The notes under the pieces: generated by a model
What the model saw: the letters and a program-made list of their open reading frames with translations, nothing else
The model's database searches: none
Told to the model about the DNA's origin: nothing
Program-made: the position numbers and the translations under genes
Shown: piece after piece, positions 1 to 64,000 of the stretch
Numbering within the stretch: the stretch's first letter is position 1
Layout of the letters: the number at the start of each line of letters is the position of its first letter
Assembly (NCBI GenBank): GCA_041665505.1
Contig: JBAYIR010000004.1
Location: 6,797 to 70,796 of the forward strand
Direction of reading: 5' to 3'
DNA from: Patescibacteria group bacterium
Lineage (GTDB): Bacteria; Patescibacteriota; Patescibacteriia; UBA1558; GWA2-36-10
Length of the DNA stretch: 64,000 nt

Positions 1-218
1 AGTAGTTGTTTTTATCCGTTTCTTCAGACGGAATAAATAAATCGCTTTTCATCTGTTTAGAAATTAATATTTAGCCGGGGGCTTGATATTTTTTCTTTGG
101 TATTCAACTGCTCCTTATAATAATATATGTTTCTGATTTTGTAAAATTATAACACTTTACTTTATAAAAATTAATTGTTATTATTTAAGTATTAAGAATA
201 AATAATAATCATTCTATT

Positions 219-761
219 ATGCCTATAAAAAAAATAAATACTTCTAGTAAAGCTAAAACTAGCTCTAACAAAAATACTGCTAAACTATTATCCAGTGGAG
301 AAGCAGATACTTTGATGGAATTTGAACAATTTATCTCCAAAAAACCTAATAAGTATAATAGGAGTAAGTCTTGGCTAGCTCTGACTTTGATTATTATTAT
401 CTTTTTATTGGGAGCCGTTTGGTTATTTATATCTAGAACAGAGACTATGGAAAAAGAATTTAAGTTTAAGGCTATTTATCTAGATAATGAGCAAACTTAT
501 TATGCCAAAGTAGTCAAAGAGGATGCTTTAAATATTTATTTAGATGAGGTCTATTATATTCAAATAGAAAAACAAACTATTCCGGCTACTGAGGAAGGAG
601 CCGAAGCACAAACAGTTGATGTACCAGTGCTGATTAAAAGAGGACAGGAGTTACATCGTCCACAAGGTTTGATGCAAATCAATAGATCAAAATTAGTAGC
701 GGTTGAAGAAATCGGAGCTGAGTCCCAAATACTAACTGAGATTCAAAGGATTAATCAATAA
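219..761 (+). CDS. hypothetical membrane-anchored protein (one predicted TM helix near residues 50-72)
   Basis: Six-frame ORF with a hydrophobic stretch LALTLIIIIFLLGAVWLFI; no recognisable family; followed by a terminator hairpin. Confidence 0.35.
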   Translation: MPIKKINTSSKAKTSSNKNTAKLLSSGEADTLMEFEQFISKKPNKYNRSKSWLALTLIIIIFLLGAVWLFISRTETMEKEFKFKAIYLDNEQTYYAKVVKEDALNIYLDEVYYIQIEKQTIPATEEGAEAQTVDVPVLIKRGQELHRPQGLMQINRSKLVAVEEIGAESQILTEIQRINQ

Positions 762-780
762 TTTTTCTTTAGTAATTTAA

Positions 781-817
781 TCCATCCATCCAGCCCTTCG
801 CGAAGGGCTGGATTTTT
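781..817 (+). terminator. rho-independent terminator (ccagcccttcgcgaagggctgg + T-run)
   Basis: Perfect 9-bp GC-rich inverted repeat followed by ttttt, directly after the ORF at 219..761. Confidence 0.6.
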
Positions 818-870
818 GTTTATTTAATCAAACTATAAAGTGTCTAGAATTACTTTACACTTTTTACTTT

Positions 871-1134
871 ATGGTTTATAATATAGACACCTTTATGCAA
901 AAGAGGATTAAGGATACAGGTCTGGTCAAAATTGGAGAACTAGCTAATATGTTCTCTGTTTTGCCGTCGACTATAAATTTTTATACTAGAGAAGGACTGA
1001 TCAAAGAAGATAGCCGTTCACAGGGTGGCTATCGTCTTTATAATCCTCATAAAGCCTTGCAAGCTTTAAAAAAAATTGAAGTTTTGCAAAGCAAAAAAAG
1101 ATATACCATAGAGGAAATCAAAAAGTTGTTATAA
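871..1134 (+). CDS. small MerR-family HTH DNA-binding protein
   Basis: Motif KIGELANMFSVLPSTINFYTREGLI...GYRLYN matches the MerR-type helix-turn-helix pattern (..tLRyYe..GLl.p.R...gyR.Y). Confidence 0.5.
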   Translation: MVYNIDTFMQKRIKDTGLVKIGELANMFSVLPSTINFYTREGLIKEDSRSQGGYRLYNPHKALQALKKIEVLQSKKRYTIEEIKKLL

Positions 1135-1411
1135 ACCTCTTAGGCCTTTTTTCATGCTTAAAGGCCTAAGAGTTTATATATAGGATGATTAATAAAACAA
1201 AAAATGAAAAAAAGATTGGACAAGGTATTTTGCTTACCAACTGGCGGTCAAAATAAAGTTTATCGAGCTAAATGTGGTAAAAAACACAAAAAAAGTTTTT
1301 GGCAGACTCTATATTCTTTGTTTTTCTAAGTCCGCATAGTGGTTAATACTGGAAATGTTGTCAAAATGGGCTTTTTCGGTTAGAATAAGCAAACTAGATT
1401 AAAATTAGAAT

Positions 1412-4321
1412 ATGGTAGATTTTAAGGAAAAAGAAAAAGAAATACTGGATTTTTGGGAGAAAAATAAGATTTTTCAAAAATCAATAGATAAAAATGCTCC
1501 CCAAGGAGACTATCTTTTTTATGATGGCCCGCCTTTTGCCACTGGCACGCCTCACTATGGTCATTTGGTTGGTTCTGTTATGAAAGATGTAGTACCTAGA
1601 TATTGGACTATGAAGGGTTATAGAGTAGAGAGAAAATGGGGTTGGGATGTGCATGGTCTGCCGATTGAAAATATTGTGGAAAAAGAGCTCGGCTTTGCTA
1701 CCAAAAAAGATATAGAAAAATACGGCATTGATAAATTCAATGAAAGTTGTCGTAGTCGGGTCATGGAATATGCTGATGCTTGGAAAGGTACTATTCGTCG
1801 TCTGGGTCGCTGGGTAGATATGGAAAATGACTACAAGACCATGGATTTAAACTATATGGAGACTATTTGGTGGGTCTTCAAAGAACTCTGGAACAAGGGT
1901 CTTATATATGAGGACTACCGCTCCATGCATATTTGCCCTAGATGTGAAACTACTCTGTCACAATCAGAAGTAACTGAAGGTTATAAAGATATTAAAGATT
2001 TGTCCGTCACGGCTAAATTTGAGCTTATTGATGAGCCAAATACATTTGTATTGGCTTGGACTACTACTCCTTGGACATTGATAGGCAATGTGGCTTTAGC
2101 AGTGGGCAAAGATATTGATTATGTAAAAGTAGAAGTAGAAGATTCAAAATATATTATAGCCAAAGAGTTAATAAAAAATTATCAAAAAGAGCTAGGAGAT
2201 AATCCAAAAATTATAGAGGAATTCAAAGGTCAAGATTTACTTGGTAAAAAAGTAAAACCTTTATTTGATTATTACTATAATGATAAAAATTTAGCTAATA
2301 GAGAAAGAGGCTGGCAAATATACGCTGGTGATTTTGTCACCACTGAAGAAGGAACAGGTGTGGTTCATATGGCGCCAGCTTTTGGTGAAGATGATATGAA
2401 ATTGGGTAAGGAAAATAATTTACCTTTTATCCAACACGTAGCTATGGATGGTTCTATCAATACTGAAGCCACTGATTTTGCAGGACTCAATGTCAAACCA
2501 AAAGATGATCACACTACTACTGATGTAGCTATTATAAAATATCTAGCGGCTAAGGGCTTACTTTTTGCTAAAGAAAAATATGAGCATAGCTATCCACATT
2601 GTTGGCGTTGTGAAACACCGCTCTTAAATTATGCTACCTCATCTTGGTTTGTAAATGTCACCAAGATAAAACCGGAGCTACTTAAAAACGCCAAACATAT
2701 AAATTGGGTACCAAACCATATCAAAGACGGCCGTTTTGGTAAATGGCTAGAAGGAGCTCGTGATTGGTCAATATCCAGACAAAGATTTTGGGGTTCAGTT
2801 ATACCAATTTGGGTTTGTGATAAATGTGGAGAAAAAAAAGTAGTGGGCTCAGTGGATGAATTATATGATCTCAGTGGTGAGAAAGTAACTGATCTGCACA
2901 AGCATGTAGTAGATAAAATAAGTTTTGCTTGTTCTTGTAGCGGCACCATGACTCGTATCCCTGATGTTTTGGATTGTTGGTTTGAGTCAGGCTCAATGCC
3001 TTATGCTCAATCACATTATCCATTTGAAGCTAAAAAAGATTTTGAAAAAAAATTCCCAGCCAAGTTTATTGCTGAAGGGGCTGATCAAACTAGAGCTTGG
3101 TTTTATTATCTACACGTCATAGCTGGTGGTATCAAAGATAGTCATGCTTTTGAAAATTGTATAGTAAATGGCATTGTACTGGCCGAAGATGGTAAGAAGA
3201 TGGCTAAGAGATTAAAAAATTATCCAGAACCAGATTTGATAATGGAGCAATATGGAGCTGATGCCTTGAGAATGTATCTATTATCTTCACCAGTAATGAT
3301 GGCCGAAGATTTCAATTTTACTGAAAAAGATTTACAAACTACCTATCGTCGTTTTACTGGCATCTTGCAAAATGTTTTGAATTTTTATTTGATGTTTTCG
3401 GGGGAGAAAAAATTATCTGGAGCTTTGCCCAAAAAAGTAGACAACGATCTTGATAAATGGATTATTAGTAAACTGGTTAGTCTGCAGCACGAAGTAGCTA
3501 GTGAAATGGAAGCTTATAATCTAGTCAAAGCTAGTCGTCCAATATTTGATTTTGTAGATGATCTTTCTACTTGGTATGTCAGACGCTCTCGCGACAGATT
3601 CAAAGACGGAGATAATCAGGCTATTACTACTTTGGCTTTTATCTTAAAAGAACTATCAAAAATAATTGCTCCTTTTGCTCCGATGACCGCGGAAGCAATT
3701 TATATGGAATTTGAAAATAACCAAGAATCAGTTCATTTGGAAAAGTGGAAAGTATTGGAGAAAAGATTGATTGATAGCAAAATTTTTAATCAGATGGATG
3801 TTATTAAGCAAGTTGCTGAGAGGGCACATGCTCTAAGAGCCAAATCTGGTATGAAAGTTAGACAACCATTAGCCACTTTACAGATTACTTTGGGTAAAGA
3901 TATAAAATTGGAAGAAAATTATAGTGAAATATTAAAGGATGAATTAAATGTTGAAAACATTGCCATTGTAAATAAATTAAATGAATCAGCTGGCTGGATA
4001 GTTGATGATACAGGTTTTGCTTTGGCAAAAATTTCTTTGGATACCAATCTGACAGACGAGCTTAAAGATAGAGGTGTAATCAGAGAACTGATTAGATTTA
4101 TCAACGCTATGAGAAAAGAGGCTGGTCTCAAACCAAGTGACAGTCCAGTAGAAACTTATAATACTAAGTCTGATTATTTAAAATCCGTAATTGTTAAATA
4201 TAAAGCTGAATTGATGACTGGTACTTCAGCTGGAGATTTGCTAGAAGTAGAGGAAAATCCCAAGATTAATAATACAGTCAAAGTAAACGAAGCAGAAGTT
4301 ACTTTAGGATTAAAATTGTAA
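1412..4321 (+). CDS. ileS: isoleucyl-tRNA synthetase, type 2 (eukaryote/archaeal-like)
   Basis: HIGH-region PPFATGTPHYGHL; KMSKS-region KMAKRLKNYPEPD typical of IleRS2; N-terminus EILDFWEKNKIF; 969 aa class I synthetase. Confidence 0.85.
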   Translation: MVDFKEKEKEILDFWEKNKIFQKSIDKNAPQGDYLFYDGPPFATGTPHYGHLVGSVMKDVVPRYWTMKGYRVERKWGWDVHGLPIENIVEKELGFATKKDIEKYGIDKFNESCRSRVMEYADAWKGTIRRLGRWVDMENDYKTMDLNYMETIWWVFKELWNKGLIYEDYRSMHICPRCETTLSQSEVTEGYKDIKDLSVTAKFELIDEPNTFVLAWTTTPWTLIGNVALAVGKDIDYVKVEVEDSKYIIAKELIKNYQKELGDNPKIIEEFKGQDLLGKKVKPLFDYYYNDKNLANRERGWQIYAGDFVTTEEGTGVVHMAPAFGEDDMKLGKENNLPFIQHVAMDGSINTEATDFAGLNVKPKDDHTTTDVAIIKYLAAKGLLFAKEKYEHSYPHCWRCETPLLNYATSSWFVNVTKIKPELLKNAKHINWVPNHIKDGRFGKWLEGARDWSISRQRFWGSVIPIWVCDKCGEKKVVGSVDELYDLSGEKVTDLHKHVVDKISFACSCSGTMTRIPDVLDCWFESGSMPYAQSHYPFEAKKDFEKKFPAKFIAEGADQTRAWFYYLHVIAGGIKDSHAFENCIVNGIVLAEDGKKMAKRLKNYPEPDLIMEQYGADALRMYLLSSPVMMAEDFNFTEKDLQTTYRRFTGILQNVLNFYLMFSGEKKLSGALPKKVDNDLDKWIISKLVSLQHEVASEMEAYNLVKASRPIFDFVDDLSTWYVRRSRDRFKDGDNQAITTLAFILKELSKIIAPFAPMTAEAIYMEFENNQESVHLEKWKVLEKRLIDSKIFNQMDVIKQVAERAHALRAKSGMKVRQPLATLQITLGKDIKLEENYSEILKDELNVENIAIVNKLNESAGWIVDDTGFALAKISLDTNLTDELKDRGVIRELIRFINAMRKEAGLKPSDSPVETYNTKSDYLKSVIVKYKAELMTGTSAGDLLEVEENPKINNTVKVNEAEVTLGLKL

Positions 4322-4325
4322 GCCC

Positions 4326-5024
4326 ATGGCTTTTAAGACCGAAGCATTTGTACTGCGCTCTAGGCCTTTTAGAGAGGCTGATAGAATTTATGATCTATTT
4401 ACTCCTCAAGAAGGTGTGCTTTCAGTAGTGCTTCGTTCCGCTGCCAAATCGCAGAGTAAATTAGCCGGTCATCTCATGCCTTTTTATAAAGTCAAAGTAA
4501 TGATTGGTCGTGGTAAGATGGATCATATGGCTGGAGCGTCAATTTTGGAGACCTACAGTAATTTACATAAAGACCTAAAGAGTATGTCACTGGCCTCTTC
4601 AGTAATAGAATTATTTTTGAGTGACAAGTCGATGGGGCAAAAATTTGTGGAATTTTCTTTGTTGGAGCACATTTTTACTATTTTGAATCATCAAGGTATT
4701 ACGATGAATAAAAAAATGATGTTAGTGCGAGCTTTCTTATGGAAGTATTTGTCGGTAGCTGGTTGGCAACCACATTTTGAGTCAAGACAAAATTCTGATA
4801 GTGATGGTATAATGTATATGGAACATGATCATAGCCGAGCAGTACCCATCAGTGGAGAGTTATTTGATTTTTTGCAGTTTATTATCCAATCCGATTGGCC
4901 ACAACTCATAAATTTATCTGTTGATAGTCGGCTCAACAAAGAATGGCTTAGGATTTCAAGAATATATTATCAATCAATATTTGAACAAGCTTCTAAATCT
5001 TTAAAACTATTTACCTATGGCTAA
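4326..5024 (+). CDS. recO: DNA repair protein RecO
   Basis: N-terminus TEAFVLRSRPFREADRIYDLFT..G.LS..LRSAAKSQSKL matches the RecO family pattern. Confidence 0.65.
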   Translation: MAFKTEAFVLRSRPFREADRIYDLFTPQEGVLSVVLRSAAKSQSKLAGHLMPFYKVKVMIGRGKMDHMAGASILETYSNLHKDLKSMSLASSVIELFLSDKSMGQKFVEFSLLEHIFTILNHQGITMNKKMMLVRAFLWKYLSVAGWQPHFESRQNSDSDGIMYMEHDHSRAVPISGELFDFLQFIIQSDWPQLINLSVDSRLNKEWLRISRIYYQSIFEQASKSLKLFTYG

Positions 5025-6855
5025 AATAAAAAAAAGAGAGTTGGATTCAGCTAAAAGAGCTCCAATTAGAAAACAAAATTACGAAGCACCATCTTTGGCT
5101 AAAAAAGAAAGGGAAGTGCCAAAAGAATATCAAACTTTTCAAAAAGCCCCCAAAGGCAAAGGCTCTTGTTTGTGGTTTTTATTTTTACTTTTTGTAGCTA
5201 CCGTAGCTGGATTTTGGTATTTCTCCAAACAAAGTAAGGAGACCATAGAAAATAGTATAAAATTATCTATTGAGGGTCCTCAAGAAATAATTTCAGGCGA
5301 TCAAGCTACTTATAAAATAACTTATGAAAATATAGACCTAGTCACTATGCAGCAGTTGGAACTAGCAGTACGCTGGCCCAATGGATTTTACTTTGATGAG
5401 TCTAACGTAGAAGCTGTCGATGAAAATACTACTACCTGGTTGTTGCCAGATTTAGCTCCTGGTCAAAAGGCTTCTTTGGAGATTAAAGGACAATTAGTTG
5501 GTCAAAAAGATGAAGAGCTGACAACTTCTTTTTCCTTGTCTTATAAACCAGAAAATTTTAATTCAGATTTTAAAGTCAAAGATAGTATCAATACAAAAAT
5601 ATCTGATGCCAAAATTGAACTTAGTGTTGAAACTGTTGATAAAACCTTGGTGGCTACTAATCAGGAAATGAAAGTTAATTTTACAAATTTAACAGAAGAA
5701 AATTTAACAGAACTTTATATTGATATTTTATATCCTGATGATTTTGAAATAACTCAAAAGACTGATGATACAGCCTTAGTAAACCCAGGAGAAGAAGAAT
5801 TTGCAGTAGATTTTGTCAAAGAAGGAGATTATTTCAAATTAAATCTGGATGCTAAGCAAAGTAAGACCATGTTGATTAATGGATTTTTTACAGTTGATAG
5901 TAAAGCCGAGCAATTATTGGTAGCTGAAATTGGTAATATGGCTGATGGAAAATTTCGTCGATTGGCCAGAGTAGAAAAAAATATTATAGTTATCAATCCA
6001 AAATTTGATATGGATTTTACTATCAATGGCCAAAAGGGTGATCAATCTATAAATTGGGGAGATACATTAGAATACCAATTAAAAGTGACCAATAGTAGTC
6101 AGGAAGCTATATCAGACGCAGTAATTATAGCTACTATAGATAGTTTGGCCCTTGATTGGAATAGTTTGGATACAGTTGGAAATTATAATGAAGGTAAAAT
6201 TACTTGGACCAAAAATGAAAATACCGATTTGAGTAGTTGGCCAGCTGGAGAAGCTAGAACATTCACTTGGAAAGTAAATGTAGTTAAAGATCCTCAACCA
6301 GATCGGATGGTAGAAAATATTATTGAAATAAAGATAGCTGGCCTAGAAGCTTGGCAGCAAGTTAGTTCTCCTTTAGTGTTAACTATTGGTGAAAGTCTTA
6401 GCTTTAATAATGGAGTATATTGGGATTTGGGTGGTCGAAGAGTAGGCTCTGGTCTATTACCACCTCAGGTCAATGAAAGTACAGAGTATTTGGTAGTTTG
6501 GTCTTTACCTCAGGCTACTGGTGCTTTTGATCAGGTGACTGTCAGCACCAATTTACCACCCCAAGTAGATTTTATTTCGGAAATGGATATTCAAGAAGGA
6601 ACTTTGGAGTTTGATTTAGAGGGGCGTAGTTTAGTTTGGTCTATGGAAAATTTTTCGGATATTAATCTGCCCACCACAGCTTCTTTTGTAGTCAGACTTA
6701 CTCCTGGTCAGGAAAATATTGGGCAAGCTATGACTATACTTAATACCACCACAGTGAAAGCTAGCGGTGTAGAAGATGTAGTGGTGCGTTCTAAAATTAT
6801 AAAAACTTCTGATGTCATGTCAGATAGTAGCGAGCCTATTGGTATTGTAGAATAA
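5017..6855 (+). CDS. large hypothetical N-terminally membrane-anchored extracellular protein (repeat/beta-rich)
   Basis: Single N-terminal TM (CLWFLFLLFVATVAGFWYF) then 550 aa Thr/Asn/Val-rich; start overlaps the recO stop; no family recognised. Confidence 0.35.
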   Translation: MAKIKKRELDSAKRAPIRKQNYEAPSLAKKEREVPKEYQTFQKAPKGKGSCLWFLFLLFVATVAGFWYFSKQSKETIENSIKLSIEGPQEIISGDQATYKITYENIDLVTMQQLELAVRWPNGFYFDESNVEAVDENTTTWLLPDLAPGQKASLEIKGQLVGQKDEELTTSFSLSYKPENFNSDFKVKDSINTKISDAKIELSVETVDKTLVATNQEMKVNFTNLTEENLTELYIDILYPDDFEITQKTDDTALVNPGEEEFAVDFVKEGDYFKLNLDAKQSKTMLINGFFTVDSKAEQLLVAEIGNMADGKFRRLARVEKNIIVINPKFDMDFTINGQKGDQSINWGDTLEYQLKVTNSSQEAISDAVIIATIDSLALDWNSLDTVGNYNEGKITWTKNENTDLSSWPAGEARTFTWKVNVVKDPQPDRMVENIIEIKIAGLEAWQQVSSPLVLTIGESLSFNNGVYWDLGGRRVGSGLLPPQVNESTEYLVVWSLPQATGAFDQVTVSTNLPPQVDFISEMDIQEGTLEFDLEGRSLVWSMENFSDINLPTTASFVVRLTPGQENIGQAMTILNTTTVKASGVEDVVVRSKIIKTSDVMSDSSEPIGIVE

Positions 6856-6857
6856 TT

Positions 6858-8000
6858 ATGTTTAGTCTAAAGCAAAAATCAAAAAAATCTAAAGCTAGAT
6901 TAGGGGTACTAAAGACTGCTAGAGGAGAAATTAGTACTCCTTTTTTTATGCCTATTGCTACCAAAGCGGCTATTAAATCTTTAACAGCTCAAGAGGTAAA
7001 AGATTTGGGTTTTGAAATTATACTTTCCAATACTTATCACAATCTGCTTCGACCTGGTTTAGAGGTGATTAAAAAGTTTGGTGGTTTGCACAAGTTTATG
7101 AATACCGACTTGCCGATTTTGACGGACAGCGGTGGTTATCAAGTTTTTTCTTTGGCTAAATTTCGAAAGATTATAAATAATAATATTGAATTTCAATCGC
7201 ACATTGATGGTTCACGTCATATTTTAAATCCAAAAAAAGTGATTGATATTCAAGTAGCCCTAGGTAGTGATATTATGATGGTCCTTGATGAATGTGTCGG
7301 ACTACCGACTAGCCGAGCCAAAGCTCTAGAGGCTTTAGAACGAACTACTACCTGGGCACAGATAGCACTTGATTATAAAAATAAATTAAATCAAAAATCA
7401 AGCCAGATAAAAAAACAATTAATTTTTGGTATTGTGCAAGGAGCTGATTTTAAAGACTTGCGTCTGCGCTCTGCTCAAGAATTGTTAGTAATAGATAGTA
7501 ATTTTTCCGCCAAAGGCGGACCAGCCTCTGGCTGGGATGGCTATGCGGTCGGGGGTTTAGCAGTAGGCGAGTCAACTAAGACTATGTATAAGGTTTTAGA
7601 TTATACCGTGCCAGTTTTGCCAGAAAACAAAGCTCGCTATCTAATGGGAGTAGGTTATCCAGAAAATATTATAGAAGCAGTCAAGCGCGGTATTGATATG
7701 TTTGACTGTGTTATTCCCACTCGGGAAGCTCGGCACGGCAAGTTGTATTTATGGAATGGTCAGCCAGATGTCACTAAAAAGAATTTTTATAAAACCATAA
7801 ATATCAATAATGCTAAATTTGTCAAAGATAGCAGCTCAATTAATAATAGTAATCTGAAAAATTATTCTAAAGCTTATTTGCATCATCTATTTAAAACTCA
7901 AGAGCCGCTAGCTCTAAGTTTGGCTACTTTAAATAATTTATATTTTTATGCTAGTTTAATGACCAACATTAGATTGGCAGTCAAGAAAAATAAATTATAA
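6858..8000 (+). CDS. tgt: queuine tRNA-ribosyltransferase
   Basis: ARLGVLKTARGEISTPFFMPIATKAA..., LPILTDSGGYQVFSL, Zn-site region CVIPTREARHG. Confidence 0.85.
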   Translation: MFSLKQKSKKSKARLGVLKTARGEISTPFFMPIATKAAIKSLTAQEVKDLGFEIILSNTYHNLLRPGLEVIKKFGGLHKFMNTDLPILTDSGGYQVFSLAKFRKIINNNIEFQSHIDGSRHILNPKKVIDIQVALGSDIMMVLDECVGLPTSRAKALEALERTTTWAQIALDYKNKLNQKSSQIKKQLIFGIVQGADFKDLRLRSAQELLVIDSNFSAKGGPASGWDGYAVGGLAVGESTKTMYKVLDYTVPVLPENKARYLMGVGYPENIIEAVKRGIDMFDCVIPTREARHGKLYLWNGQPDVTKKNFYKTININNAKFVKDSSSINNSNLKNYSKAYLHHLFKTQEPLALSLATLNNLYFYASLMTNIRLAVKKNKL

Positions 8001-8002
8001 TA

Positions 8003-8875
8003 ATGAAAAATGGGAGAGGCTTTACTTTAATAGAAATAATCATGGCTGTAGGGATTATAGCTCTTTTGGCCGCTATTTCTTTTACAGCTATTAACCCCAA
8101 TAGAAGAATAGGTCAAGCTAACGATGCTTTGAGAGAGGCTGCTCTAGCTGGTGTTGGTAAAGCTTTGGAACTTTATGTATCTGATCATGCTAGTTTACCT
8201 TCAGGTTTTATGACCGCTAACATAAATATTGGGCATAAAGTAGTGCTTTGTTCATCCGCTGCTACACTTAGCTGTGATGGTCAAACTAGAGCCTGTCTAG
8301 TAGTAGATGATACAGATTTTCTAACTACTTATTTAGGAGGAGATTTACCAGTTGATCCAGCCAAAAACAATACTACTGATACAGGCTATTATATTACTAG
8401 AATCAGTGGTGATGCTATATCATTTGGAGCTTGCGATGCTTATCAAAGTGCTAATATACAAATAGCTACACAGGTAGCTTTAGCTCCATATATTGTCACT
8501 TGCGGTGATGGTGATATTGGAGGAGCTGAGGTCTGTGATGATGGTAACACCACCACTGAAACTCAAATTTGTAATAATGATATTTTAGAAACAGGTAACC
8601 ACTGTAATGCAGATTGTAGTCAGGAAATAGTTTTGACTGAAACTTGTGATGATGGTCCTGAAAGCTGTGGCGATGGAGCAAAACAAAGTGGTACTTTTTG
8701 TAATGCTACTTGTAATGGTAATTATACAGTGAGTGAAGTCTGTGATTATACAGGATTTGCTTGTAGTGAAGCTCCTATTGCTCCTCATACTGGTGCTGTA
8801 GGTTGCCCTAGCGCTCCTTTTTGTAATGCAGATTGTAGTGCTTGTGTAAAAACATGTCCAGCCCCTCCAGCATAG
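8003..8875 (+). CDS. type IV pilin-like protein with C-terminal cysteine-rich (Myxococcus-type CGDG...CDDGN) repeat domain
   Basis: Class III signal peptide / prepilin motif MKNGRG|FTLIEIIMAVGIIALLAA; C-terminus has CGDGDIGGAEVCDDGNTTTE and 20+ Cys. Confidence 0.7.
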   Translation: MKNGRGFTLIEIIMAVGIIALLAAISFTAINPNRRIGQANDALREAALAGVGKALELYVSDHASLPSGFMTANINIGHKVVLCSSAATLSCDGQTRACLVVDDTDFLTTYLGGDLPVDPAKNNTTDTGYYITRISGDAISFGACDAYQSANIQIATQVALAPYIVTCGDGDIGGAEVCDDGNTTTETQICNNDILETGNHCNADCSQEIVLTETCDDGPESCGDGAKQSGTFCNATCNGNYTVSEVCDYTGFACSEAPIAPHTGAVGCPSAPFCNADCSACVKTCPAPPA

Positions 8876-8935
8876 AATTTTTAAATATGTTTATTGATAA
8901 AAATATAGTATAATAATATTATTGAAATAAATATT

Positions 8936-9739
8936 ATGTGTTGTTGTATAAAACAAAAAAAAGGATTCACCTTAGTAGAATTGACAATAGTTATTGCTGT
9001 GGCTTTGATACTTTCAGCTTCAGCTTTTTTGGTACTTAATCCTACTAAGCGTATTGGTCAGACCAATGATGCCAGGCGTTTTGAAGATGTAACAGCTCTA
9101 GCCAAAGCTGTAGAGCTTTATCAAATTGATAATGATGCTTTACCTACTACTTTGGCTACGGCTAATGTTAATGTTGGGCATAAAGTAGTGCTTTGTTCAT
9201 CAGCGGCTACACTTAGCTGTGATGGTCAAACTAGAGCTTGTCTGGTATTAAATGATACAGATTTTTTTGTCAATTATTTGGGAGGAAGTTTGCCAGTTGA
9301 TCCAACTAAAACTAGTACCGCTGACACTGGCTATTATATTGGTAGGAGTGGTGATAAAATGATTTTTGGGGCTTGTGATACTTATGAAGCCCCAACTATA
9401 GAATACATTGCTAAAGCCAGTTTAGGCGTCTATAGCTCAACTTGTGGCGATGGTGCCACTGAAGGAGCTGAAGTCTGTGATGATGGAGATGTCACTACTG
9501 AGGGGTGTCGCAATGGAGCACTAGATCTGGCCGGCACTTACTGTAATTCTACTTGTACGGCCCAGATTGTGATTAATACGTCAGAAGTCTGTGATTCAAA
9601 TGCAGCAGGTGGCTGCTTTGACTGGCCTACTAGTTCGCAATATCATGATAGAGTAGTATATAGTACAGCATGTAAAAATTATGCATTATGTTCCTCGGAT
9701 TGTGACAGCTGTGTGGCAGCCTGTATGGGTGAGCCATAG
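8936..9739 (+). CDS. type IV pilin-like protein, paralog of the upstream gene, with cysteine-rich repeat domain
   Basis: Prepilin motif KKG|FTLVELTIVIAVALI; block NVNVGHKVVLCSSAATLSCDGQTRACLV nearly identical to the upstream paralog; CGDGATEGAEVCDDGDVTTE. Confidence 0.7.
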   Translation: MCCCIKQKKGFTLVELTIVIAVALILSASAFLVLNPTKRIGQTNDARRFEDVTALAKAVELYQIDNDALPTTLATANVNVGHKVVLCSSAATLSCDGQTRACLVLNDTDFFVNYLGGSLPVDPTKTSTADTGYYIGRSGDKMIFGACDTYEAPTIEYIAKASLGVYSSTCGDGATEGAEVCDDGDVTTEGCRNGALDLAGTYCNSTCTAQIVINTSEVCDSNAAGGCFDWPTSSQYHDRVVYSTACKNYALCSSDCDSCVAACMGEP

Positions 9740-9814
9740 GGCCTTAGGACTGATATTATTTTTAAAACCGTCTAGTATAACTCGGCGGTTTTTTGATTTT
9801 ATGCTATAATTTAT

Positions 9815-10198
9815 TTGATGACACAAAACATAATAATACAAGCTAGTAAGATTTTGTTGATTGATTTAATAGGGGAAATTCTTTATTTCCCTATTTGGTG
9901 GTATAGTCAGGGACTAAAAAGGACAGTGCTTTATGTTTTTAACTCTATTAAAAATACTAATCGTAATTTGGCTGTCGGCTTAATGTTTAAAAGTCTGTTT
10001 AAGCCAATGTTTGGTCAATATGACAGAGAGGGGCGAATAATTAGTTTTTTCTTTAGACTGATTTTGACTTTTGCTCGCTCCATAGTTTTTTTGATTTTGT
10101 TGTGTCTTTATTTACTGATGATAGTTTTTTGGATATTTTTGCCAGTCTTAGTAGTTTGGGGTATTTTTAATAATTTTAATACTTTATGGAAGGCCTAA
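9815..10198 (+). CDS. small hypothetical polytopic membrane protein
   Basis: Three or four hydrophobic helices; stop overlaps the start of the downstream Clp-like gene (translational coupling). Confidence 0.3.
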   Translation: MMTQNIIIQASKILLIDLIGEILYFPIWWYSQGLKRTVLYVFNSIKNTNRNLAVGLMFKSLFKPMFGQYDREGRIISFFFRLILTFARSIVFLILLCLYLLMIVFWIFLPVLVVWGIFNNFNTLWKA

Positions 10199-12873
10199 AA
10201 TTTTTAAATTGTCAGGCCTGTCAAGGTACTGGTAAATTAAATGGAGCAAACTGTCCAACTTGTCTTGGCTACAGAAATTATTATTTTTCTAATAATAATT
10301 TTTTATATTTTGTCCGTCCAGTCAATTATATTTATATTTTTGTCAGAGAACTCAAAAAAACAGTTGATATTATTATCAATATATTTTTGTTAGGGGGAGT
10401 ATTTTTTTCATTGTATCTGACTTATCGCATACTAAATGTTGTGCAGTTTGAACCTAGAAATTTGTTAATTTTTTTAAGCACGCCAAAAATTGAAAATCTT
10501 TATTTATGGGCTTTGATTTTAGCTGATATGTTTTTGTATTATCGTCTAGTTATACCCGGTATTAAAAAAGCTCAAAAAGAAAAAAAATTAGCCAATAAAG
10601 ATATAAATGTTAAACATAATATTGCCGATCACTTGGGCCAAGAAGTAGCTAATATGATTGATAAGGCCTGGCTCTTTGGTAAATACAAAAAAACTTTTCC
10701 AATTAGTGTTTGGCATTTACTTTTTACTTTATTAAATGACAGAGATATCCGTTTGGTTTTGGCCAGACTAGGAGTAGGAGCTGATAATATTAAAAAAGGT
10801 ATTGATGAAAATATCAGCACCTTGGTAGCTGCACAAGCTGATAAATCAGAGCTAGATGAAACAGCTTTAGACGCCCTGCTCAATGCTTATTTTCATATGT
10901 TAGACAGACATGGTGAATATATTTTAGAAGTAGATTTGCTATATGGCGTGGTGACGACTAGCCAAGCAGTTCGGAATATGTTTTATGATATGGATATTGA
11001 TGAACAAAAAATAGATAATGTCATTTCTTGGGTGAAAATCAATAAAGATTTATTGGAAAGATATAAAAGATTTAGATCTCGGTCTATTTTTAAGCCAAAA
11101 GGCGGTATGAATAGATCTTATACAGCTATTGCTACACCAGTTTTAAATAGTTTTTCTCAGGATTTGACATTGATGGCCAAAGCTGGAGCTTTGGGGCTAT
11201 CTGTAGCCAGAGAAAAAGAAATTAGTGAAATTATATCTACAGTAGAGAGTAGCTTATCTAGTGTGGTCTTGGTGGGGCCACCTGGTATTGGTAAAGGAAA
11301 TATTATAGATGGAATTGCCAATTATATGATGGCTGAGGAAATTCCTGAACTTTTTCAAGATAAACGTTTGGTCTCTGTATCTACACCAATGCTAGTTTCA
11401 GGAGCTGAAGGAGCTGGCAGATTGGAGGAAAGATTTTTGGCCATTTTAAACGAAACCACTGCTTCAGGCAATATTATTTTATATATTGAAGATATCAACC
11501 AATTAGTAGGTATTTCATCTCAAGGCGCTGAAGGTATTTCTCTGGCGGAAATTTTGGCTGGTGAAATCAGAAAGAAAAATATTATAGTCATATCAACGGC
11601 CAATAATAAAGAATATGTAGAATATTTAGAAGGTACTAGCTTGGGCCAAGAGCTCAAAAAAATAAATATAAATGAGCCAGATAAAAATCAGACTATTCAA
11701 ATGATGGAGGCTCATGTGGGGATGGTAGAGGGTAAGCACAGAGTATATTTTACTTATGATGCTTTAGATACTATTTATGAATTGTCCAATCGTTATATTA
11801 CAGATAAGGCTTTACCTAGTAAGGCCATAGATTTGATGGATGAAGCTGGGATTTTGGTCTCTAAGCGCGGGCAAAAAGATAATTTAGTAAAGGCAGAAGA
11901 CATAGAAGCTTTGGTTAGCCATAAAACCAATATTCCTTTGACCGAGGTAACTACTCAAGAATCTGCTAAGTTGCTCAACATAGAAGAGGAAATTCATGAG
12001 CGTATTGTTGGTCAGGAAGAAGCAGTCAAGTTGGTTGGTTCAGCTCTAAGACGTGCTCGGGCAGAATTGCGGGATAAAAATAGGCCAATTGTCAATTTAC
12101 TTTTCCTAGGACCGACTGGTGTGGGAAAGACTGAATTGGCCAAAACAGTAGCTGAAAAATACTTTGGTGATGAAAACAATATGATCCGTCTTGATATGAG
12201 TGAATACCAAGATAAGACTTCCTTACCACGGCTGATTGGTTCTCCTCAAAATGCTACGCCAGGACTGTTGACGGAAGCAGTCAGACATAAACCATTTGCT
12301 CTGCTATTACTTGATGAAATAGAAAAAGCTAATCCGGAAATTTTAAATATTTTTTTACAAGTCATGGAAGATGGAAGGTTGACTGATGCTCTAGGGCGTA
12401 CAGTTGATTTTACCAATTTGATTATTGTAGCTACTTCAAATGCTGGTACATCTTTTATTCAGGATCAGATAAATGCTGGTCGTCAGGTGCATGAATTTAA
12501 AGATCAGTTGATTAAAGAAGAAATTAGAGATTTATTTAAACCAGAGTTTATCAATCGTTTTGATGGCGTGGTAGTTTTCCGTCCACTGACCCAAGAAGAA
12601 ATATTCAAGATTACTGGTTTCATGCTTAATAAAGTCAAAAAAAGATTAGAAGAAAAAGGTATTTTATTTGAAGTAACTGTTCCCGCTCAGCATGAATTGG
12701 CCAAGGCTGGTTTTGATCCGGTCTTTGGTGCTCGGCCACTCAGGCGGGTTATTCAAGAGCAAGTAGATAATACTTTGGCAGATTTCTTGCTCACGGGAAA
12801 ATTTGGTAGAAGAGATGTAGTAGTTTATGATGTTGGTGGAAAGATTAGCGTCAAAAAACCAACAGGCTATTAA
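10186..12873 (+). CDS. ClpA/ClpC-like two-ring AAA+ chaperone with N-terminal zinc finger and two TM helices; D1 Walker motifs degenerate
   Basis: N-terminus CQACQGTGKLNGANCPTCLGY then two TM segments; Clp-N-like repeats; D1 GPPGIGKGNI / ILYIEDIN; D2 GPTGVGKTELAK / LLLLDEIEKA; sensor-2 GARPLRRVIQ; no long M-domain. Confidence 0.7.
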   Translation: MEGLKFLNCQACQGTGKLNGANCPTCLGYRNYYFSNNNFLYFVRPVNYIYIFVRELKKTVDIIINIFLLGGVFFSLYLTYRILNVVQFEPRNLLIFLSTPKIENLYLWALILADMFLYYRLVIPGIKKAQKEKKLANKDINVKHNIADHLGQEVANMIDKAWLFGKYKKTFPISVWHLLFTLLNDRDIRLVLARLGVGADNIKKGIDENISTLVAAQADKSELDETALDALLNAYFHMLDRHGEYILEVDLLYGVVTTSQAVRNMFYDMDIDEQKIDNVISWVKINKDLLERYKRFRSRSIFKPKGGMNRSYTAIATPVLNSFSQDLTLMAKAGALGLSVAREKEISEIISTVESSLSSVVLVGPPGIGKGNIIDGIANYMMAEEIPELFQDKRLVSVSTPMLVSGAEGAGRLEERFLAILNETTASGNIILYIEDINQLVGISSQGAEGISLAEILAGEIRKKNIIVISTANNKEYVEYLEGTSLGQELKKININEPDKNQTIQMMEAHVGMVEGKHRVYFTYDALDTIYELSNRYITDKALPSKAIDLMDEAGILVSKRGQKDNLVKAEDIEALVSHKTNIPLTEVTTQESAKLLNIEEEIHERIVGQEEAVKLVGSALRRARAELRDKNRPIVNLLFLGPTGVGKTELAKTVAEKYFGDENNMIRLDMSEYQDKTSLPRLIGSPQNATPGLLTEAVRHKPFALLLLDEIEKANPEILNIFLQVMEDGRLTDALGRTVDFTNLIIVATSNAGTSFIQDQINAGRQVHEFKDQLIKEEIRDLFKPEFINRFDGVVVFRPLTQEEIFKITGFMLNKVKKRLEEKGILFEVTVPAQHELAKAGFDPVFGARPLRRVIQEQVDNTLADFLLTGKFGRRDVVVYDVGGKISVKKPTGY

Positions 12874-12979
12874 TTTATTCACCCGTCAGGATAAGCTTGG
12901 CGGGTTTTTAAAATAACTTGAAATTTAAGGTCGTTTCGGGTATAATTTTGTTATTGAAGTATTAAAATAATTATCTTTT

Positions 12980-14368
12980 ATGAAAGAATTGCGCAAGTTT
13001 GATAAGGTGGTAAATCTGGCTAAAACTAAAGGCTTTATTTTCCCTTCCTCAGATATTTATGGAGGTTTAAATTCTATCTATGACTACGGTCCTTTAGGGT
13101 TGGAATTGAAAAATAACCTCAAAAAGGCTTGGTTTGATTTTATGTTGGCTAGGCGTGATGTAGTCGGGCTTGATTCTTCAATTCTTATGCATCCGGAAAT
13201 ATGGAAAGCTTCAGGACATTTGGATGGTTTTTCCGATCCTTTAGTTGATTGCAAAAAATGTAAATCGCGTTTTAGAGCTGATCATCTACTAGAAAAAAAA
13301 GGTATTAAGCCAGATTTTGGTAAAGATAAATCTCCTGACATGGGAGATATGAAATGTCCAGAGTGTGGTGGAGAGTTGACCGAGGTCAGACAATTCAATT
13401 TGATGTTTAAGACTTTTATGGGGCCACTAGAGGATAGTGCCAATCAAATATATCTGCGTCCTGAAACTGCTCAGGGTATTTATGTCAATTTTCTAAATGT
13501 CATGAACTCCATGCGTATGAAAATGCCTTTTGGAATTGCCCAGATTGGTAAAGCTTTTAGAAATGAGATTACACCTGGCAATTTTACTTTCCGTATGCGT
13601 GAGTTTGAACAAATGGAAATGCAATATTTTGTTCACCCTGATAAAACAGAAGAAGTTTTTGCCAAGTGGCAAAATTTGCGTATGGATTGGTATAAAGATT
13701 TTGGTATTAATCCAGCTAATCTTCATTTTCGTGAGCATGAAAAAGACGAACTAGCTCATTATGCCAAACGAGCACTGGATATTGAATATAATTTTGGATT
13801 CTCAACTAATGAGACTTTCAAAGAATTAGAAGGTATTCATCATCGTGGCAATTGGGATCTTAGTCAACATCAGAAATTTTCCAAACAAAAATTGTCAGTT
13901 AAAGATGAAAATAATCAGGAATATATTCCCAATGTTATTGAAACCTCTGGCGGGGTAGATAGAGCTACTTTGGCCTTTTTGATGGAGGCTTATACTGAAA
14001 TAGATGGTGGTCGCAGTACTACTACCGAAAGTAATAAAGAAACAGAAGTAGTGCTTAAATTGGATAAACGTCTAGCTCCAATTAAAATTGCTATTTTACC
14101 TTTATCTAAAAAAACAGAATTATCTGATCAGACTGACAATATTTATAATATGTTAGTTTCCAAGTATCGTCTGGCTTATGATGAGACTGGCTCAATTGGC
14201 AAACGCTATCGTCGCCAAGATGAAATTGGTACACCTTATTGTTTGACAGTAGATTTTGAAACAATTAATGATAAAAAAGTAACAGTCAGAGATAGAGATA
14301 CTATGGCTCAAGAGCGTATAGCTATTGATGAATTATCAGATTATTTTCAAGAAAAATTTAATAAATAA
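12980..14368 (+). CDS. glyQS: glycyl-tRNA synthetase (dimeric glyQS type)
   Basis: N-terminus AKTKGFIFPSSDIYGGLNSIYDYGPLGLELKNN typical of class II GlyRS; anticodon-binding C-terminus. Confidence 0.85.
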   Translation: MKELRKFDKVVNLAKTKGFIFPSSDIYGGLNSIYDYGPLGLELKNNLKKAWFDFMLARRDVVGLDSSILMHPEIWKASGHLDGFSDPLVDCKKCKSRFRADHLLEKKGIKPDFGKDKSPDMGDMKCPECGGELTEVRQFNLMFKTFMGPLEDSANQIYLRPETAQGIYVNFLNVMNSMRMKMPFGIAQIGKAFRNEITPGNFTFRMREFEQMEMQYFVHPDKTEEVFAKWQNLRMDWYKDFGINPANLHFREHEKDELAHYAKRALDIEYNFGFSTNETFKELEGIHHRGNWDLSQHQKFSKQKLSVKDENNQEYIPNVIETSGGVDRATLAFLMEAYTEIDGGRSTTTESNKETEVVLKLDKRLAPIKIAILPLSKKTELSDQTDNIYNMLVSKYRLAYDETGSIGKRYRRQDEIGTPYCLTVDFETINDKKVTVRDRDTMAQERIAIDELSDYFQEKFNK

Positions 14369-14382
14369 TATTTTTATAATAT

Positions 14383-15651
14383 ATGTTTAAACGTATTGTT
14401 CGTCGTGATGGCAGTGTGATAATACTAGCCCCTAAAAGTGATACCAAAGCCATTACTTTTGAGGTGCTTTATAAAGTGGGTTCCAGGCAAGAGAATGATA
14501 AAAATAATGGTGTTTCTCATTTTGTAGAACATCTAATGTTTAAAGGTACTAGCCGAAGGCCAAACACAGCAGATATCGCTAGAGAATTAGACGGAGTTGG
14601 AGCGCAATACAATGCTTTTACTGGCAAAGAATATACAGGCTACTACATCACCGTTAATAATAGTCATTTGACTATGGCTATAGATATGCTCTCAGATATG
14701 CTTCATAATTCCAAATTTGATAAAGAAGAAATTGATAGAGAAAGAGGCGTGATTGTGGAAGAAATAAATATGTATGAAGACAATCCCATGATGTACATTG
14801 AGGAAGTCTTTGAAAATATATTGTTCAATAGCACCAACTTAGGTCGTCCTATTGCTGGACCAAAAGTAAATATTCAGACTATTTCTCGCCAGGCGCTCTA
14901 TAGTTATCATCAAAAATACTATTATCATGGCAATGCTATTATTGGCTTGGCTGGTAATTTTAATGCCCAGCAAGCTCTTAAATTAATAGATAAACTTTTC
15001 CCTATTAGTTCTCGTCAAGCTAGAATAAAAAATAAAGCCTTGCCAGCTATCAAGCAGACCAAAGCAGTAATAGAAATTATAGATCGCAATTTGGAGCAAG
15101 TGCAATTGATGCTAGGTTGGCGTACTTCTTCAGTCACGGATAAGAATTTTCTTTTTAATCAGCTTTTAGCCAATATTTTGGGTGGGACTATGAGCTCACG
15201 ATTGTTTTTAAATATCAGAGAAAGAAAAGGGCTTTGTTATTTTATTCGGGCAGAAGTCAGTGGTTATGAAGGCTTTAGTGCTTTTACTATTCACGCTGGC
15301 TTAAACAAAGAAAAAATTTATGAAGCGCTTCAAGCCATAAAAGATGAACTAAATAAAATAAAAAAAGATGGCATCACTGCTGAAGAATTATTGCAAGCCA
15401 AAGAAAATATCAAAGGGCATATGATACTAAGAATGGAAAGCTCTAGTGCGCATTTGAATTTTTTAATCTCCCAAGAGGCGATTGGCAAAAACATTAAAGA
15501 CTTGGATGAGAAGTTGGTTGAACTGGATAAAATTAGTCTTAAACAAGTAAATGATTTGGCCAAAAAAATTGTTGATTGGTCACAGTCAAATTTGGCTATT
15601 ATTGGTCCATTTAAAAATAAAGATAAATTTGTAAATATTTTAAAAAAATAA
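14383..15651 (+). CDS. M16-family zinc peptidase (pitrilysin/insulinase-like)
   Basis: Inverted zinc motif HFVEHLMFKGT (HxxEH) followed by ..REL...GA.YNAFT. Confidence 0.7.
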   Translation: MFKRIVRRDGSVIILAPKSDTKAITFEVLYKVGSRQENDKNNGVSHFVEHLMFKGTSRRPNTADIARELDGVGAQYNAFTGKEYTGYYITVNNSHLTMAIDMLSDMLHNSKFDKEEIDRERGVIVEEINMYEDNPMMYIEEVFENILFNSTNLGRPIAGPKVNIQTISRQALYSYHQKYYYHGNAIIGLAGNFNAQQALKLIDKLFPISSRQARIKNKALPAIKQTKAVIEIIDRNLEQVQLMLGWRTSSVTDKNFLFNQLLANILGGTMSSRLFLNIRERKGLCYFIRAEVSGYEGFSAFTIHAGLNKEKIYEALQAIKDELNKIKKDGITAEELLQAKENIKGHMILRMESSSAHLNFLISQEAIGKNIKDLDEKLVELDKISLKQVNDLAKKIVDWSQSNLAIIGPFKNKDKFVNILKK

Positions 15652-15680
15652 AAAGTTTGAAATTTTAAAACAAAAATTTT

Positions 15681-16721
15681 ATGTCTAAACAATCAATCTC
15701 CATCACCACCGGAACAATACTAAGGACAATACTAGTGCTGTTGTTTTTAAGTTTTTTGTTCTTAATAAAAGATGTTTTGGCTTTATTATTTATAGCTATA
15801 ATATTGTCAGCCGCCTTTGACCCATCAGTTGATTGGCTACAAAAATTCAAAATTCCTCGTGCTCTTAGTATTGTGGGCATTTATGCAATAGTTTTATCTT
15901 TTGTTACTTGGTCAATTTATCTTTTATCAGGGCCGCTAGCTGCTCAAGTAGTAGATATAGCCAATGCTTTTCCAGATTTTTATAAAAAAATTAATCAAAA
16001 TTTAGGGGGAGCGATAGATTTGAATAATTTATTTAACCAAGACGCCATTTCTGCTAGTTTTGCAGATATTACCAAGAGTTTAGGTCAAGCAACGAGTGGA
16101 ATATTCAATGTGCTTAGCTCGGTTTTTGGTGGAGTGATTAGTTTTTTTATGGTTTTGGTAATTACTTTTTATTTGACGGTAGAAGAAAATAGTATCAAGC
16201 GTTTTATCAATTCTCTTACTCCAGTTGGACATCAACCTTATGTTTCTAAATTGATAACTACTATACAACATCGTATGGGTTATTGGCTAAGAGGACAACT
16301 ACTCTTATCTTTGATTGTTTTTGTCATGGTCTATATTGGTTTGGCTATACTAGGTATCAAGTACGCTTTAATATTAGCACTACTGGCTGGTATCTTTGAG
16401 ATAGTACCATTTATTGGTCCTTGGATTGCAGCAATTCCTGGTGTATTTTTTGCTTTTTCCTATAGCCCTAGCAAAGCGTTGATGGTAGCTATTATGTATT
16501 TGGTTATTCAACAATTAGAAAATAATTTAATTGTGCCAAAAGTAATGGGTAAAAGCACTGGGCTTAATCCACTAGTGGTATTAGTTGCTATTATGATAGG
16601 TGCTCGTTTGGGCGGGGTGATGGGGGCACTACTAGCTGTACCTGTGGCCTTAGCAGTAGCAGTTTATGTAGAGAGTTTAATTGGGGAGAAAAAAAAGAGG
16701 GATAATAAATTAGCTAAATAA
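15681..16721 (+). CDS. AI-2E family transporter (PerM/UPF0118)
   Basis: About 8 TM helices with FEIVPFIGPWIAAIPGV motif typical of the AI-2E family. Confidence 0.65.
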   Translation: MSKQSISITTGTILRTILVLLFLSFLFLIKDVLALLFIAIILSAAFDPSVDWLQKFKIPRALSIVGIYAIVLSFVTWSIYLLSGPLAAQVVDIANAFPDFYKKINQNLGGAIDLNNLFNQDAISASFADITKSLGQATSGIFNVLSSVFGGVISFFMVLVITFYLTVEENSIKRFINSLTPVGHQPYVSKLITTIQHRMGYWLRGQLLLSLIVFVMVYIGLAILGIKYALILALLAGIFEIVPFIGPWIAAIPGVFFAFSYSPSKALMVAIMYLVIQQLENNLIVPKVMGKSTGLNPLVVLVAIMIGARLGGVMGALLAVPVALAVAVYVESLIGEKKKRDNKLAK

Positions 16722-16747
16722 AATTTATATTTTTTTAAGATAGAATT

Positions 16748-17413
16748 ATGCTGTATATAGTAGCTACACCAATTGGAAATTTATCAGACATCACACTCAG
16801 AGCTTTAGAAGTTTTGCAAAGTGCGGATATTGTTTTAGCTGAAGATACTAGAGTCACCAGAAAACTTTTTAGTTACCATCATATAAATACCAAACTTATT
16901 TCTTGGCATCAACATAGTGATCAAAAAGAATTTGCCAAACTAGCTCAATATTTCAAAGACGGTAAAAATATTGCCTTAGTTACTGATGCTGGTAGTCCAG
17001 GAGTTTCTGACCCTGGCGGTAAATTGATAGAATTAGTTTTGTCTGATTTTCCAGACACAAAGATAGTACCTATTCCTGGTGCTTCGGCTCTGACAGCTAT
17101 AGTATCAGTGGCAGGTGTGGCTATGGATAAATTTTTATTCTTGGGGTTTTTGCCTCATAAAAAAGGTAGAGAGACAATGCTCAGAGAAGTAAAAGAGAGT
17201 AAAATCCCAGTTATATTTTTTGAATCAGTTCATCGCATAGAAAAATTACTTACTCAGTTATCAGATTGTGACAAGCAATTAATAGTCGGTCGTGAACTGA
17301 CCAAACAGTTTGAGACGATTTATCGTGGTCAAGCCAAAGAAATATTTGAGAGCTTACAAAAAGATAAAAGTCAGATAAAAGGTGAGTTTGTGGTATTGGT
17401 TGATAAAAAATAA
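16748..17413 (+). CDS. rsmI: 16S rRNA (cytidine1402-2'-O)-methyltransferase RsmI
   Basis: MLYIVATPIGNLSDITLRALEVLQSADIVLAEDTR tetrapyrrole-methylase fold signature of RsmI. Confidence 0.8.
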   Translation: MLYIVATPIGNLSDITLRALEVLQSADIVLAEDTRVTRKLFSYHHINTKLISWHQHSDQKEFAKLAQYFKDGKNIALVTDAGSPGVSDPGGKLIELVLSDFPDTKIVPIPGASALTAIVSVAGVAMDKFLFLGFLPHKKGRETMLREVKESKIPVIFFESVHRIEKLLTQLSDCDKQLIVGRELTKQFETIYRGQAKEIFESLQKDKSQIKGEFVVLVDKK

Positions 17414-17850
17414 TGATTAAAGAAATACAAAAGTTTTGGGTGTCACAATCAGCTACTTGGATTAAAGACGGAAAATGTTTGATACTAGAAGCACGTAAAC
17501 GACCAGGGTATTGGGGATTAGTTGGTGGTCGTATCAATGAAGGTGAAGAGGCTGAAAGTGCTTTCAAACGCGAACTCAAAGAGGAATTAAATTTAGACAA
17601 TTTTGAAAATTTAGGCCTAGTTGATTACTTGGTTTTTTACAAGAATTCCAGCGGAAAGGAAATGTCTACTCCAGTGTGTATAGTTGTCTCTTTGATAAAA
17701 TCTGATCAGATAGTCGATATTTGTGATTTAAATGAACATAGCAATTTGACTTGGATTAGTGAAAATGAAATAGATAATTATAAGTATATTGTAAGGGGCT
17801 TGGATAAAATTATTAAAAAAGCTTTTGTTAAGTATAAAGGTATAAGCTAA
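17413..17850 (+). CDS. NUDIX hydrolase
   Basis: Nudix box GGRINEGEEAESAFKRELKEELNL (Gx5Ex7REUxEExGU). Confidence 0.6.
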   Translation: MIKEIQKFWVSQSATWIKDGKCLILEARKRPGYWGLVGGRINEGEEAESAFKRELKEELNLDNFENLGLVDYLVFYKNSSGKEMSTPVCIVVSLIKSDQIVDICDLNEHSNLTWISENEIDNYKYIVRGLDKIIKKAFVKYKGIS

Positions 17851-17866
17851 AATTATTTATAATAAT

Positions 17867-18133
17867 ATGTCAGTTACAAAACATTTAGGCACTATCACTA
17901 TTTTGATGAAAGATAGACATAGCTACGCGCTAGAAGTACAGGAAGTGCTGACAGCCAACGGCCATTTGATTATGGCTAGAATGGGCATTAATCCGGCTCG
18001 TACTTGCCTTAAAAATTGTACAGGAGTTATTACCTTAATAGTAGAAGGTACAGTCAAGGAAATAAATGATTTGACCAAAAAACTAGACAAAATCTATGGG
18101 GCAGTAGCCAAAAAAATTATTATTACTGATTAA
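17867..18133 (+). CDS. small ACT/NikR-C-like putative regulator (resembles the TM1266 'iron-only hydrogenase system regulator' family)
   Basis: 88-aa pattern ITILMKDR....VQEVLTANGHLIMARMGI...ITLIVEGT..EINDLTKKL recalled from the TM1266/TIGR03959 family; recognition from memory only. Confidence 0.3.
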   Translation: MSVTKHLGTITILMKDRHSYALEVQEVLTANGHLIMARMGINPARTCLKNCTGVITLIVEGTVKEINDLTKKLDKIYGAVAKKIIITD

Positions 18134-18585
18134 TGAATTTTATTATTAGACAATTAGAAGAAGCTGACATTACAGTCGCTAGTGGCTTTGTAGAAACAAT
18201 GGCTAATATGCATGATATTAGTGGCTTGCCTGTGTCTCAACTAAAAGACCTTTGGCAACAAGCTAGCCAGCCAGGCGTTTATTTTTTGGTGGCTATATCA
18301 CAAGAAGAGGCTTCTAGAGACCAAATTGTGGCTACAGTCAAATTGTTAGTGGAGCCAAAGTTTTTTCATGGTGGCCGTTTAGCAGGGCATATTGAGGATG
18401 TAGTAACTCGCCAAGGTTTTGAAGGTAATGGCCTAGCCAAAGCATTATTAGAAGAAGCTATCAAAATTGCTAGAACCAATAATTGTTATAAAGTAATTTT
18501 GGATTGTAAAAAAGAATTAGTAAATTTTTATAGTAAAGTTGGATTTAAAGAACATGATGTCTGCATGAGAATAGATTTAAATTAA
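18133..18585 (+). CDS. GNAT-family N-acetyltransferase
   Basis: Acetyl-CoA binding motif region HIEDVVTRQGFEGNGLAKALLEEA. Confidence 0.6.
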   Translation: MNFIIRQLEEADITVASGFVETMANMHDISGLPVSQLKDLWQQASQPGVYFLVAISQEEASRDQIVATVKLLVEPKFFHGGRLAGHIEDVVTRQGFEGNGLAKALLEEAIKIARTNNCYKVILDCKKELVNFYSKVGFKEHDVCMRIDLN

Positions 18586-18588
18586 GAT

Positions 18589-20028
18589 ATGTCCAAAAAA
18601 GAAAAATTTTATATTACTACTCCAATATATTATGTTAATGATAAACCGCATATTGGCCACGCCTATACTACAATAGTAGCTGATGTTTTGGCTCGTTTTT
18701 ATCGTGAGGAGATTGGTAAAGAAAATGTTTTCTTTTTGACCGGCACTGATGAACACGGAGCAAAAGTAGCTCAGGCCGCCGCTAAAGAGGGTTTAGATCC
18801 TCAGGCTTTTACCGATCAAGTATCGCAAAAATTTAAAGATACTTGGGAAAATTTGGATATTAGTTATGACCATTTTATTCGTACTACTGACAAAGGACAC
18901 AAAGACATAGTTATTGAGATATTAAAAAAATTAAAAGAGGCTGACGTTCTTTATCAGGGAGATTATCAAGGATTGTATTGTGTGGGTTGTGAAAAATTTA
19001 TTTTAGAAAGTGAGTTAGTTGACAATAAATGTCCAGATCACAACAAGATACCAGAAAAATTGATTGAAAAAAATTGGTTTTTTTCACTCCAGCAATTTTT
19101 ACCAAAAATAAAAAAAGCGATTGAAACTGGTGAATTATCCATTTATCCAGAGTCAAGGAAAAAGGAGGTCTTAGGACTGATTGATAAACAGGAATTGCCA
19201 GATTTTTCTATTTCTCGTAGTAAAAAATCAGTGCCATGGGGTATAGATTTGCCTTTTGATGCCAATCAAAAAACTTATGTCTGGGTTGATGCTCTTAGTA
19301 ACTATATTAGTGCTCTGGCTTATCCCCAGGGGAAAGATTTTAAAAAGTTTTGGCCAGCTGATGCTCAATTTTTAGCTTTGGATATTTTAAAATTTCATGC
19401 AGTTTATTGGCCAGCAATACTTATGGCTTTGGATTTACCTTTGCCAAAATTATATATTCATGGATTTTTCACTATTGATGGTAAAAAGATGAGTAAAACT
19501 TTGGGTAATGTTATTGACCCAAATAAACTAGTAGAGGACTACGGTTCAGAAATTTCCAAATATCTAATATTATCTCAATTTTCTTTTGGATCGGAGGCAG
19601 ATATAAAAATAGAAGATTTTCCAGTGAAATACAATGCTGACTTGGTGAATGGTTTAGGTAATCTGATTAACCGTGTGACCAACATGGTAGAAAAGTATTT
19701 AGATGGAAAAATAAAAGTAGATTTTAAATATACTCAGCTTGGTCAGGAAGAAATAAGACAGCTACATTTTAGAGAGGCGCTACTGACTATTTGGCAGGTA
19801 ATAGCCAAAGACAATTCTTTAATTGATCAGACTAAGCCTTGGGAGCTAGCTAAAGATGAAAAAAATCTGGGGCAGATAGAAAAAATACTTCAGGAATTGA
19901 TTTTGGATCTTTATAATATCGCTTTAGCCCTTAAACCATTTATGCCAAAGAAGTCTAAAGAGATTTTGGATATAGTTACAGCTGATAAGATAAAGAAACC
20001 AGAAAAGCCACTGTTTCCTAGATTATAA
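18589..20028 (+). CDS. metG: methionyl-tRNA synthetase (short form)
   Basis: ITTPIYYVNDKPHIGHAYTT (HIGH) and KMSKTLGNVIDP (KMSKS). Confidence 0.85.
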   Translation: MSKKEKFYITTPIYYVNDKPHIGHAYTTIVADVLARFYREEIGKENVFFLTGTDEHGAKVAQAAAKEGLDPQAFTDQVSQKFKDTWENLDISYDHFIRTTDKGHKDIVIEILKKLKEADVLYQGDYQGLYCVGCEKFILESELVDNKCPDHNKIPEKLIEKNWFFSLQQFLPKIKKAIETGELSIYPESRKKEVLGLIDKQELPDFSISRSKKSVPWGIDLPFDANQKTYVWVDALSNYISALAYPQGKDFKKFWPADAQFLALDILKFHAVYWPAILMALDLPLPKLYIHGFFTIDGKKMSKTLGNVIDPNKLVEDYGSEISKYLILSQFSFGSEADIKIEDFPVKYNADLVNGLGNLINRVTNMVEKYLDGKIKVDFKYTQLGQEEIRQLHFREALLTIWQVIAKDNSLIDQTKPWELAKDEKNLGQIEKILQELILDLYNIALALKPFMPKKSKEILDIVTADKIKKPEKPLFPRL

Positions 20029-20160
20029 TCATCTATAGTGGAGAAAAAACAGCCAATAGTGTATTATAGTAAAAACAATCATTAGTTATTATATATATTT
20101 TAAAATTAAATTTAAGTTTTATATTTTGAATAAAACTTATTTAAAGAGTGAAAAATAAAT

Positions 20161-20679
20161 ATGAATCTTTTTGACATTTTTTTGATCGTAGTGCTATTTA
20201 TCTTTACTTGGAAGGGTTTTAGAGCTGGTTTAGTAGGCGCTATTGGGGGATTGTTTGGAGTATTTTTTGGTATTTGGGCCGGCTCACACTATATGCAACA
20301 AGTCGGTGCTTGGCTGATGAGGGTGATAGATATTGATAATGAATATCTAGCTTTCATTATAGGATTTTTAGCTATTTTTTTGGCGGTCAATATTGCTGTC
20401 GGCATTATTGTTTCAGTTATTAATCGGGTTTTTCACATTATTCCTTTTATTGATATTTTGAATAAACTATTAGGAGCACTAGTTGGTATCATCACAGGGG
20501 CACTAGCAGTATCTTCTATAGTTTATATTATGTCACTTTTACCCATTAGTGATACTATAGCTAACAATATTTTGAATTCCCGACTAGCTGATATAGCTTT
20601 AAATATTGCTTTTATAGTCAAACCGTTTATACCAGCGGCAGTTAAAGAATTAAAATCAATTTTTGAAAATGTTAGTTGA
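20161..20679 (+). CDS. cvpA: CvpA-family membrane protein
   Basis: MNLFDIFLIVVLFIFTWKGFRAGLV N-terminus and 4-TM organisation typical of CvpA. Confidence 0.55.
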   Translation: MNLFDIFLIVVLFIFTWKGFRAGLVGAIGGLFGVFFGIWAGSHYMQQVGAWLMRVIDIDNEYLAFIIGFLAIFLAVNIAVGIIVSVINRVFHIIPFIDILNKLLGALVGIITGALAVSSIVYIMSLLPISDTIANNILNSRLADIALNIAFIVKPFIPAAVKELKSIFENVS

Positions 20680-21481
20680 TAGCCATACCCATCTAAATTT
20701 TGAAGCTTATCAAGATGACCTGTCAGAAGTGATAGGTCGTTGCCGTCAGGAAGTAATGGCAGTTATAAATGTCGGTGCAGCTTATAAAAGTAGTCTAAAG
20801 GCTGTTGATTTGGCTTTGGCTGAAACAAACTTTTATAGTGCTATTGGTCTTCATCCTATCCATGTTTATGATGAAAATTTTGAAGAGCAAAATTATCAAG
20901 ACTTAATCAATTCTGCCGAAGGTAAAATAGTAGCTATGGGAGAAACTGGTTTTGATTATTTTCATCTTTGGCAATCTTTAGCCAAGGGTGCCAAGTCAAT
21001 AGAAGAAGTAAAAGCTAAACAAGAAGCAGTCTTTCGCTCTCATATCAAACTAGCTAAAAAAAATAATTTAGCTTTGATAATTCATGGACGTAATGGTAAA
21101 GAAGATAAAACAGCTTATACTGATATCTATCGAGTACTCAAAGACGAAGGAATGAAGAGAGGGGTGATACATTGTTATGGTGGTGATTTAGAAGAAGCTA
21201 AAGCTTTTGTGGATTTGGGTTTTTATTTGGGTTTTACTGGTATTGTCACTTTTGATAAAACAGGTGTACTAGAACAAATCGCCAGATGGATACCAATTGA
21301 TAAGTTACTAATAGAAACAGATGCGCCATATTTGACACCAGTGCCTTATAGAGGTAAGCGCAATGAGCCTATTTATGTCAAATATGTAGCGGAAAAAATT
21401 GCAGAGATTAAAAATAAAAGTGTAGCAGAAATTATAGAAATTACTGGAGAAAATGCTAAAAAATTATTTAATTTAAAATAA
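20663..21481 (+). CDS. tatD: TatD-family metal-dependent hydrolase/DNase
   Basis: MLVDSHTHLNFEAY..., ..GETGFDY.., IHCYGG, LIETDAPYL. Confidence 0.8.
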   Translation: MKMLVDSHTHLNFEAYQDDLSEVIGRCRQEVMAVINVGAAYKSSLKAVDLALAETNFYSAIGLHPIHVYDENFEEQNYQDLINSAEGKIVAMGETGFDYFHLWQSLAKGAKSIEEVKAKQEAVFRSHIKLAKKNNLALIIHGRNGKEDKTAYTDIYRVLKDEGMKRGVIHCYGGDLEEAKAFVDLGFYLGFTGIVTFDKTGVLEQIARWIPIDKLLIETDAPYLTPVPYRGKRNEPIYVKYVAEKIAEIKNKSVAEIIEITGENAKKLFNLK

Positions 21482-21520
21482 TATTGTATTGCTTAAAATT
21501 TTTGCAATAATAAATATCAG

Positions 21521-21844
21521 ATGATGCCAGATGATAATTTTCAATTTTCTAAACTGACTCCAGAAAGTATTGTTATCAATTATATTCTAGACATGGAAAA
21601 TGGCGACTTTGGCATACTAGATGAAGTCAAAAGCGCTATTCATCAGCAAATAGCTCTAGAGTTAATTAAATTTGGGCAAGGAAAATTATTGGCTGATAAT
21701 TTGGAAAAATTTAAAAATATAGATAGACAGCAGATTGTAGAAGCTATACTTGAATCGGGGGATGATTTTCTGGCTAAACAATTGGCCGAGCAAGCTGAAG
21801 ATTTTGATCTAGACGGCCTTGGTAAATTAATAGATAAGATATAA
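21521..21844 (+). CDS. hypothetical acidic small protein
   Basis: ORF only; preceded by palindrome tattgcttaaaatttttgcaata. Confidence 0.25.
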   Translation: MMPDDNFQFSKLTPESIVINYILDMENGDFGILDEVKSAIHQQIALELIKFGQGKLLADNLEKFKNIDRQQIVEAILESGDDFLAKQLAEQAEDFDLDGLGKLIDKI

Positions 21845-21848
21845 TGTT

Positions 21849-22526
21849 ATGTTGAAGATTGGACATCGTGGAGCAATGGGCTATGAACCAGAAAATACTC
21901 TGCGTTCGTTTAAAAAAGCCATTGATTTGGGTGTAGATATGATTGAGTTGGACGTCTATGCTTTAAAAACTGGTGAATTGGTAGTAATCCATGATGATAA
22001 GGTAGATAGAACTACTAATAGGCAAGGTTATGTAATGGATAAGAGTTTTGATGAGTTGAGATCTCTTAATGCTGGCCAAGGTGAAAAAATACCAACTTTG
22101 GATGAGGTATTTGATCTGGTAGATAAAAAAATTCCTATCAATATAGAATTAAAGGGGGAAGGAACTGCTCTACCAGTAGCCAGATTAATTGAACAATATA
22201 TAAGTGATAAAAATTGGACGGAGGAGCATTTCTTAGTTTCTTCATTTAACCATTATGAGTTAAGAAAATTTCAAGAATTTAAGCCAAAAATAAGAATTGG
22301 TGCTTTAATTACTGGGATTCCAATTGGCTATAGTGATTATGGAGTAAAGTTGGGTGCATATTCAATAAATTTAAGTTTGGAATTTATTAATCAAGATTTC
22401 GTAGAGGATGCTCATAGTAAGGGCTTAAAAGTTTTTGTCTATACAGTAAATGATAAAGATGATATAAAGAGAATGAGAGATATGGGAGTAGATGGTCTAT
22501 TTTCCAATTATCCAGATAAAATATAA
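21849..22526 (+). CDS. glycerophosphodiester phosphodiesterase
   Basis: IGHRGAMGYEPENTLRSFKKAIDLGVDMIELDV GDPD signature. Confidence 0.75.
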   Translation: MLKIGHRGAMGYEPENTLRSFKKAIDLGVDMIELDVYALKTGELVVIHDDKVDRTTNRQGYVMDKSFDELRSLNAGQGEKIPTLDEVFDLVDKKIPINIELKGEGTALPVARLIEQYISDKNWTEEHFLVSSFNHYELRKFQEFKPKIRIGALITGIPIGYSDYGVKLGAYSINLSLEFINQDFVEDAHSKGLKVFVYTVNDKDDIKRMRDMGVDGLFSNYPDKI

Positions 22527-22536
22527 TATAAAATAT

Positions 22537-23577
22537 ATGGAATATTTAAACACAATATTAATAGTAGTAGCTTTTGCAATCATTATTTGGTTGATGATAA
22601 AAAATAATCAACCAAAAGAAGTCAAAGATGATAAAACAGCCGTGTTGTTGCAACAGTTAAATGATTTGAAAAATCAACTAGGTGAAAAAATTGATAATAC
22701 TACTAGGCATTCTTCCAAGATGCTCCAAGATCAATTTATAGAAACTAGCCGTATTTCCAAAGAAGTGACAGAAAAATTATTGAAGTTGGAAGAAACCAAT
22801 AAACAAGTAGTAGGTTTTACTGACCAATTACAAAATTTGGAAAAAGTTTTGACCAATTCCAAAACCAGAGGCAATCTAGGAGAGGCCAGTTTGGAATTAA
22901 TATTGTCAAATATTTTGCCGCCACAAAGTTATGAAATGCAATACCATTTTAAAAATGGTGAGGCAGTAGATGCGGTGGTTAAAATAAAAGACAAAGTTTT
23001 GCCAGTAGACGCTAAATTTTCTTTGGAAAATTATCGTCGAATCATTGGTGAAAATGATAAAGATAAAAAAGCCACTTTAGAAAAAGAATTTAAAAATGAT
23101 TTGAAAAAGAGGATTGATGAAACATCAAAGTATATCAGACCAAATGAAAATACACTGGATTTTGCTTTTATGTTTATTCCAGCTGAAGGGATTTATTATG
23201 ATTTACTTATCAATGAAGTCGGGGCAGTCAAAGTAAATACTAGGAGTTTGATAGATTATGCCTTTAATGAAAAAAAAGTAATTATTGTGTCACCAACCAC
23301 TTTTGCCGCTTATCTGCAGACAGTACTACAAGGTCTCAAGGCTTTACAAATTGAAGAATCAGCTAAAGAGATTAGAAAGAATGTTGAAATGCTGCAAAAG
23401 CATTTATTGGCCTATGGTGATTATCATAAAAAATTGGGCAATCAACTCTCTACTCTAGCCAACACTTACAATATTTCCAATAAAGAGTTTAATAAGATTG
23501 ATAAGGATGTGCTAAAAATCAGCGGAAAATCAGGAGAGTTTGAGTTGGAAGATGTAGAAAAACCAAGATTAGAATAA
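22537..23577 (+). CDS. rmuC: DNA recombination protein RmuC (start chosen at MEYLNTIL...; the ORF track starts earlier at 22492)
   Basis: N-terminal TM, long coiled coil, C-terminal FMFIPAEGIYYDLL...VIIVSPTTFAAYL typical of RmuC. Confidence 0.65.
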   Translation: MEYLNTILIVVAFAIIIWLMIKNNQPKEVKDDKTAVLLQQLNDLKNQLGEKIDNTTRHSSKMLQDQFIETSRISKEVTEKLLKLEETNKQVVGFTDQLQNLEKVLTNSKTRGNLGEASLELILSNILPPQSYEMQYHFKNGEAVDAVVKIKDKVLPVDAKFSLENYRRIIGENDKDKKATLEKEFKNDLKKRIDETSKYIRPNENTLDFAFMFIPAEGIYYDLLINEVGAVKVNTRSLIDYAFNEKKVIIVSPTTFAAYLQTVLQGLKALQIEESAKEIRKNVEMLQKHLLAYGDYHKKLGNQLSTLANTYNISNKEFNKIDKDVLKISGKSGEFELEDVEKPRLE

Positions 23578-23607
23578 TTATATTTTTTTAATAGCAAATT
23601 AAATAAA

Positions 23608-23631
23608 CCGTCCTCAAGTGGCGGTTTTTTT
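23608..23631 (+). terminator. rho-independent terminator of rmuC (ccgtc ctcaagt ggcgg + T7)
   Basis: 5-bp stem (one G-U) followed by ttttttt. Confidence 0.4.
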
Positions 23632-23677
23632 GGGACGGCGGGATTGCCTGGTGGCAATCCCGCCGTCATGCTCTGTG

Positions 23678-24061
23678 CTACGCGTGGCAGAATTGAGCTG
23701 CCACCAGCCGACCCAGGCCATCACTGGCCCAGTTGATGCTGTGGGTTTCCCATTGCCATTGGAAGCCCCTCCGCATTACCAGATCATACATCATTGGGCT
23801 GGCTACTACCGCCACCGGATTGATGTTTAGTGGCCATTCATCACCTTCGCTATCTCCAGCAAATATGAGAGTAGCAATGCCGAGCAGTGTGCCCTTCGGC
23901 AAGTACTGGTTGACGCCACGCCAGGTGGCTCTTCCGTCATCCATTTGGAAGATAGCGATATCAAAGGGATAAATATTGTCCCTTGCGGTGTAAGTAGAAG
24001 TGATGTCTTCTTCCATTTGGAACCAGGGCAGCTGATTGATCTGGATATTCTGGGTGTTCAT
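23678..24061 (-). CDS. hypothetical protein encoded in GC-rich island A (start at second Met, preceded by GGAGGT SD)
   Basis: 127-aa ORF MNTQNIQINQLPWF...; GGAGG 5 nt upstream of the ATG; GC content far above the backbone; no family recognised. Confidence 0.4.
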   Translation of the reverse strand: MNTQNIQINQLPWFQMEEDITSTYTARDNIYPFDIAIFQMDDGRATWRGVNQYLPKGTLLGIATLIFAGDSEGDEWPLNINPVAVVASPMMYDLVMRRGFQWQWETHSINWASDGLGRLVAAQFCHA

Positions 24062-24355
24062 GACAACCTCCATCAGTTATCGCACTGATTGGGCGTGACA
24101 GGGTTGAACTGTCAGGGGGTGGATGCTGCTCGTAGCAAATTCAATGAGCAGCACATTAGTTTCCATTAGTTGAAAAATACTGTGCTACCCATTGATATTT
24201 AATGTGAAAGAGCTAGATTAATATAGAATTATAGCATATTTTGTTTATTTTGTCAATGTTTAGTAGTATATAGTAGCTAGTATAATATTAAAAAAGTATT
24301 GACTTTTTCAAGTTTAGCGGTTATAATGTAGCCGCTTTTTGTTTATTATAAATTT

Positions 24356-24700
24356 ATGCCAGTAGTCAAAAATGACAATAAAAACAAGGCTAATAATGAG
24401 TGGCTAAGACAAGGAATGATGATGTTTGCCGAAAGTACCGGCTGGATCGCTTTCCCAGTCATAGGAGCTCTGTTTTTAGGTCAATGGCTAGATGAAAGAC
24501 AAGGCACAGGGCAGTTATATTTTTTAAGTATTACAGCTCTAGCTTTTATACTTTCTTCTGTGGGTATAGGCATGACAGGCGTAAAGTATATGAATAGAAT
24601 TGAAAAAGATGAAGCTGGGAAGAAAAATAATAAATCAAATAGCTTAGACAAAACCACACAGGAGAAAAAACAAGAAAATGAGCCAAGAAACGATAAATAG
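24356..24700 (+). CDS. AtpZ/AtpI-like small membrane protein preceding the ATP synthase operon
   Basis: Position immediately upstream of atpB; two TM helices and a Lys-rich tail, as in ATP-synthase protein I families. Confidence 0.4.
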   Translation: MPVVKNDNKNKANNEWLRQGMMMFAESTGWIAFPVIGALFLGQWLDERQGTGQLYFLSITALAFILSSVGIGMTGVKYMNRIEKDEAGKKNNKSNSLDKTTQEKKQENEPRNDK

Positions 24701-25580
24701 CAATCAAAACAATATAGAAGATACTTCGCGCATAGTTGAAGAAATTTTGGGTGAAGACTTAAATCAGGAAGCTGGCGCTCATACAGCTGAAGGAGCTGAG
24801 CATGAGGAGCACGAGCATACTTTATTTGCCGAAACAGTTTTTCAGGTTGGTGATTTTCCAATCACCAATTCACTGCTGACATCTTGGGTAGCAGTTTTTT
24901 TAATTATTATTTTGTCATTGGTCATTCGAGCTAAAAATAGTCGCATCCCATCAGTTTTCCAAAGTTTTATGGAAATAATTATTGATGGCGCACTGGGTAT
25001 GATGGATTTAGTGACCAATGATAGAGCTAAAAGTAAAAAAGTATTTCCAGTTATATTTTCAATTTTTCTTTTTGTGCTTATCAACAACTGGTTGGGGTTG
25101 TTACCGGGTTTAGGCTCCATTACTTATAATGGAGTAGCCTTACTAAGAGGGGGTACAGCTGATTTAAATACCACATTAGCTTTAGGGTTGTTTTCCGTAG
25201 TATCGGCCAATATTTTTGGTATGCTGGTAGTCGGTGGTTGGAATTATTTTAATAAATTTGTAAACATAAAAGCATTAATAGAAATACCTGGTAAAATTAG
25301 GCACGAACCAACCATTGTTTTGGTTAATCCTATAACTTTTTTTGTAGGATTAATTGAGATAGTGTCAGAAGTGGCCAAAGTAGCTTCACTATCATTTAGG
25401 TTGTTTGGTAATATTTTTGCTGGGGAAGTATTGATTGCTTCTATTTCAGCTTTAGTGGCTTATGGTGTGCCGCTACCATTTATGTTTTTAGAAGTAATTG
25501 TCGGAATTATTCAGGCCTTGATATTTTCCATTCTGACTTTGGTTTATTATACTATTGCTTCAGTTGAGCATGAACATTAA
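24678..25580 (+). CDS. atpB: F-type ATP synthase Fo subunit a
   Basis: Signature RLFGNIFAGEVL and polytopic membrane profile. Confidence 0.85.
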   Translation: MSQETINSNQNNIEDTSRIVEEILGEDLNQEAGAHTAEGAEHEEHEHTLFAETVFQVGDFPITNSLLTSWVAVFLIIILSLVIRAKNSRIPSVFQSFMEIIIDGALGMMDLVTNDRAKSKKVFPVIFSIFLFVLINNWLGLLPGLGSITYNGVALLRGGTADLNTTLALGLFSVVSANIFGMLVVGGWNYFNKFVNIKALIEIPGKIRHEPTIVLVNPITFFVGLIEIVSEVAKVASLSFRLFGNIFAGEVLIASISALVAYGVPLPFMFLEVIVGIIQALIFSILTLVYYTIASVEHEH

Positions 25581-26027
<447 letters not shown>

Positions 26028-26111
26028 TCGATTGTTTTGAGTGCTCTCTATATATGAGGGCACGACTAAGCAATTAATCTCTCGACATAGTTCGAGATAG
26101 AAGAAAATAAT

Positions 26112-26606
26112 ATGGAAATTTTAGAATTATTTGGAGTCGATTGGAAACTAATGACAGCTCAGCTAGTCAACTTTATTATAGTTATCTTGGTACTTTGGTT
26201 TTTTGCTTTAAAACCATTGACTAAGACTATGCAAAAGAGAAATGATGAAATTTTCAAAGGCTTATCAGACGCCAAAGCCGCTGAAGAAAGATTGCAGCAA
26301 GTTGAAAAGGAAGTCAAAGAAAAACTCATTGAGACTAAAGGTCTAGCCTCTGGTATTTTGGAAGAAGCTAAAAAACAATCAGAAAAAAGTAAACAAGAAA
26401 ACTTGACCAAAACCAAAGAAGAAGTCGCTAAATTGATTGTCAAAGCTAAAGAACAAATTGCTAGCGAAAAAGATAATATGTTAGTGGAAATCAAAGGTGA
26501 AGTATCTAGTATGGTAGTAGTGGCTTTGGAAAAGATTTTATCAGGTGGGCTGACAAAAGATATAGACAAAAAGTATATTGATAAAGCCTTAAAAGATTTA
26601 AAATAA
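26112..26606 (+). CDS. atpF: F-type ATP synthase Fo subunit b
   Basis: N-terminal TM then long charged helix; operon position. Confidence 0.7.
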   Translation: MEILELFGVDWKLMTAQLVNFIIVILVLWFFALKPLTKTMQKRNDEIFKGLSDAKAAEERLQQVEKEVKEKLIETKGLASGILEEAKKQSEKSKQENLTKTKEEVAKLIVKAKEQIASEKDNMLVEIKGEVSSMVVVALEKILSGGLTKDIDKKYIDKALKDLK

Positions 26607-27007
26607 TGAAAAAAGACCAAGCAAAAATTTTGGCTGCCGCTTTGTATAAAGCTAGTGGTGATAAAAAAGGCAAAGAATTAGATAAAGTGATTGCCAATTT
26701 TTCGGCTTACCTCAGTCAGCACCGTTTGGTGCCTATGATTCCTAATATATTAGGGCAGTTGGAAAATATTCATTTTTTAAAAGAAGGTATCATAGCTACC
26801 AAGATAACTAGTCGTGAAGAACTAGCTCAGGCGGAAATAAAAAAGATTTCTGATTTGATAAAAGCTAAAACCAAAAAAGAAGTAGTAGTTAAAACAGAAA
26901 TAGATAAAGAACTTATTGGTGGGGTAGTAGTAAAATATAATGACAAAATTATAGATATGTCCATCAAGCATCAATTAAACAATTTAGCAAAACAATTAAG
27001 CAATTAA
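26606..27007 (+). CDS. atpH: F-type ATP synthase subunit delta (short)
   Basis: Operon position between b and alpha; OSCP-like C-terminal [20 protein letters not shown]. Confidence 0.6.
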
Positions 27008-27011
27008 TAAT

Positions 27012-28544
27012 ATGTCTTACGATCATTTAGTAAAAAGTTTGCAAAAACAACTGGAAAATTGGCAATCAGATGTCAAAGAAGAAACAGCTGGTGAAGTTAT
27101 TGAAGTAGGTGACGGTATCGCCAAAGTATCTGGTCTATCAGATGTCATGGCTTCTGAGATGCTTGAATTTGAGACCAAAGCCGGAGATAAAATCTATGGT
27201 GTGGTTTTGAACTTAGAAGAATTTGCCGTTGGGGCTATTATTTTGGGTGAATATGGAGCCTTAAAAGAGGGCGACAAAGTAAAAAGAACCAAGCGTATTT
27301 TGGAAGTACCAGTTGGAGAAGCTGTGATTGGCCGAGTAGTAAATGCTTTAGGTCAACCAGTTGATGGTAAAGGTAATATAAAATCCAATGAGTTCTATCC
27401 AGTAGAAAAAATTGCTCCTGGAGTTATTACTCGTCAGTCAGTCTTTCAGCCACTAGAAACTGGTATCAAAGTAATTGATGCTATTATCCCTATTGGTAAA
27501 GGCCAACGTGAGCTTATTATTGGTGATCGTCAAACTGGTAAAACGGCTTTAGCTATTGATGCTATTATCAATCAAAAAGGCAAAGATGTTATTTGTATTT
27601 ATGTGGCTATTGGTCAAAAAGAATCAAAAGTAGCTAGAATCGTAGCTAAATTAGAAGAGACTGGAGCAATGGATTACACCACAGTAGTTTTAGCTGGTGC
27701 TTCTGAATCAGCTGCTCTTTCCTATATTGCTCCTTATGCTGGATGTTCTATGGGAGAATACTTTATGGACAAAGGCAAAGATGTTTTAGTGATATATGAT
27801 GATTTATCAAAACACGCTGTAGCTTATCGTCAGATTTCATTGCTACTTAAAAGACCACCAGGACGTGAAGCCTATCCCGGTGACGTTTTCTATGTGCATT
27901 CTAGATTATTGGAGCGAGCTGCTAAGATGAGTGATGAACTAGGTGGTGGATCACTAACAGCCCTTCCTATTATTGAAACTCAAGCTGGTGATATTTCAGC
28001 CTATATTCCTACCAATGTGATTTCTATTACTGATGGTCAGATTTTCTTGGAAACAGATTTGTTTTACAAAGGTATCAGACCAGCTCTATCTACTGGTTTA
28101 TCAGTTTCTCGTGTCGGTAGTGCCGCTCAGAAAAAAGCTATGAAAAAAGTAGCTGGTAAATTGAAAATGGATTTGGCTCAATATAGAGAGTTAGAGGCCT
28201 TTGCTCAATTTGGTAGTGATTTGGATGAAGCCACCAAGCAACAGCTTGATCGTGGGGCTAGAGTGACCGAGATTTTGAAGCAAGGTCAATTTAAACCACT
28301 TTTACAAAGCAAACAGATATCTATAATTTATGCTGCTGCCAATGGTCATCTAGATAAAGTGCCTGTAGCCAATTTAGCTGCTTTTGAACAAAAATTATTT
28401 AGTAAAATGGAAGCGGAAGGCAAAGACGTTTTAGATAATATTGAAAAAACTGGTTTACTATCCGAAGCGGATGAACAAAAATTAAAAAATATAATTAATG
28501 ATTTGGTAGAGTTAGAAGAAAAAGTCGGAGAAGACAAAAAATAA
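27012..28544 (+). CDS. atpA: F-type ATP synthase subunit alpha
   Basis: Walker [14 protein letters not shown]; 510 aa. Confidence 0.9.
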
Positions 28545-28577
28545 TTAATTTATTTGTCATCTGACAGAAATAAATAT

Positions 28578-29492
28578 ATGCCCCAGGCAAGTAGAGATAT
28601 ACAAAGAAGAATAAAATCGGTCAAGAATACCAAAAAAATTACCAAGGCTATGGAATTGGTCTCAGCCGCTAAAATGCGTAAAGCTGTATCGAAAGTATTA
28701 GCTTCTCGTTCTTATTCTGATTTGGTTTGGGATACAGTGCTTCATTTGGTCAAAAAAGTTGATACCAATAAACATTTATTTTTTAAAGAACCAAAAGAAG
28801 TCAAAAAAGTAGCCGTAGTGATAGTGAGCACCAATCGAGGTCTGTGTGGTAGTTTTAATACCCAATTAGTAAATAAAGTAATAGAATCTATTAAACTCCA
28901 TCATCCCGAAGTAGTCCAGACCGATATTATTACCTGTGGTACTAAAGGTAGAGATGAAGTCAGACGACATAAAGTAAATCTAGTAGCTGATTTTCATAAA
29001 GAAGATATTACAGCTAGTTCAGAAGATATACGGCCAATTGCTCATATGATTACCAAAGATTTTATAAGTGCTAAATATGATAAAATTTTTATAGCTTATA
29101 CTGATTTTATGTCTTCTTTAAAGCAAGTACCTCATGTCAAACAATTATTGCCTATAGTAGCTGAGATAGATGCTAGATTAGGACACATTAGTCATGATAA
29201 AGATAAAGTAGCCAAAATAAATGTAGACAGTTTTGCAGAATTTATTTTTGAACCAGGTATGAAAAGTATTTTAGATGCTTTTTTGCCAAGACTTTTGGAA
29301 GTACAAATTTATCAATCAGTCTTGGAATCAGAAGCATCAGAGCACAGTGCTCGCATGTTTGCTATGAGAAATGCTACTGACGCTGCTGGTGAGATGATCA
29401 GCGAATTAACCTTGGCCTATAATCAAGCTCGTCAGGCCAATATTACTGCTGAGATTGCTGAAATTGCTGCTGGTAGTGCCGCTTTAGAATAA
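28578..29492 (+). CDS. atpG: F-type ATP synthase subunit gamma (start at MPQASRDIQRRIKSV)
   Basis: N-terminus RDIQRRIKSVKNTKKITKAMELVSAAKMRKA. Confidence 0.85.
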   Translation: MPQASRDIQRRIKSVKNTKKITKAMELVSAAKMRKAVSKVLASRSYSDLVWDTVLHLVKKVDTNKHLFFKEPKEVKKVAVVIVSTNRGLCGSFNTQLVNKVIESIKLHHPEVVQTDIITCGTKGRDEVRRHKVNLVADFHKEDITASSEDIRPIAHMITKDFISAKYDKIFIAYTDFMSSLKQVPHVKQLLPIVAEIDARLGHISHDKDKVAKINVDSFAEFIFEPGMKSILDAFLPRLLEVQIYQSVLESEASEHSARMFAMRNATDAAGEMISELTLAYNQARQANITAEIAEIAAGSAALE

Positions 29493-29558
29493 ATTTAATA
29501 ATAAAATAATAATATTTACCCCGTTAGAAATTTACAATTGCGGGGACGTGAAGATTAA

Positions 29559-30938
<1,380 letters not shown>

Positions 30939-30960
30939 TCTTGTGTTCTAGGATAATATT

Positions 30961-31395
30961 ATGAAACAAATTAAGTTAAAAATAGTAACTCCAGAGAAGA
31001 TACTTTTTGAAGATATAGTATCTCAGATTTCTGTTTCTACAATTATGGGTGAGATTACTATTTTACCAAATCATATACCACTGGTGTCTCAGCTAGCCTC
31101 AGGAGAGATAGTTATTAAAACTGAGCAAGGTAAAGAAGATTTTATGGCTGTTTCTGGTGGTTTTATAGAAGTATTGCCAGATCAAGTAGTTATTTTGGCT
31201 GATACAGCTGAGCGGGCAGAGGATATTGATGAAGCTCGGGCCGAAGAAGCTCGTCAGAAGGCGGAAGAGATTTTGAAGACCAAAGTGGCTGACGCCGAAG
31301 GCTTTGCTATGTTTACCGCCAAAATAGAAAAAGAATTAGCTCGACTCAAAGTCGTTAGAAAACATAAAAATAAAAGAATAAATCCAGGTAATTAA
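30961..31395 (+). CDS. atpC: F-type ATP synthase subunit epsilon
   Basis: N-terminal beta-sandwich LKIVTPEKILFEDIVSQISVSTIMGEITILPNHIPLVS. Confidence 0.8.
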   Translation: MKQIKLKIVTPEKILFEDIVSQISVSTIMGEITILPNHIPLVSQLASGEIVIKTEQGKEDFMAVSGGFIEVLPDQVVILADTAERAEDIDEARAEEARQKAEEILKTKVADAEGFAMFTAKIEKELARLKVVRKHKNKRINPGN

Positions 31396-31420
31396 GAATT
31401 GACTAATTAAAGAAATTTTT

Positions 31421-31870
31421 ATGAATTTTACAGTGCCTAATGATAAACTAGGAAAACATGAATGCCCACTAGCAGTTATCAAGTGTGTTGATTTTAGATT
31501 TCGTGAATCTGATCAAGAATTTGTAGTTAAAGGTTTGGGTTTTGAGGATTTTGATTTGTATGCTTGGCCAGGTAGTGCCAAAGATGTTTTGAAAAATAAT
31601 GGTTTCAAAGTATCTTTTATTGAAAAAATTGTAGCAATTTCCAAAAATCTACATAATGTAAAAAAACTTTTACTCTTATGGAATTGGGACAGCGATGTTT
31701 ATGGTAGTAGTAAGAATTTTTTAGATAGTAGTGTGGAAGAGCAAACTTATATCAAAGATTTGCAAACAGTCAGAGAGATGCTACTTAAAGAATTGCCAGA
31801 TGATCTAGAAATTATTATGGCTTATTCCAAATTAGTGCCTCAAGGTTTGGATTACATTGTAGTAGAATAA
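31421..31870 (+). CDS. hypothetical protein between atpC and the complex-I-like module
   Basis: 149-aa ORF, no TM, three Cys; no family recognised. Confidence 0.3.
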   Translation: MNFTVPNDKLGKHECPLAVIKCVDFRFRESDQEFVVKGLGFEDFDLYAWPGSAKDVLKNNGFKVSFIEKIVAISKNLHNVKKLLLLWNWDSDVYGSSKNFLDSSVEEQTYIKDLQTVREMLLKELPDDLEIIMAYSKLVPQGLDYIVVE

Positions 31871-31965
31871 AGTCTTTTAAATACGTTAAAAAGCCATGTT
31901 TTTGGTTGACTAAATGATGAATTTAGTATACTATATTGTTTTAAAAACTAGCGAGTAGTAATAAG

Positions 31966-32508
31966 ATGATTAAACTTTTTTTAAAAATAATCAAAACTTC
32001 CCAAAATACTATTAAGGTTGATGAGTTTGATAGTGATGGAATAAAATTTGAATCACTTGGTAAAAAGACGAGATCCAAAATCACACATTTATTTGGTGGA
32101 TCTTTGGCTATCAGACAAATAGATGCTGGTTCAGATAATTCAGCTGAACAAGAGCTAGTCGCTTTATCCAATACTTTTTATGATTTGGAGCGTTTTGGTA
32201 TTCATTTTGTAGCTTCCCCTAAACATGCTGATATGCTCTTTGTCACTGGTCCAGTGACACGCAATATGGCTGAAGCTCTTCGCCGAGCGTATGAGGCTAC
32301 ACCCGACCCAAAGATTGTAGTGGCTGTTGGTGATGATGCTATCAGTGGAGGTATATACAAAGGTTCTTATGCTATTGTGGGTGCGGTTAGTGATGTTTTG
32401 CCGGTGGATTTTTCTATCCCCGGAGATCCGCCATCACCTAAAGTCATTCTTGGTCACTTACTTCGTATTATGAAGGAATTAGAAAATCAGTCATTCAAAA
32501 AGAAATAA
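31966..32508 (+). CDS. NuoB / hydrogenase small-subunit (HycG/EchC)-like protein with all [4Fe-4S] cysteine ligands replaced; protein contains no Cys
   Basis: FGIHFVASPKHADMLFVTGPVTRNMAEALRRAYEATPDPKIVVAVGDDAISGG...IPGDPPSP aligns to NuoB ..SPRQADVMIVAGT..KMAP.LR..Y.QMPEPK.VI.MGSCANGGG...PGCPP with C->D/S/L. Confidence 0.7.
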   Translation: MIKLFLKIIKTSQNTIKVDEFDSDGIKFESLGKKTRSKITHLFGGSLAIRQIDAGSDNSAEQELVALSNTFYDLERFGIHFVASPKHADMLFVTGPVTRNMAEALRRAYEATPDPKIVVAVGDDAISGGIYKGSYAIVGAVSDVLPVDFSIPGDPPSPKVILGHLLRIMKELENQSFKKK

Positions 32509-32509
32509 T

Positions 32510-34555
32510 ATGTTAGAACTAGCAGCATCTTCTATTGGTCTGGTCATTTTAATAGGGTTATTTACTGTTGGAGCAGTAGGCTCATTATTTTTGAGAACAG
32601 ATAAGCCAGCTAATGTTTGGAGTAGTTTTTTTGCTATTATCGGCTCTGTTTGGGGTATATTATTTGCCAGTCTGGTATTCTTTTTCAACCGGGAAATTAT
32701 TTTTTCCTTGACTTCAAGTATTTTTCCACTTTTGTCATTTTCATTTCATATTGATAAGTTAGCTAGTTTTTTTATTTTTACTATTTCACTCATTGCCTTA
32801 TTTTGCTCTATTTATGGGGCTGGTTATATCAAACATTTTTATAAAAAATATGACATTGGTGCTTTTGGATTTTTCTACCACCTGTTTATTTTAGGAATGA
32901 TTTCAGTAGTTATAGCGGCCAATGCTTTATTTTTTTTGCTAGCCTGGGAAATGATGTCTTTAGCCTCATATTTTTTGGTAGTTTATGATCGACATGATAC
33001 GCATAATGTAAAAGCTGGGTTTTTATATTTAGTTATGACTCATGTTGCTACAGCTTTTATTATTGTGGCCTTTTTACTACTGTATAAATTTACTGGGTCA
33101 TTTGATTTTGCTTTAATTCGCTCTAATGCCGAGTTGATTCCTCTCTGGTTAAAAAATACTGTTTTTGTGTTGACCTTAATTGGTTTCGGTACCAAAGCCG
33201 GTATTATACCATTTCATATCTGGTTACCTAGTGCTCATCCAGCTGCACCTTCGCATGTCAGCGCCCTTATGTCTGGTGTCATGATAAAAACTGGTATTTA
33301 CATGATGATTAGAATTTTTTTGGATTTATTACAGCCAGTGCCAGCTTGGTGGGGGCTTACTTTACTAGTAATTGGCTCAGTGTCATCTTTACTAGGTGTT
33401 CTTTACGCTTTGACTGAGCATGATATCAAGAAACTACTGGCTTATCATAGTATTGAAAACATTGGTATAATTTTATTGGGTTTAGGTAGTGCCTTAACTT
33501 TTTATTCTTTGGGGATGCCGTCTTTCGCTTTATTGGGGTTAGTAGCCGCGCTTTTTCACACTTTAAATCACGCTACTTTTAAATCACTATTGTTTTTGAG
33601 TGCTGGTTCAGTAATCAATCAAACGCACACGCGCAACATGGAAGATTATGGTGGTTTGATTAGGTACATGCCCCAGACAGCAGTTTTCTTTTTGATTGGC
33701 TCAATGGCAATTTCCGGCTTGCCTCCTTTCAATGGATTTTTTAGTGAGTGGCTCACTTTTCAGGCTTTGTTTCAAGGTATTATGCATTTTGCCATGATGG
33801 AGAAATCAATTTTTCTTTTGGCCGCAGGTGCCTTGGCTTTTACCGGTGGTTTAGCTTTAGCTTGCTTTGTTAAAGCTTTTGGTGTGATATTTTTGGCCAG
33901 ACCAAGAACTAAAGAAGCAGCTAACTCTCAAGAATCAGCTTGGTCTTTGCGTGTGGGTATGGCATCATTAGCTATATTGTGCTTATTATTTGGCTTATTT
34001 TCTGGCTCGCTAGTATCTTGGTTTACCAGAGTGGCTAATGGTCTAAGAATTTTTCAAGGTATTAATTCTTTTGTATCATCGCCAACTAATCAAATATTGG
34101 TTGCCGACAATAACTTTGCTTCCGTATCGGCCGCTGGTATTCTAGCTTTTTTACTTATCGTCTTGGTGTTAGTGCTTTTGGTATTCAAATATGTTATTCA
34201 TCGCCAACAAAAAATAAAAGTTGGTGCTACTTGGGATTGTGGAGTTGATTTGACTCCGCGAATGGAGATAACTGCTACTGGTTTTGCAAGATCAATTATT
34301 TTGATTTTTAAAGGAGTATTGAGACCTAGTATTCAGCGTGAGGTTGAATATCATGATTCGCAAACTCGCTATTTACCAAAAACTATTACAGTGGTGTCAG
34401 GTATCAATAATGTATATCAGCAATATTTTTATCAGCCTTTGTCCAAAAATGTTATTGCATTTGCACAGTCTGTCAGAAAAATTCAGAATGGTAATGTTAA
34501 TCTTTACATTTTATATATTTTTATTGCTTTAATTATTCTATTATTTTTTGTATAA
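32510..34555 (+). CDS. NuoL/MrpA/HyfB-like antiporter-type membrane subunit
   Basis: About 16 TM helices; motifs HIWLPSAHPAAPSHVSALMSGVMIKTGIY and LLAYHSIENIG typical of complex I antiporter-like subunits. Confidence 0.7.
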   Translation: MLELAASSIGLVILIGLFTVGAVGSLFLRTDKPANVWSSFFAIIGSVWGILFASLVFFFNREIIFSLTSSIFPLLSFSFHIDKLASFFIFTISLIALFCSIYGAGYIKHFYKKYDIGAFGFFYHLFILGMISVVIAANALFFLLAWEMMSLASYFLVVYDRHDTHNVKAGFLYLVMTHVATAFIIVAFLLLYKFTGSFDFALIRSNAELIPLWLKNTVFVLTLIGFGTKAGIIPFHIWLPSAHPAAPSHVSALMSGVMIKTGIYMMIRIFLDLLQPVPAWWGLTLLVIGSVSSLLGVLYALTEHDIKKLLAYHSIENIGIILLGLGSALTFYSLGMPSFALLGLVAALFHTLNHATFKSLLFLSAGSVINQTHTRNMEDYGGLIRYMPQTAVFFLIGSMAISGLPPFNGFFSEWLTFQALFQGIMHFAMMEKSIFLLAAGALAFTGGLALACFVKAFGVIFLARPRTKEAANSQESAWSLRVGMASLAILCLLFGLFSGSLVSWFTRVANGLRIFQGINSFVSSPTNQILVADNNFASVSAAGILAFLLIVLVLVLLVFKYVIHRQQKIKVGATWDCGVDLTPRMEITATGFARSIILIFKGVLRPSIQREVEYHDSQTRYLPKTITVVSGINNVYQQYFYQPLSKNVIAFAQSVRKIQNGNVNLYILYIFIALIILLFFV

Positions 34556-34557
34556 GT

Positions 34558-35490
34558 ATGATGATTTTTATTTGGATGTTACAAATTATTTTGGTGCCAG
34601 CTATTTCTCCGTTAGCCATTGGTCTAATTAATAAAATCAAGGCTCGATTACAAAATCGTCGAGGAGCAAGTATTTTCCAGCCTTATAAGGATATTTGGAA
34701 ATTATTGCACAAAGATGAAGTAGTAAGTCGTGATGCTTCTTGGATTTTTTATTATGCGCCTTATATAGTATTTACTATCACTTTGATTTTAGCAGGCAGC
34801 CTTCCTTTATTTGCCTCATTTTTGAATAATATTATGACTGGCGATTTATTGACGATTGTTTATTTGATTGCTTTTGGTACTTTCTTTTTGGCACTAGCAG
34901 GCTTAGATATTGGTGGAGCTTTTGGTGGTTTCGGTTCTAGTCGTGAAATGACCATATCAGCTTTGGCTGAGGGGGGATTGATTTTTTCTTTATTGGCTGT
35001 AGCTATAAATGTCGGCACTAGCAATCTTTTTGAGATGTCTACTCTTGGTTTTTCATTTTATGATCAACATCTTTTACCAACACTACTAGCCTTAGCTGGA
35101 TTTTTTGTGGTATTGCTCGCAGAAGCAGCTCGTTTTCCTTTTGATAATCCAGCTACTCATTTAGAGCTAACTATGGTTCACGAGGCTATGATTTTAGAAT
35201 ACTCTGGTAAAAGATTAGCTTTAATGGAGTGGTCGGCTGCTAATAAGCTGATTTGTTTTATTGCTATTGGTGCTAATATTTTTTTCCCTTGGGGTTTGGC
35301 TACTAGTGTAGGAGTCAGTGTTTTGATATTAAGTTTAATAATATTTATTTTAAAAATATTTATTTTTTGTGCAGTCATAGCTTTGATTGAATCCAGTATG
35401 GCGAAATTTAGATTTTTTCGTCTGCCAGATTTACTCTTTATTTCTTTTATTCTTAGCGTGATGGCCATCAGCCTCACCCAAATATTATGA
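34558..35490 (+). CDS. NuoH/HycD-like membrane subunit
   Basis: RRGASIFQPYKDIWKLLHKDEV matches the HycD/NuoH N-terminal pattern; 8 TM. Confidence 0.65.
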   Translation: MMIFIWMLQIILVPAISPLAIGLINKIKARLQNRRGASIFQPYKDIWKLLHKDEVVSRDASWIFYYAPYIVFTITLILAGSLPLFASFLNNIMTGDLLTIVYLIAFGTFFLALAGLDIGGAFGGFGSSREMTISALAEGGLIFSLLAVAINVGTSNLFEMSTLGFSFYDQHLLPTLLALAGFFVVLLAEAARFPFDNPATHLELTMVHEAMILEYSGKRLALMEWSAANKLICFIAIGANIFFPWGLATSVGVSVLILSLIIFILKIFIFCAVIALIESSMAKFRFFRLPDLLFISFILSVMAISLTQIL

Positions 35491-36134
35491 GTTTATTTAT
35501 TTCACAATTTTTATTAGCAATTATTTTTCTCACGATTGTTTTTTTGCATGGTGCCAAAAAAAATATGGGAGCAGTGCTTGCTTATAGATTGCAGTCATTA
35601 GCGGTAGTAGCTTTTACATTTAGCTCTTTTTTGGAGACTAGAGATATACTTTTACTTATTGTCTGTTTAGTTATCTTTATAGTAAAAGTTATTTTTGCGC
35701 CAATGTTTTTAGCACGTTTGATTAAAAAACATAAACTTACTTATTCGGTCAGTTCTTACCTCAATGCACCTCTGACTTTGATCATGATCGCCATTTTTAC
35801 TGCTATTGCTTATTCACAAAAATTTGTGCCTTTAACCAATCTCATGCCTGGCCATCAGACATTATTACATCTAGCTCTAGCTTCAATTTTTCTTTCTCTC
35901 TTTTTGATAGTCAATCGCAAAGGTGTGCTCTCTCAGATTATTGGTGTGTTGTCGCTAGAAAACAGTATAGTGACTTTTGTTTTTTATGCTGGTTTGGAGC
36001 AATCACATAGTTTGCAGCTAGGTATTTTATTTGATATTTTTATTTGGATTATTATTGCTATTGTATTTATGTCTATGATTTATCGCCACTATGATTCTTT
36101 GGATGTCAGTCGAATGAAGCAATTAAAAGATTAA
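35487..36134 (+). CDS. HyfE/NuoK-like small membrane subunit
   Basis: 215-aa polytopic protein with IGVLSLENSIVTF motif, located between the NuoH-like and NuoN-like genes as hyfE is in hyf operons. Confidence 0.4.
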   Translation: MSLFISQFLLAIIFLTIVFLHGAKKNMGAVLAYRLQSLAVVAFTFSSFLETRDILLLIVCLVIFIVKVIFAPMFLARLIKKHKLTYSVSSYLNAPLTLIMIAIFTAIAYSQKFVPLTNLMPGHQTLLHLALASIFLSLFLIVNRKGVLSQIIGVLSLENSIVTFVFYAGLEQSHSLQLGILFDIFIWIIIAIVFMSMIYRHYDSLDVSRMKQLKD

Positions 36135-36139
36135 CGCAT

Positions 36140-37582
36140 ATGGAATTACTATTTATTTTTTTACCATTATTAATTGCGGTTTTAGTGGGCTTGCTATCCA
36201 GACAAAGACTACTTATTGAAATTACTTCTGGTGTCGCTATAGGTCTTGCTTTTATTGCAACTATTTTAATAGCTCAAAATGTAGCTGCTTTTGACAGTTA
36301 TAGTCCTTGGCCTATTTTTTCTGTTGATGCACTAGGGGCTATAGTAATGCTTATTATTGCTTGTGTTGGTTTGATGGCTAGTATTTATTCTATTCCGTAT
36401 TTGCGCCAGGAAAGTGCTAAAGGTATCATTGGCTTTACTAGAGTTAGACAATATTTTAATTTATTGAATTTGTTTTTGGCCGTTATGTTTTTTGCCGTGA
36501 CCGCTAGCAATCCAGTAATGACTTGGATTGCCATAGAGCTAACTACTTTATCAACGGCTTTTCTGATTAGTTTTTACAATAAAGCTTCATCTATTGAAGG
36601 AGCTTGGAAATATTTAATTATTAATTCAGTTGGCTTGTTATTGGCATTTTTTGGGACCTTGTTATATTTGACTTCATTAGGAATAAATAGTGATAGTACT
36701 TTTGCTACTTGGAGCGCTTTACTGACTAATGCTCACAATCTAGATCCTCTGATTGCCAAACTAGCTTTTATTTTTGTTTTTATCGGCTATGGTGTTAAAG
36801 TTGGTCTTGCCCCAATGCATACTTGGCTACCTGATGCACATAGTAAATCACCAGCACCAATTAGTGCGCTTCTTTCGGGGGTACTTTTAAATGTTGCTTT
36901 TTTTACGGTGTTAAAATTTAAAATTATCACAGATGTGTCTGTCGGAGGGACGTTCTCAAGTACTATATTGATTAGCTTTGGCTTGTTGTCTATATTTATA
37001 GCAGCCATGATTATTCTGGTCCAAAAAAGTTACAAGCGACTATTGGCTTATTCTAGTATTGAAAATATGGGGATTATGTCACTTGGTTTTGGCTTTGGTG
37101 GCTTTGGTGGTTTTGGCGCTATTCTTCATATGCTATATCATTCGTTTATAAAATCAGCTCTATTTTTACTATCGGGTAATTTTTTACTCAAGTATAGCTC
37201 TGCTAAAATTAAAAACGTGCGTGGTGCTTTATTAGTTATGCCTCTGGCTAGCGTCCTGTTTCTAGTGGGGATTTTTGCTATTGCTGGTGTTCCGCCTTTT
37301 GGTATTTTTTTAACTAAATTATTTATTATCAGTGCAGGCATGTCTACTTATCCTATTGTTAGTATTGTCGCTGTAATTTTATTTTCCGTGGCTTTTGTTG
37401 GTTTATTTAAGCATGCTGGAGCTATGATTTTTGGTGAGCCGTCAGCTGAGATGAAGAAAGAAAAAGAAAATATTTGGTTGATTTTACCATCATTGGTTTT
37501 ACTGTTAACAATTTTCTTTTTGAGTTTTCAGCTGCCAAATTTTTTGTCAGTATTAATTAATGAAGCAGTTAAAGGGTATTAA
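36140..37582 (+). CDS. NuoN/NuoM/MrpD-like antiporter-type membrane subunit
   Basis: HTWLPDAHSKSPAPISALLSGVLLNVAFF and LLAYSSIENMG motifs. Confidence 0.7.
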   Translation: MELLFIFLPLLIAVLVGLLSRQRLLIEITSGVAIGLAFIATILIAQNVAAFDSYSPWPIFSVDALGAIVMLIIACVGLMASIYSIPYLRQESAKGIIGFTRVRQYFNLLNLFLAVMFFAVTASNPVMTWIAIELTTLSTAFLISFYNKASSIEGAWKYLIINSVGLLLAFFGTLLYLTSLGINSDSTFATWSALLTNAHNLDPLIAKLAFIFVFIGYGVKVGLAPMHTWLPDAHSKSPAPISALLSGVLLNVAFFTVLKFKIITDVSVGGTFSSTILISFGLLSIFIAAMIILVQKSYKRLLAYSSIENMGIMSLGFGFGGFGGFGAILHMLYHSFIKSALFLLSGNFLLKYSSAKIKNVRGALLVMPLASVLFLVGIFAIAGVPPFGIFLTKLFIISAGMSTYPIVSIVAVILFSVAFVGLFKHAGAMIFGEPSAEMKKEKENIWLILPSLVLLLTIFFLSFQLPNFLSVLINEAVKGY

Positions 37583-37585
37583 TAT

Positions 37586-39154
37586 ATGAATAAAGAAATA
37601 ATTAAACAATATTTACCAGACAATGTTGATGTGAATTTTTTTGCCAACGTCGCTGTCTTTGAAATAGCTACAGCCAATATTAAAGAAGTAGTAAATTTTT
37701 TGCGTAATGACAAAAATCTTTCATTGAAGTTGGTTACAGCTACCGATGAGCGCAAAGATAGTCATTGTTTTAAAATTTGGTATGTTTTTGGCCTACCTAA
37801 AGAAAATATATTTATTGTGCCTTTTATTAAATTAGAAGATACTTTGGAATTTCCTTCGGTCGCTTTGGCCTGCCAAGAAGCTTTGAATTATGAGCGTAAG
37901 ATCCAAACTTTTTTTGGTTTAGTACCAGTGGGACATACTGATCCTAGGTCTATTATTTTGCATGAAAATTGGCCAGCTAATATTTTCCCTTTGAGAAAAG
38001 ATTTTGACTGGCAATCCAGACCAGCTGTAGTCGAAGGGACTTATCAATTTAATCGGGTCAAGGGCGAGGGGATATATGAGATACCAGTCGGTCCTATTCA
38101 CGCTGGTATTATTGAGCCAGGGCATTTTCGTTTTAGCGTGGCTGGAGAAACTATAGTGTCATTAGAACCGCGTTTGGGTTTCACACACAAAGGTAGTGAA
38201 AAGTTGTTTGAACATTTTTCATTAGCCGATAGTGTGCGACTGGCTGAAAAAATTTCTGGTGACAGCTCTCTTAGTCACTCTTTGGCTTTTTGTCAGACCA
38301 TAGAGAGTTTAGCTGATTTGAAATTGCCAAAGCGGGCTGCTTATTTGCGGGTCATTTTTGCTGAGCTAGAGCGTCTAGCCAATCACTTTGGCGATATTGG
38401 GGCTATTATGCTGGACACGGGATTTAATTTTGGTGGTGCGCAAGGATCAAGATTGCGTGAGATGATTATGCAAATTAACGAGCGTTTGACTGGTAGTAGA
38501 TTTTTGCGTTCAGTCAATACTATTGGTGGAGTGCAAAAAGATTTAACAGAGGCTGAAATAAGCCAGCTAGCCAAAAGCTTAGAGATAATAGCCAAAGATT
38601 TTTCTGAAGTCATAGAAATTGCTGAAAATAGTTCATCATTAGTCAATCGTCTTCAAGACACTGGTAAGCTTACTCAGGCTTTTGCTAAAAGTCATGGCGT
38701 AGTTGGTGTGGCGGCTAGAGCTACTGGTATCGGATGTGATACGCGGGCTGATTTTCCTTATGCCGCTTATCAAGAATTATTTTTAGATAGAATTGAAACA
38801 GAAAACACTGGTGATGTTTGCGCACGATTTTATGTCCGCATCAAAGAAGTCAGAGCGTCCATAGCTATAATTGATGGTGCTTTGAAAGCTATACCTAAGG
38901 GACTCATCAAAACTAGTGATACTATTGTTCTCAAAAAAAATGCTTGTGCTATAGCTCTGGTAGAGGGTTGGCGAGGAGAGATTTTGTATTTTATCACCAC
39001 CGACGCGCAAGGGCAGATTAGTAGAGTTGTACCTCGTGATCCTTCTTTTCTGAATTGGAATGTCTTGGGTAAAGTTGGTGTAAATAATATAGTACCAGAT
39101 TTTCCTTTGATTAATAAAAGTTTTAATTTGTCCTATACGGGTAATGATTTGTAG
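37586..39154 (+). CDS. NuoC-NuoD fusion / HycE-like large subunit lacking both NiFe-binding CxxC motifs
   Basis: NuoC-like ALNYERKIQTFFGLVPVGHTDPRSIIL; NuoD-like VGPIHAGIIEPGHFRF...GFTHKGSEKLFE; N-terminal RxCGxC position reads RLAEKISGD; C-terminal DPCxxCxxH position reads DPSFLNWNV. Confidence 0.7.
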   Translation: MNKEIIKQYLPDNVDVNFFANVAVFEIATANIKEVVNFLRNDKNLSLKLVTATDERKDSHCFKIWYVFGLPKENIFIVPFIKLEDTLEFPSVALACQEALNYERKIQTFFGLVPVGHTDPRSIILHENWPANIFPLRKDFDWQSRPAVVEGTYQFNRVKGEGIYEIPVGPIHAGIIEPGHFRFSVAGETIVSLEPRLGFTHKGSEKLFEHFSLADSVRLAEKISGDSSLSHSLAFCQTIESLADLKLPKRAAYLRVIFAELERLANHFGDIGAIMLDTGFNFGGAQGSRLREMIMQINERLTGSRFLRSVNTIGGVQKDLTEAEISQLAKSLEIIAKDFSEVIEIAENSSSLVNRLQDTGKLTQAFAKSHGVVGVAARATGIGCDTRADFPYAAYQELFLDRIETENTGDVCARFYVRIKEVRASIAIIDGALKAIPKGLIKTSDTIVLKKNACAIALVEGWRGEILYFITTDAQGQISRVVPRDPSFLNWNVLGKVGVNNIVPDFPLINKSFNLSYTGNDL

Positions 39155-39205
39155 ATGTTAGTATAAGAGGTCATGTTAGACATAGTAAAAATTTTATATT
39201 TTTAT

Positions 39206-39233
39206 AAAAACCCCCTATTTTAGGGGGTTTTTA
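39206..39233 (+). terminator. strong rho-independent terminator ending the atp/complex-I-like transcription unit
   Basis: aaaaaccccctattttagggggttttt; 7-bp G/C stem flanked by A/T runs (bidirectional in appearance). Confidence 0.7.
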
Positions 39234-39379
39234 AAATTTTATATATTGACTATTTGGCTAAGGTATGATACAATTTTCCTTCATTATAGAATGTGCTATT
39301 AGAAGCTCAGTTAAAATAAGATGTAATAAATTACCAATTATTTTATCTGGGCTGCTAGTCAGCTCAATTAGTTCAATTC

Positions 39380-39925
39380 ATGACAGGACTGTCTTCTACA
39401 GGAGGTTGGCTCTTGAATAAGTGTTACGATGCCACTGGCGCCCCGTGCATGGATGGAGATTATTTTCCGCTTTTTCATGCGAAAGTAATCTCCATGTGTG
39501 GTCGGCTTGTTGACTTACTCCCTCAACCTGGGGGTGCCAAAACCCTCAGAACAGCCAATCTCTCGGCTCATGAGTTTGCCGGCAGATTCGTCAGCGTTTC
39601 TGTCGCCAAGCATGGTATCAGAACTATCGTCATTGGCACCCACCTTCAATGTGCCGCCTACGAGAAGTTTGGGCTTTCTTTGTCCGAAGAAGAAGCACTC
39701 CAGCGCCAGCATATTGAGAGAGCAGTTCGCTTTCTTAATGATTACGTCCCGATGGGGATCCAACACTACCTCAAGGAGGAAAAACTTCCCGAGCATGAAG
39801 TGCAGAACTTGGAGACCGTTTTGGAGAGCGGTATAATCATCCAAGCTCTGCTCATCAAGCCGTACGATATGTCGCGGCGCATCAAGGAACCTTCTGAAGA
39901 GTGTTTTGTGGAGCAAGTGCTCTGA
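39380..39925 (+). CDS. hypothetical protein encoded in GC-rich island B (alternative TTG start at 39413 preceded by AGGAGG with a 7-nt spacer)
   Basis: 170-181 aa ORF; GC content far above the backbone; canonical SD; followed by its own terminator; no family recognised. Confidence 0.4.
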   Translation: MTGLSSTGGWLLNKCYDATGAPCMDGDYFPLFHAKVISMCGRLVDLLPQPGGAKTLRTANLSAHEFAGRFVSVSVAKHGIRTIVIGTHLQCAAYEKFGLSLSEEEALQRQHIERAVRFLNDYVPMGIQHYLKEEKLPEHEVQNLETVLESGIIIQALLIKPYDMSRRIKEPSEECFVEQVL

Positions 39926-40010
39926 CCTACAATGTCCTTTTCATTTTTGTTGCCACCGCCCTTATCACTGGTGGCCCAGTTCTATACTTCTGCCCAAGCG
40001 CGGGCAGGGG

Positions 40011-40047
40011 ACTCTCGTCTTTAGAGGGCAGACGAGAGTTTTTTTTA
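40011..40047 (+). terminator. rho-independent terminator after the island B gene
   Basis: actctcgtc tttagagggca gacgagagt + ttttttttt (perfect 9-bp stem + T9); preceded by a second hairpin ctgcccaagcgcgggcag. Confidence 0.7.
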
Positions 40048-40080
40048 CTTTTGATTTTTCTATTGTTATGCGCTAAAATT

Positions 40081-43053
40081 ATGTATATGCCAATGGACTT
40101 AAATTACTTAAATAAAGCACAAAAACAAGCCGTTAGCCATGATCAGGGGCCGGCTATTTTAATAGCTGGGGCTGGTACTGGTAAAACTACAGTTATCACT
40201 TCTCGCATTGCTTATTTGATAGAGCAAAAAAAAGCTCAGCCAGATGAAATATTAGCTGTTACTTTTACTGAAAAAGCGGCTGGTGAGTTGGCGGAGCGAG
40301 TAGATAAGCTTTTGCCTTTGGGCTATAGTGATTTATGGATTCATACTTTTCATGGTTTTGCGGAAAAGGTTTTGAAAAACTATGCTTTGGAAATTGGTTT
40401 GTCCAATGATTTCAAATTATTAGATCAAACTGCCGCTTGGGTTTTGCTTAGAGAAAATTTGGACAAGTTTGATTTGGATTATTACGCCCCTTTGGGTAAT
40501 CCCACCAAATTTATTCACGCTTTGCTCAGTCATTTTTCTCGGCTGAAAGACGAAGTAGTTTATCCAGCAGAGTATCTCAAATATGCTCAAGATTTACATC
40601 TAGATACTGATCAAGCTGGTGATAGAGAGGAAAGAGCTATGGAAGTAGCTAGAGTGAGAGAAGTAGCCAATGCTTATCATGTTTACCAAGAGCTACTTTT
40701 GGAAAAGAATGCTTTGGATTTTGGTGATTTGATAAATTATACTTTGGAACTTTTCAAAAAGCGTCCGCAGATTTTGAAAAAATTTAGGCAGCAATTTAAA
40801 TATATTTTGGTGGATGAGTTTCAAGATACCAACTGGGCTCAGTATGAACTGATAAAGATTTTAGCTGCTCCAAAAAATAATGTCATGGTGGTTGGTGATG
40901 ATGATCAAGCTATTTATAAATTTCGGGGAGCAGCCATATCAAATATTTTAAATTTTAAAAAAGATTATAGTAGTCGGAAGTCCACCTCTGCTAAGGCTTC
41001 GGTAAAGACTCAACCGGCGCTTTGTGAGATTTTTTTAAATGACAATTATCGCAGTGGTCAGAAGATATTGGATACAGCTTATAATTTCATTCAGCAAAAT
41101 GATCCAGATAGATTGGAATATCAATATAAAAAGAAAAAAACTCCGCTCAATAAAAAACTTAAGAGTCATAGCACTAGTGATGGTTCAGTAGATGTTATTT
41201 CCTTTGTGGATAAAAACGCAGAAATAGATGGCATCTTGGCCAAGATAATAGATCTAAAACAAAAAGACAAAGAAGCTACTTGGTCTGATTTTGCTATACT
41301 AGTCAGAGCCAATGATCAAGCTCAAGGCTTTGTGTCTATGATGAGAAAAATAGGTATTCCTCATCAATTTATGGCTTCCCGTGGTCTTTATGCTCAGGAT
41401 ATTGTCCAAGATATTATGGCTTATTTGAAATTATTGGATAATTATCATGAGTCGTCCGCTTTTTTTAGAATATTATCTTTACCTATTACTGGTTTAAATA
41501 TTGAGACTATTATTAATCTCAATCACTTAGCTGGCAAAAAAGCTTGGAGTTTATATTATACGGCCAAAGTTTTTCGCCAACATATCAATTTGCCCTTGGC
41601 AGACCAAAAAATAATTGATAAAATAATTTTAGATATTGATAAGCACACCAAATTGTCCAAAGAGCAGCCCGTTTCCCAAGTAGTCTACAATTGGTTAGAG
41701 GATAGTGGTTATCTCAATATGTTGACTTTGGAGCAAAATCAATATAATAAAGACCAGTTGCATTTCCTCAATCAATTTTATAGAAAAATAAGAGCTTGGG
41801 AAGAAGAGTCTATTGAAGATACTTCTACTCATAATTTTTTGGAGACACTGGAGATGGAAATCCAATCAGGAGAAATGGGGGCAATGCAGTTTGATGCTGA
41901 AGCTGGGCCGGATGTAGTCAAAGTCATGACTGTCCACGGAGCCAAAGGCTTGGAATTTAAATATGTTTTTATTAGCAATTTAGTCCATTTGAGATTTCCT
42001 TCGACTGAGCGTCGTGATCCAATAGAGGTGCCTGATACTTTCATTAAAGAAGATTTACCATCAGGTGATGCTCATTTACAAGAAGAGCGTCGTTTGTTTT
42101 ATGTGGCTATGACTAGAGCCAAAGAAAAAGTCTATCTGACTTGGGCTAAAAATTATGGCGGAGCTACTAGTAAAAAACCATCTCGTTTTATAGATGAAAT
42201 TGCTATTTTGAGTCAAGAAATAAATACTCCTATTAAAGAACCAAGTAAGATTAATACCAAAAAAAGTAAAGCTAATTATCCTATCCCAAAAATATTTTCT
42301 TTTTCTCAGTTAAGGGCTTATGAAGCTTGTCCTTGGCAGTATTTTTATAATTTTATAGCCAAGATACCGACCAAAGGTAGTGCGCATTTTAGTTTTGGTA
42401 AGACTATGCACTCTACCTTACAGAAATTTTATCAATTAATCATCAATAATTCTGAACTAGGACAAGGCGACTTATTTTCTAAGGATAAAAAAATAGTCAT
42501 GCCGGGTGAAAAAGAGCTATTGGCTTTTTATGAAGAGTCTTGGATTGATGATTGGTATGAGAGCGACAGCCAAAAACAAAAATATTATCAAGATGGTATT
42601 CGTATTCTGAAGGATTATTATAAGCAGTATAAAGATAATTTTCCCATACCTTTGTTTTTGGAAAAAGGTTTTACTATCAAAATAAAAGATTATAGTCTGC
42701 GGGGTGTTTTTGATAGAGTAGATACTGACAAGACTGCTTGGAAAATAATTGATTACAAAACTGGTCAAGCTAAAGATAAACTGACTTTTGAAGATAAAAA
42801 ACAGCTGCTCATTTATCAGATTGCAGCTGAAGAAGTATTTAAACAGCCTGTCAAAGAACTTACTTTTTTTTATCTTAGCAACAACAGTGCAGTGTCATTT
42901 GTGGGTAGTGAAAAAGAAATAACTAAAGTCAAAGATTGGATAAAAACGACTATTGATAATATTAACAGTCATGATTTTACCGCTACACCAGGTCATGTCT
43001 GCGCCACTTGTGATTTTAGGTCAATTTGCCCTTATGCTAAATTGAATAAATAA
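40081..43053 (+). CDS. UvrD/PcrA-family SF1 helicase fused to a C-terminal Cas4/RecB-like PD-(D/E)xK nuclease domain with four conserved Cys (AdnB/AddB-like architecture)
   Basis: Walker A AGAGTGKTTVIT; motifs VDEFQDTN, VMTVHGAKGLEF; C-terminus CPWQYFYNFI...DYKTG...C..C..C (CATCDFRSICPY). Confidence 0.75.
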   Translation: MYMPMDLNYLNKAQKQAVSHDQGPAILIAGAGTGKTTVITSRIAYLIEQKKAQPDEILAVTFTEKAAGELAERVDKLLPLGYSDLWIHTFHGFAEKVLKNYALEIGLSNDFKLLDQTAAWVLLRENLDKFDLDYYAPLGNPTKFIHALLSHFSRLKDEVVYPAEYLKYAQDLHLDTDQAGDREERAMEVARVREVANAYHVYQELLLEKNALDFGDLINYTLELFKKRPQILKKFRQQFKYILVDEFQDTNWAQYELIKILAAPKNNVMVVGDDDQAIYKFRGAAISNILNFKKDYSSRKSTSAKASVKTQPALCEIFLNDNYRSGQKILDTAYNFIQQNDPDRLEYQYKKKKTPLNKKLKSHSTSDGSVDVISFVDKNAEIDGILAKIIDLKQKDKEATWSDFAILVRANDQAQGFVSMMRKIGIPHQFMASRGLYAQDIVQDIMAYLKLLDNYHESSAFFRILSLPITGLNIETIINLNHLAGKKAWSLYYTAKVFRQHINLPLADQKIIDKIILDIDKHTKLSKEQPVSQVVYNWLEDSGYLNMLTLEQNQYNKDQLHFLNQFYRKIRAWEEESIEDTSTHNFLETLEMEIQSGEMGAMQFDAEAGPDVVKVMTVHGAKGLEFKYVFISNLVHLRFPSTERRDPIEVPDTFIKEDLPSGDAHLQEERRLFYVAMTRAKEKVYLTWAKNYGGATSKKPSRFIDEIAILSQEINTPIKEPSKINTKKSKANYPIPKIFSFSQLRAYEACPWQYFYNFIAKIPTKGSAHFSFGKTMHSTLQKFYQLIINNSELGQGDLFSKDKKIVMPGEKELLAFYEESWIDDWYESDSQKQKYYQDGIRILKDYYKQYKDNFPIPLFLEKGFTIKIKDYSLRGVFDRVDTDKTAWKIIDYKTGQAKDKLTFEDKKQLLIYQIAAEEVFKQPVKELTFFYLSNNSAVSFVGSEKEITKVKDWIKTTIDNINSHDFTATPGHVCATCDFRSICPYAKLNK

Positions 43054-43054
43054 T

Positions 43055-43351
43055 ATGTCTTGGAATAGTTTTAAGGATTTAGCCAATCAGGTTGTTAGTA
43101 AAAAAGGGATTAGCCAACAAATTCAAGAGTCTTTGGTATTGGAATCAGCTAATAGATTATTAGTTGATTTTTTGTCTGATCAGTCTAAAGATAAAATGAG
43201 CGCTGTTTATTTTAAGGCGGGTGTTTTGACAATTGCCGCCTTAGATGATAATTTTTTAGAGAAATTGATAAATGATAAAGATTTATTTATAGCTAATTTA
43301 AATAGTAAATTGGGAGAGGAAATAGTAGTTAAGTTAAATTTTTTGAGCTAA
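43055..43351 (+). CDS. small DUF721/DciA-like protein
   Basis: 98-aa basic/acidic protein near gyrB; weak recollection of the DUF721 family pattern. Confidence 0.3.
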   Translation: MSWNSFKDLANQVVSKKGISQQIQESLVLESANRLLVDFLSDQSKDKMSAVYFKAGVLTIAALDDNFLEKLINDKDLFIANLNSKLGEEIVVKLNFLS

Positions 43352-43419
43352 GTTCATTTGAAATAAAATATTTTTAGAAGGAATTGTCCGTCACTGTTCA
43401 CTCGCACAGGGAGGTAGTC

Positions 43420-43707
43420 ATGTCTGAAGCCGTCGCTTACATCAAAATCATTGATACTCCTTCGGGAGAGGAAAACCTGCTCGCGCGTCATGAGTTTCAA
43501 GACTTGGTCTTACCGACCATCACCCCCAACGGTCAGCAAGTTGGCTACTACGTCGTCTATCTTTTGGATGCTCTGCCCATCATCAACGCGGAGCGCCCAC
43601 TCTTGGCCGAATGGCTCAAAGAGAAGTATCCAGAAGAGCAAGATCGCTCTAGTATCCGTCTCATTTTTGAGGCAACAGTCTGCCAAGAGACGATGGCCTT
43701 GGTATAG
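43420..43707 (+). CDS. hypothetical protein encoded in GC-rich island C (AGGGAGG SD 6 nt upstream)
   Basis: 95-aa ORF MSEAVAYIKIIDTPSGEENLL...; GC content far above the backbone; no family recognised. Confidence 0.4.
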   Translation: MSEAVAYIKIIDTPSGEENLLARHEFQDLVLPTITPNGQQVGYYVVYLLDALPIINAERPLLAEWLKEKYPEEQDRSSIRLIFEATVCQETMALV

Positions 43708-43735
43708 CAGATAGCAACGCTCGGCTGATGACAGT

Positions 43736-43766
43736 GGCGAAGCTGGGTTCAAACCCCAGCTTCGCC
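43736..43766 (+). terminator. 12-bp perfect hairpin (ggcgaagctggg ttcaaac cccagcttcgcc) after the island C gene
   Basis: Perfect inverted repeat; loop resembles a tRNA T-loop; weak downstream U-tract. Confidence 0.45.
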
Positions 43767-43815
43767 TCCTACTAAAAGTATTTTATTTGGAGCTTAATTT
43801 ACTTACTTACGAGGA

Positions 43816-44313
43816 GTGGGATTGATTTTTCAGGCTTTTTTTAGTATTATTCATATCAATGGATATCATAAAAGACTATCTGGCAGTAAAATAAATATTA
43901 ATTTTTTAAAGAGGGTGAATATCAGATCTTACAATATTATAATGTTACTAGCCACTGTTTTAGCGTGGCTGGGATTTTTTATAATTATCAACAGTTTTGA
44001 TCCTACCGAAGGCTCTTGGTTGGTTTATGCAATGTTTTATAGTATTTTATTTTTGAGCATTTTGGGTACGCTGTCTTTGATTGGTTTTTTGTCTCGTAGT
44101 ATTTTTAATCACAAAAAATCTAGGCCTAGACTTTTGGCTATTGAGTCTTTCCGTCAAGCCATTATATTTTCCGCTGTTTTAATCTTAGCTTTGATGCTTC
44201 AAGCCGGACGCATCTTGACTTGGTGGAATATGACTCTACTGATTGTCTTAGCCACGGTATTAGAATTTGTGATATTAGTTTTTCGTCAAAATGAAGAAGA
44301 TATAAAAAAGTAA
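43816..44313 (+). CDS. hypothetical membrane protein (4 TM)
   Basis: ORF with hydrophobic helices; no family recognised. Confidence 0.3.
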   Translation: MGLIFQAFFSIIHINGYHKRLSGSKININFLKRVNIRSYNIIMLLATVLAWLGFFIIINSFDPTEGSWLVYAMFYSILFLSILGTLSLIGFLSRSIFNHKKSRPRLLAIESFRQAIIFSAVLILALMLQAGRILTWWNMTLLIVLATVLEFVILVFRQNEEDIKK

Positions 44314-44366
44314 TTAGCTATTTAGTACTAGAGATATAAAAGTTTAATAAAATAATTTCTAATAGG

Positions 44367-45374
44367 ATGGAAAAGAAATTAAGTGAGCTCAAGAAAAAGT
44401 TTTTGCAAGAAATAGACGGAGTCAAAGATAGTAATCTTTTGGCAGATTTGAAGACCAAATATTTGGGACGCAAAGGTGAGCTGACTAATGTGCTTAAAGA
44501 AGTAAAAGACTTAGCGGCTGCTGAAAAACCAAAGATTGGTAAATTAGCTAATGAAGTTAAAACAGAATTGGCAGATTTTTTTATTAAAGCCGAGAAGTTA
44601 CTAAAAAATGCCCAAAGTGATGAGATAGATTTTGATCCATCTATGCCTGGTATTAGAGAAGAAGTCGGACATTTACATCCATCTACTATAGTGCAATATG
44701 AAATAGAAGATATTTTTGCTCAAATGGGCTTTGGAGTGTATGATGGACCGCAAGTAGAATCAGAATATTATAATTTTACCGCTCTAAATACTCCAGCTGA
44801 TCATCCAGCTAGAGATAGCCAAGATACTTTTTGGTTAGAGCAGGGTCTGCTTTTAAGGAGCCAAACTTCAAATTTGCAAGTGCGGATGTTAGAAAAATAC
44901 GGTTCACCTTTTCGAGGTATTTTCCCAGGTCGGGTTTTTAGAAATGAGGCCACTGATGCTAGTCATGATCATACTTTTTATCAATTAGAAGGTTTAATGG
45001 TAGACAAGGACATTAATATCGGCAATTTGATTGCGGTCATGAAATCATTTTTGTCTACATTTTTTAATACAGAGGTGGATGTCAGGCTCAGACCAGGATT
45101 TTTTCCATTTGTTGAGCCTGGTTTTGAGCTAGATATAAAATGCTTGATTTGTGATGGACATGGCTGTAGTGTCTGTAAGCAATCTGGTTGGGTAGAACTT
45201 ATGCCTTGCGGTTTGGTGCATCCAGAAGTGATTAGAGCTGGTGGACTTGATCCCAAACAGTATTCTGGTTTTGCTTTTGGTTTGGGCTTTACTCGGCTAG
45301 TGATGATGAGATATAAAATTGATGATATCAGGCTTCTTCAGTCGGGCGATTTAAGATTTTTAAAACAATTTTAA
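44367..45374 (+). CDS. pheS: phenylalanyl-tRNA synthetase alpha subunit
   Basis: Class II motifs FRNEATDASHDHTFYQLEGL and GFAFGLGFTRLVMMRY. Confidence 0.85.
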   Translation: MEKKLSELKKKFLQEIDGVKDSNLLADLKTKYLGRKGELTNVLKEVKDLAAAEKPKIGKLANEVKTELADFFIKAEKLLKNAQSDEIDFDPSMPGIREEVGHLHPSTIVQYEIEDIFAQMGFGVYDGPQVESEYYNFTALNTPADHPARDSQDTFWLEQGLLLRSQTSNLQVRMLEKYGSPFRGIFPGRVFRNEATDASHDHTFYQLEGLMVDKDINIGNLIAVMKSFLSTFFNTEVDVRLRPGFFPFVEPGFELDIKCLICDGHGCSVCKQSGWVELMPCGLVHPEVIRAGGLDPKQYSGFAFGLGFTRLVMMRYKIDDIRLLQSGDLRFLKQF

Positions 45375-45375
45375 T

Positions 45376-47805
45376 ATGTATTTATCACTGGATTGGGTCA
45401 AAGATTGGATAAAATTACCAAAAGATTTAGCTAGTAAACAGCTAGCCTTGGATTTTACTATGGCTATAGTAGAAGTGGAAGAAGTAATTGAGAGAGGAGA
45501 GGCACTGACAGGAATAGTAGTTGGTAAGATCAATGAAATCACCAAACATCCAGATGCTGACAAATTACAAGTTTGCCAAGTTGACACTGGAGAAAAAGTA
45601 GAACAAATTATTTGTGGCGGCACAAATTTAAATAAAGGCATGCTAGTAGCAGTAGCCAAAGTAGGTTCGCGTGTCAAATGGCACGGGCAGGGTGATTTGG
45701 TGACTATAGCCAAGACCAAAATTCGTGGTTTAGAGTCTAGTGGTATGATAGCGGCTGCTGAAGAGATTGGTTTGGAAAAGCTCTTTCCTCAAAAGTCAGA
45801 TAGAGAAATTCTTGATTTTTCAGCTCTAAAATTAAAAGTTGGTCAGCCTTTGGCTGAAGCTTTAGAATTAAATGATACTATTATTGATATTGATAATAAA
45901 TCAATTAATCATCGTCCTGACCTCTGGGGTCAATATGGTCTGGCTCGTGAACTAGCAGCTATTTATAAACTCAAGTTGAGAGAGTATACAGATTTTGAAC
46001 TCAAAGCCAAAAATGAAGTCAAACTCAAAGTAACAGTAGAAGATAAAAGCAATTGTTTTCGTTATTTGGGGATGGTCATAAAAAATATTAAAGTCAATGA
46101 TTCTCCTTGGTGGTTGAAAAAAAGACTAGAAGCAGTTGGTATTAGGCCGATAAATAATATCGTGGATGTGACCAATTATGTCATGTATGAGTTGGGACAG
46201 CCAATGCACGCTTTTGATGCCAAACATATTGAAGGTCATCATATTCAGGTCAAACAAGCTAGAAAAGGCGAAAAATTTGTGACTTTAGATGGAGTTAACA
46301 GAAAATTATCAGAAGGCTCTTTGATGATTGCTGACGCTAAAAAATATGTAGCTTTAGCCGGAATCATGGGCGGTCAAAATAGTGAAATTAGTAGCGATAC
46401 CAGCGAAGTCATACTGGAGTCAGCTAATTTTAGAGCTGCTAACATCAGACGCACTTCTACAAGTATTGGCTTGCGTTCAGAGAGTTCAGCTCGTTTTGAA
46501 AAGTCACTGGATCCAGTTTTAGCTGGTCTAGCTATTAGGCGAGCAGCAGAGTTAATATTAAAATTATGCCCAGAGGCTTATATTGCTAGTAATTTAGTGG
46601 ATATCGACAACAATCCATTTAAAACAATTAGTTTAGAAGTACCAGAAGATTTAATCAACAATCGTTTTGGGCTAGCTATTCCAACAGCTGAGATAAAAGA
46701 TATTTTGAAAAGATTACAGTTTGATTTAAAGTATAAAGCTAAAACATTTTTTATTACTGTGCCAAGTTTTAGAGCGACCAAAGATATTTCTATTCCCGAA
46801 GATATTGTGGAAGAGGTGGCTAGGATTTATGGTTATGACAATATAAAATTTGAATTGCCATTTGTAAATATTAAGAGCCCAGATATCAATTTAAGCCACG
46901 CAGCTGCCAAAGATATCAGGCGATGGCTCAGTTTCACTCAAAAATATTATGAGCTTTACAACTATTCTTTTACTAATCAAGTTTGGGCCAAAAAACTTGG
47001 TTTAGAATTAAACAATCACCTTAAAGTAAAAAATGTTTTTAGTCCCGAACAAGCCTATTTAAATATTTCACTTTTGCCAAATCTATTGGCCAGAGCAGAG
47101 GAGAATCTGCGCTGGTTTGATGAATTTAAGATTTATGAATTGGAGAGGGTCTTTGATAAAACTAGTAAAAGTATTTATCACACTGATAATACCAAAAAGA
47201 AATTTTTACCAAAGCAAGATAAATATTTAGCTGGCGTGGAGGTCAGTAAAAAGACTAAGGCTGATTTGTTTTTATCAGTTAAAGGAATGTTTGAAGCTTT
47301 GATGGATTATCTAAATATTAAGATAGATTTTGAAGACCTAGAGATTGTTTATGCTTCCACAGCTTATAATGTAAAATATAAAGACATTAGTCTTGGTCAG
47401 TTCGGATTATTAAAGTCAGAATTATTTGATAATAGCGATGTCAAAGTCAATGTGGCTTTTTGGCAGTTAAATTTTAGTTTACTGATTAAATATATTAATA
47501 AGGTCAAAAAATATAGTCCTCTAGCTAAATTTCCAGCAGTTTATAGAGATATGGCGGTAGTAGTGGATAAAAGTTTAAAATGGGCTGATTTAGAGGCTGA
47601 GATAGCTAAGATTTCGTCGCTTATTCGTCACTTAGAACCATTTGATGTTTTTTCTGGTCAGGGTATTTTAGAAAATAAAAAATCAGTGGCTTTTCATTTG
47701 GAATTTAGAAGTAATGATCGGACTTTATTGACTGAAGAGGTAGATAAATTAATGGAAGATATTTTGGCAATTTTAAATAAAAAATTTGCGGCAATTTTGC
47801 GCTAA
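45376..47805 (+). CDS. pheT: phenylalanyl-tRNA synthetase beta subunit
   Basis: 809 aa; tRNA-binding N-domain, B3/B4 and B5 regions; operon partner of pheS. Confidence 0.85.
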   Translation: MYLSLDWVKDWIKLPKDLASKQLALDFTMAIVEVEEVIERGEALTGIVVGKINEITKHPDADKLQVCQVDTGEKVEQIICGGTNLNKGMLVAVAKVGSRVKWHGQGDLVTIAKTKIRGLESSGMIAAAEEIGLEKLFPQKSDREILDFSALKLKVGQPLAEALELNDTIIDIDNKSINHRPDLWGQYGLARELAAIYKLKLREYTDFELKAKNEVKLKVTVEDKSNCFRYLGMVIKNIKVNDSPWWLKKRLEAVGIRPINNIVDVTNYVMYELGQPMHAFDAKHIEGHHIQVKQARKGEKFVTLDGVNRKLSEGSLMIADAKKYVALAGIMGGQNSEISSDTSEVILESANFRAANIRRTSTSIGLRSESSARFEKSLDPVLAGLAIRRAAELILKLCPEAYIASNLVDIDNNPFKTISLEVPEDLINNRFGLAIPTAEIKDILKRLQFDLKYKAKTFFITVPSFRATKDISIPEDIVEEVARIYGYDNIKFELPFVNIKSPDINLSHAAAKDIRRWLSFTQKYYELYNYSFTNQVWAKKLGLELNNHLKVKNVFSPEQAYLNISLLPNLLARAEENLRWFDEFKIYELERVFDKTSKSIYHTDNTKKKFLPKQDKYLAGVEVSKKTKADLFLSVKGMFEALMDYLNIKIDFEDLEIVYASTAYNVKYKDISLGQFGLLKSELFDNSDVKVNVAFWQLNFSLLIKYINKVKKYSPLAKFPAVYRDMAVVVDKSLKWADLEAEIAKISSLIRHLEPFDVFSGQGILENKKSVAFHLEFRSNDRTLLTEEVDKLMEDILAILNKKFAAILR

Positions 47806-47886
47806 TATTAGTTAAGAAATATCTATAAAAACAATCTAGGTTCTAGGTTGTTTTTTAAGTGATTTTATGCTAAAATAAAGACATAA

Positions 47887-49962
<2,076 letters not shown>

Positions 49963-49971
49963 ATTATAGCT

Positions 49972-51696
49972 ATGGAACTTAGCTATACAACTCTAAATAT
50001 TTTAGCATTATCTAAGGTGATTTTATTTTTCTATGGAGCTTTAATGCTCCTTTTTGTTTATAAAAATAAAAAACCGATTTGGTATTTATCTTTGACGGGA
50101 TTAAGTATTACGCTTTTTTATATATTTTTATCTTGGCCCCTCCAGCGAATGTGGGGTGGTAATATAGGGGATGAACTTTTTATTTCCGCATTTTTGGGCA
50201 AGGTTTTGTTTGATGGGCCAGCTCACGATTTTTATTATGGTTGGCTGCCAAATTTTTATCCGCCTTTATATTTTTGGGTGACTGGACTACTGTCTAGACC
50301 TTTGGCCAACAATGCTATAGTAGCAGCTAAAATAGGTCTGGCTGGTACTTTGCTTTTGTGGTTTTTTGGCACTTACTATTGGCAAAAATTATTTTGGCAT
50401 AAAATATCAAGTAGTAAAAAGAATCAAAATAATATAGTAGAATCAAATTGGTTTTGGTTTTTATTTCCAGTTGTTTATTTAGCGGCTTTGGATTTTGATA
50501 GCATAATTTTTAAGCCTTATGAAGCTATTTCAGCTTTATTTGGTGTTTTACTAATGGCTATAGTAGCTAGAGCCTCTTATGAAAAAAAATGGACCAAATA
50601 TCATTATCTGTTTATTGGTCTTAGTGGGGGCTTACTTTTCTTAGTTTATTATTTTTGGTGGGTGATATTTATTCCGACGCTGCTAGCTTTAATTTTTTTA
50701 AACAAAACACAGAAGTTTTTAAATTTTAAAAGATTTATATATAGTGGGCTAATTATTTTGGCTATCAGCTCAGTTTTTATAGGGCCACTAATTTATTCTT
50801 ATATAAAATATGGTATAGAAAATGCGCAGGCCATACATTTTGTCTATGGAGACTTTTTTTCTTTCATGCCTTGGCAAGAGATATCTATCAGATCACTGAT
50901 ATACATTTTTGGTCTTTTGTCCTTATTTATATTTAGCAGAAAAAGTTTTATCAAATCATCTCTGTTGATCTTGGTCTTTTCCTATCTTTATCAATTTATA
51001 AATATTTTGGCTTTTTTATTTGGTGCTAAGCCAATGCAAGCTTCCAAGCATCTTTATTTTTTAGCTACAGCAGCTATAGCCTTGGCTTTTAGTTATTTGG
51101 CTATTTATGTTTACAAAAAATATATTCAAAATTTAAAAATAGAGTATCGTCGGGGGATTTTGTTTTTGCTAGTATTACTACTTTTAACTAGATTACCCTT
51201 TGTCAATTTTATAGATAACCAGGACAGACTTTATCAAATAGAAAAAGATTTACAAAAGCCTCAATCAGTAGTTCAATTAGCCCAAGCTATAAAAACGCAA
51301 ATTCCTGATTATAAACAGCGTTTGTGGTTGTCCACTGGCTCTATGGATTTGCCTGCTTATTTGCCGCTATCATATTATATAGCCAATAGCATACATTTTT
51401 CTCATCATGCTTCTCTTTATTCACAGAGAATAGCTGAAGTAAAAGCCATGGCGCAAGCTAAAAATCCAGAAGAATTTTTAAGCATTATAGATAAAGGGCA
51501 GCCTTGGCCAATAGATAGTCTGTTACTTGGCGATGATAATCAAAATGATTATTATACTTTCTATTTTTGGAATGACAATTTTCCCAATGGTGGTAAAGAA
51601 GCTCAAATACATCTGCCAAAAAATTTAATTGTTGATAAATATTGGGACAAAGTATATAATGCAGATAATTGGTTAATATTTTTAAGAAAAAAATAA
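49972..51696 (+). CDS. large polytopic membrane protein, possibly a GT-C-type glycosyltransferase
   Basis: More than 12 TM helices, aromatic-rich loops; family assignment is a guess. Confidence 0.3.
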   Translation: MELSYTTLNILALSKVILFFYGALMLLFVYKNKKPIWYLSLTGLSITLFYIFLSWPLQRMWGGNIGDELFISAFLGKVLFDGPAHDFYYGWLPNFYPPLYFWVTGLLSRPLANNAIVAAKIGLAGTLLLWFFGTYYWQKLFWHKISSSKKNQNNIVESNWFWFLFPVVYLAALDFDSIIFKPYEAISALFGVLLMAIVARASYEKKWTKYHYLFIGLSGGLLFLVYYFWWVIFIPTLLALIFLNKTQKFLNFKRFIYSGLIILAISSVFIGPLIYSYIKYGIENAQAIHFVYGDFFSFMPWQEISIRSLIYIFGLLSLFIFSRKSFIKSSLLILVFSYLYQFINILAFLFGAKPMQASKHLYFLATAAIALAFSYLAIYVYKKYIQNLKIEYRRGILFLLVLLLLTRLPFVNFIDNQDRLYQIEKDLQKPQSVVQLAQAIKTQIPDYKQRLWLSTGSMDLPAYLPLSYYIANSIHFSHHASLYSQRIAEVKAMAQAKNPEEFLSIIDKGQPWPIDSLLLGDDNQNDYYTFYFWNDNFPNGGKEAQIHLPKNLIVDKYWDKVYNADNWLIFLRKK

Positions 51697-51706
51697 AATA
51701 AAAATT

Positions 51707-52783
51707 ATGAATAACCAAAAAGGGTTTATTGGTATTTTATTAAGCATCATTATGACCGCCATACTTGTTGGCGGGGCTACTTATTTTTGGCAACAGCAAG
51801 TAGTTAGTAAATTAATAAGTGATAAAACTAGTCAATTAGAGCAACAATCTCAAGATCAGCTAAAAATTTTACAAGAAAAAATAAGTGATTTAGAAAAAGC
51901 TGCTTCTTTGGCTGAGAGTGAGAATACCAATAATTGGCAGACTTATAGTAATAGTGAATATGGCTATTCTATAAGTTATTTAGAAGGTTGGTTGGTGAAA
52001 GAAAATGAGTATCCGGGTTGTGAAATAACTGCTTGCGACAGAATAAAAGGTTCTGATATTACTATAACTATCAAAAGAAGTGAAAACGAGTTGGATTTAA
52101 AAACATATATTGATAATAAAAAAGTAGGCTGGCACGCTAATAATTATTATGATGTTAAAGTAGATAATTTAGAAGCCATAAAAGAAGTGTATGATTTTAA
52201 TCAATATTCACTTCCGGCAGATGATGTAACTTCTTACTGGTCACCAGTTAATTATTTTATAAAAAAAGATAATTATATTTATTCTATTGAGCTGGAGATA
52301 AAACAACAAGCTGATGAACAAAAGTATCGAGAGCTATTTGGTGAATTAGTAGGGACTTTTAAGTTTTTAGATTATATTACAGCCGATTGGCAGACTTATA
52401 CAAATGAAAAACAAAACTTTACTTTTAAGTATCCTGGAGAATGGCAGATTTTATCAGATAGTGAATTTGATATGTCAGTAGGAATTGTCGCAGGAAAGAA
52501 TCAGTTCATGAGGCTCATAGTAAATCCAGATGGTTTTGGTCCTCATTTTCCAGATAAAGTTTTTAAATTAGAAAAATCAAATGGCCATCTTATTGTAAGT
52601 GATGAGCAATTGGTTGATAATGGAGAGAATAATAATTTAGATACTTATCAAATAATTGCAAGTGAGGATAGTGGTTCTGGCTTACCGTATTTTTGGATGT
52701 CCTTCACAGACAATAGTGGTAATGAAGATGCTTGGGACGAAACAGTGAAGAAAATTATAACGTCTTTATATCTTTTAGACTAA
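51707..52783 (+). CDS. hypothetical N-terminally anchored secreted protein
   Basis: Signal-anchor KGFIGILLSIIMTAILVGGA (pilin-like but lacks Glu5), then a 330-aa soluble domain. Confidence 0.3.
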   Translation: MNNQKGFIGILLSIIMTAILVGGATYFWQQQVVSKLISDKTSQLEQQSQDQLKILQEKISDLEKAASLAESENTNNWQTYSNSEYGYSISYLEGWLVKENEYPGCEITACDRIKGSDITITIKRSENELDLKTYIDNKKVGWHANNYYDVKVDNLEAIKEVYDFNQYSLPADDVTSYWSPVNYFIKKDNYIYSIELEIKQQADEQKYRELFGELVGTFKFLDYITADWQTYTNEKQNFTFKYPGEWQILSDSEFDMSVGIVAGKNQFMRLIVNPDGFGPHFPDKVFKLEKSNGHLIVSDEQLVDNGENNNLDTYQIIASEDSGSGLPYFWMSFTDNSGNEDAWDETVKKIITSLYLLD

Positions 52784-52922
52784 AATTAGCTATTTTTATG
52801 CAAAAACCCTCAAATTTGAGGGTTTTTTAGTTTACCTCTTGCCAAAATATTTTTTTTGTGCTATAGTAGTTTCGTTATAAACAGCCGTAAGCGCTGTTTT
52901 AAAAAACTTTTATTTTGAGAAT

Positions 52923-53105
52923 ATGAACAAAATAGTAAATTATTTTAAAGGGGCCAAAGAAGAACTATCTAAAGTTATCTGGCCATCAAGACAAACCACT
53001 ATTAATCATTCTTTAATGGTGATTGGTGTTTCTGTAGCAGTAGCTATTTTTTTAGGGATAGTTGATTTGGGGCTTAGTAAAGTTGTAGAAAACTTGATTA
53101 AATAA
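52923..53105 (+). CDS. secE: preprotein translocase subunit SecE
   Basis: 60-aa protein KGAKEELSKVIWPSRQTTINHSLMVIGVSVAVAIFLG; upstream of nusG. Confidence 0.7.
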   Translation: MNKIVNYFKGAKEELSKVIWPSRQTTINHSLMVIGVSVAVAIFLGIVDLGLSKVVENLIK

Positions 53106-53122
53106 TTTTAAGATATAAGCAT

Positions 53123-53668
53123 ATGCCAAAACAAACCGCACAACAGGGTCGAAGGTGGTATGTATTACATACTTATTCTGGTTATGAAGAAAATGTTTCT
53201 CGTAATTTAAAGCAACGTATTGAATCCATGGATATGGAGGATAAAATTTTTGATGTCCTGATACCAACTGAAACCAAAATTAAGATAAAAAATGGCAAAA
53301 GAAAAACCGTCAAAGAAAAGATTTTTCCTGGCTATGTCTTGGTCTCTATGATAGTAACTGATGCTTCTTGGTATGTAGTGAGAAATACACCAAATGTCAC
53401 TGGCTTTGTGGGTAGTGGTACTACACCGACACCTGTTTCCGAATCAGAAATAAAAGCTCTGATGCAAAGAATGGGTGCTGAAGAACCAGAATTTAAAGTA
53501 GATATAGAAATTGGTGAAGTAGTCAAAATTACTGATGGACCATTTAAAGATTATGAAGGTAAGATTTCCGAAGTTGATGAAGCTCGTGGCAAAGCCAAAG
53601 TCTTGGTTTCTATGTTTGGTCGCGAAACCCCAATTGAGTTAGATTTTTTACAAATTAAAAAAGTATAA
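53123..53668 (+). CDS. nusG: transcription antitermination factor NusG
   Basis: RWYVLHTYSGYEENV...KIFPGYVLV (NGN) and KOW EVVKITDGPFKDYEGKI. Confidence 0.85.
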   Translation: MPKQTAQQGRRWYVLHTYSGYEENVSRNLKQRIESMDMEDKIFDVLIPTETKIKIKNGKRKTVKEKIFPGYVLVSMIVTDASWYVVRNTPNVTGFVGSGTTPTPVSESEIKALMQRMGAEEPEFKVDIEIGEVVKITDGPFKDYEGKISEVDEARGKAKVLVSMFGRETPIELDFLQIKKV

Positions 53669-53679
53669 ATAATTTTGTA

Positions 53680-53738
53680 GGGAGCTCTGGCTAGTCGGCC
53701 GAGCGTTTGAACCTCGTAATAATAAATAATATGGCAAA
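53680..53738 (+). promoter_or_regulatory. 59-bp leader element, copy 1 (identical copy before rplA), includes the rplK start codon
   Basis: gggagctctggctagtcggccgagcgtttgaacctcgtaataataaataatatggcaaa is repeated exactly at 54198..54256. Confidence 0.5.
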
Positions 53739-54156
53739 GAAAATCAAACAAATGGTTAAGTTGCAACTCCAAGCTGGTAAAGCTACTCCAGCTCCTCCAG
53801 TAGGAACTGCGCTTGGACCACATGGCTTAGACATTCAATCTTTTTGTGTACAATTTAATGAAGCCACCAAAGATCGTATGGGTGAAGTAGTACCTATAGA
53901 TTTGGCAATTTATGAAGACAGAACTTTTTCTTTTGTCTTAAAAACTGCCCCAGCTTCTGATATGATTAAGAAAAAACTTAATCTAAAAAAAGGTTCTGGT
54001 AGTCCACTGCAACAAAAAATTGCTACTCTAACTAAAGCACAATTGACTGAAATTGCTTTGGCTAAAATGCCGGATTTAAATACTAAGGATGTTGAAAAAG
54101 CCAAACTTATAATTGCTGGTACGGCTCGTCAAATGGGAGTAAAGATAGAAGAATAA
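53731..54156 (+). CDS. rplK: 50S ribosomal protein L11
   Basis: MAKKIKQMVKLQLQAGKATPAPPVGTALGPHGL. Confidence 0.85.
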   Translation: MAKKIKQMVKLQLQAGKATPAPPVGTALGPHGLDIQSFCVQFNEATKDRMGEVVPIDLAIYEDRTFSFVLKTAPASDMIKKKLNLKKGSGSPLQQKIATLTKAQLTEIALAKMPDLNTKDVEKAKLIIAGTARQMGVKIEE

Positions 54157-54197
54157 TAATTTTGTCCCTCCTTCGCCAAGGCTATGGAGGACAAGAG

Positions 54198-54256
54198 GGA
54201 GCTCTGGCTAGTCGGCCGAGCGTTTGAACCTCGTAATAATAAATAATATGGCAAAA
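54198..54256 (+). promoter_or_regulatory. 59-bp leader element, copy 2, includes the rplA start codon
   Basis: Exact repeat of 53680..53738. Confidence 0.5.
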
Positions 54257-54934
54257 ATAAGTAAGAGATTAAAAGAGGCTAAAGCCAAGATTGAAAGCAA
54301 AAAGGTTTATAGTATCGAAGAGGCTATCAAGTTGGTCAAGGAAACTAGCGCAGTAAAATTTGATGCTTCTGTAGAAGTGCACGCCAAATTGGGTATTGAT
54401 CCCAAAAAAGGTGAGCAAATTGTCAGAGCTTCTGTGGTCTTGCCAAATGGTACTGGTAAGACAGTCAGAGTAGCTGCTTTTGTACCAGAGAATCGGGTCA
54501 AAGAAGCTAAAGACGCTGGGGCTGATTTGGTAGGTGGCGAAGAATTGATTGCTGAAATCAAGAAAACATCTAAAACAGATTTTGATATTGCGGTTACTGT
54601 GCCAGAAATGATGCCTAAGTTAGCAGCTGTAGCCAAAGTATTAGGTCAAAAAGGTCTAATGCCTAACCCCAAGACTGGTACAATTAGTCCAGATTTAGCT
54701 AAAATGGTTGGTGAACTTAAAAAAGGTAAAGTATCTTATAAAAATGATATTACCGCTAATATTCATTTGAGTATTGGTAAAGTATCTTTTGATGATGCTA
54801 AATTGATTGAGAATTTTAAAACATTTTTAGACTCTCTAAAAAAATCTAAACCACCAACTGTCAAAGCCACTTATATTAGATCCTTATTTGTTTCTTCATC
54901 TATGGGGCCTAGTATCAAGGTAAGTATAAATTAA
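54248..54934 (+). CDS. rplA: 50S ribosomal protein L1
   Basis: MAKISKRLKEAKAKIESKKVYSIEEAIKLVKE... L1 family. Confidence 0.85.
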   Translation: MAKISKRLKEAKAKIESKKVYSIEEAIKLVKETSAVKFDASVEVHAKLGIDPKKGEQIVRASVVLPNGTGKTVRVAAFVPENRVKEAKDAGADLVGGEELIAEIKKTSKTDFDIAVTVPEMMPKLAAVAKVLGQKGLMPNPKTGTISPDLAKMVGELKKGKVSYKNDITANIHLSIGKVSFDDAKLIENFKTFLDSLKKSKPPTVKATYIRSLFVSSSMGPSIKVSIN

Positions 54935-55227
54935 TTACTACTAGTAAATAGAAAATCATCCGAGAGGGTGGTTTTTTGTTTAAATAAAAACCCTAGTCAC
55001 AAGAACTAGGGTGGTCTTACGACCTATCCCTTTTTATCTAGTAGCTAGATAAAAGAGGATTTTGAGGAGTTCCCACAGAGCTTTGATAAACAAAGCAGTA
55101 ATGATTTGTTTCAGTAGATCTTGCCGATTCATCACAAAACCTCCTTTGAAAGAGCAGGTCTTTAAAGGTAGACCTAAAACCCCTTCCCAAATGGGAAGGG
55201 GTTGGGCTTATATTTTTAAAACAAATA

Positions 55228-55548
55228 TCAACGCAAACCTTTCCCGCGGGAAGGTCTGTTATGATGATTTAGTTTATTTAGCATCAATTTATAGCCACTC
55301 ATACCATTATTAAGCCATTTAGAAATACGAGCCACAGTAGTAGAACTTAGGCCAGTTTTTTGGACTATTTGAGTATAGGGAATATTTTTATCTAGCATTT
55401 GAGCAGCTTGCCAACGATTAGAAAATTCTGTGATTTCTGACTCTGTCAAAAGGTCACGCAAAAATAGTTTGGCTTCTTTTTGATTGTCTAAAGCTAATAT
55501 AGCATCAAATAGCTTAATTATTTTTTTATCGTATTTCATATTAATCAC
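55228..55548 (-). CDS. TrpR-like (YerC/YecD family) DNA-binding protein
   Basis: LTESEITEFSNRWQAAQMLDKNIPYTQIVQKTGLSSTTVARISKWL helix-turn-helix of the Trp-repressor-like family. Confidence 0.55.
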   Translation of the reverse strand: MINMKYDKKIIKLFDAILALDNQKEAKLFLRDLLTESEITEFSNRWQAAQMLDKNIPYTQIVQKTGLSSTTVARISKWLNNGMSGYKLMLNKLNHHNRPSRGKGLR

Positions 55549-55608
55549 TTTAGTTAAGTAAAGTATAGCATATAAAAAAAATATGTCAATATTTTTAAAA
55601 AAAGGAAA

Positions 55609-55633
55609 CCCGCCGCGTCAGACGCGGCGGGTT
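55609..55633 (-). terminator. rho-independent terminator of the island D two-gene unit (minus strand)
   Basis: acccgccgcg tcaga cgcggcgggt 10-bp stem followed on the minus strand by ttcctttttttaaaaa. Confidence 0.6.
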
Positions 55634-55658
55634 CAAACAGCGTGTCGTGGTCGATAGT

Positions 55659-55883
55659 TTAGCGACCACGCAAGCCAAGACGAGCTCTCTGTCGGAGCAG
55701 CTGCAGGTGAGCAAGGCGGGGATTGTTGGGCCGACTGACTGGTGGGCAGTCGCGACAGCGGAAAGGGTGAAGTACTGAGACGCTTTTGGTCTTAGGCTCT
55801 CCTTTCAAGACTGTCAAGCGACCCAAGCTGTCTTGACGGAATGTCCGCCTACAGCCCCCGATACACAGGAGTAGTGTGGGCAT
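55659..55883 (-). CDS. small Cys-containing, Arg-rich hypothetical protein (island D, gene 2; AGGAGG SD overlaps the upstream stop)
   Basis: 74 aa with CIGGC...CRDC; AGGAGG 5 nt before the ATG; GC-rich. Confidence 0.3.
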   Translation of the reverse strand: MPTLLLCIGGCRRTFRQDSLGRLTVLKGEPKTKSVSVLHPFRCRDCPPVSRPNNPRLAHLQLLRQRARLGLRGR

Positions 55884-55892
55884 GAAGACCTC

Positions 55893-56099
55893 CTAGGAAG
55901 TGAATCGTTGACGAGCCGAGGGAACACCGGCTAGCGTTTTGAGTTGTCTCCTGATGTCACAGTCGTTCAGACAGCCACTGGTGCGGCCGATAACTGTGGC
56001 GATAGCACTTAGTGGTGTAGAGGGATTAGCAATAGCGCCGATACATTGTTGGCAGTTTACCCGGGGGATTTTGGTCTGGGCGACCTTTATAGACTTCAT
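55893..56099 (-). CDS. small Cys-containing hypothetical protein (island D, gene 1; start at the Met preceded by GAAAGG SD)
   Basis: 68 aa with CQQC...GCLNDC; the ORF track starts earlier at 56195, but a sigma70-like promoter falls inside that extension. Confidence 0.3.
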   Translation of the reverse strand: MKSIKVAQTKIPRVNCQQCIGAIANPSTPLSAIATVIGRTSGCLNDCDIRRQLKTLAGVPSARQRFTS

Positions 56100-56150
56100 A
56101 TTAAGCCTTTCGGTTTTGGGTATTTTGTCGTCTCTTAGGTGCTTGCTTAT

Positions 56151-56179
56151 ATGGTAAAATTTACTGATAATTTTGTCAA
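56151..56179 (-). promoter_or_regulatory. candidate sigma70-type promoter for the island D unit (TTGACA-17 nt-TACCAT on the minus strand)
   Basis: Minus-strand ttgacaaaattatcagtaaattttaccat about 50 nt upstream of the SD/ATG at 56099. Confidence 0.3.
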
Positions 56180-56257
56180 CATTTATATTTGCCATATTTT
56201 AAGGCTTATGTTAAATTAGCTGTATTAAATTAATTTATTATTTATGGAGTTAAATAT

Positions 56258-57748
56258 ATGGAATTAGTATTTAAAATAAAAGAAAATCAAGAAGCAGAGG
56301 CTTTATTTGTGCCCGCCTTTCAAGATGACAAAGCTATTATAGCTCTACTTAGGTCTTTCAATTTTCCAAATAGTCAAGATATTTTAATTCGTCTTAGTAA
56401 GGAAAATTTTAAAGGTCTTAAAGGTCAATTGTTTGCTGTCCATAGTGCTAAACAAATTGTAGTTTTTATTGGGGCTGGACCAAGTAAGAAATTATCAGCT
56501 GAAGATTTGAGGTTACTAGCTGGTTATATAGTGTCTCATTTGAAAAAATACAAGACCACTAACATTGGTCTAGTAGCTAAACATTGGCTCAGAGGAACTA
56601 GTGAGGTCAGTCTTTTGGCCCAATCATTGGCTGAGGGGCTATATTTGGCTAGTTATAATTTTGATAAATATAAAACACAGGATCAAGAAAATATAAAAGT
56701 AAATATTGAAAAATTATTTGTTGATATTGATAATAAATTTAAAAATAAATTTAAAGAGGCTTGGCAACTTGGTTTGTTGATGGCTCAAGGCACTATCAAA
56801 GCCAGAGATTTGGTCAACGAACCAGCTGGACACATGACCCCTAGTTTTTTAGCCGATGAAGCAATGGCTATTGCTAAGGTCAATAAAAATATAATAGTCA
56901 AAGTTTTTGATAAAGAAAAAATTGAAGCTATGGGTATGGGGGCTTTTTTGGGCATTGCCCAAGGCTCCAATCAAGCTCCCAAGTTTATACATTTAATCTA
57001 TAAACCAGCCGGCAAAATCAAAGACAAAATAGCTTTAGTTGGTAAAGGTATTACTTTTGATAGTGGTGGTTTAAATGTTAAACCTTGGGAGGGAATGTTG
57101 CAGATGAAGATAGATATGGGTGGAGCGGCTACAGTCTTTGGAGTTTTTTCAGTTATAGCTAAAATCCAGCCCAAAGTAGAAGTACATGGTATTATTGCGG
57201 CTTGTGAAAATATGTCTTCAGGTTCAGCTATTAAGCCAGGTGATATCTTGACTAATATGCAAGGTAAGACTATTGAGATTGCCAATACTGATGCTGAAGG
57301 CCGGGTTACTTTAGCAGATTCTTTGGCTTATGCTCAAAAGCAAGGCATTAAAAAAATGGTGGATATTGCTACACTAACAGGCTCTATTATGGTGGCTCTG
57401 GGTTCACAATATGCTGGATTATTTAGTCTAGACTCAAAAATGTCTCAAGGTATTCTCAAATCAGCTCAAAAAACAGGGGAGAATATGTGGCAAATGCCTA
57501 TGGCTTTGGAGTATAAAGAGGCCAATGAAAGTAAAATAGCAGATATTAAAAATATTGGTAGTTCTAGATTGGGTGGTTCTATTATGGCAGCTTGGTTTCT
57601 TCAGGATTTTATCAGTGACGGCGCATCTTTGGTCCATATTGATATTGCTGGCCCAGCTTACGCTGAAAAAGAGATGAATTCATATATTCCAGTTGGTGGA
57701 GTAGGTTTTGGAGTGCGCACTATGCTTGATTGGCTCAAAAGTATTTAG
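56258..57748 (+). CDS. pepA: leucyl aminopeptidase (M17)
   Basis: VGKGITFDSGGLNVKP and NTDAEGRVTLAD M17 signatures. Confidence 0.85.
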   Translation: MELVFKIKENQEAEALFVPAFQDDKAIIALLRSFNFPNSQDILIRLSKENFKGLKGQLFAVHSAKQIVVFIGAGPSKKLSAEDLRLLAGYIVSHLKKYKTTNIGLVAKHWLRGTSEVSLLAQSLAEGLYLASYNFDKYKTQDQENIKVNIEKLFVDIDNKFKNKFKEAWQLGLLMAQGTIKARDLVNEPAGHMTPSFLADEAMAIAKVNKNIIVKVFDKEKIEAMGMGAFLGIAQGSNQAPKFIHLIYKPAGKIKDKIALVGKGITFDSGGLNVKPWEGMLQMKIDMGGAATVFGVFSVIAKIQPKVEVHGIIAACENMSSGSAIKPGDILTNMQGKTIEIANTDAEGRVTLADSLAYAQKQGIKKMVDIATLTGSIMVALGSQYAGLFSLDSKMSQGILKSAQKTGENMWQMPMALEYKEANESKIADIKNIGSSRLGGSIMAAWFLQDFISDGASLVHIDIAGPAYAEKEMNSYIPVGGVGFGVRTMLDWLKSI

Positions 57749-57757
57749 TATAAAACA

Positions 57758-57785
57758 AAAAAACCGTTGCGTTTGACGCGGCGGT
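57758..57785. terminator. bidirectional rho-independent terminator between pepA (+) and pth (-)
   Basis: aaaaaaccgttgcgtttgacgcggcggtttttt; hairpin flanked by A-run and T-run. Confidence 0.6.
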
Positions 57786-57795
57786 TTTTTGATTT

Positions 57796-58350
57796 TTAAT
57801 TATATTTATTAGCGGCTTCATCAAAGCCTTTGTCCAACACTTCTTCTAATATTAGATGACTAGTGTCCAACACTTCATTTAGTTTTTTCTTTTCAGTCGG
57901 GGAGAATTTTTTAAGTACAAAATCTTCTGCTTTGCCATTTTGGGGACCAATACCCAAGCGTATTCTTTTAAAATCTTTTGAGGTTAGGTGTTTTATTATT
58001 GACTCTAGGCCTTTATGTCCACCTGCACCGCGATTTTTGGATATTCTTAGCTTGCCGTATGGTAAGTCTATATCATCATGCACTACTATTATTTTGTTAA
58101 CTGGAAGTTTATAAAATTGTTTTAAAGCTTCCACTGCTTGGCCAGAATTATTCATATAACTTAGAGCTTTAGCCAAAACAATTTTTTCTTTTTTCCCTTG
58201 CCAACTAGCTATTAAGCTGTTACTTGATTTATGTTTGGTCCAGCTGAGTTCTTTTTTACTAGCCAAAGAATCCAAAACTAAGTAGCCAAAATTGTGACGT
58301 GTAAATTCATATTCTTTATCTGGATTCCCAAGTCCAATTATAAGTTTCAT
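57796..58350 (-). CDS. pth: peptidyl-tRNA hydrolase
   Basis: MKLIIGLGNPDKEYEFTRHNFGY. Confidence 0.85.
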   Translation of the reverse strand: MKLIIGLGNPDKEYEFTRHNFGYLVLDSLASKKELSWTKHKSSNSLIASWQGKKEKIVLAKALSYMNNSGQAVEALKQFYKLPVNKIIVVHDDIDLPYGKLRISKNRGAGGHKGLESIIKHLTSKDFKRIRLGIGPQNGKAEDFVLKKFSPTEKKKLNEVLDTSHLILEEVLDKGFDEAANKYN

Positions 58351-58363
58351 AATTTTTGTTTTT

Positions 58364-59719
58364 TTATTTATCTTTAGCGTTTTGGCTTTTAATCACTCGA
58401 ATGTGAATAGGGGTGCCCTCAAAACCAAATTTGTAGCGTAGATTATTTTCTATAAATCTGAGATAAGAGTCATGCAGGGAAGATTTAAAATCAATTTTAA
58501 TGGCAAAAATTGGAGGATTGGTGCGAATTTGTTTTAGACTATAAATATAAGGATGCTTAATACCTTTACCTCGAGATGGTTTGTGTCTTTTGACTATACT
58601 TTTTAGTAATTTGTCTAAAGTATTTTCAGGCAATACCTTATTTTTTTCATTGTAGATAGAAATAATGCTGTCTAGTATTTTTTTAATGCGTATTTTTTTG
58701 GTAGCGGATGAAAATATAATTGGCGCCCATCTGATAAAAGGAAAAAATCTTTTGTAATACATTTCAAAATCATTGCTAGTGTCAGTAGTTTTTTCAGGAA
58801 TTAAATCCCATTTATTGGCCAAGATAATTAGACCAACACCAGCAGCGTTAGCTTCATCTATTAGGTGTTTGTCTTGCCAAGTTAGTTTTTCACTGACATC
58901 AGTTACTAGTATTGCTATGTCAGCTTTTTTGATAGTCTCAATACTTTGATCAACCGATTGTTTTTCAAAAGCATCAGCTGATTTTTTACTCTGACGTCTT
59001 ATACCAGCCGTGTCTACAAAAATAATTTTTTGTCCTTCAAAAATAAATTCTATATCTTGAGAGTCTCTAGTAGTATGAGCAATAGCTGAGACAATTACTC
59101 TTTGTTCTCCTAAAATAGCGTTGATAATAGATGATTTACCAACATTTGGCTTACCTACTACAGCTACTCTGATTGATTTTTCATCACTTGGTACTTCTTT
59201 ACTTCTTTTCTTATTTTTTATTTTCTTGAGTTGAATAACTACTTCGTCTAGTAAATCACCAGTCCCTACACCATTAATAGCTGAGACTGGCCATGGTTGT
59301 TCTAAATTTAATTTGTAGAAATCTGATAAATATTGACGGGATCTATTATTGTCTGTTTTATTGGCTACTAATATTATTGGTTTTTGAATTTTTTTGAATT
59401 TTTTGGCTAGCTCCAAATCAGCTGGCATAATACCTGTTTTGGTGTCTACTACAAAAAGTAAGAGGTCAGCCTCTTTAATAGCTGTTTGAGCTTGCTCGAT
59501 AATTTGTGCATCTATATCATCATCAGATTGTCTTTCTAGTCCGCCAGTGTCAATTAAAGAAAAATCCATATCTTTCCAAGAACATATGGCATAATTTCTA
59601 TCTCTAGTTGTACCTGCCACATGAGAAGTAATGGCTTTTTGATCTGATATTAGACGATTAAACAAGGTAGATTTACCTACATTTACTCTGCCAACTATTG
59701 CTATTTTGTATAAAGCCAT
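58364..59719 (-). CDS. der: ribosome-associated GTPase Der/EngA (tandem G domains + KH-like C-terminus)
   Basis: Two P-loops GRVNVGKSTLFN and GKPNVGKSSIIN. Confidence 0.85.
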   Translation of the reverse strand: MALYKIAIVGRVNVGKSTLFNRLISDQKAITSHVAGTTRDRNYAICSWKDMDFSLIDTGGLERQSDDDIDAQIIEQAQTAIKEADLLLFVVDTKTGIMPADLELAKKFKKIQKPIILVANKTDNNRSRQYLSDFYKLNLEQPWPVSAINGVGTGDLLDEVVIQLKKIKNKKRSKEVPSDEKSIRVAVVGKPNVGKSSIINAILGEQRVIVSAIAHTTRDSQDIEFIFEGQKIIFVDTAGIRRQSKKSADAFEKQSVDQSIETIKKADIAILVTDVSEKLTWQDKHLIDEANAAGVGLIILANKWDLIPEKTTDTSNDFEMYYKRFFPFIRWAPIIFSSATKKIRIKKILDSIISIYNEKNKVLPENTLDKLLKSIVKRHKPSRGKGIKHPYIYSLKQIRTNPPIFAIKIDFKSSLHDSYLRFIENNLRYKFGFEGTPIHIRVIKSQNAKDK

Positions 59720-59723
59720 ATGT

Positions 59724-61373
59724 TTATTCTATTGTTTCCTCGCTACTCGTAGCTGTAGGACTAGAACTACTGGCTGTAGAACTAGTCAGTAGCATTGGAT
59801 CGATGGTAGTAATTATTTCTATTGTTTCGTCTATTATTTGATCTTGACCTAAAATTATTAGAAAATCTATCTTTTCTAAATCACCCTCTTCATTTTTTAT
59901 TCCCCATTTTGAGGCTACTATTGAGCTGGAATAGTCTAGGGGGATATCTTTTTTGATGGTGGTAAGGAAAATATTTTCTAAGGAAGTTTTGGTCTTAGGG
60001 TTTTGGTCAGTATAATCATATATAACAGTGCTAATCTTATCTTGAATTTCAGCATTACCATATCTGATTATATTATACCCTATTTGGTCTAAATAATTAA
60101 CTGCCTTGAGGGCTAGACCAGGGACAGCTGTGCCGTTTTGTATGACAATCTTAGCGTTTTCTTCACTAGCTTTTTGTAAATTAAAGATATTGGCTACTAG
60201 TAGTTTAATTTGATTATAGTTTCCAGCCACTGGTTGGAGAATATAAGCACCGTCTACAGAAATACCAGATTTGAGATAACCACCAGCTCTATCATCAATA
60301 GATTGGGCAATTATTTTTTGGGTATCTAACTCTTTGCTCAGATGTACCAGTTTGACGGCTTCCCATGGTTCGACATCTGTCTTGGTATATTTATTAAATA
60401 ATGAAAAAAGGCTGGTGATTTTAGCAGGGTTTATCAAAGTATTAAAAGAGGTGAGTTTTTCTTTGGCGGCGACTATTATTTTTTGCTGTCTTTTGATACG
60501 AGCAAAATCAGAACCTTCACCGTTGTTGCCATGGCGAGAGCGAGCATAGTCAAGGGCTGTCGAACCATCCATAGTTTGTTTACCAGCTTCAAAGGATACG
60601 GCCTTCCATTTGTCATTATAAGTCGGGAATTGGTTATCGGTAAAGGATTTTTCTACATCTATATCAACACCATCTATAGAATCTATCATTTCTACAAAGC
60701 CATTAAAATCTACGGCGGCAAAATAATGGATAGGTATGTCAAAAGTATCACTAATTACTTTTTTTACTAGTTCTCCACCACCAACACCATTGTTTTGCCC
60801 GATAGTGTAAACAGAGTTGATTTTACGGTAGTTATAACCATCAATTGGTACTATCATATCTCTGGGTAGAGAAAATACAGCTGCTTCTCTGGTCGATGGT
60901 TTGAAGCTAGCAATCATAATAGTATCTGTTAGATATGGGCCGTCATGTCCAGGCCCACCCATACCCATTAGGACAAAATTTATCCGATCTTCTTTTTCAC
61001 CATCTAAATATTTTTCTTTATTAGATATAATATGAGTTATTTGTCTAACTAGATAAGAATTTTTAACCCCAGATAAAAAACCATTATTGTCTGCCGATAG
61101 TATATTGGCTAAAATAAAAAATAGTATTATCAATATTATAAAAAACAAGGGGAGTTTTTTCTTCCCTCTAGTTTGTTTGGAATTAGCTTTTATTTCTTGT
61201 TTAGAGTCTTGTTTGTATTTGTTTTTGTCAGCCTGTTCGTCAGTTTCTATAGGTGGCTTAGCAGAAGCATAATTCAAATTTTCGTCTAAAAGGTTTATTT
61301 TACGTTTATTAAAATCCATTTTTTTACATTCATAAAGTGTATCAATTATACTAATAAAAGAACTATTAGTCAA
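59724..61373 (-). CDS. LytR-CpsA-Psr (LCP) family cell-envelope phosphotransferase
   Basis: N-terminal TM; core RINFVLMGMGG...LTDTIMIASF...VFSLPRDM typical of the LCP domain. Confidence 0.7.
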   Translation of the reverse strand: MTNSSFISIIDTLYECKKMDFNKRKINLLDENLNYASAKPPIETDEQADKNKYKQDSKQEIKANSKQTRGKKKLPLFFIILIILFFILANILSADNNGFLSGVKNSYLVRQITHIISNKEKYLDGEKEDRINFVLMGMGGPGHDGPYLTDTIMIASFKPSTREAAVFSLPRDMIVPIDGYNYRKINSVYTIGQNNGVGGGELVKKVISDTFDIPIHYFAAVDFNGFVEMIDSIDGVDIDVEKSFTDNQFPTYNDKWKAVSFEAGKQTMDGSTALDYARSRHGNNGEGSDFARIKRQQKIIVAAKEKLTSFNTLINPAKITSLFSLFNKYTKTDVEPWEAVKLVHLSKELDTQKIIAQSIDDRAGGYLKSGISVDGAYILQPVAGNYNQIKLLVANIFNLQKASEENAKIVIQNGTAVPGLALKAVNYLDQIGYNIIRYGNAEIQDKISTVIYDYTDQNPKTKTSLENIFLTTIKKDIPLDYSSSIVASKWGIKNEEGDLEKIDFLIILGQDQIIDETIEIITTIDPMLLTSSTASSSSPTATSSEETIE

Positions 61374-61481
61374 CCATCTATTTTTCTTTTAGCCCATAAT
61401 TTATAGGGCTTTATGTAGTTGATTTTAATTTTGGCATTGTGTATAATAATCCTATAAATTATATAATTTTTTACATTTTTT

Positions 61482-62132
61482 ATGAAAAAAGATAAAAATA
61501 TTAATTCAGATGATTTGTCACCAGAAAGGAGTGATATGGATATGAGTAATTTTTCAGAGGACGATGAAGATAGTTTAGTTTTTTCTTGGTTGAAAAAATT
61601 TGGTATTTTAATTTTTGAAATAGTCAAAGTAGTTTTGATTTCTCTGGCTATTATTTTGCCAATTAGATTATTTCTAGTGCAGCCTTTTTATGTGGAAGGG
61701 GCATCAATGGAGCCAAACTTTTATCAGAATGAATATTTGATTATAGATGAGATATCCTATCGTTTTAATGCTAAAGAGAGAGGTGAGGTTATTATCTTTA
61801 AAAATCCTAAAGACACCAAGTCTTATTTTATAAAAAGAATTATTGGGCTCCCAGGCGAGACAGTCTCTGTAGAGAATGGCAAGGTTTTTGTTGGTGGCGA
61901 ACAACTTGATGAGCCTTATATAGAAAATTTTTCATCTGATACGCATCTGGCTGTTACTTTAGGTGAAAATGAATATTTTGTAATGGGTGATAATAGAACT
62001 AATAGTTTAGACTCCAGACAATTAGGACCAATTCATAAAGATTACATTATTGGACGAGTTTGGATTAGAGGTTGGCCGATAGATAGAATTAATACTTTCA
62101 ATGTTCCAGAGTATAAAAAAATTAGTCAGTAA
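61482..62132 (+). CDS. lepB: signal peptidase I
   Basis: Box B GASMEPNF, box D GDNRTNSLDSR, box E RVWIRGWP. Confidence 0.8.
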   Translation: MKKDKNINSDDLSPERSDMDMSNFSEDDEDSLVFSWLKKFGILIFEIVKVVLISLAIILPIRLFLVQPFYVEGASMEPNFYQNEYLIIDEISYRFNAKERGEVIIFKNPKDTKSYFIKRIIGLPGETVSVENGKVFVGGEQLDEPYIENFSSDTHLAVTLGENEYFVMGDNRTNSLDSRQLGPIHKDYIIGRVWIRGWPIDRINTFNVPEYKKISQ

Positions 62133-62163
62133 AGTTTTAGGAGTTAATAAATAATTAAGATAT

Positions 62164-63483
62164 ATGGCAGTTAAAAAGAAAAAAGTCAAAATGCAATTGG
62201 TTAAAGGCATGAAAGATATTTTGCCAGATGAACAGCTTTATTGGAATTTGATTAGAAAAAAGGTAGAAAATTTTGCTAGAAATTACGGATTTTCTCGTAT
62301 TGATACGCCGATAGTAGAATTTACTAGTTTATTTAAGCGTACAGTCGGAGAAGATACTGATGTGGTGAGTAAAGAGATGTATTCATTTGTCAGCCCTGGT
62401 GGCGACAAATTATCTCTCCGTCCGGAAAATACCGCCTCTGTAGTCAGAGCTTATATAGAGCATGGTATGCTCAACTTACCTCAGCCAGTAAAACTTTTTT
62501 ATATTGGACCGCAATTTCGTCATGATAATCCTCAGGCCGGACGTTATAGGCAGTTTTGGCAATTTGGTTTTGAGGCCATTGGTGATGATGATCCAGTGAT
62601 TGATGCTCAACTGATTGCTATTTCTTATTATATTCTCAAAGAATTAGGTTTAGATATTGAAATTCAGGTCAACAGTGTTGGAGATAGTGATTCCAGAGCA
62701 GAATATATCAAGGTGCTTAAAAAATATTATCAAGATAAGAAAAAATTACTTTGTAAAGATTGCAACTTAAGATTAAATAAAAATACCTTACGTTTGTTGG
62801 ATTGTAAAAGCAAAAAATGCCAAGAGTTAGCTGAAGAGGCTCCACAAATAGTTGATTATTTGTCAGAAGGAGGCAAGGAGCATTTTATGGCGGTGTTGGA
62901 ATATTTGGATAGTTTGGATATTAAGTATAGTCTCAATCCTAGAATAGTCAGAGGTTTAGATTATTATACTCGGACCGCTTGGGAAATATTTGAGTGCTCT
63001 TCTAAAGATGGTAAACTTAATGCCTTGGGTGGCGGTGGACGCTATGATGATTTGGTAGATGCCTTGGGTGGCCGACCTACTCCAGCTATTGGTTTTGCTA
63101 TTGGGGTAGAGAGAGTAATTATGAAAATGCAAGAAGCTAAAGTAGAGCTTAATAAAAATAAAGGTTTTGATATTTATGTTGCTCAGCTAGGTAATGAAGC
63201 TCGTAAGAAAGCTATCAGTCTTTTTGAAGAGCTTAGATCACAAGGATTTTCTGTAACCGAGAATATGTCTAAGAAAGGTTTGAAAGATCAATTGGAGGCT
63301 GCTGATAAAAAAAATGCTAAATATACTTTGATTATGGGGCAAAAGGAAATATCTGACGATACCATATTGATTAGGGATATGGAGAGTGGTGTTCAGGAAA
63401 TTGTGGACTACAGAAAGATAAAAATGGAAATTAGAAAAAGACTAGATAAGAATATTGCTAAAAATTTAAAGCTTAAAAAATAA
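62164..63483 (+). CDS. hisS: histidyl-tRNA synthetase
   Basis: Class II motifs LRPENTASVVRAY, FRHDNPQAGRYRQFWQ, GGGRYDDL. Confidence 0.85.
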   Translation: MAVKKKKVKMQLVKGMKDILPDEQLYWNLIRKKVENFARNYGFSRIDTPIVEFTSLFKRTVGEDTDVVSKEMYSFVSPGGDKLSLRPENTASVVRAYIEHGMLNLPQPVKLFYIGPQFRHDNPQAGRYRQFWQFGFEAIGDDDPVIDAQLIAISYYILKELGLDIEIQVNSVGDSDSRAEYIKVLKKYYQDKKKLLCKDCNLRLNKNTLRLLDCKSKKCQELAEEAPQIVDYLSEGGKEHFMAVLEYLDSLDIKYSLNPRIVRGLDYYTRTAWEIFECSSKDGKLNALGGGGRYDDLVDALGGRPTPAIGFAIGVERVIMKMQEAKVELNKNKGFDIYVAQLGNEARKKAISLFEELRSQGFSVTENMSKKGLKDQLEAADKKNAKYTLIMGQKEISDDTILIRDMESGVQEIVDYRKIKMEIRKRLDKNIAKNLKLKK

Positions 63484-63620
63484 TCCCCTAACTGGGGATA
63501 TTTTTTTTGTTGACTTTTAGTTAAAAATCTGTCATTATAATTACGAGAATAATAGCTAAAAGCAATTATTCTTTTGACACTTTATAGGGAATTTAATTAA
63601 CAAGAAACGGAGGTGATTTT

Positions 63621-63866
63621 GTGCTAGAAGTTAAGCGTAAAGATGGAGAATCGTTTGAAAGCTTAATTCGAAGATTTACCAGAAAAACAATCCAAAGCGG
63701 CAAAATTTTGCAGGCTAAAAAAATTAGATTTTTTACTAAAGAGAAGAGTAAAAAAGCACTAAGAGATACAGCCTTACGTCGTAAAACTATTACAGCTCGT
63801 TTTGATTATTTGAAAAAAATAGGTAAATTAGACGATTTTGAATCAAGTCATGCCAAAAGGCGATAA
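63621..63866 (+). CDS. rpsU: 30S ribosomal protein S21
   Basis: Basic 81-aa protein VKRKDGESFESLIRRFTRKTIQSGKI; S21-like. Confidence 0.65.
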   Translation: MLEVKRKDGESFESLIRRFTRKTIQSGKILQAKKIRFFTKEKSKKALRDTALRRKTITARFDYLKKIGKLDDFESSHAKRR

Positions 63867-63892
63867 TTTTTTATTTTTTAGATATTTGTTAG

Positions 63893-64000
63893 ATGTCTTT
63901 AGAAAAAGAGATAGAAAAAAATTATATTGAAGCTTTTAAAGCTAAAAAAGAAATAGAAGTATCCACTTTGAGGATGCTTCGGAGTGCTCTGAAAAACTTG
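63893..64000 (+). CDS. GatB/YqeY-domain protein (5' fragment, runs off the window)
   Basis: MSLEKEIEKNYIEAFKAKKEIEVSTLRMLRSALKNL matches the YqeY N-terminus. Confidence 0.5.
   Translation, partial: MSLEKEIEKNYIEAFKAKKEIEVSTLRMLRSALKNL

Follow-up and report, generated by a model that had tools for sequence, protein, structure and literature searches.

Two adjacent genes, ORF1 and ORF2, could be assigned to modular type IV pilins of an uncultivated member of the Patescibacteria (Parcubacteria/Komeilibacteria-like), each ending in a cysteine-rich module that is predicted to be adhesive, and the 92-bp block that they share is most reasonably read as the trace of an old gene conversion and not as part of a diversity generator. 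We would give this reading a probability of roughly 0.7. Both genes were resolved from a contiguous stretch of 64 kb that was analysed at its full length (hereafter, the window), and their features are collected in Table 1.

Table 1. Positions of the two pilin genes and of their sub-features in the window
Feature	Position	Strand	Details
ORF1, modular type IV pilin gene	8003..8875	+	290 aa; NCBI MFA6466796.1; C-terminal tail 'type I'
ORF1 class III signal-peptide leader MKNGRG	8003..8020	+	Predicted prepilin-peptidase cleavage after G6 (from motif); mature start FTLIE (Phe1, Glu5)
ORF1 pilin module (residues 7-166)	8021..8500	+	α1 helix at residues 9-62 and β-sheet head with 4 invariant Cys (C83, C91, C98, C144)
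Shared tract, ORF1 copy	8229..8320	+	Encodes residues 77-100 (GHKVVLCSSAATLSCDGQTRACLV) and flanks, head strands β1-β3; blastn
ORF1 C-terminal Cys-rich acidic module (residues 167-290)	8501..8872	+	16 Cys; D+E 19 vs K+R 2
Promoter-like candidate site TTGATA-17-TATTAT	8894..8922	+	In the 60-bp spacer upstream of ORF2; consensus scan only
ORF2, modular type IV pilin gene	8936..9739	+	267 aa; NCBI MFA6466797.1; C-terminal tail 'type III'
ORF2 leader MCCCIKQKKG	8936..8965	+	Three Cys would be lost with cleavage after G10
Shared tract, ORF2 copy	9174..9265	+	blastn, difference map
ORF2 C-terminal Cys-rich acidic module (residues 170-267)	9443..9736	+	12 Cys

Two tandem type IV pilin genes

The class III signal of type IV pilins is made of a basic leader ending in Gly, Phe or Met at position +1, Glu at position +5 and about 20 hydrophobic residues (PF07963/TIGR02532/IPR012902). 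Both ORFs carry a short basic leader ending in Gly, Phe+1, Glu+5 and a hydrophobic stretch, with MKNGRG followed by FTLIEIIMAVGIIALLAAISF in ORF1 and MCCCIKQKKG followed by FTLVELTIVIAVALILSASAF in ORF2, and both exceed the family cut-offs (PF07963, 26.3 and 27.4 bits against 21.2; TIGR02532, 24.4 and 25.1 bits against 16.3), which bears out a preliminary description of this locus as a tandem of paralogous pilin genes with clear prepilin leaders (G/FTLIE and G/FTLVE). Each gene is complete, with its own leader and start codon, and the two are the sole G-F-T-L-x-E ORFs of the window.

The predicted structure has the lollipop fold of type IV pilins, in which a long N-terminal α1 packs on an antiparallel β-sheet (AF2 model, pLDDT 84.6, and above 90 over residues 1-170). 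Thermus thermophilus PilA4 and Vibrio EpsG serve as comparators for the head fold, and these are proteins of 120-130 aa without the four-Cys head pattern or the C-terminal module. The family profile matched solved major pilins over α1 (E 2e-9 to 1e-4) and was closer there to major than to minor pilins, so that placing the proteins at the tip or at low abundance would be a guess. Neither a prepilin peptidase nor pilus-assembly genes were found within the window, and the proposed assembly by a type IV pilus (T4P) machine therefore draws on related genomes.

The neighbours of the pair are tgt, RecO, a DUF11 protein, a 127-aa membrane protein and ClpC. The order IleRS-RecO-DUF11-Tgt-pilin(s)-TM-ClpC is conserved in relatives; despite this synteny, no functional tie between the pilin pair and these five neighbours was found. 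Rfam and tRNA scans of the window gave no matches.

The cysteine-rich module and its family

A domain of 250 aa with 20 or more Cys, as proposed at the outset, overstates what the proteins contain, since the 20 Cys of ORF1 and the 19 of ORF2 are counts for the whole ORFs and the Cys-rich part spans only about 125 and 100 aa, respectively. The mature proteins would hold 20 and 16 Cys, because three of those in ORF2 sit in the cleaved leader; both counts are even, with four Cys in each head and the remaining 16 and 12 in the C-terminal modules. The module is acidic, and was confidently modelled as a compact domain of predicted disulfide type (pLDDT 92), for which no solved structural neighbour was found.

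The CGDG-type motif is present in both proteins, as CGDGDIGGAEVCDDGNTTTE at residues 167-186 of ORF1 and CGDGATEGAEVCDDGDVTTE at residues 170-189 of ORF2. The repeated CGDG..CDDG units described earlier thus exist, but each protein has a single full unit, to which ORF1 adds a second, partial unit (CDDGPESCGDG) and the cap 'CDYTG...AVGC...C..C...C'. Their assignment to the Myxococcus-type cysteine-rich repeat could be retained as distant kinship, while direct profile support is marginal: ORF2 scored 20.9 bits against the TIGR02232 cut-off of 20.8, reached only by its residues 168-191, and 15.1 bits with PF13948, under the cut-off of 27, whereas ORF1 had no match to TIGR02232 at E<=1 and none to PF13948. 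The kinship is indicated by TIGR02232 matches at E<=0.01 in 16 of 27 family members, by a distant homolog (P0101) in which N_methyl is joined to a bona fide PF13948 match of 69 bits, and by an hhalign comparison of the module with canonical repeats (P0101, P0110, P0107), which gave 96.9% probability over only 18 columns.

The module resembles DUF4215 (PF13948)/TIGR02232 in the motif C-G-[DN]-G-x5-E-x-C-D-D-G-[ND], in its acidity and in its regularly spaced Cys. Unlike that repeat, only the first half (the 18 columns) of the ~31-aa, 4-Cys unit aligns, and the second half is a different hairpin, '...TE.x.CGNG-x5-GTYCN-x2-C'. The canonical long tandem array (~30-40-aa units of CGxG-x5-E-x-CDDGN-x4-DGC-x3-C with 4 Cys) is replaced here by one or two modified units and a distinct, lineage-specific cap. 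Judged from these alignments, the module appears to be a divergent relative of DUF4215/TIGR02232, only distantly related to it, and not a canonical member.

Homologs numbered 111, all named ones belonging to Patescibacteria and many being paired on one contig, and among 1.84 billion clusters there were only 124 representatives at E<=1e-3, 43 at 1e-10 and 13 at 1e-30. The pilin head is found on its own, in proteins of 150-190 aa, and also joined to Fib_succ_major, Ig-like or different Cys-rich C-termini, with no fewer than five different C-terminal partners in all. A Cys module 57-60% identical to residues 166-290 of ORF1 was found on a different pilin-like N-terminus, 'G/AIALLLVIM', in a protein that relatives encode within a CheA-CheY-PilB-PilC-pilin-pilin-pilin-[Cys-rich]-PilM operon, and one PilM operon with such a Cys-rich gene shares its MAG with a tandem pilin pair. 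The module could also be found in multi-repeat proteins of up to 3288 aa. The extra module thus occurs independently of this pilin module, in agreement with the definition of modular pilins by Raynaud et al. (2021). That the PilX-like gene of the operon and a tandem pilin of one MAG (L018 and L003) had recently undergone conversion was considered and rejected; the two are only about 69% identical in DNA, so that no recent exchange took place. For each paralog of the present pair, the counterparts in other genomes are more similar than the adjacent gene, and both the pair and its position between tgt and clpC are conserved; by this comparison, the tandem duplication is old.

Modular pilins have been compiled before, e.g., Streptococcus sanguinis PilB (vWA) and PilC (lectin), in a set of more than 1,200 proteins with 264 architectures that includes several candidate-phyla bacteria (Raynaud et al. 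2021, PMC8179133). The present pair is like PilB and PilC in that the extra module also exists outside pilins, and unlike them in that this module is a small acidic repeat of predicted disulfide type, not vWA or lectin, in that the pair is a conserved tandem outside the pilus operon, and in that binding is here only predicted. In the Saccharibacteria, the minor pilins PilX1 and PilX2 of TM7x carry accessory C-terminal domains, are implicated in host binding and lack the canonical PilD signal (PMC11623550). They are, as the genes here, T4P-type subunits of Patescibacteria with extra C-terminal domains, and in their lack of a canonical signal they resemble the operon class with 'G/AIALL' and the Cys module. 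ORF1 and ORF2, in contrast, come from a different lineage and have the canonical G/FTLxE, and the modules also differ, being a β-jelly roll and a β-propeller in TM7x and a Cys-rich acidic repeat here.

The 92-bp tract shared by the paralogs

A DNA alignment of the paralogs mapped the block to the two positions given in Table 1, where 86 of 92 positions are identical (93.5%, blastn), including uninterrupted matches of 28 and 32 nt; over their whole length the genes are about 62% identical. Divergence is therefore not uniform, and the near-identical block of about 80 bp between diverged flanks, as first described, proved real and slightly longer. The window has exactly two copies of a 26-mer of the tract, which appeared in none of 100 shuffles. 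A 23-mer of it had no match in a collection of metagenome contigs, from which the source contig itself also seemed to be missing. The copies differ by four synonymous changes and two at the edges (dS about 0.25), and the encoded 24 residues, GHKVVLCSSAATLSCDGQTRACLV, are the same in both proteins. These residues hold three of the four invariant head Cys (C83, C91 and C98), and no other segment is as well conserved across the family. In ORF2 the block has the look of the ORF1 lineage ('HKVVLCSSAA'). As a separate matter, the tract was considered as an embedded RNA element and rejected as such (z -1.0 and -1.4), the two copies folding differently and the DNA not being conserved between genomes.

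The most immediate alternative is that no recombination took place and that the tract stayed near-identical through the strongest constraint in the head together with AT-biased codon usage, which is in line with its conservation within the family and with the invariant residues K79, V81, C83, C91, G93 and C98 inside it. Codon sharing at identical residues is 69% gene-wide, so that, with this AT-rich bias, part of the DNA identity follows from constrained amino acid identity, and the synonymous signal is weak (same codon at 20 of 24 identical residues in the tract vs 70 of 107 outside, p=0.067, not significant alone). Tests restricted to variable sites, which control for site-specific constraint, were relied on instead. 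The family-variable positions of the tract (G77, H78, V80, A86-S90, R96 and A97) are all identical in the two neighbours; none of 74 other relatives exceeds 20 of 24 residues with either paralog, and the present pair is the only 1 of 1881 comparably diverged family pairs with full identity (mean 14.7, sd 2.2). In other genomes the same block shares 12-20 of 24 residues and shows ordinary synonymous divergence (5 of 11 same codons in L001), and within the present pair pS is 0.21 in the tract vs 0.63 elsewhere.

Triplet and quartet tests were run with distant pairs (L001-L012, L019-L024), the contigs of the closest orthologs (P0002/P0010, P0030) being left out. Shared derived sites within the tract put the paralogs together 14-30 times vs 2-3, while in the rest of the genes the three groupings are about equally frequent. 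The quartet with L001 gave AB/CD, the grouping of the paralogs, at 7 of 9 informative sites in the tract vs 16 of 80 outside (p=9e-4), and six different pairs of outgroups each gave a significant result (p 4e-6 to 9e-3). The pooled AB fraction was 0.96-0.97 at residues 77-96 vs 0.40 overall, and peaked at 0.45-0.60 in the control pairs L001, L003, L019 and L024. Comparable tracts, at the same or other positions, could be found in L012, L002, L004, L021 and L006; roughly every second tandem pair among the relatives shows one. That the paralogs are mutually closest only in the tract indicates short-tract gene conversion, as had been suggested for this block, and conversion between neighbours is what best explains the tract on the sequence evidence; constraint with no recombination seems unlikely.

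As another option, the same description had named antigenic variation by recombination, acting on a surface pilus tip or adhesin. In the pilE/pilS system of Neisseria, one expressed locus is accompanied by several silent, 5'-truncated donor cassettes and an adjacent cis-acting G4-forming sequence, and the frequent or recent exchange concerns variable, surface-exposed segments. A programmed variation of this type, altering the exposed pilus surface or a tip adhesin, would share with the present locus a non-reciprocal, short-tract transfer between pilin gene copies, here adjacent, and C-terminal mosaicism could be read in its favour, given that the ORF1 head is nearest P0002 and its C-terminus nearest P0003 and P0076-P0082, and that the distribution of the three tail types does not follow that of the heads. 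Nevertheless, both copies are complete, and neither a silent or promoterless fragment nor a third copy was found in the 64 kb (tblastn, blastn), nor was any canonical G4 motif (G3+N1-7 x4) present throughout the window. The tract falls in the conserved core, outside the variable Cys-rich modules, and carries no structured RNA. These modules are the most diverged part of the pair (nucleotide identity 0.45-0.6). With four synonymous differences, the tract is old and speaks of no recent or ongoing switch. Programmed variation is thus unsupported and highly improbable, and the block is a by-product of tandem paralogy, not an antigenic-variation device.

Possible role of the pilins and significance

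The following sequence of events would account for the locus under the conversion reading. Each protein is composed of a class III leader, a hydrophobic α1 with Phe1 and Glu5, a small β head that its four invariant Cys would stabilise, and a grafted acidic module of ~100-125 aa. A prepilin peptidase would take off the leader. The pilin module could then be polymerised via α1 by a PilB/PilC/PilM machine whose genes would lie in another part of the genome, and the rigid Cys-rich module would be displayed on the filament, most likely at the tip or in low abundance. This module is a candidate ligand- or host-binding adhesin, which probably sticks to surfaces or host cells, and the two paralogs would display different versions of it, with tail types I and III. 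Conversion between the neighbours would have homogenised β1-β3, after which the synonymous and edge differences would have accrued.

The proteins could also be proposed as subunits of some other filament of the type IV class, for example a Com-like pilus for DNA uptake or a T2SS-like pseudopilus, with a non-adhesive module serving in DNA or metal binding or in stiffening. We consider this quite unlikely. Matches to GspG and Com are far under the family cut-offs and confined to α1, and so acidic a module is poorly suited to DNA binding. In relatives, the module is encoded in the PilB-PilC-PilM operon together with CheA/CheY and with modular pilins of lectin type (LamG, Fib_succ_major), a setting typical of adhesive or motile T4P.

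A more speculative and rather doubtful extension of the preferred reading, that of modular adhesive pilins, is that the Cys-rich module can be exchanged as a cassette. Across the tandem genes and the operon PilX-like pilin, the distribution of at least three tail types contradicts the head phylogeny, and recombination between loci may re-assort the binding modules and thereby retune host or surface recognition. The conversion tract would then be one visible trace of recombination among pilin loci. If true, this would be module swapping over evolutionary time that serves the host range of the episymbiont and not the evasion of immunity.

Among the means by which the ultrasmall Patescibacteria may find and hold their hosts, type IV pili are the strongest candidates, and, to our knowledge, almost nothing is known about pilus-based host attachment in this group outside the Saccharibacteria. 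The genes described here are otherwise of a type expected for Patescibacteria. They illustrate how a conspicuous stretch of identity between neighbouring surface-protein genes may come from gene conversion of the ordinary, short-tract kind within a conserved core, and not from a variation system. The locus also delimits a small modular pilin family of Parcubacteria type, whose Cys-rich module, common to the tandem pair and to a pilin of the pilus operon, makes a concrete candidate adhesin.

Pilin identity and genomic setting

In both neighbouring genes, ORF1 and ORF2, the product opens with a class III signal peptide (MKNGRG↓FTLIE and MCCCIKQKKG↓FTLVE, respectively) and exceeds the curated cut-offs of PF07963 (26.3 and 27.4 bits; cut-off 21.2) and TIGR02532 (24.4 and 25.1; cut-off 16.3). 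The AlphaFold2 model, built with 79 family sequences (mean pLDDT 84.6; >90 over residues 1-170), contained a long α1 helix (residues 9-62) and a small β-sheet, and the family profile matched α1 of solved major pilins and pseudopilins (Geobacter PilA-N, PilA4, PulG, PilE1 and PilE) at E values of 2e-9 to 1e-4. The pilin assignment is therefore solid, and the preliminary description was right in recognizing tandem paralogous type IV pilins with prepilin leaders. No further ORF with a class III signal motif was found in six frames across the 64 kb.

The window has a GC content of ~35% and is nearly all coding, on the + strand. The two proteins exactly match MFA6466796.1 and MFA6466797.1, MAG proteins at NCBI from a 91.5-kb contig of a Patescibacteria group bacterium, labelled 'prepilin-type N-terminal cleavage/methylation domain-containing protein'. 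Apart from the pilin pair, the 64-kb window was found to hold housekeeping genes only and no pilus machinery genes. The order tgt, pilins, 127-aa membrane protein and clpC is kept in relatives, with three, two or one pilin copies at this site: the contig of homolog P0002 carries three N_methyl genes in a row (286, 289 and 157 aa), and that of P0030 carries one pilin of 280 aa; upstream of it lies a 170-aa ORF that lacks Pfam matches and is possibly a decayed pilin copy, and downstream a membrane protein of 126 aa. Since only 2 nt separate the end of the best promoter-like site from the ATG of ORF1, and that ATG follows the tgt stop codon by 2 nt, ORF1 should be either leaderless or co-translated with tgt. 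The 612-aa DUF11 protein between recO and tgt, a possible cell-surface protein, keeps its place just upstream of the pilins in two related contigs, and no functional link between it and the pilin pair was found.

Coordinates of features in the window
Feature	Position	Strand	Remarks
612-aa protein	5017-6855	+	N-terminal TM segment; DUF11/CLIPPER-type repeats (PF01345, 56 bits)
Best promoter-like site	7974-8003 region		TTGGCA-16-TATAAT, 11/12
ORF1	8003-8875	+	290 aa
Near-identical block, ORF1 copy	8229-8320		92 bp
Direct repeat TGTAATGCAGATTGTAGT inside ORF1	8603-8620 and 8822-8839	+	Exact, 18 nt
ORF2	8936-9739	+	267 aa; 60-bp spacer after ORF1
Start of ORF2 leader	8936-8947 onward
Near-identical block, ORF2 copy	9174-9265		92 bp
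Predicted 127-aa membrane protein	9815-10198	+	No Pfam match; 13-nt overlap with clpC start
F-type ATP synthase operon	about 24678-31400
Complex-I-like/Mrp-Mbh-like membrane module	31966-39154	+	Compact, six genes

Elsewhere in the window, a six-gene module directly follows the F-type ATP synthase operon, with a strongly negative AT skew (-0.21 to -0.24), and encodes NuoB-like (Oxidored_q6), NuoH-like and NuoK-like proteins, two Proton_antipo_M proteins (681 and 480 aa) and a fused NuoC-NuoD (522 aa). Modules of the respiratory type are unusual in Patescibacteria, and this one may represent a complex related to group-4 [NiFe]-hydrogenases (Ehr/Mbh-like). Scans of the whole 64 kb gave no tRNA, tmRNA or Rfam-level RNA genes, and 55000-56250 lacks any long + strand ORF.

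Cysteine-rich modules on a small pilin family

ORF1 contains 20 Cys and ORF2 19, three of the latter in its leader, which opens with an odd Cys-Cys-Cys. After predicted cleavage the mature proteins would hold 20 and 16, both even, with four in the pilin head (about residues 1-166 of ORF1) and 16 or 12 in the final 124 or 101 residues, a strongly acidic part (D+E 19 vs K+R 2 in ORF1). The repeat motif pointed out in the preliminary description is present, in one full copy per protein (CGDGDIGGAEVCDDGNTTTE and CGDGATEGAEVCDDGDVTTE); the figures given there for cysteines and for repeat units were slightly too high. The Myxococcus-repeat label given there corresponds to TIGR02232, now named 'cysteine-rich acidic repeat'. 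The link is better at the family level, where 16/27 members match TIGR02232 at E<=0.01 and P0101, a distant homolog, carries N_methyl together with PF13948 (DUF4215; 69 bits), than for the two proteins themselves: in profile searches ORF2 only just reached the TIGR02232 cut-off (20.9 against 20.8), ORF1 gave no match to it, and neither reached that of PF13948. In hhalign, the family's first unit aligned to canonical repeats with 96.9% probability over only 18 columns (CGxG-x5-E-x-CDDGN). With ORF2 just at the cut-off, ORF1 without a match and so short an alignment, the module is, as judged from these profiles, a divergent relative of DUF4215/TIGR02232 and not a canonical member. Both copies of the direct repeat in ORF1 encode CNADCS, one within the first Cys unit and the other within the C-terminal cap. 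This would fit a module that arose by internal repetition, and intragenic recombination or slippage could act on the repeat.

The pilin family is small. A word-indexed search found 111 homologs, all named ones from Patescibacteria, Parcubacteria or Komeilibacteria, and an exhaustive phmmer search of 1.84 billion cluster representatives with residues 31-290 gave only 124 proteins at E<=1e-3, 43 at 1e-10 and 13 at 1e-30. The head occurs as stand-alone pilins of 150-190 aa or joined to Fib_succ_major, an Ig-like domain, a different 24-Cys domain or the Cys-rich module. The module, at 57-60% identity to ORF1 residues 166-290, also sits on proteins P0076-P0100 behind a different pilin-like segment ('...G↓AIALLLVIM', without Glu5). 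Two of these are encoded within type IV pilus operons of related MAGs (L017 1-12975 and L018 1-12962) in the order CheA-like kinase, response regulator, PilB, PilC, a pilin with Fib_succ_major (363 aa), a 1039-aa pilin (DUF2341/LamG), a 430-aa pilin (LamG), the Cys-rich PilX-like protein (293-297 aa) and, last, a PilM fusion (586-614 aa). Each operon thus has four modular pilins in succession, with different display domains. One such operon lies in MAG GCA_002869235.1, which also has a tandem pair (L003). Its encoding inside a PilB-PilC-PilM operon ties the module to type IV pili, alongside lectin-type display modules. This arrangement of head and display module fits the 'modular pilin' concept (PMC8179133), and it is comparable to that in Saccharibacteria, in which minor pilins with accessory domains have been implicated in host binding (PMC11623550).

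Modules are mosaic relative to heads. The ORF1 head is closest to P0002, P0009 and P0006, and its module to P0003, which has an ORF2-like head, and to the operon-encoded P0076-P0082; the module of P0002 belongs to another type. The caps fall into at least three types (I, CDYTG...AVGC; II, W..DC...GW.TE; III, CDSN..C...YY...C), ORF1 being type I and ORF2 type III, and pairs within genomes combine I+III, I+II, II+III or II+II. This mosaic suggests that modules may have moved between pilin loci in the course of evolution; in the one MAG in which loci were compared directly, their DNA was only about 69% identical.

A near-identical block in the conserved head

The near-identical internal block proposed earlier was borne out: its copies agree at 86/92 positions, including uninterrupted matches of 28 and 32 nt, as the one strong internal blastn match, against 62% DNA and 51% protein identity for the whole genes, and a 26-mer from it occurs exactly twice in the window and never in 100 shuffles. 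The block encodes residues 77-100, comprising strands β1-β3 and three of the four invariant head cysteines, and is the best conserved stretch in the whole family, so purifying selection must contribute to its identity. The same codon was used at 20/24 identical amino acids in the block and 70/107 elsewhere, which is not significant alone (p=0.067) because AT-biased codon usage already yields 69% sharing gene-wide.

Four further comparisons point beyond what constraint would give. ORF1 and ORF2 agree at 24/24 residues in the block, including all family-variable positions, whereas the best of 74 relatives reaches 20/24 with either; of 1881 family pairs that are about equally diverged overall (mean block identity 14.7 ± 2.2), only ORF1/ORF2 reach 24. 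Outside the block, their closest relatives lie in other genomes (P0002 for ORF1; P0030 and P0050 for ORF2), with the neighbour ranking 8th and 22nd. Nei-Gojobori pS was 0.21 (4/18.7 sites) in the block and 0.63 elsewhere, and the homologous block in control genomes showed ordinary synonymous divergence (e.g., 5/11 in pair L001). In tests using variable sites only, which control for site-specific constraint, quartets with six other tandem pairs grouped predominantly by genome in the block but not outside it (Fisher p 4e-6 to 9e-3); in triplets, neighbours shared the derived state at 14-30 block sites vs 2-3 for the alternatives, the three patterns being about equal outside. The pooled neighbour-grouping fraction was 0.96-0.97 at residues 77-96 vs 0.40 overall. 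A scan of about ten independent pairs detected comparable local homogenisation in the same region in L012 (0.95) and in other regions in L002/L022, L021, L004 and L006 (0.71-0.78), and none in L001, L003, L019 and L024. Together, the 24/24 identity, low pS, variable-site tests and scan make short-tract gene conversion between tandem copies, as first suggested in the preliminary description, the probable and best explanation of the block, and such conversion appears to be recurrent in this pilin family. Four synonymous differences, and two replacements at the 3′ edge, now separate the copies, so the conversion in this genome did not happen recently.

The same description had also raised recombinational antigenic variation, which is rejected for the window. 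The defining features of Neisseria pilE/pilS-type systems were tested and not found here: both genes are full-length copies, tblastn and blastn detected no further pilin copies, fragments or cassettes in the 64 kb, the tract lies in the conserved core and outside the C-terminal modules, where the pair has diverged most, and there was no G4 motif in the window and no significant RNA structure in the tract. The block also had no match among metagenome contigs, a collection from which the source contig itself was not recovered.

ORF1 and ORF2 are thus a modular type IV pilin pair whose predicted display module is a divergent relative of DUF4215 and whose conserved head carries a conversion tract that is genuine, though old and of an ordinary kind. 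The generic prepilin-type annotation of both genes, modular pilins and gene conversion between paralogs were already known; the main interest lies in the uncharacterised, confidently modelled module and its possible part in Patescibacteria attachment.

Follow-up and report, generated by a model that had tools for sequence, protein, structure and literature searches.

The window, a 64,000-nt stretch of DNA from a Candidatus Komeilibacteria bacterium (CPR/Patescibacteria), contains several GC-rich islands, of which island A lies between rmuC and the atp operon. The mean GC of island A (23563-24176) was determined to be 0.489 (~49%), versus ~35% in the backbone (0.351, sd 0.060, mean of 150-nt sliding windows), and a peak of 0.62 was reached inside the island in 100-nt windows. 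The sequence-only reading had described here a GC content far above the AT-rich backbone and an intact 127-aa minus-strand ORF preceded by a Shine-Dalgarno (SD) site. Both observations were reproduced: the ORF runs from 24061 to 23678, and GGAGG is located 5 nt before the ATG. The first-ATG version of the ORF (23678..24073, minus strand) corresponds to 131 aa. The start at 24061 (MNTQNIQINQLPWF...) was preferred due to the GGAGG upstream of it, the equivalent first residue of the family members and an independent gene call of 127 aa. The interval 23634-24135, which had been given for the island, covers the GC-rich core but not the whole insert. The latter, ~0.7 kb long, spans ~23578 to ~24283 and also takes in an AT-rich promoter as well as a portion of the leader. 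The insert consists of a perfect sigma-70 promoter, a ~160-nt leader, the SD, the ORF and two 3' hairpins (Table 1).

Table 1. Features of the insert between rmuC and the atp promoter (window coordinates).
Feature	Position	Strand	Basis or remark
Left junction, AT-rich	23578..23606		Directly after the rmuC stop codon (23575-23577); comparison with empty sites
Imperfect hairpin between an A-run and a T-run (AAACCGTCCTCAAGTGGCGGTTTTTTT)	23607..23631		By-eye reading; conserved in strain L002
Perfect 15-bp GC-rich stem-loop	23634..23667	-	10 nt past the stop codon; 3' stem-loop of the island transcript
CDS, 127 aa (MNTQNIQINQLPWF...AAQFCHA)	23678..24061	-	Rare uncatalogued family of ~120-130 aa
Shine-Dalgarno GGAGG	24067..24071	-	5 nt before the ATG at 24061
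Conserved 5'-UTR RNA motif	24059..24125	-	7 leaders, 5 independent lineages
Long hairpin, ~15+ bp, upstream part of the leader	24139..24195	-	Leader fold
Sigma-70-type promoter TTGACA-17-TATAAT, extended -10 TG	24228..24256	-	12/12 match
Right junction, AT-rich	24257..24283		Comparison with empty sites L003, L007, L008, L025

In the relatives with an empty site, only 15-25 nt separate the rmuC stop codon from the atp promoter. The native sequence of the window restarts at about TTAAAAAAGTA-TTGACT, with the atp promoter at 24299-24327, from which the island promoter is divergent. The right-junction spacer was the least conserved segment in comparison with L002, a second strain (14 of 26 positions identical). 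The imperfect hairpin after rmuC may act as a bidirectional terminator, for rmuC on the plus strand and for the island gene on the minus strand; it was not flagged by a consensus terminator scan. The perfect 15-bp hairpin noticed in the sequence-only reading was retained as such, its arms (23634-23648 and 23653-23667, GACGGCGGGATTGCC/GGCAATCCCGCCGTC, 15 nt each) being 100% complementary, but it belongs to the gene, as its 3' stem-loop, and does not mark the end of a mobile element. In L075, L076 and L077 the family gene has a homologous ACGGCGGG...CCCGCCGU stem-loop after it, there with a U-tract, whereas the window copy has no U-tract on the minus strand.

Both junctions of the island were recovered in the independent assemblies Logan SRR6484324 (100% identical) and JGI 3300037810 (99.5%), and again, with a divergent allele, in Logan SRR22387796. 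An assembly artefact was ruled out, since the junctions are common to three independent assemblies. No tRNA or Rfam family accounting for the GC islands of the window was found, and island A shared no DNA with the other GC-rich islands or with the rest of the window besides each island's own hairpins.

The compositional discontinuity was seen also in the codon usage. The GC3 of the island gene was 0.60, compared with 0.26-0.33 in the native genes, which indicates that the GC excess is due to the codon usage and not to the amino-acid content. The earlier claim that native genes mostly lack an SD agreed with the counts: a 5-mer SD within positions -20..-4 was detected in 2 of 52 long ORFs, which equals the background (2.7% at random positions).

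Strain L002 carries the island gene at the same place and with the same GC. The proteins of the two alleles are 64% identical, compared with 87-100% for the flank proteins. The dN/dS of the island gene was 0.26 (dS 0.97, dN 0.25), and the flanks had dS values of 0.30-0.43 and dN values of 0.006-0.07. The 42 synonymous and 62 non-synonymous differences between the alleles affected all codon positions. The ORF is under purifying selection. GC-rich intergenic regions of AT-rich genomes are often structured RNAs, which is the basis of GC-content searches for non-coding RNA, and the leader of island A is structured. However, the reading of the island as a non-coding RNA in which the ORF arose by chance, or as a chimeric assembly, has next to no probability: the ORF is kept in frame at the dN/dS given above, ~10 homologues of equal length share common motifs, the protein model is confident and the junctions recur in the three assemblies. 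For the CDS, the in-frame conservation and the homologues refute the non-coding reading.

The GC3 values of the two alleles were 0.60 and 0.64. According to a decay calculation, such values are not expected after divergence in place under the native GC3 of 0.28. The dS above that of the flanks, together with the GC3 near 0.6 of both alleles, points to the import of an allele rather than to divergence in place. Evidence of this kind for cargo alleles that were imported, rather than evolved where they are found, adds to the value of the locus.

The rmuC-atp region was compared in 64 rmuC loci taken from GTDB species representatives, the nearest of which (RmuC 76-88% identical) belong to Komeilibacteria or Parcubacteria MAGs. 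None of the 64 loci encoded a homologue of the island gene; at this position it was carried solely by contigs of the same species and by one close strain with a flank identity of ~93%. The atp operon was located downstream of rmuC in 26 related loci, with 9 gaps of ≤172 bp and 17 gaps of ≥386 bp. In the nine empty sites, rmuC is directly followed by the atp promoter (gap 74-172 bp). The 17 filled gaps contained ORFs unrelated to the island gene, and a segment of ≥0.50 GC was present in 10 of them. The cargo found elsewhere included an alpha/beta hydrolase, a LysM protein, a Por_Secre_tail protein and orphan ORFs, mostly single genes in the same orientation and mostly GC-rich; in L022 the position is occupied by a homologue of the window's island B. 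The rmuC-atp position behaves as a slot with variable cargo. Unrelated cargo in L006 and, in two copies, in L010 has in front of it a promoter homologous to that of the island, and the homology extends to the spacer (TTGACAAAATAxxxAAAATATGCTATAAT). Part of this likeness could be due to near-consensus AT-rich promoters and not to homology. The cargo units keep an SD site although the genes of the host use none. Literature searches on Komeilibacteria, and on Shine-Dalgarno sites in Patescibacteria, yielded nothing bearing on the locus.

No profile or sequence match of the island protein was obtained in Pfam, PHROGs (phage profiles), NCBIfam, PADLOC (anti-phage profiles) or the PDB sequences. In this respect the absence of a recognisable family, stated in the sequence-only reading, holds for the databases, but the protein does belong to a small family that is not catalogued. 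A search of 1.84 billion cluster representatives gave 9 small homologues, one of them being the window's own cluster; with P0014 added, the family comprises ~10 clusters. One cluster is annotated as Patescibacteria and the others are from metagenome contigs; the source of P0003 is a 1.03-Mb Patescibacteria contig with 57% GC. The closest outside relative of the island protein, with 44% identity, has a composition that suits its 57%-GC Patescibacteria genome, where it lies in an unrelated genomic context. A further GC island is formed by the gene of P0005 (gene 0.53, contig 0.34), which is located between murJ and lepA and has a cassette organisation like that of island A. The family GC3 was 0.54-0.64 across hosts with contig GC from 0.37 to 0.60, a constancy for which selection acting on synonymous sites, instead of repeated import, could be responsible. 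Residues W47, R48, G49, Q52, P55 and W104 were invariant in the family alignment. The multi-repeat proteins P0010-P0012 were dropped from the family, as their match was limited to the low-complexity N-terminus.

Vertical inheritance of a native GC-rich gene in Komeilibacteria, its GC being kept by selection on the protein or the mRNA, would agree with the allele of L002, whose position and GC are those of the island gene, and with a family GC3 that is independent of the GC of the host contig. In the sequence-only reading, the same gene with the same composition in related AT-rich genomes was named as the finding that would speak for such a native gene; the comparison of sister genomes yielded instead no homologue in any of the 64 species-representative loci, nine clean empty sites and otherwise unrelated cargo, by which the native origin is largely refuted. 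The SD in a genome without SDs and the closest outside relative in an unrelated context of a GC-rich Patescibacteria genome also argue against it, and we regard it as very improbable. The horizontal acquisition of island A is supported, because only same-species contigs and the strain with ~93% flank identity carry the gene and nine sister species are empty. The foreign GC3, the canonical SD in a non-SD genome and the 44%-identity relative at home in a 57%-GC genome fit the lateral acquisition. The word "recent", used for it in the sequence-only reading, applies only in a relative sense, as the cassette is common to two lineages whose flanks differ by a dS of 0.3-0.4.

The AlphaFold2 model of the protein, calculated with an 11-sequence alignment, had a pLDDT of 86.6 and a pTM of 0.82, and replaced an earlier model from a two-sequence alignment with a pLDDT of 57.7. 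The predicted structure is mostly beta with one helix, and no fold match was found in the PDB or BFVD. The island protein is a cytoplasmic, mostly beta member of a very rare family with an unmatched predicted fold. A small protein that can be modelled confidently and whose predicted fold has no PDB or viral relative is of interest in itself. Tentatively, we regard the island protein as an accessory protein whose translation is gated, and the accessory role may be conflict-related. As cargo of a conflict system, the gene would encode a stand-alone anti-phage defence, anti-defence or toxin-like effector in a high-turnover hotspot, with its translation silenced by the leader until triggered. The patchy distribution of an orphan gene, the single-gene unit in a variable slot, a divergence far faster than that of the flanks at the amino-acid level and the predicted sequestration of the SD are consistent with this role. 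On the other hand, neither the PADLOC and PHROG profiles nor tblastn searches of phage and plasmid records and IMG/VR gave a homologue, no conserved partner gene adjoins the family members, and the dN/dS indicates no positive selection overall. A conflict-related cargo is thus considered tentative and rather unlikely.

Comparative genomics knows hotspots of horizontal transfer, or genomic islets flanked by conserved core genes, and island A shares with them the empty sites in relatives, the deviant composition and codon usage and a different cargo in each lineage. The slot also has fixed core flanks (rmuC and the atp operon), species-variable content, atypical composition and no visible mobility gene. 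Unlike in such islets, each unit of the slot consists of one gene that has its consensus promoter, an SD and a terminator, the orientation is mostly the same, several units have a homologous promoter, and the CPR host's own genes are without SD.

No recombinase, target-site duplication or other signature of insertion was found for the entry of cargo into the slot, and the target-site duplications proposed as a mark of insertion in the sequence-only reading had no convincing counterpart at the insert. A defined mobile element with its own recombination chemistry (an integron cassette, a MITE/IS fragment or a prophage remnant) would account for the discrete insert, the strong 3' hairpin and the 14-nt AT-rich inverted match at the ends (23580-23593 / 24286-24299); in L072 a 60-nt hairpin element occurs twice, once on each side of the family gene. 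Integron cassettes, similarly to the slot units, are small single-ORF foreign units, each with a 3' hairpin, which are swapped at one site by a resident-looking promoter. In contrast, the 3' hairpin of the island is a perfect stem without attC architecture (no RYYYAAC / GTTRRRY cores, no bulges or extrahelical bases), no IntI or attI was seen in a limited inspection of the window's ORFs, and the island has its own 12/12 sigma-70 promoter instead of being promoterless and Pc-driven. The arrays in the slot contain at most two units (L010). The neighbourhoods of the family genes, nine in all, showed no integrase or transposase, phage homologues are lacking, and no repeat of island A recurs in the other islands or elsewhere in the window. 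An IS/MITE-type element was rejected, as the right arm of the inverted match, the sole end-to-end one, is native sequence present also at the empty sites, and neither a direct duplication nor another copy in the window was found. A defined mobile element of any of these kinds is therefore highly unlikely. A diversity-generating retroelement target was also rejected (the region occurs only once in the window, allele differences at all codon positions), as was a ToxIN-like type III toxin-antitoxin system (no tandem direct repeats in 23400-24500).

The leader contains a 68-nt motif of two hairpins which abuts the SD and is common to five independent lineages. It is composed of ACCCCC (24120-24115), hairpin P1 (24114-24096, loop UUCAACC), the linker CGCCCA and hairpin P2 (24089-24072, loop GCGAUA), followed by the SD. 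The nucleotides ACCCC, AACC, CACGC and GCGWUA of the loops and linker are conserved while the stems covary. In the alignment of 7 leaders, 90% of the cells were paired, compared with 28-46% when the partner columns were slid. Compensatory changes were found in 9 of 12 base pairs, a value reached by none of 500 shuffles, and P1 and P2 were recovered independently by RNAalifold. Compensatory pairs together with a motif that always ends at the SD are the general mark of a structured cis-regulatory RNA. The covariance model scored the window with 77 bits, and all its matches in 819 kb preceded family genes; four family members (L067, L070, L079, L080) lacked the motif upstream. A degenerate leader pattern gave 19 matches on metagenome contigs, of which the covariance model confirmed 2, both from the already known P0014 lineage, and no match in viral contigs. 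The window had no Rfam matches at the gathering thresholds, and the region 24059-24125 had none in 4227 families even at E≤10. The leader is a conserved, previously uncatalogued structured RNA and, with good covariation for its size, a candidate for a new cis-regulatory one.

The predicted fold of the leader had an energy of -49 kcal/mol (z = -4.1). In the thermodynamic folding the SD was mostly paired, with a P(unpaired) of 0.24, and the leader would gate the access of the ribosome to the SD. The SD-closing helix P0 was supported in 4 of 6 lineages, being good in the window/L002, L078 and L071 and weak in L075; it was absent in L077 and L072. A possible pseudoknot was supported by a single compensatory event.

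The compact leader ending at the SD, with conserved loops, covarying stems, a possible H-type pseudoknot and a predicted paired SD, resembles the SD-occluding riboswitches and RNA thermometers (preQ1-I, SAM-II, ROSE/fourU), from which it differs by matching no Rfam family and by comprising only ~5 independent examples. Similarly to the autoregulatory leaders of ribosomal-protein genes and phage translational repressors, it is tied to one gene family and inherited with the gene, but the island protein has no recognisable RNA-binding fold. In the case of a ligand-sensing riboswitch, the leader would sense a metabolite or ion that is handled by the encoded small binding protein or enzyme. The conserved loops and linker, the covarying stems and the position of the motif directly on the SD correspond to the typical layout of a translational riboswitch, and the motif is strictly tied to one gene family. 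However, the representatives are too few for defining a binding pocket, no known class matches, the protein offers no hint of a substrate, and the same data are explained by an RNA thermometer or by autoregulation via the encoded protein. A riboswitch with a cognate protein is accordingly held to be unlikely.

Altogether, island A is probably a laterally acquired, self-contained, monocistronic cassette of ~0.7 kb in a variable-cargo slot, with an SD gated by its leader. The foreign cassette with its promoter, structured leader, SD, 127-aa ORF and 3' hairpins would have been inserted between rmuC and the promoter of the atp operon. The gene travels together with the conserved two-hairpin leader, which may also form a pseudoknot and may exert a riboswitch-like, thermosensor-like or autoregulatory control on the access to the SD. 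Alleles would be imported or replaced by recombination through the conserved flanks. A more far-reaching version, which we find doubtful, would have the leader as a new class of SD-gating RNA that senses a ligand or is bound by its own product, the protein as a previously unseen fold, and rmuC-atp as an integrase-free "expression slot" in which a resident divergent promoter is re-used and foreign genes or alleles are swapped by recombination after DNA uptake. The genomes of CPR/Patescibacteria are tiny, these bacteria rely on other cells, and their gain and regulation of accessory genes are poorly known; the locus provides a clean, datable case of foreign single-gene units entering a fixed CPR slot. 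The biological importance of the locus is not yet proven, and the family is very rare.

The long hairpin in the upstream part of the leader (24139..24195) was specific to the Komeilibacteria copies, being absent from L075 and L077. Its 3' arm can pair alternatively with 24122-24128 (GCUGCUC/GAGCAGC), and in L002 the hairpin carries a single G-to-A difference, by which a G-U pair is converted to A-U.

Island A, the GC-rich patch between rmuC and the atp operon, is probably a single-gene cassette, self-contained and acquired laterally, that occupies a variable slot in a CPR genome and has a conserved, very rare protein and a conserved structured leader. The mean GC content of its core (23563-24176) was 48.9%, with 100-nt windows peaking at 62%, compared with 35.1% for the window (sd 6.0% in 150-nt windows). 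The GC island, the intact minus-strand ORF, its Shine-Dalgarno (SD) sequence and the perfect 15-bp inverted repeat (23634-23648/23653-23667) described in the sequence-only reading were all recovered: the ORF was unbroken and GGAGG preceded its ATG at 24061 (protein MNTQNIQINQLPWF...) with 5-nt spacing. An alternative in-frame ATG upstream, 24073, was without an SD and itself overlapped GGAGG; the starts of family members corresponded to 24061. The observation that native genes mostly lack an SD also held, since a 5-mer SD at -20 to -4 was found in 2 of the 52 long ORFs of the window, equal to the random background of 2.7%; translation initiation in this genome is thus essentially SD-independent. 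Native upstream regions are AT-rich, and GGAGG occurs only in the GC-rich islands. The GC excess resides in the codon usage: the GC1/2/3 values of the island A gene were 0.53/0.41/0.60, whereas the GC3 of rmuC, atpB, atpI and other native genes was 0.26-0.33. The dN/dS against the allele of the close strain L002 was 0.26, and the ORF is a real gene. An assembly chimera was rejected because both junctions were spanned in independent assemblies, Logan SRR6484324 (100% identical), JGI 3300037810 (99.5%) and Logan SRR22387796 (divergent allele). The tRNA and Rfam scans of the entire window resulted in zero tRNAs and zero Rfam families.

The best RmuC matches (76-88% identity) were Komeilibacteria, Parcubacteria and Patescibacteria MAGs, and these relatives place the host in Candidatus Komeilibacteria (CPR/Patescibacteria). 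In agreement with the horizontal acquisition suggested earlier, tblastn of the island A protein detected a homologue in none of 64 species-representative rmuC loci. The atp operon followed rmuC, as in the window, in 26 of the 64 fetched loci. The rmuC-atp gap was 74-172 bp in nine of these (L003, L007, L008, L009, L012, L013, L014, L017, L025), which are empty sites; in the shortest gaps a conserved atp promoter (TTGACT-17-TATAAT-GTAGCCGC) was located within 15-25 nt after the rmuC stop codon. Comparison with the empty sites set the insert bounds at ~23578 and ~24283, and the insert exceeds the GC-rich core and takes in the AT-rich promoter. The remaining 17 gaps were 386-1706 bp long, 10 of them with a segment of at least 50% GC, and the ORFs in the filled slots bear no relation to island A or to one another. 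The orientation of island A was shared by 6 of 7 cargo genes examined, and a consensus promoter, a GGAGG-type SD and GC-rich terminator hairpins were common to several. A homologous divergent promoter (TTGACAAAATAxxxAAAATATGCTATAAT) drives several cargo genes and is absent from the empty sites; in the window, L002, L006 and both copies of L010, promoter similarity extended beyond the hexamers (TTGACAAAATA[A/G]..AAAATATGCTATAAT) and ended just past the -10 box. We read the rmuC-atp junction as a variable-cargo slot, whose promoter may be either resident or carried in with the cargo. The coordinates of the features are collected in the table.

Features of island A, cargo of the rmuC-atp slot in relatives, and other GC-rich islands of the window
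Feature	Coordinates	Strand	Remarks
Island A promoter	24256-24228	-	TTGACA-17-TATAAT with TG; 12/12 match
Island A leader		-	~160 nt, between promoter and CDS
Long leader hairpin	24195-24139	-	fold -49 kcal/mol, z = -4.1
Conserved RNA motif	24125-24059	-	shared leader alignment
SD	24071-24067	-	GGAGG
Island A CDS	24061-23678	-	127 aa
Perfect 15-bp stem-loop	23667-23634	-	3' hairpin of island A gene
Imperfect hairpin	23631-23607		downstream of the 15-bp stem-loop; flanking A and T runs; by eye
Slot cargo, L004			80-aa orphan
Slot cargo, L006	rmuC-atp gap 3821-4844		alpha/beta hydrolase
Slot cargo, L010	rmuC-atp gap 7068-8291		two tandem paralogous orphan cassettes (89 and 106 aa), each with own promoter copy
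Slot cargo, L016			171-aa orphan
Slot cargo, L022	7247-7519		homologue of island B protein, 30% identity, E 9e-8
Slot cargo, L027	rmuC-atp gap 6963-8669		466-aa protein with Por_Secre_tail sorting domain, Bacteroidota-type
Slot cargo, L059			secreted orphan, 127 aa
Slot cargo, L060	rmuC-atp gap 5697-7144		LysM protein, 61% GC
Island B	39373-40063 (ORF 39380-39925)	+	49% GC, GC3 0.54
Island C	43369-43826 (ORF ATG 43420 to 43707)	+	95-aa orphan
Fourth island	55558-56135 (ORFs 56195-55893, 55883-55659)	-	51% GC

All three defining features tested for horizontal-transfer hotspot islets were found in island A. The integron cassette, the IS or MITE, the DGR target and the type III toxin-antitoxin system were rejected, as island A lacked their defining features tested. 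No target-site duplication was found at the insert ends, and the right arm of a 14-nt AT-rich inverted match there is native sequence. Homology links the 15-bp hairpin to the family terminators in L075, L076 and L077 (ACGGCGGG...CCCGCCGU followed by U's); it is therefore part of the island A gene and no mobile-element end. The imperfect hairpin behind it may act as a bidirectional terminator common to rmuC and island A; the consensus terminator scan flagged neither 3' hairpin. The homologue P0005 (L078 2768-3142) is also situated in a GC island, between murJ and lepA on an unrelated, AT-rich contig (gene 53% GC, contig 34% GC; Logan SRR24319150), and its unit matches island A in promoter (ATATGCTATAAT), long leader, RNA motif, SD and terminator. 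By this comparison, the mobile piece is the entire transcription unit, beyond the ORF alone.

The statement that the protein has no recognisable family stood for Pfam, PHROGs, NCBIfam, PADLOC and PDB sequences, and matches were likewise absent from phage records, plasmid records and IMG/VR. It gave way when 1.84 billion cluster representatives were searched exhaustively with HMMER: nine small proteins of 116-129 aa were detected, the window's own cluster counted; P0014 was added by a word-indexed search. Each cluster has one or two members. Three repeat proteins were discarded, their alignment being confined to the low-complexity N-terminus. The family shares the motifs WRG..Q..P.G, F.GD.D, EWPL.I.P.A, W..H and GR..AAQF, with W47, R48, G49, Q52, P55 and W104 invariant. 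Neither a signal peptide nor a hydrophobic segment was found in the island A protein. The family contexts differ, with no recurring partner gene; P0014 and P0007 are located between csrA and uvrA. The closest outside relative, P0003 (44% identity; 1.03-Mb contig, NCBI label 'Patescibacteria group bacterium'), is compositionally at home, with 54% GC in the gene and 57% in the genome. The P0003 gene is flanked by two copies of a 60-nt element that forms a hairpin (L072 5837-5896 and 6609-6668; 95% identical, 772 nt apart), and further repeats lie upstream of the genes that follow (8691, 9901, 11140); dispersed repeats and boundaries of cassettes are both possible readings. The island A protein could be an accessory factor, the least confident of the three steps proposed here. 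Islet acquisition is an ordinary event; this one carries an uncatalogued protein family and an uncatalogued RNA motif. Island A is a clean, testable case, but the family is tiny.

The RNA motif was found directly upstream of the SD in seven leaders (window, L002, L072, L078, L075/L076, L077, L071), representing five independent lineages with a protein identity of only about 30-45%; it is missing from four members of the family (L067, L070, L079, L080). Its order is A-CCCC, helix P1, CACGC plus 3-4 nt, helix P2, SD. P1 has 5-7 bp and the loop UUYAACC, AUUAUCC or CUCAGC, and P2 has 5-6 bp and the loop GCGWUA or ACGAAA. The stems vary yet pair, both in P1 (UGACAG/CUGUCA, UACGG/CCGUA, UGCCGG/CCGGCA, GGCGG/CCGCC) and in P2 (AUCAGU/ACUGAU, ACCAGA/UCUGGU, ACAGU/ACUGU, CUAGU/ACUAG, CUCAA/UUGAG). 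In the alignment of the seven leaders, A6, 90.4% of cells were paired, compared with 28-46% when the partner columns were slid by 1-3; both-sided changes occurred in 9 of 12 pairs, and 0 of 500 shuffles reached the observed values. RNAalifold found P1 and P2 unprompted. The variable stems and conserved loops point to an element that acts as RNA and not to a DNA operator. Pairing of the linker with the loop (CGC with GCG; CGU with ACG in L072) was 100% with one compensatory event, which is only suggestive of an H-type pseudoknot.

The A6 covariance model matched these leaders only in 819 kb (window and loci), and a degenerate pattern scan added P0014-lineage contigs only among JGI metagenome contigs and nothing among viral contigs. 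The predicted fold leaves the SD mostly paired (P(unpaired) 0.07-0.42). Support varied for a closing helix of the SD with the segment 5' of ACCCC: folding favours the helix in window/L002, L078 and L071, it is weak in L075, and L077 and L072 lack it. For the 3' arm of the long leader hairpin, 24122-24128 is a predicted alternative partner. The leader would control translation through the SD, which it would either occlude or expose; this is the most confident of the three steps. In this it would work like SD-gating riboregulators, yet it fits no Rfam family: the motif gave no Rfam match even at E<=10. A ligand riboswitch, with the island A protein as effector of a ligand-sensing leader, is possible but unlikely.

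Between the window and L002 the flanks were 88-94% identical (dS 0.30-0.43, dN 0.006-0.07), the cassette promoter and leader 92-93%, with ~2 differences in the GC-rich 105 nt of the leader, and the 3' UTR 94%. The middle of the CDS was just 70% identical (dS 0.97, dN 0.25, protein 64%). The GC3 of the two alleles was 0.60 and 0.64, respectively, and 0.54-0.62 elsewhere in the family. With a native equilibrium of ~0.28 and half a synonymous substitution at each site in each lineage, GC3 was calculated to decay from 0.62 to ~0.40, and holding 0.6 requires an ancestor near 1.0. The GC3 kept in both alleles despite this decay suggests that the alleles probably diverged for the most part outside these AT-rich genomes; the alternative is selection on synonymous GC. 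Under import, recombination through conserved sequence (leader, 3' end or flanks) probably brought in one or both alleles. The same-species contig L100 (JGI 3300037810) was 99.5% identical to window 23419-28211 over rmuC-island-atpB but only 95.9% in the remaining atp operon, a mosaic that suggests recent recombination around the slot. After DNA uptake, cargo and alleles would enter via homologous or homology-facilitated recombination with no dedicated recombinase, the step ranked second in confidence. The turnover and divergence would also suit a conflict role of the protein, against phages or other cells, which we regard as possible, though rather unlikely.

No DNA was shared between island A and the other GC-rich islands. 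The island B ORF matched Pfam PF20393 Pro_CA_2 (E 3.7e-8) and has a long leader and a promoter with an extended -10 (TTGACT 39246-39251/TACAAT 39269-39274); its homologue in the L022 slot indicates that one cargo family uses different slots. The start of island C is GGGAGG-5 nt-ATG (GGAGGTAGTCATG), compared with GGAGGTTGTCATG in island A; a GC hairpin follows the stop and 22-nt inverted repeats (43361-43382/43767-43788) flank the unit. Only two homologues were found in 5.8 billion clusters (93% and 63% identity), and the divergent-allele pattern is the same as in island A. The ORFs of the fourth island (100 and 74 aa) are both odd, the latter being arginine-rich and starting with GGAGG-5 nt-ATG; the island also has a perfect terminator that includes a T-run (hairpin 55606-55633). 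Pfam, PHROG, PADLOC and Rfam gave zero matches and the RNA fold z was -4.4; this island is either coding or a structured RNA. The neighbouring ORFs 53731-54156 and 54248-54934 share identical upstream 22 nt (gaacctcgtaataataaataatATG), which would fit either a local duplication or gene starts that are paralogous.

Follow-up and report, generated by a model that had tools for sequence, protein, structure and literature searches.

Background

In complex I, MBH and FHL, redox chemistry at the interface between NuoB and NuoD is understood to drive ion translocation. The Ehr complexes (energy-converting, or Ech-hydrogenase-related) are reportedly those of Coppi 2005 and Marreiros et al. 2013. The large subunits of Ehr complexes from CPR bacteria are without metal-binding Cys and form a monophyletic clade in large-subunit trees (Jaffe 2020, PMC7304191). 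Published accounts still give Ehr no known function (PMC12342949, PMC10284858) and treat the part played by the ATP synthase in Patescibacteria as unsettled (PMC10633639). The literature found, in which Marreiros 2013 and Coppi 2005 were not covered, describes Ehr through its large subunit only; no report of cluster loss from the small subunit or of linkage to the ATP synthase was found in it, and an earlier mention in either of those two papers is possible. These two features are what would be new here, the NiFe-ligand-free large subunit of CPR bacteria being already known.

The Ehr operon

The window, meaning the whole stretch of 64,000 nucleotides that was analysed, contains a six-gene operon of the Ehr type (energy-converting hydrogenase-related), in its Patescibacteria form, of which EhrS is the small subunit. 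The genes and a possible internal promoter are as follows.

31906..31934, + strand, promoter-like site TTGACT-17-TACTAT, 5' of EhrS (consensus match only)
31966..32508, + strand, EhrS, small subunit of the NuoB/HycG/MbhJ family, 180 aa (ORF translation, profile and structure-chain matches)
32510..34555, + strand, HyfB/NuoL-like antiporter-like subunit, 681 aa (PF00361, E=6e-60)
34558..35490, + strand, NuoH/HycD-like membrane subunit, 310 aa (PF00146, E=1e-40; HycD 7z0s_D, E=9e-44)
35487..36134, + strand, HyfE-like membrane subunit, 215 aa, with a NuoK-like C-terminal part (PF00420, E=9e-6)
36140..37582, + strand, HyfF/NuoM/MbhH-like antiporter-like subunit, 480 aa (PF00361, E=4e-50; MbhH 6cfw_H, E=4e-36)
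37586..39154, + strand, EhrCD, fused NuoC-NuoD/HycE-like large subunit, 522 aa (PF00346, PF00329; HycE 7z0s_E, E=1e-68)

The 681-aa subunit also matched the NCBIfam model 'hydrogenase 4 subunit B' (675 bits, cut-off 667), and the 215-aa subunit matched 'hydrogenase 4 membrane subunit' below its cut-off (E=6e-17). An antiporter-like subunit that serves as an active proton channel is expected to have the Glu of TM5, the Lys of TM7, the His/Lys of TM8, the His/Lys of TM11 and the Lys/Glu of TM12, with helix numbers that we take to be those of complex I, and the two subunits of the operon agree with this expectation. In the 681-aa subunit E147, K229, H243, H350, H354 and K358 are conserved throughout the clade, and in the 480-aa subunit E133, K220, H330, H334 and K338 are conserved, residue 234 being H or Y and residue 393 being K or E. 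The NuoH-like subunit has E189, D196, E209, E214 and E278 in every sequence with a residue at the column. These subunits, and the remainder of EhrS, keep their canonical charged residues under purifying selection.

All NiFe-ligand Cys of EhrCD are replaced (S224, S227, S516 and G519). CGIC becomes SGDS and C-y-s-C becomes S-y-t-G in the alignment with HycE, and the group 4 [NiFe] hydrogenase motifs RxCGxCxxxH and DPCxxCxxH/R read KISGDSSLSH and NLSYTGNDL. Nearly every related locus has S[S/T/N]SG at the NiFe positions, and two have A in the first place. At the former NiFe site polar residues are invariant in all Ehr large subunits (S-G-D226-S/T, S516 and Y517), which also keep E177 and H172, in a conserved N-terminal loop.

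This NiFe-ligand-free, group-4-related large subunit, accompanied by NuoL/M-, NuoH-, HyfE- and NuoB-like genes, is the Ehr gene set. No HycF/MbhN/NuoI-type subunit with 2x[4Fe-4S] was found among the six genes of the operon, none of 80 related operons contains an ORF carrying two CxxCxxCxxxCP motifs, and no operon has a NuoEFG-type input module. Because EhrS has no cluster ligands (see below), EhrCD has no NiFe ligands and there is no ferredoxin subunit, no redox cofactor is predicted in the complex, which thus should not be drivable by electron transfer.

Comparison with described complexes

Described Ehr complexes have the same composition, namely HyfB-, HycD/NuoH-, HyfE- and HyfF-like subunits, a NuoCD/HycE-like subunit without NiFe Cys and a NuoB-like subunit, with no NuoI/HycF. 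In those of Acidobacteriota, Methylococcales and Nitrosotalea none of the four cluster Cys is lost and the genes run L-H-E-M-CD-S, whereas in the clade of the window the small subunit comes first, the ligands are lost and the operon is linked to atp genes.

The best solved-structure matches to the window's subunits are from group 4 [NiFe] hydrogenases (E. coli FHL/hydrogenase-3 and hydrogenase-4, with HycG/HyfI, and P. furiosus MBH), and the Hyf-type subunit set is common to hydrogenase-4 and the operon. The window's complex differs in that NiFe ligands, proximal-cluster ligands and HycF/MbhN are all missing, and it therefore cannot be a hydrogenase; it is also without the MrpEFG-like sodium module of MBH. 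EhrS belongs to the same Pfam family and fold as NuoB/Nqo6/PSST of complex I and has NuoD-, NuoC-, NuoH- and NuoL/M-like partners, but N2 ligands, NuoEFG, NuoI, equivalents of NuoA/J/N and any sign of quinone use are missing. To our knowledge, CPR bacteria are generally without quinones.

Mrp antiporters have MrpA/MrpD-like subunits with an equal Glu/Lys/His chain and no redox cofactors, and by analogy they would be the best functional counterpart of the window's complex. They differ from it in having no NuoB/NuoD/NuoH-like module and in having the extra subunits MrpB/C/E/F/G, which were not found in the operon; from the full MrpA-G set only MrpA/D-like subunits are present. DabAB/MpsAB and cyanobacterial NDH-1MS/CupA couple NuoL-like proton modules to a chemistry without redox steps, CO2 hydration. 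The window's operon has no DabA/CupA homologue, and the carbonic-anhydrase-like ORFs near it are not conserved neighbours.

EhrS and the former cluster pocket

The sequence-only reading had taken the 180-aa product for a homologue of NuoB and the hydrogenase small subunits, and EhrS was indeed matched by PF01058 (Oxidored_q6; Pfam, 87.4 bits, cut-off 27, E=8e-25), MbhJ (6cfw_J, E=4e-28, 135 residues aligned without a gap), HycG (7z0s_G, E=3e-26) and PSST and Nqo6 (about 1e-24 to 1e-22), and by 45 PDB sequences in all at E<=0.01. The profile and the solved members cover the core domain, which places EhrS in the NuoB/Oxidored_q6 fold family. The NuoB subfamily models of NCBIfam scored below their cut-offs (NF005012, 113.4 bits against 116; TIGR01957, 102.4 bits against 142.7), and the NuoB-model match spans residues 63-178 only, with the first ligand motif outside. 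The structure prediction proposed by the same reading was informative for the family alone: the AlphaFold2 monomer, built from an alignment of 40 close relatives, was poor (pLDDT 54) and least confident at residues 56-72 and 122-155, the loops that wrap the cluster, whereas the top 50 Foldseek matches to this low-confidence model were exclusively NuoB/HycG/MbhJ chains.

Translation of the ORF (31966-32508, + strand) bears out that EhrS has no Cys (0/180 aa). Taken as a signal in itself, this was rejected: Cys makes up 0.58% of 17 neighbouring proteins, which gives a probability of about 0.35 for none in 180 aa, and AtpB (300 aa) is likewise without Cys. What goes beyond chance is that four ligands, invariant elsewhere, are lost while the remaining motifs of EhrS stay conserved. 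The replaced positions lie at the following codons.

32134..32145, + strand, D57-N58-S59-A60, in place of the hydrogenase-type C-x-x-C with ligands 1 and 2 (MbhJ and HycG alignments)
32332..32337, + strand, D123-D124, of which D124 is the former third ligand (G-x-C to G-D-D)
32425..32427, + strand, D154, the former fourth ligand (PGCPP to PGDPP)

The four [4Fe-4S] ligand positions are thus D57, A60, D124 and D154, with Cys at 0/4, and none of the N2/proximal-cluster Cys of an Fe-S small subunit (CxxC or CC, GxC, GCPP) remains, so the claim that no cluster can be bound through the canonical ligands held. The changes from GSCANGG to GDDAISGG and from GCPP to GDPP had been read correctly, the alignments placing the former Cys on D124 and D154. 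The first motif had been misplaced by about 10 residues: the counterpart of GLACC is GSDNSA (55-60) and not FGGSLA. In this region, G55-S-D-N-S-A60-E-Q-E, the hydrogenase CxxC falls on D57 and A60 in the gapless MbhJ and HycG alignments, and by gapless extrapolation of the Nqo6 alignment the Cys-Cys pair of complex I would map to S59 and A60. Asp accordingly occupies three of the four ligand positions, and not two as had been stated, and the adjoining D123 adds a fourth carboxylate. The ligand-position codons are GAT, GCT, GAT and GAT, each two substitutions away from TGY.

Among the 120 closest homologues, column 57 is D in all 120, column 123 is D in 118, column 124 is D in 119, and column 154 is D in 92 and N in 28. 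Column 60 is C in 108 and A in 10, so that the window's EhrS is in the minority with Ala. The sequence-only reading had called for such a survey of homologues; across the wider Cys-poor set these positions vary.

Relatives and origin

The closest relatives with the S-first operon order are Cys-poor, keeping at most one of the four Cys, and mostly have the pattern D-C-D-D; in many Cys-poor relatives the position of the retained Cys is instead A, V, E or I. The nearest Ehr relatives in Acidobacteriota, Methylococcales and Nitrosotalea have C-C-C-C (the CCCC type). Apart from the ligands and a few conservative changes next to them, EhrS agrees with these CCCC-type small subunits in almost every column, with R50, N58, E61, E63, D73, R76, H87, D89 and others in common.

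Hundreds of EhrS homologues carry the same substitutions, and identity is 64-77% across CPR lineages named as different candidate phyla. The closest homologues are named Patescibacteria, which fits the CPR Ehr clade of PMC7304191. A neighbour-joining tree of small subunits with the ligand columns removed, too crude to tell single from multiple ligand loss, grouped the window's EhrS within a clade of 67 sequences, all of them Cys-poor, with 19 Cys-poor sequences elsewhere. Some members of the clade are on non-CPR contigs, such as a 3-Mb Victivallales chromosome (L049).

Linkage to the ATP synthase operon

The operon is flanked by the following features.

24678..31395, + strand, F-type ATP synthase operon atpB-E-F-H-A-G-D-C, directly upstream (ORFs matched to the atp genes of related loci)
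31421..31870, + strand, 149-aa ORF between atpC and EhrS (borderline match to Pro_CA_2, PF20393: 29.9 bits, cut-off 30)
39205..39233, + strand, intrinsic-terminator-like hairpin with a 13-bp stem and a T tract, 51 nt past the EhrCD stop

The atpBEFHAGDC genes, one ORF and the Ehr operon form a cluster bounded by terminator-like hairpins at 24316 and 39205. No strong terminator-like hairpin lies between the atp operon and EhrS, where only a weak 5-pair hairpin was found, within the 149-aa ORF; the hairpin at 39205..39233, which has weak terminator-type Rfam matches, is the likely end of the transcription unit. The Ehr operon is probably co-transcribed with the F1Fo ATP synthase operon.

Of the related loci, 21 of 44 Cys-poor ones and 0 of 17 CCCC ones have atp genes within 10 kb of the operon (Fisher p=2e-4); taxonomy and genome size confound this comparison. 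Where a Cys-poor locus has enough flanking sequence, atp genes are missing from the neighbourhood in about half of the cases. Arrangements vary, the Ehr operon being downstream of atpC, upstream of atpB, divergent, convergent or inside the atp operon. At least two loci are of the last kind, with the Ehr operon inserted between atpG and atpD (L033, with gaps of 5 and 24 nt, and L039, with the same gene order).

Besides atp genes, no conserved accessory neighbour was found among the families searched or in two fully annotated neighbourhoods. The carbonic-anhydrase-like flanking ORFs were considered as a conserved component and rejected, having no homologues in 80 related loci, and the 149-aa ORF is specific to this genome and lies outside the conserved system. 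For the GC-rich island at 39400-40000 a non-coding RNA was likewise rejected, the Rfam matches being sub-threshold and implausible; the island encodes a real PF20393 protein with homologues. In one related locus from a complete genome (L082), genes past the end of the operon encode a small ferredoxin and a membrane protein like ferric reductases.

Proposed function and alternatives

The reading to which most weight is given, with a probability of roughly 0.45, is that of a complex-I-like module, redox-dead and ion-translocating, which works alongside the ATPase and has an acid-rich pocket in place of the cluster. The Ehr complex would be a redox-independent translocator of protons or cations, like an Mrp-type antiporter or a gated proton path, and would share an ion circuit with the F1Fo ATPase, probably H+-coupled, of a fermentative cell; it might, for instance, convert or regulate a gradient built by ATP hydrolysis. 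EhrS and EhrCD would form a conserved cytoplasmic cap over the NuoH-like channel, and the former cluster pocket, whose geometry is taken from homologues, may serve with its three to four carboxylates as a charged proton- or cation-binding element and not as a redox centre. The direction of translocation and the identity of the ion are matters that we only infer.

Some observations sit less easily with this. The Hyf-type membrane arm has no MrpB/C/E/F/G-like sodium module, so that Na+/H+ antiport is not specifically supported; an antiporter role leaves the retention of a large, highly conserved cytoplasmic module unexplained; and the ferredoxin and ferric-reductase-like genes of L082 leave room for a further redox partner. 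A further version, which we hold to be rather unlikely, makes this cofactor-free complex-I-like machine of Patescibacteria and a few other anaerobes a dedicated partner of F1Fo, possibly as a physical supercomplex or as an obligatory partner in the ion circuit, with the pocket carboxylates as a trigger, responsive to protons or cations, by which the antiporter-like subunits are driven or gated.

It had also been suggested that the Asp residues mark a substituted metal or cation site. In this form, which is compatible with the ion-translocating module and is possible though doubtful, a specific site (e.g. for Mg2+, Ca2+, Mn2+, Fe2+ or Na+) replaces the Fe-S cluster, and the ion is a functional trigger or a structural keystone. 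An acid-rich pocket is indeed general: at least three of positions 57, 60, 123, 124 and 154 are acidic in 180 of 189 unique Cys-poor relatives and in 21 of 30 distinct patterns. Where 60 is acidic, 124 tends not to be and is typically Gly (SEGD, NEGD, TEGD, CEGD); without phylogenetic correction, this association gives Fisher p=2e-9 when sequences are counted and p=0.03 when distinct patterns are. The pocket Asp are retained across synonymous GAT/GAC changes, compensating new Lys or Arg were looked for in the large subunits of the Cys-poor clade and not found, and from the gapless MbhJ alignment the side chains would converge on the former cubane cavity. A fixed ligand set did not emerge, since 57 (D/T/S/N), 60 (C/A/E/V/I/D), 124 (D/G/E/A) and 154 (D/N/S/A) all vary among Cys-poor relatives and patterns with only one or two carboxylates also occur (TCDGN, SVDGN, DCTAA). 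D123 is moreover found in many CCCC small subunits, and hydrophilic filling of a newly solvent-exposed cavity would look similar. The suggested site is thus plausible and unproven.

The EhrS/EhrCD module might instead bind or convert a non-redox substrate, with CO2/bicarbonate as a candidate on the model of DabAB/MpsAB and cyanobacterial NDH-1/CupA, and couple this to ion translocation. The Ehr peripheral subunits are conserved as strongly as the membrane subunits, the polar residues at the former NiFe site are invariant, and two Pro_CA_2 (putative carbonic anhydrase) ORFs flank the window's operon. These ORFs are without homologues in the other 80 loci, however, and the downstream one lies past a strong terminator inside the GC-rich island; atp genes are the sole conserved neighbours in the families and neighbourhoods examined, and no candidate can be named from the sequence. 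A substrate-converting role is improbable.

Retention of an Fe-S or other redox centre through non-Cys ligands (Asp/Glu, with C60 in most relatives), the complex being redox-driven through a further partner, is very improbable. C60 is present in 90% of close relatives, a ferredoxin gene follows the operon in L082, and Asp ligates a [4Fe-4S] cluster in a few proteins, such as the ferredoxin of Pyrococcus furiosus. We know, on the other hand, of no [4Fe-4S] cluster with three carboxylate ligands; the window's EhrS has no Cys at all and its relatives have at most one of four, often with A, V, E or I in that place; no operon has a NiFe site, a NuoI/HycF relay or a NuoEFG-type input; and the ligand positions are too variable for a cluster site.

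An artefact (an error of sequencing or of reading frame) or a decaying relic (a pseudogene, as might be expected in reduced Patescibacteria genomes, where a decaying gene would lose its cofactor ligands) is refuted as far as the sequence data show, no such error having been found on checking: the ORF is intact in an operon of overlapping or abutting genes, an identical protein (P0001, 'Patescibacteria group bacterium') is present in four independent sources (NCBI, JGI, ENA and Logan), the hundreds of homologues at 64-77% identity share the substitutions, every replaced codon is two changes from Cys, the pocket positions vary synonymously with the amino acid retained, and the catalytic residues of the membrane arm are intact.

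Significance for coupling and annotation

The Ehr complexes of this clade are a conserved and widespread version in which the NuoB/NuoD/NuoH adaptor and the antiporter-like subunits are kept with no place for a redox cofactor. Two explanations offer themselves: a role of the adaptor outside redox chemistry, or use of the membrane arm as a secondary transporter that carries a regulatory cap. Each bears on the coupling mechanism, for which a simpler, metal-free complex could serve as a test system. The tie to the atp operon bears on the role of the ATP synthase in Patescibacteria and on membrane potential without a respiratory chain (PMC10633639). If the rather unlikely version with a dedicated partner of F1Fo holds, the coupling machinery of complex I would exist in nature in a redox-free form, which would help to explain how respiration-less CPR cells build or use membrane potential. 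Current annotations of such proteins read 'NADH-quinone oxidoreductase subunit B', 'formate hydrogenlyase' and 'Ni,Fe-hydrogenase III small subunit', and wrongly imply respiratory or hydrogen metabolism in metabolic reconstructions.

Identity of EhrS and its ligand positions

The small-subunit gene of the Ehr (energy-converting hydrogenase-related) operon was read as follows.

31966-32508, + strand: EhrS open reading frame, 180 aa, zero Cys

The strand opposite contained many stops. The translation agreed with the sequence-only reading of a 180-aa protein without any Cys, and the NuoB-family membership proposed there was borne out by a profile search, in which EhrS matched Pfam PF01058 (Oxidored_q6) with 87 bits (cut-off 27), and by matches to 45 distinct PDB sequences. 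The best was P. furiosus MbhJ (6cfw_J, E=4e-28, 135 residues without gaps) and the second E. coli HycG (7z0s_G, E=3e-26), followed by mitochondrial PSST, plastid NdhK, and Thermus Nqo6. These matches clearly assign EhrS to the NuoB/hydrogenase small-subunit fold family.

In the PDB alignments, D57 and A60 sit at the hydrogenase-type C-x-x-C (motif G-S-D-N-S-A-E-Q-E), D124 at the third Cys position (G-D-D-A), and D154 at the fourth (P-G-D-P-P). Two motif changes noticed earlier, GSCANGG to GDDAISGG and GCPP to GDPP, were upheld; the third, GLACC to FGGSLA, had been misplaced by about 10 residues, and Asp occupies three of the ligand positions instead of two (D57, D124, D154). Because neighboring proteins contain 0.58% Cys, the chance of zero Cys in 180 aa is about 0.35 and this lack alone is not significant; the signal lies in the four ligands, elsewhere invariant, that have been lost.

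A sequencing or frame artefact restoring Cys was ruled out, since the codons at 57, 60, 124, and 154 (GAT, GCT, GAT, GAT) are each two substitutions from a Cys codon, conserved residues flanking them are in frame, and NCBI, JGI, ENA, and Logan all list an identical protein (P0001), under the name ‘Patescibacteria group bacterium’. Neither the codons nor these independent records show the kind of error that the sequence-only reading had allowed for.

Operon and large subunit

EhrS is the first gene of a six-gene operon. The other products are:

681 aa: HyfB/NuoL-like subunit, exceeding the cut-off of NCBIfam ‘hydrogenase 4 subunit B’
310 aa: HycD/NuoH-like subunit
215 aa: HyfE-like subunit
480 aa: HyfF/NuoM-like subunit
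522 aa: fused NuoC-NuoD/HycE-like large subunit (EhrCD)

All four NiFe ligands are absent from EhrCD, which has S-G-D-S where HycE has C-G-I-C, and S-y-t-G where HycE has C-y-s-C. A large subunit without NiFe ligands defines an Ehr complex (PMC6349859, PMC4378227, PMC12342949). No HycF/NuoI-type 2x[4Fe-4S] gene was found in the window operon or inside any of 80 related operons, so the small-subunit cluster is the sole predicted redox cofactor of Ehr complexes with Cys at all four small-subunit ligand positions (CCCC type). To judge from its ligand positions, the Cys-poor clade has lost even this cluster. The gene order was S-L-H-E-M-CD (small, NuoL-, NuoH-, HyfE-, NuoM-like, large) in every Cys-poor locus and L-H-E-M-CD-S in most CCCC relatives, with S first in a few (L062, L063, L065).

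The Gly-Asp between two former NiFe Cys (C-G-I-C to S-G-D-S/T) was invariant in all Ehr large subunits examined, Cys-poor and CCCC (in the window S224-G225-D226-S227, encoded at 38246-38257), and S516 and Y517 near the C terminus were conserved in both clades. By its residue conservation, the former NiFe site of Ehr large subunits is polar and conserved rather than degenerate. In a complete Moraniibacteriota genome (L082, CP065011.1, 17351-20179), where the Ehr-like operon is not near atp genes, a small Fer4_13 ferredoxin comes after it and a PF01794 ferric-reductase-like membrane protein lies further along; this pair may provide a redox partner or be there by chance.

Family survey

The conservation of the Asp residues within a clade, raised by the sequence-only reading, was confirmed among the 120 best EhrS homologs (64-77% identity, all named ones from Patescibacteria), which carried D57 in 120, D123 in 118, D124 in 119, and D154 in 92 (N in 28). 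Position 60 was Cys in 108 and Ala in 10; by these counts D-C-D-D is the common pattern and the D-A-D-D of the window a minority form. Cys-poor patterns in the 80 loci, from GTDB species genomes, were DCDD, DADD, TCDD, TADD, DCDN, DCGD, SEGD, DVDD, and DAAD, and the next-nearest relatives with C-C-C-C came from Acidobacteriota/Terriglobia, Methylococcales, Nitrosotalea, and two CPR-labelled contigs. Of the 150 nearest representatives of clusters at 50% identity, 93 had full C-C-C-C, about 25 were Cys-poor with diverse patterns, and the remainder were partial, mostly fragments.

A neighbor-joining tree built without the ligand columns placed the window protein in a clade of 67 sequences, all of them Cys-poor, with 19 other Cys-poor sequences elsewhere. 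Cys-poor and CCCC small subunits were nearly identical per column, save for the ligand positions and a few adjacent conservative changes (C57 to D/T/S, G59 to A, C124 to D, C126 to I, C154 to D), and the change is close to a surgical removal of cluster ligands.

The Cys-poor type also occurs outside Patescibacteria, in a Lentisphaerae locus (L050), a 3-Mb Victivallales chromosome (L049), and a 446-kb contig labelled Negativicutes (L026). L050 (3471-17975) has two tandem Ehr operons with a Cys-poor small subunit (T-C-D-D) between them and, at the end, a 252-aa small subunit of the CCCC type that also has a ferredoxin motif.

The former cluster pocket

At least three acidic residues occupied pocket positions 57, 60, 123, 124, and 154 in 180 of 189 unique Cys-poor sequences. 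An acidic residue at 60 occurred mainly with a non-acidic 124 (SEGD, NEGD, TEGD, CEGD; Fisher test without phylogenetic correction, p=2e-9 over sequences and p=0.03 over distinct patterns), and the large subunit showed no new basic residue in the Cys-poor clade. Together these lend moderate support to a carboxylate cluster maintained as a putative proton- or cation-binding element. The earlier suggestion that Asp marks a substituted metal or cation site is thus moderately supported as regards a maintained acidic pocket and not established as regards a defined metal site, as no set of ligands is constant and some patterns have one or two carboxylates. That a specific cation or metal site in EhrS serves as a trigger is unlikely, though compatible with the main model below. 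Of the structural check proposed earlier, the AlphaFold monomer (pLDDT 54) was too poor for reading the pocket; only NuoB-family chains were among the top Foldseek matches with this low-confidence model.

Association with the ATP synthase operon

The Ehr genes either share an operon with those of F1Fo or lie next to them. The cluster of about 15 kb in the window is delimited as follows.

24316-24336: terminator-like hairpin, one end of the cluster
24678-31395, + strand (as the Ehr operon): atpB-E-F-H-A-G-D-C
39205-39233: terminator-like hairpin, other end of the cluster

One 149-aa ORF separates the two operons; the sole terminator-like site between the atp operon and EhrS is a weak 5-pair hairpin inside it, and no strong terminator was found within the cluster. 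A promoter-like site (31906-31934) lies directly before EhrS.

Genes for atp were present within 10 kb in 21/44 Cys-poor and 0/17 CCCC loci (Fisher p=2e-4), a comparison confounded by taxonomy. The Ehr operon directly follows atpC in, for example, L003, L013, L018, L022, L025, and L032, precedes atpB in L040, and is divergent or convergent to atp in L001, L009, and L057. In L033 (9102-18600) and L039, with the same gene order, the whole six-gene operon lies between atpG and atpD, as it probably does in L038 (3-1018, a short contig); all three are D-A-D-D, as in the window. In L033 only 5 nt separate the atpG stop from the start of EhrS, and 24 nt the EhrCD stop from the start of atpD. That the association persists through these rearrangements is an argument for a functional link.

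The window c subunit (25815-26027) has the ion-binding motif A-F-A-E-A-I-A-I-Y. Aligned by hand to the I. tartaricus c subunit, it has neither the Ser/Thr nor the Gln by which c subunits bind Na+, and H+ coupling of the ATPase is therefore probable.

Proposed function

EhrS is read as a cofactor-free Ehr small subunit (probability about 0.9). At the sequence level, its complex is without canonical ligands for any Fe-S or NiFe center, and the membrane arm and coupling subunits are conserved. Across the clade, E133, K220, H330, H334, and K338 of the 480-aa subunit (393 being K or E) and E147, K229, H243, H350, H354, and K358 of the 681-aa subunit are conserved, and the antiporter-like subunits retain the canonical Glu/Lys/His chain. 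The NuoH-like subunit has E189, D196, E209, E214, and E278 in all sequences with a residue at that column.

The complex would have no redox drive and would most likely be a redox-independent H+/cation translocator, Mrp-antiporter-like or a gated proton path, acting in the ion circuit of the ATPase, with the EhrS/EhrCD cap kept as a gating or coupling element. This full model is tentative, at slightly below even odds. The ATPase of fermentative Patescibacteria is thought to work in reverse (PMC10633639). A non-redox substrate reaction at the cap is improbable, and a non-canonical Fe-S center in EhrS, where the canonical ligands are lost, very improbable. An artefact or decaying relic is scarcely credible given the conserved charged residues of the membrane subunits and the Asp at 57, 123, 124, and 154, for which some loci use GAT and others GAC, an indication of selection on the amino acid itself.

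Ehr complexes are known and their function has been called unknown (PMC10284858, PMC10432482, PMC12342949). Jaffe et al. 2020 described CPR Ehr as a monophyletic clade, with large subunits that have no metal-binding Cys, and concluded that these proteins are probably unable to interact with H2 (PMC7304191). The Ehr literature searched, which did not extend to the founding papers (Marreiros 2013, Coppi 2005), held no description of small-subunit cluster loss, of a complex wholly without redox cofactor, or of Ehr embedded in an ATP synthase operon.

Other features of the window

Remaining genes are housekeeping (aminoacyl-tRNA synthetases, RecO, TGT, ClpB, GyrB, NusG, and two pilin-like N_methyl proteins), with no respiratory-chain genes in the rest of the 64-kb window. 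No Rfam family reached its gathering score across the 64 kb, with no tRNA, rRNA, or ribosomal-protein leader despite the L11-L1 region (53707-54934).

Two carbonic-anhydrase-like ORFs flank the Ehr operon only in the genome of the window, and no homologs of either were found in the 80 related loci. The 149-aa ORF (31421-31870), between atpC and EhrS, only just misses the Pro_CA_2 cut-off (29.9 bits against 30) and has a ‘CVDFR’ motif resembling the CxDxR of beta-carbonic anhydrases. The other (39380-39925) matches PF20393 ‘Pro_CA_2’, a putative carbonic anhydrase, with six database relatives, and a 158-aa version is annotated by NCBI as ‘carbonic anhydrase’. It lies in a 600-bp GC-rich island (about 39400-40000; about 50% GC against 35% for the genome) just past the operon terminator, and island and ORF may have been acquired horizontally.

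Follow-up and report, generated by a model that had tools for sequence, protein, structure and literature searches.

The stretch of DNA analysed here (64 kb, called the window below) contains a unit of six genes, all on the forward strand and all with intact open reading frames. The last of them, at 37586..39154, starts with ATG and encodes a 522-residue large subunit, a fusion of NuoC and NuoD of the HycE/HyfG type that is here called NuoCD. The other five encode a NuoB-like small subunit and four membrane subunits, and the whole unit lies behind an F1Fo ATP synthase operon.

The six-gene unit and its flanks

The unit begins with a NuoB/HycG-like small subunit of 180 residues (31966..32508; Pfam Oxidored_q6, 8e-25). 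Directly 5' of this gene, a consensus scan weakly suggests a promoter-like site, TTGACT-17-TACTAT, at 31906..31934 on the forward strand. Next comes a HyfB/HycC/NuoL-like, antiporter-like subunit of 681 residues (32510..34555), which matches Pfam Proton_antipo_M (6e-60), HycC (7z0s_C, 2e-83) and the NCBIfam model "hydrogenase 4 subunit B" (675 bits; cut-off 667). It is followed by a NuoH/HycD-like subunit of 310 residues (34558..35490; Pfam NADHdh, 1e-40). The fourth gene (35487..36134) encodes a HyfE-like membrane subunit of 215 residues whose C-terminal half is NuoK-like; its matches to Pfam Oxidored_q2 (9e-6) and to the NCBIfam hydrogenase 4 membrane subunit (6e-17) fall under the cut-offs, the former slightly. 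The fifth (36140..37582) encodes a HyfF/NuoM/N-like, antiporter-like subunit of 480 residues (Pfam Proton_antipo_M, 4e-50; NCBIfam hydrogenase 4 subunit F, 8e-123, under the cut-off).

The two antiporter-like, the NuoH-like and the NuoK-like subunits keep the canonical Glu, Lys and His residues of complex I and Mrp. Family-conserved residues include E147, K229, K260, K358 and E413 in the HyfB-like subunit, E133, K220, K236, K261 and K338 in the HyfF-like subunit, and E158 and E171 in the HyfE-like subunit. In the NuoH-like subunit, at least 95% conservation is found at 34% of positions, among them E130, E138, E189, E203, E209 and E214.

In NuoCD, the Pfam domains Complex1_30kDa (residues 26-144, 2e-18) and Complex1_49kDa (5e-43) occur in one reading frame. 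The fusion proposed by the first-pass annotation is therefore real. The closest solved structure is E. coli HycE (7z0s_E, E = 9.5e-69, residues 33-519), on which an AF2 monomer model of NuoCD superposes with a TM score of 0.86. The predicted model confirms the fold, and pocket geometry lies outside its reach. Two segments, 154-200 and 498-522, have pLDDT values below 50. They are the two most conserved segments of the protein, and low values are expected for subunit interfaces.

About 50 nt 3' of the NuoCD stop codon, a consensus scan finds a terminator-like hairpin (39205..39233, forward strand; a 13-bp stem, then a T run), which may mark the end of the unit. There are no Rfam or tRNA matches in the 64-kb window. 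Two putative carbonic-anhydrase-like genes (Pfam Pro_CA_2) flank the unit in the window; the upstream protein, read by eye, is without an HxxC zinc motif. Such genes are absent near the operon from 24 other loci searched with phmmer and tblastn, and a Pfam scan of 70 flanking ORFs found Pro_CA_2 only in the window's own two genes. Carbonic anhydrase was rejected as a conserved partner, as it is not recurrent and the downstream gene lies behind the terminator-like hairpin.

The ATP synthase operon directly upstream (24678..31395, forward strand) was recognised from clustering, translations and gene order. Subunits a (24678-25580), c (25815-26027), b (26112-26606) and delta (26606-27007) were assigned by reading the translations and by the Pfam-annotated gene order in a second locus, L031. 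Alpha (27012-28544), gamma (28554-29492), beta (29571-30938) and epsilon (30961-31395) group with their ATP synthase counterparts in other loci.

Sites of the former redox cofactors

In NiFe hydrogenases of this type, four cysteines in two motifs hold the metal centre. The N-terminal motif, RxCGxCxxxH, was placed correctly by the first-pass annotation. It corresponds to residues 221-232 (38246..38281), which read EKISGDSSLSHS. Here HycE has RVCGICGFAH and NuoCD has KISGDSSLSH, so that the stretch K222-I-S224-G-D-S227-S-L-S-H231, aligned with HycE, MbhL and a Sporomusa homolog, carries S224 and S227 at the two cysteine positions.

The C-terminal motif, (D/E)(P/L)CxxCxx(H/R), had been equated with DPSFLNWNV, and this part of the earlier reading was mistaken. 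That string (residues 485-493, 39038..39064) belongs to a conserved R-x-(P/A)-S-(F/Y)-x-N-W/L motif common to HycE and NuoD, and aligns with AATYANWPT in HycE and APSFVNLQS in Nqo4. The true equivalent is the extreme C-terminus, SFNLSYTGNDL (residues 512-522, 39119..39151), where LDPCYSC of HycE aligns with FNLSYTG (residues 513-519). NuoCD reads N514-L-S516-Y-T-G519-N-D-L522-stop, with S516 and G519 in place of the cysteines. A Sporomusa homolog with 42% identity keeps all four cysteines (ERICGAC, and ELCYACLDR followed by the stop) and gives the same motif mapping, which confirms the assignment of S224, S227, S516 and G519.

The claim that both motifs are lacking thus stands despite the misplacement: the quoted strings are present, and the alignment shows no cysteine pairs at the NiFe positions. 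The six cysteines of NuoCD (61, 96, 236, 384, 412 and 454) all lie elsewhere. Judged from these alignments, each of the four ligands is replaced, so that NuoCD is unable to hold a NiFe centre, and its earlier description as something other than a hydrogenase holds.

A second possible use of the site is quinone binding, and the first-pass annotation had proposed inspecting the His and Tyr residues of the NuoD quinone pocket. Both are absent. In an ungapped HMMER alignment to 2fug_4, with T. thermophilus Nqo4 numbering, His38 is replaced by I176 and Tyr87 by G225, and both replacements are invariant or nearly so across the family. NuoCD is therefore not a quinone reductase either. I176 lies in the hydrogenase-type beta1-beta2 loop GPIHAGIIEPGHFRF (residues 169-183, 38090..38134), together with the near-invariant E177 and the invariant H180. 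G225 lies in the former N-terminal NiFe motif, next to D226, which is Ehr-specific at that position (Ehr, energy-converting-hydrogenase-related). Asp139, the partner of His38 in complex I, is present as D277 and invariant in the clade; the nearest hydrogenases have Gly there, and Asp at this position is again Ehr-specific. The former metal site thus combines kept residues (E177, H180 and H231) with fixed polar or acidic ones (S224, D226, S227, S228, D277, S516, N520 and D521).

The small subunit has lost its cofactor as well. The first-pass annotation had called it cysteine-free, and a count of its residues bears this out. Alignment to MbhJ and HycG and within the family places D57, A60, D124 and D154 at the four [4Fe-4S] ligand positions. 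The ligand set is lost in all 18 clade members. One of the four cysteines, C60, is kept in 12 of the 18 and is Ala or Glu in the other six, the window included; three or all four of the ligand positions hold Asp, Thr, Ser or Gly instead. At these positions, a second Cys-free clade reads S/E/N/N, and it is therefore doubtful that the Asp triad (D57, D124, D154) is a specific cation site.

Further redox components were sought around the unit. The small subunit has no fused ferredoxin domain, and neither the six-gene operon nor its flanks contain a ferredoxin-like (NuoI/HycF, Fer4) subunit, ligands for an N2 cluster in NuoB, a NuoI with 2x[4Fe-4S] or a NuoEFG module. A Fer4 or NuoEFG-type input module is missing from all of about 28 loci. 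Among the called ORFs (at least 90 aa) scanned in the 64-kb window, there are no hyp maturation genes, no endopeptidase and no other redox partners. The unit NuoB-HyfB-NuoH-HyfE-HyfF-NuoCD is therefore predicted to hold no redox cofactor, and the interface between the small and large subunits is predicted to be cofactor-free, as had been suggested. As the NiFe, quinone and NuoB [4Fe-4S] ligands and the ferredoxin subunit are all absent, it cannot catalyse the redox reactions known from hydrogenases, from complex I or from classical Ehr complexes.

Conservation, neighbours and possible functions

The replaced NiFe motifs are nearly invariant among 120 homologs with 63-78% identity. Across phyla, at least 95% conservation is found at 31% of NuoCD positions, compared with 23-34% in the other subunits, except HyfE with 16%. 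The peripheral module of NuoB and NuoCD is conserved as strongly as the membrane part. The family is spread over genomes with GC contents of 0.30-0.56, at amino-acid identities of 50-68%. The order of the six genes is the same in every clade locus with a whole operon, and in four further loci.

All-against-all clustering of the flanking ORFs found a single recurrent neighbour, the F1Fo ATP synthase; in the same clustering, a helicase is common to the flanks of close relatives. Of the 24 clade loci, 9 have ATP synthase genes next to the operon, and at least four arrangements occur among them. In one of these arrangements, seen in L015 and L017, the six genes are inserted between atpG and atpD. 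ATP synthase also adjoins the operon in L031, which belongs to the second Cys-free clade. No ATP synthase genes were found within 10 kb of the operon in L032-L034, nor beside it in the loci labelled as other phyla. The c-subunits of the window and of L031, read by eye, have an H+-type motif; an Na+-coupled ATP synthase was rejected for both, as the Q/S/T Na+ signature is missing. In one locus, a cytochrome c552 gene lies on one side of the operon and ACS/CODH genes on the other.

Taken together, the sequences point to a complex that cannot carry electrons and whose most likely task is ion transport alone. The leading proposal, which we hold at about even confidence, is a fully cofactor-free Ehr-type complex that would move ions by secondary transport in the manner of Mrp, independently of redox reactions. 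It would work as a cation/proton antiporter or as a converter of ion gradients. The hydrophilic cavity of the former active site, at the junction of NuoB, NuoD and NuoH, could serve as a cytoplasmic site for the entry, loading or gating of protons or cations, and would feed the E-channel of NuoH. In Patescibacteria, which lack an electron transport chain, the complex may partner the H+-type F1Fo ATPase and use or reshape its gradient. The sequence itself does not specify the ion.

Several observations stand against the antiporter proposal. MrpE/F/G-type subunits, which are implicated in Na+ handling, are absent, and the adjacency to ATP synthase is frequent, not universal. Mrp antiporters also run with no counterpart of the NuoB/C/D/H module, so that antiport alone leaves the strong conservation of the peripheral module, and above all of the former active site, unexplained.

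These points leave room for other explanations. Rather than a coupled transporter, the complex might be a regulated conduit for protons or ions, or might assist the ATP synthase as an accessory factor, with a role in pH homeostasis, controlled leak or membrane organisation. Its place inside ATP synthase operons and the absence of an energy-input module would fit; however, the full residue set of two antiporter-like subunits and the E-channel is conserved, and the operon is also found in other phyla and at sites with no ATP synthase genes nearby, so this reading is rather unlikely. Alternatively, a non-redox reaction that consumes or releases protons, or the binding of a ligand, could drive a primary ion pump from the remodelled NiFe pocket and supply a gradient for the adjacent ATP synthase. 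One such reaction would be the interconversion of CO2 and bicarbonate known from cyanobacterial NDH-1 Cup or from DAB systems. The near-invariant pocket with its Ehr-specific gains of Asp (D226, and D277 at the position of D139 in complex I), the equal conservation of peripheral and membrane modules, the link to ATP synthase and the two Pro_CA_2 genes around the unit all speak for a pump. Yet the pocket shows no recognisable catalytic motif of any known enzyme, the conserved neighbours point to no candidate substrate, and the carbonic-anhydrase-like genes recur in no other locus examined, one of them lying behind the hairpin and the other missing its zinc motif. A primary pump is accordingly unlikely.

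The complex could still be a redox enzyme if its Ser/Asp sites bound an unrecognised metal or cofactor, or if an electron-transfer partner encoded in trans docked on the small and large subunits. Classical Ehr relatives keep a full Fe-S chain and are presumably redox-active at a NiFe-less site, most clade members retain C60, and there is the locus with cytochrome c552 and ACS/CODH genes. Ser, Asp and Gly, however, bind Fe-S or NiFe centres poorly, and electron carriers are largely absent from Patescibacteria. With C60 itself replaced in six members, the other NuoB ligands gone and an input module wanting in every locus surveyed, retained redox activity is very improbable. The loss of every catalytic ligand might also suggest a decaying hydrogenase relic, a pseudo-enzyme with no current function. 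The conservation data already contradict this: six intact reading frames, 50-68% amino-acid identity over genomes of widely ranging GC content, near-invariant replaced motifs in 120 homologs and a strict gene order make decay scarcely credible.

A bolder reading can also be put forward, although it is distinctly speculative and more probably wrong than right by a wide measure. The cofactor-free adaptor of NuoB, NuoCD and NuoH would be no passive remnant, and instead the working heart of a new energy converter. In its remodelled acidic, Ser-rich pocket (E177, D226, D277, S224, S227, S516 and the C-terminal NDL), a chemical step without redox, or the binding of an ion, would power the translocation of ions in the Hyf-type membrane arm, or be powered by it. 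In Patescibacteria without an electron transport chain, it would serve the F1Fo ATP synthase as its dedicated partner, either supplying a gradient for ATP synthesis or converting the proton gradient made by the ATPase into another.

How a local chemical event at the NuoB/NuoD/NuoH junction leads to long-range ion pumping is debated for complex I, membrane-bound hydrogenases and Mrp. The clade offers a natural, strongly conserved junction from which all redox cofactors have been removed while the ion-translocation apparatus is whole. If it transports ions, it would show the "universal adaptor" role without redox chemistry and, with six subunits, be a simple object for structural and mutational study. 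Patescibacteria lack respiratory chains and keep ATP synthase. A complex that would handle ion gradients, and whose genes lie repeatedly next to or within the atp operon, bears directly on how they energise their membrane.

Relation to Ehr, hydrogenase-4, Mrp and complex I

By sequence criteria, the unit is an Ehr complex, Hyf/group-4f-like, and it appears to descend from energy-converting hydrogenases with loss of the NiFe site and all iron-sulfur clusters. Ehr complexes were reportedly treated by Coppi in 2005 and by Marreiros et al. in 2013, works cited here by way of PMC4758237 and PMC7894505. Their function is termed unknown in the literature (PMC10284858; bioRxiv 10.1101/765248). Loss of the NiFe cysteines is a known, defining Ehr trait, reported together with a CPR Ehr clade for the large subunits of CPR bacteria (Jaffe et al. 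2020, PMC7304191), and the earlier reading is qualified accordingly. For the Fe-S loss in the small subunit, the near-invariant replaced site and the linkage to ATP synthase, no description was found in the literature consulted, which covered papers other than Coppi 2005 and Marreiros 2013.

The unit resembles other Ehr complexes in its group-4-hydrogenase-like large subunit without CxxC NiFe ligands, in the motifs E[RK][IV]SGD.. and SFNLSY[SA]GNDL (followed by the stop) common to a large Cys-less superfamily, and in its HyfB-, NuoH-, HyfE- and HyfF-like membrane subunits plus small subunit, a set also found in a classical member (L026). The signatures SGD and NLSY.GNDL are common to NuoCD and 82 Cys-less cluster representatives with the S/A-x-S-G pattern, from a total of over 100 without the cysteines; these are interspersed among CCCC hydrogenases, and clade placement was made by signatures. 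The result fits the account of CPR Ehr in PMC7304191. The closest true hydrogenases keep CCCC. In the classical Ehr operons examined (L026 and L027; a relative with 43% identity), the last gene encodes a Fer4x2-NuoB fusion with all four cysteines. The small subunit of the window clade, in contrast, stands at the front of the operon, without Fer4 and without cluster ligands.

E. coli hydrogenase-4 (Hyf) and formate hydrogenlyase (Hyc; PDB 7z0s) are homologous subunit for subunit (HyfI, B, C, E, F and G), with the same NuoC-NuoD fusion in HycE/HyfG. Unlike them, the window operon lacks a NiFe site and Fe-S clusters, and it encodes neither HyfD nor any of the HyfA/HyfH/HycB/HycF ferredoxin subunits. 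There are no hyp maturation genes among the window ORFs scanned, and NuoCD has no C-terminal extension for proteolytic maturation.

The Mrp cation/proton antiporter is likewise redox-independent, with two Proton_antipo_M subunits and a NuoK-like subunit, and MrpA and MrpD are among the PDB matches. The TM5 Glu, TM7 Lys and TM12 Lys/Glu of the MrpA/MrpD type correspond to E147, K229, K358 and E413 in the HyfB-like subunit and to E133, K220 and K338 in the HyfF-like subunit. In contrast to Mrp, the window operon has NuoB/C/D/H homologs. The mrp operon has seven genes, including MrpB, E, F and G, and no MrpE/F/G-like genes were identified in the six-gene operon. By analogy, the complex may function like Mrp, yet it is not a member of the Mrp family.

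Complex I differs in having His38 and Tyr87 where NuoCD has I176 and G225, and in its N2 cluster and its NuoI, NuoE/F/G, NuoA and NuoJ genes, all missing here. The two share the "universal adaptor" core of NuoB, CD, H, K and L/M/N, with the same fold and the same composition of Q-module and membrane arm, and D277 matches D139 of Nqo4, the partner of His38.

The fused subunit and its former metal site

The NuoCD-like ORF (37586-39154, + strand) encodes 522 aa, in which Pfam recognises a NuoC-type 30-kDa domain (residues 26-144) and, after it, a NuoD-type 49-kDa domain. Among solved structures, the formate hydrogenlyase subunit HycE of E. coli comes closest (7z0s_E; E = 9.5e-69, residues 33-519), with MbhL, Nqo4 and NuoCD next. 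An AF2 model (pLDDT 82, pTM 0.86) superposes on HycE with TM 0.86. The domains, the HycE match and the superposition bear out the NuoC-NuoD fusion proposed in the first-pass annotation.

That annotation had also claimed the loss of both NiFe-binding Cys motifs. HMMER pairs HycE 'RVCGICGFAH' with 'KISGDSSLSH', so the N-terminal Cys positions are occupied by S224 and S227, as claimed. The C-terminal pair is lost too, but not at 'DPSFLNWNV' (485-493), where it had been placed; this stretch aligns with HycE 'AATYANWPT' and Nqo4 'APSFVNLQS'. Since HycE 'LDPCYSC' aligns with the final residues 'FNLSYTG', which precede NDL-stop, the true site lies at the protein's end and reads S516 and G519. A Sporomusa malonica homolog, 42% identical and with all four Cys kept ('ERICGAC...', '...ELCYACLDR*'), independently fixes this register.

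A check for the His and Tyr of the complex I quinone pocket was negative: His38 and Tyr87 of T. thermophilus Nqo4 correspond to I176 and G225 in an ungapped alignment. Because the NiFe Cys are replaced and the quinone residues absent, the protein is not a hydrogenase, and it is not a quinone reductase either. A complex-I-like trait of Ehr (energy-converting-hydrogenase-related) proteins is D277 (38414-38416), which aligns with Asp139 of Nqo4, the residue that pairs with the quinone-binding His.

In the AF2 monomer, pLDDT falls below 50 at residues 154-200 (38045-38185) and 498-522 (39077-39151). Precisely these two segments, which comprise the beta1-beta2 loop region and the C-terminal tail, have the highest sequence conservation, and the low values suggest that both take up their fold only in contact with NuoB and NuoH.

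The operon, its conservation and its neighbours

The fusion gene closes a series of six tightly packed genes, the others being NuoB-like (31966-32508), HyfB/NuoL-like (32510-34555), NuoH/HycD-like (34558-35490), HyfE-like (35487-36134) and HyfF/NuoM-like (36140-37582). A strong terminator-like hairpin with a 13-bp stem (39205-39233) lies ~50 nt past the NuoCD stop codon. Right after it, at 39246-39274 and ahead of the second of two carbonic-anhydrase-like genes, TTGACT-17-TACAAT, extended by a TG, makes a good promoter-like site.

The NuoB-like protein contains no Cys; aligned to MbhJ and HycG, its [4Fe-4S] ligand positions read D57, A60, D124 and D154. No ferredoxin-like subunit (NuoI/HycF/HyfH/HyfA) is encoded within the operon or adjacent to it. 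The scanned called ORFs (>=90 aa) across the 64-kb window include no hyp genes and otherwise have housekeeping roles. The Cys-free NuoB-like protein and the missing ferredoxin-like subunit support a cofactor-free NuoB/NuoD interface, and the identity and cofactor-free status of the complex can be assigned with high confidence. The first-pass interpretation, a HycE-type fusion that is not a hydrogenase, is thus supported; its observation stands for the Cys loss and is corrected for the C-terminal position.

An identical protein is public as 'NADH-quinone oxidoreductase subunit C [Patescibacteria group bacterium]'. At the 90% level, over 100 clusters show 63-78% identity, and among them the replaced motifs, E-K-I-S-G-D-S-S-F-S-H-S-L-A-F-C and I-N-K-S-F-N-L-S-Y-S/T-G-N-D-L-stop, are near-invariant, as is 'GPIHAGIIEPGHFRF' among NuoCD homologs in this identity range. 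The same order of six genes is found in 24 species-representative genomes (50-68% identity; background GC 0.30-0.56). Their labels are Magasanik-, Staskawicz-, Falkow-, Kerfeld-, Davies- and Saccharibacteria within the Patescibacteria, and also Raoultibacter, Fibrobacteria, Desulfobacterales, Syntrophus, Gammaproteobacteria and Bdellovibrionales, although MAG labels may be imperfect.

The Fe-S cluster is lost in 18/18 NuoB-like proteins of the clade, with D/T/S at position 57, C/A/E at 60, D/G at 124 and D at 154. The membrane subunits retain the canonical ionisable residues of complex I and Mrp: E147, K229, K260, K358 and E413 (HyfB-like), E133, K220, K236, K261 and K338 (HyfF-like), E158 and E171 (HyfE-like), and a string of Glu residues (NuoH-like). 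NuoCD ranks with the best-conserved subunits: 31% of its positions reach 95% conservation or more. The complex is a functional machine under purifying selection and not a relic.

F1Fo ATP synthase is the operon's only recurrent neighbour, lying within 9 kb in 9/24 clade loci, and it also appears in a second Cys-free clade (L031). At least four arrangements are seen among these loci. The operon may follow atpC (window, L002, L012, L023), converge with the ATP synthase (L014), be inserted between atpG and atpD (L015 957-12380; L017 9-5009), or lie in reverse orientation between atpD and atpC (L016 1971-16686). By our own estimate, chance adjacency in a ~1-Mb genome would be a few percent; shared ancestry inflates the observed count. 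The adjacency is absent within 10 kb in three further loci (L032-L034), and loci carrying labels of other phyla showed no ATP synthase gene beside the operon. By our motif reading, the c-subunits of the window (25815-26027, 'AEAIAIY') and L031 (13323-13550, 'AEAVAIY') show no Gln and Ser/Thr signature of Na+ binding, which makes an H+-coupled Fo probable in both.

Other neighbours vary. In L031, a CBS-domain protein and a CitMHS/ArsB-type anion transporter (8693-10479) come after the operon, then the ATP synthase operon. On a Fibrobacteria contig, a second, paralogous Hyf/Ehr-like cluster (L008 10700-14707; 28-40% identity) lies ~5 kb downstream of the cofactor-free operon, with its large and small subunits beyond the locus end. 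In a Firestonebacteria-labelled MAG (L033 2751-14567), an NrfA-type cytochrome c552 gene lies directly ahead of the operon, and genes for ACS/CODH and Fe-S proteins come after it, a setting rich in redox genes that differs from that of the Patescibacteria loci.

In the window, a highly divergent pair of paralogs from the 'putative carbonic anhydrase' family (Pro_CA_2-like, PF20393; cut-off 30 bits) flanks the operon. The protein at 31421-31870 (29.9 bits) keeps a CxDxR-like 'KCVDFR' and lacks HxxC; that at 39380-39925 (34.1 bits) has 'THLQC' and sits in a raised-GC patch (0.42 vs ~0.35). Carbonic anhydrase, a coupling idea that these genes prompted, was dismissed as a conserved partner because they do not recur near the operon in the other loci compared. 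Beyond them, the ORF at 39901-43053 joins a UvrD/PcrA-type helicase to a PD-(D/E)XK nuclease (AddA/AddB-like). Its Pfam helicase domain starts at residue 70, and the listed GTG is probably too early, a Met cluster at residues 61-65 (~40081-40093) being the likelier start.

A possible mechanism

NiFe, quinone and Fe-S ligands are all absent from the complex, as is an electron-input module. The ion-translocation residues are intact and the hydrophilic ex-active site is strongly conserved. The preferred model is that the complex works as a redox-independent, Mrp-like cation/proton transporter. The peripheral NuoB-like and NuoCD-like cap would form a polar, acidic cavity where protons or ions are loaded from the cytoplasmic side and gated into the NuoH E-channel, and in Patescibacteria the complex would cooperate with the H+-ATPase. 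Such an antiporter-type mechanism is tentative, with chances put at even or somewhat below. Its weak point is that Mrp works without such a cap. Together with the exceptional conservation of the ex-active-site pocket, this leaves room for coupling chemistry in the remodelled pocket, beyond plain antiport.

Relation to hydrogenases and known Ehr complexes

Searched exhaustively with HMMER, 1.84 billion cluster representatives yielded 1029 matches below 1e-30, the best 150 of which were sorted by the four ligand columns. Among these 150, a large Cys-less group ('E[RK][IV]SGD[STEN]..' with 'SFNLSY[SA]GNDL*') is interleaved with true CCCC hydrogenases bearing 'ERICGxC' and 'SFELCYxCxDR*'. Compared with those hydrogenases, the Cys-less proteins have acquired D226 (94%), D277 (90%; Gly in hydrogenases), N514 and a C-terminal Leu. 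The group matches what the literature calls Ehr complexes, which lie near group 4f, lack CxxC motifs and have no known function (PMC10284858; bioRxiv 10.1101/765248; PMC4758237; PMC7894505).

An example of a more distant, classical Ehr is P0134 (43% identity, ligand pattern S-E-S-G). Its gene order, HyfB-NuoH-HyfE-HyfF-NuoCD-[Fer4x2-NuoB], and its Fer4x2-NuoB fusion are identical to those of the Sporomusa hydrogenase. As P0134 has the full set of four NuoB Cys and a further eight in the ferredoxin part, classical Ehr, by its sequence, keeps an electron-transfer chain. Its small subunit comes last and is fused to Fer4x2, whereas in the window clade this subunit stands at the operon front, the ferredoxin domain is dropped and the cluster is lost. 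The L031 clade (43% identity) is also NuoB-first, with S/E/N/N at the cluster positions.

The core observation is already known, since Jaffe et al. 2020 reported a monophyletic Ehr clade without metal-binding Cys in CPR bacteria that 'likely cannot interact with H2' (PMC7304191). The complex belongs to this known kind and to the CPR clade noted then. Full cofactor loss, the NuoB-first order without a ferredoxin domain and the ATP synthase linkage appear to go beyond the searchable literature. The cofactor-free state, near-invariant remodelled pocket and ATP synthase synteny mark a distinct variant of Ehr that merits experiments.
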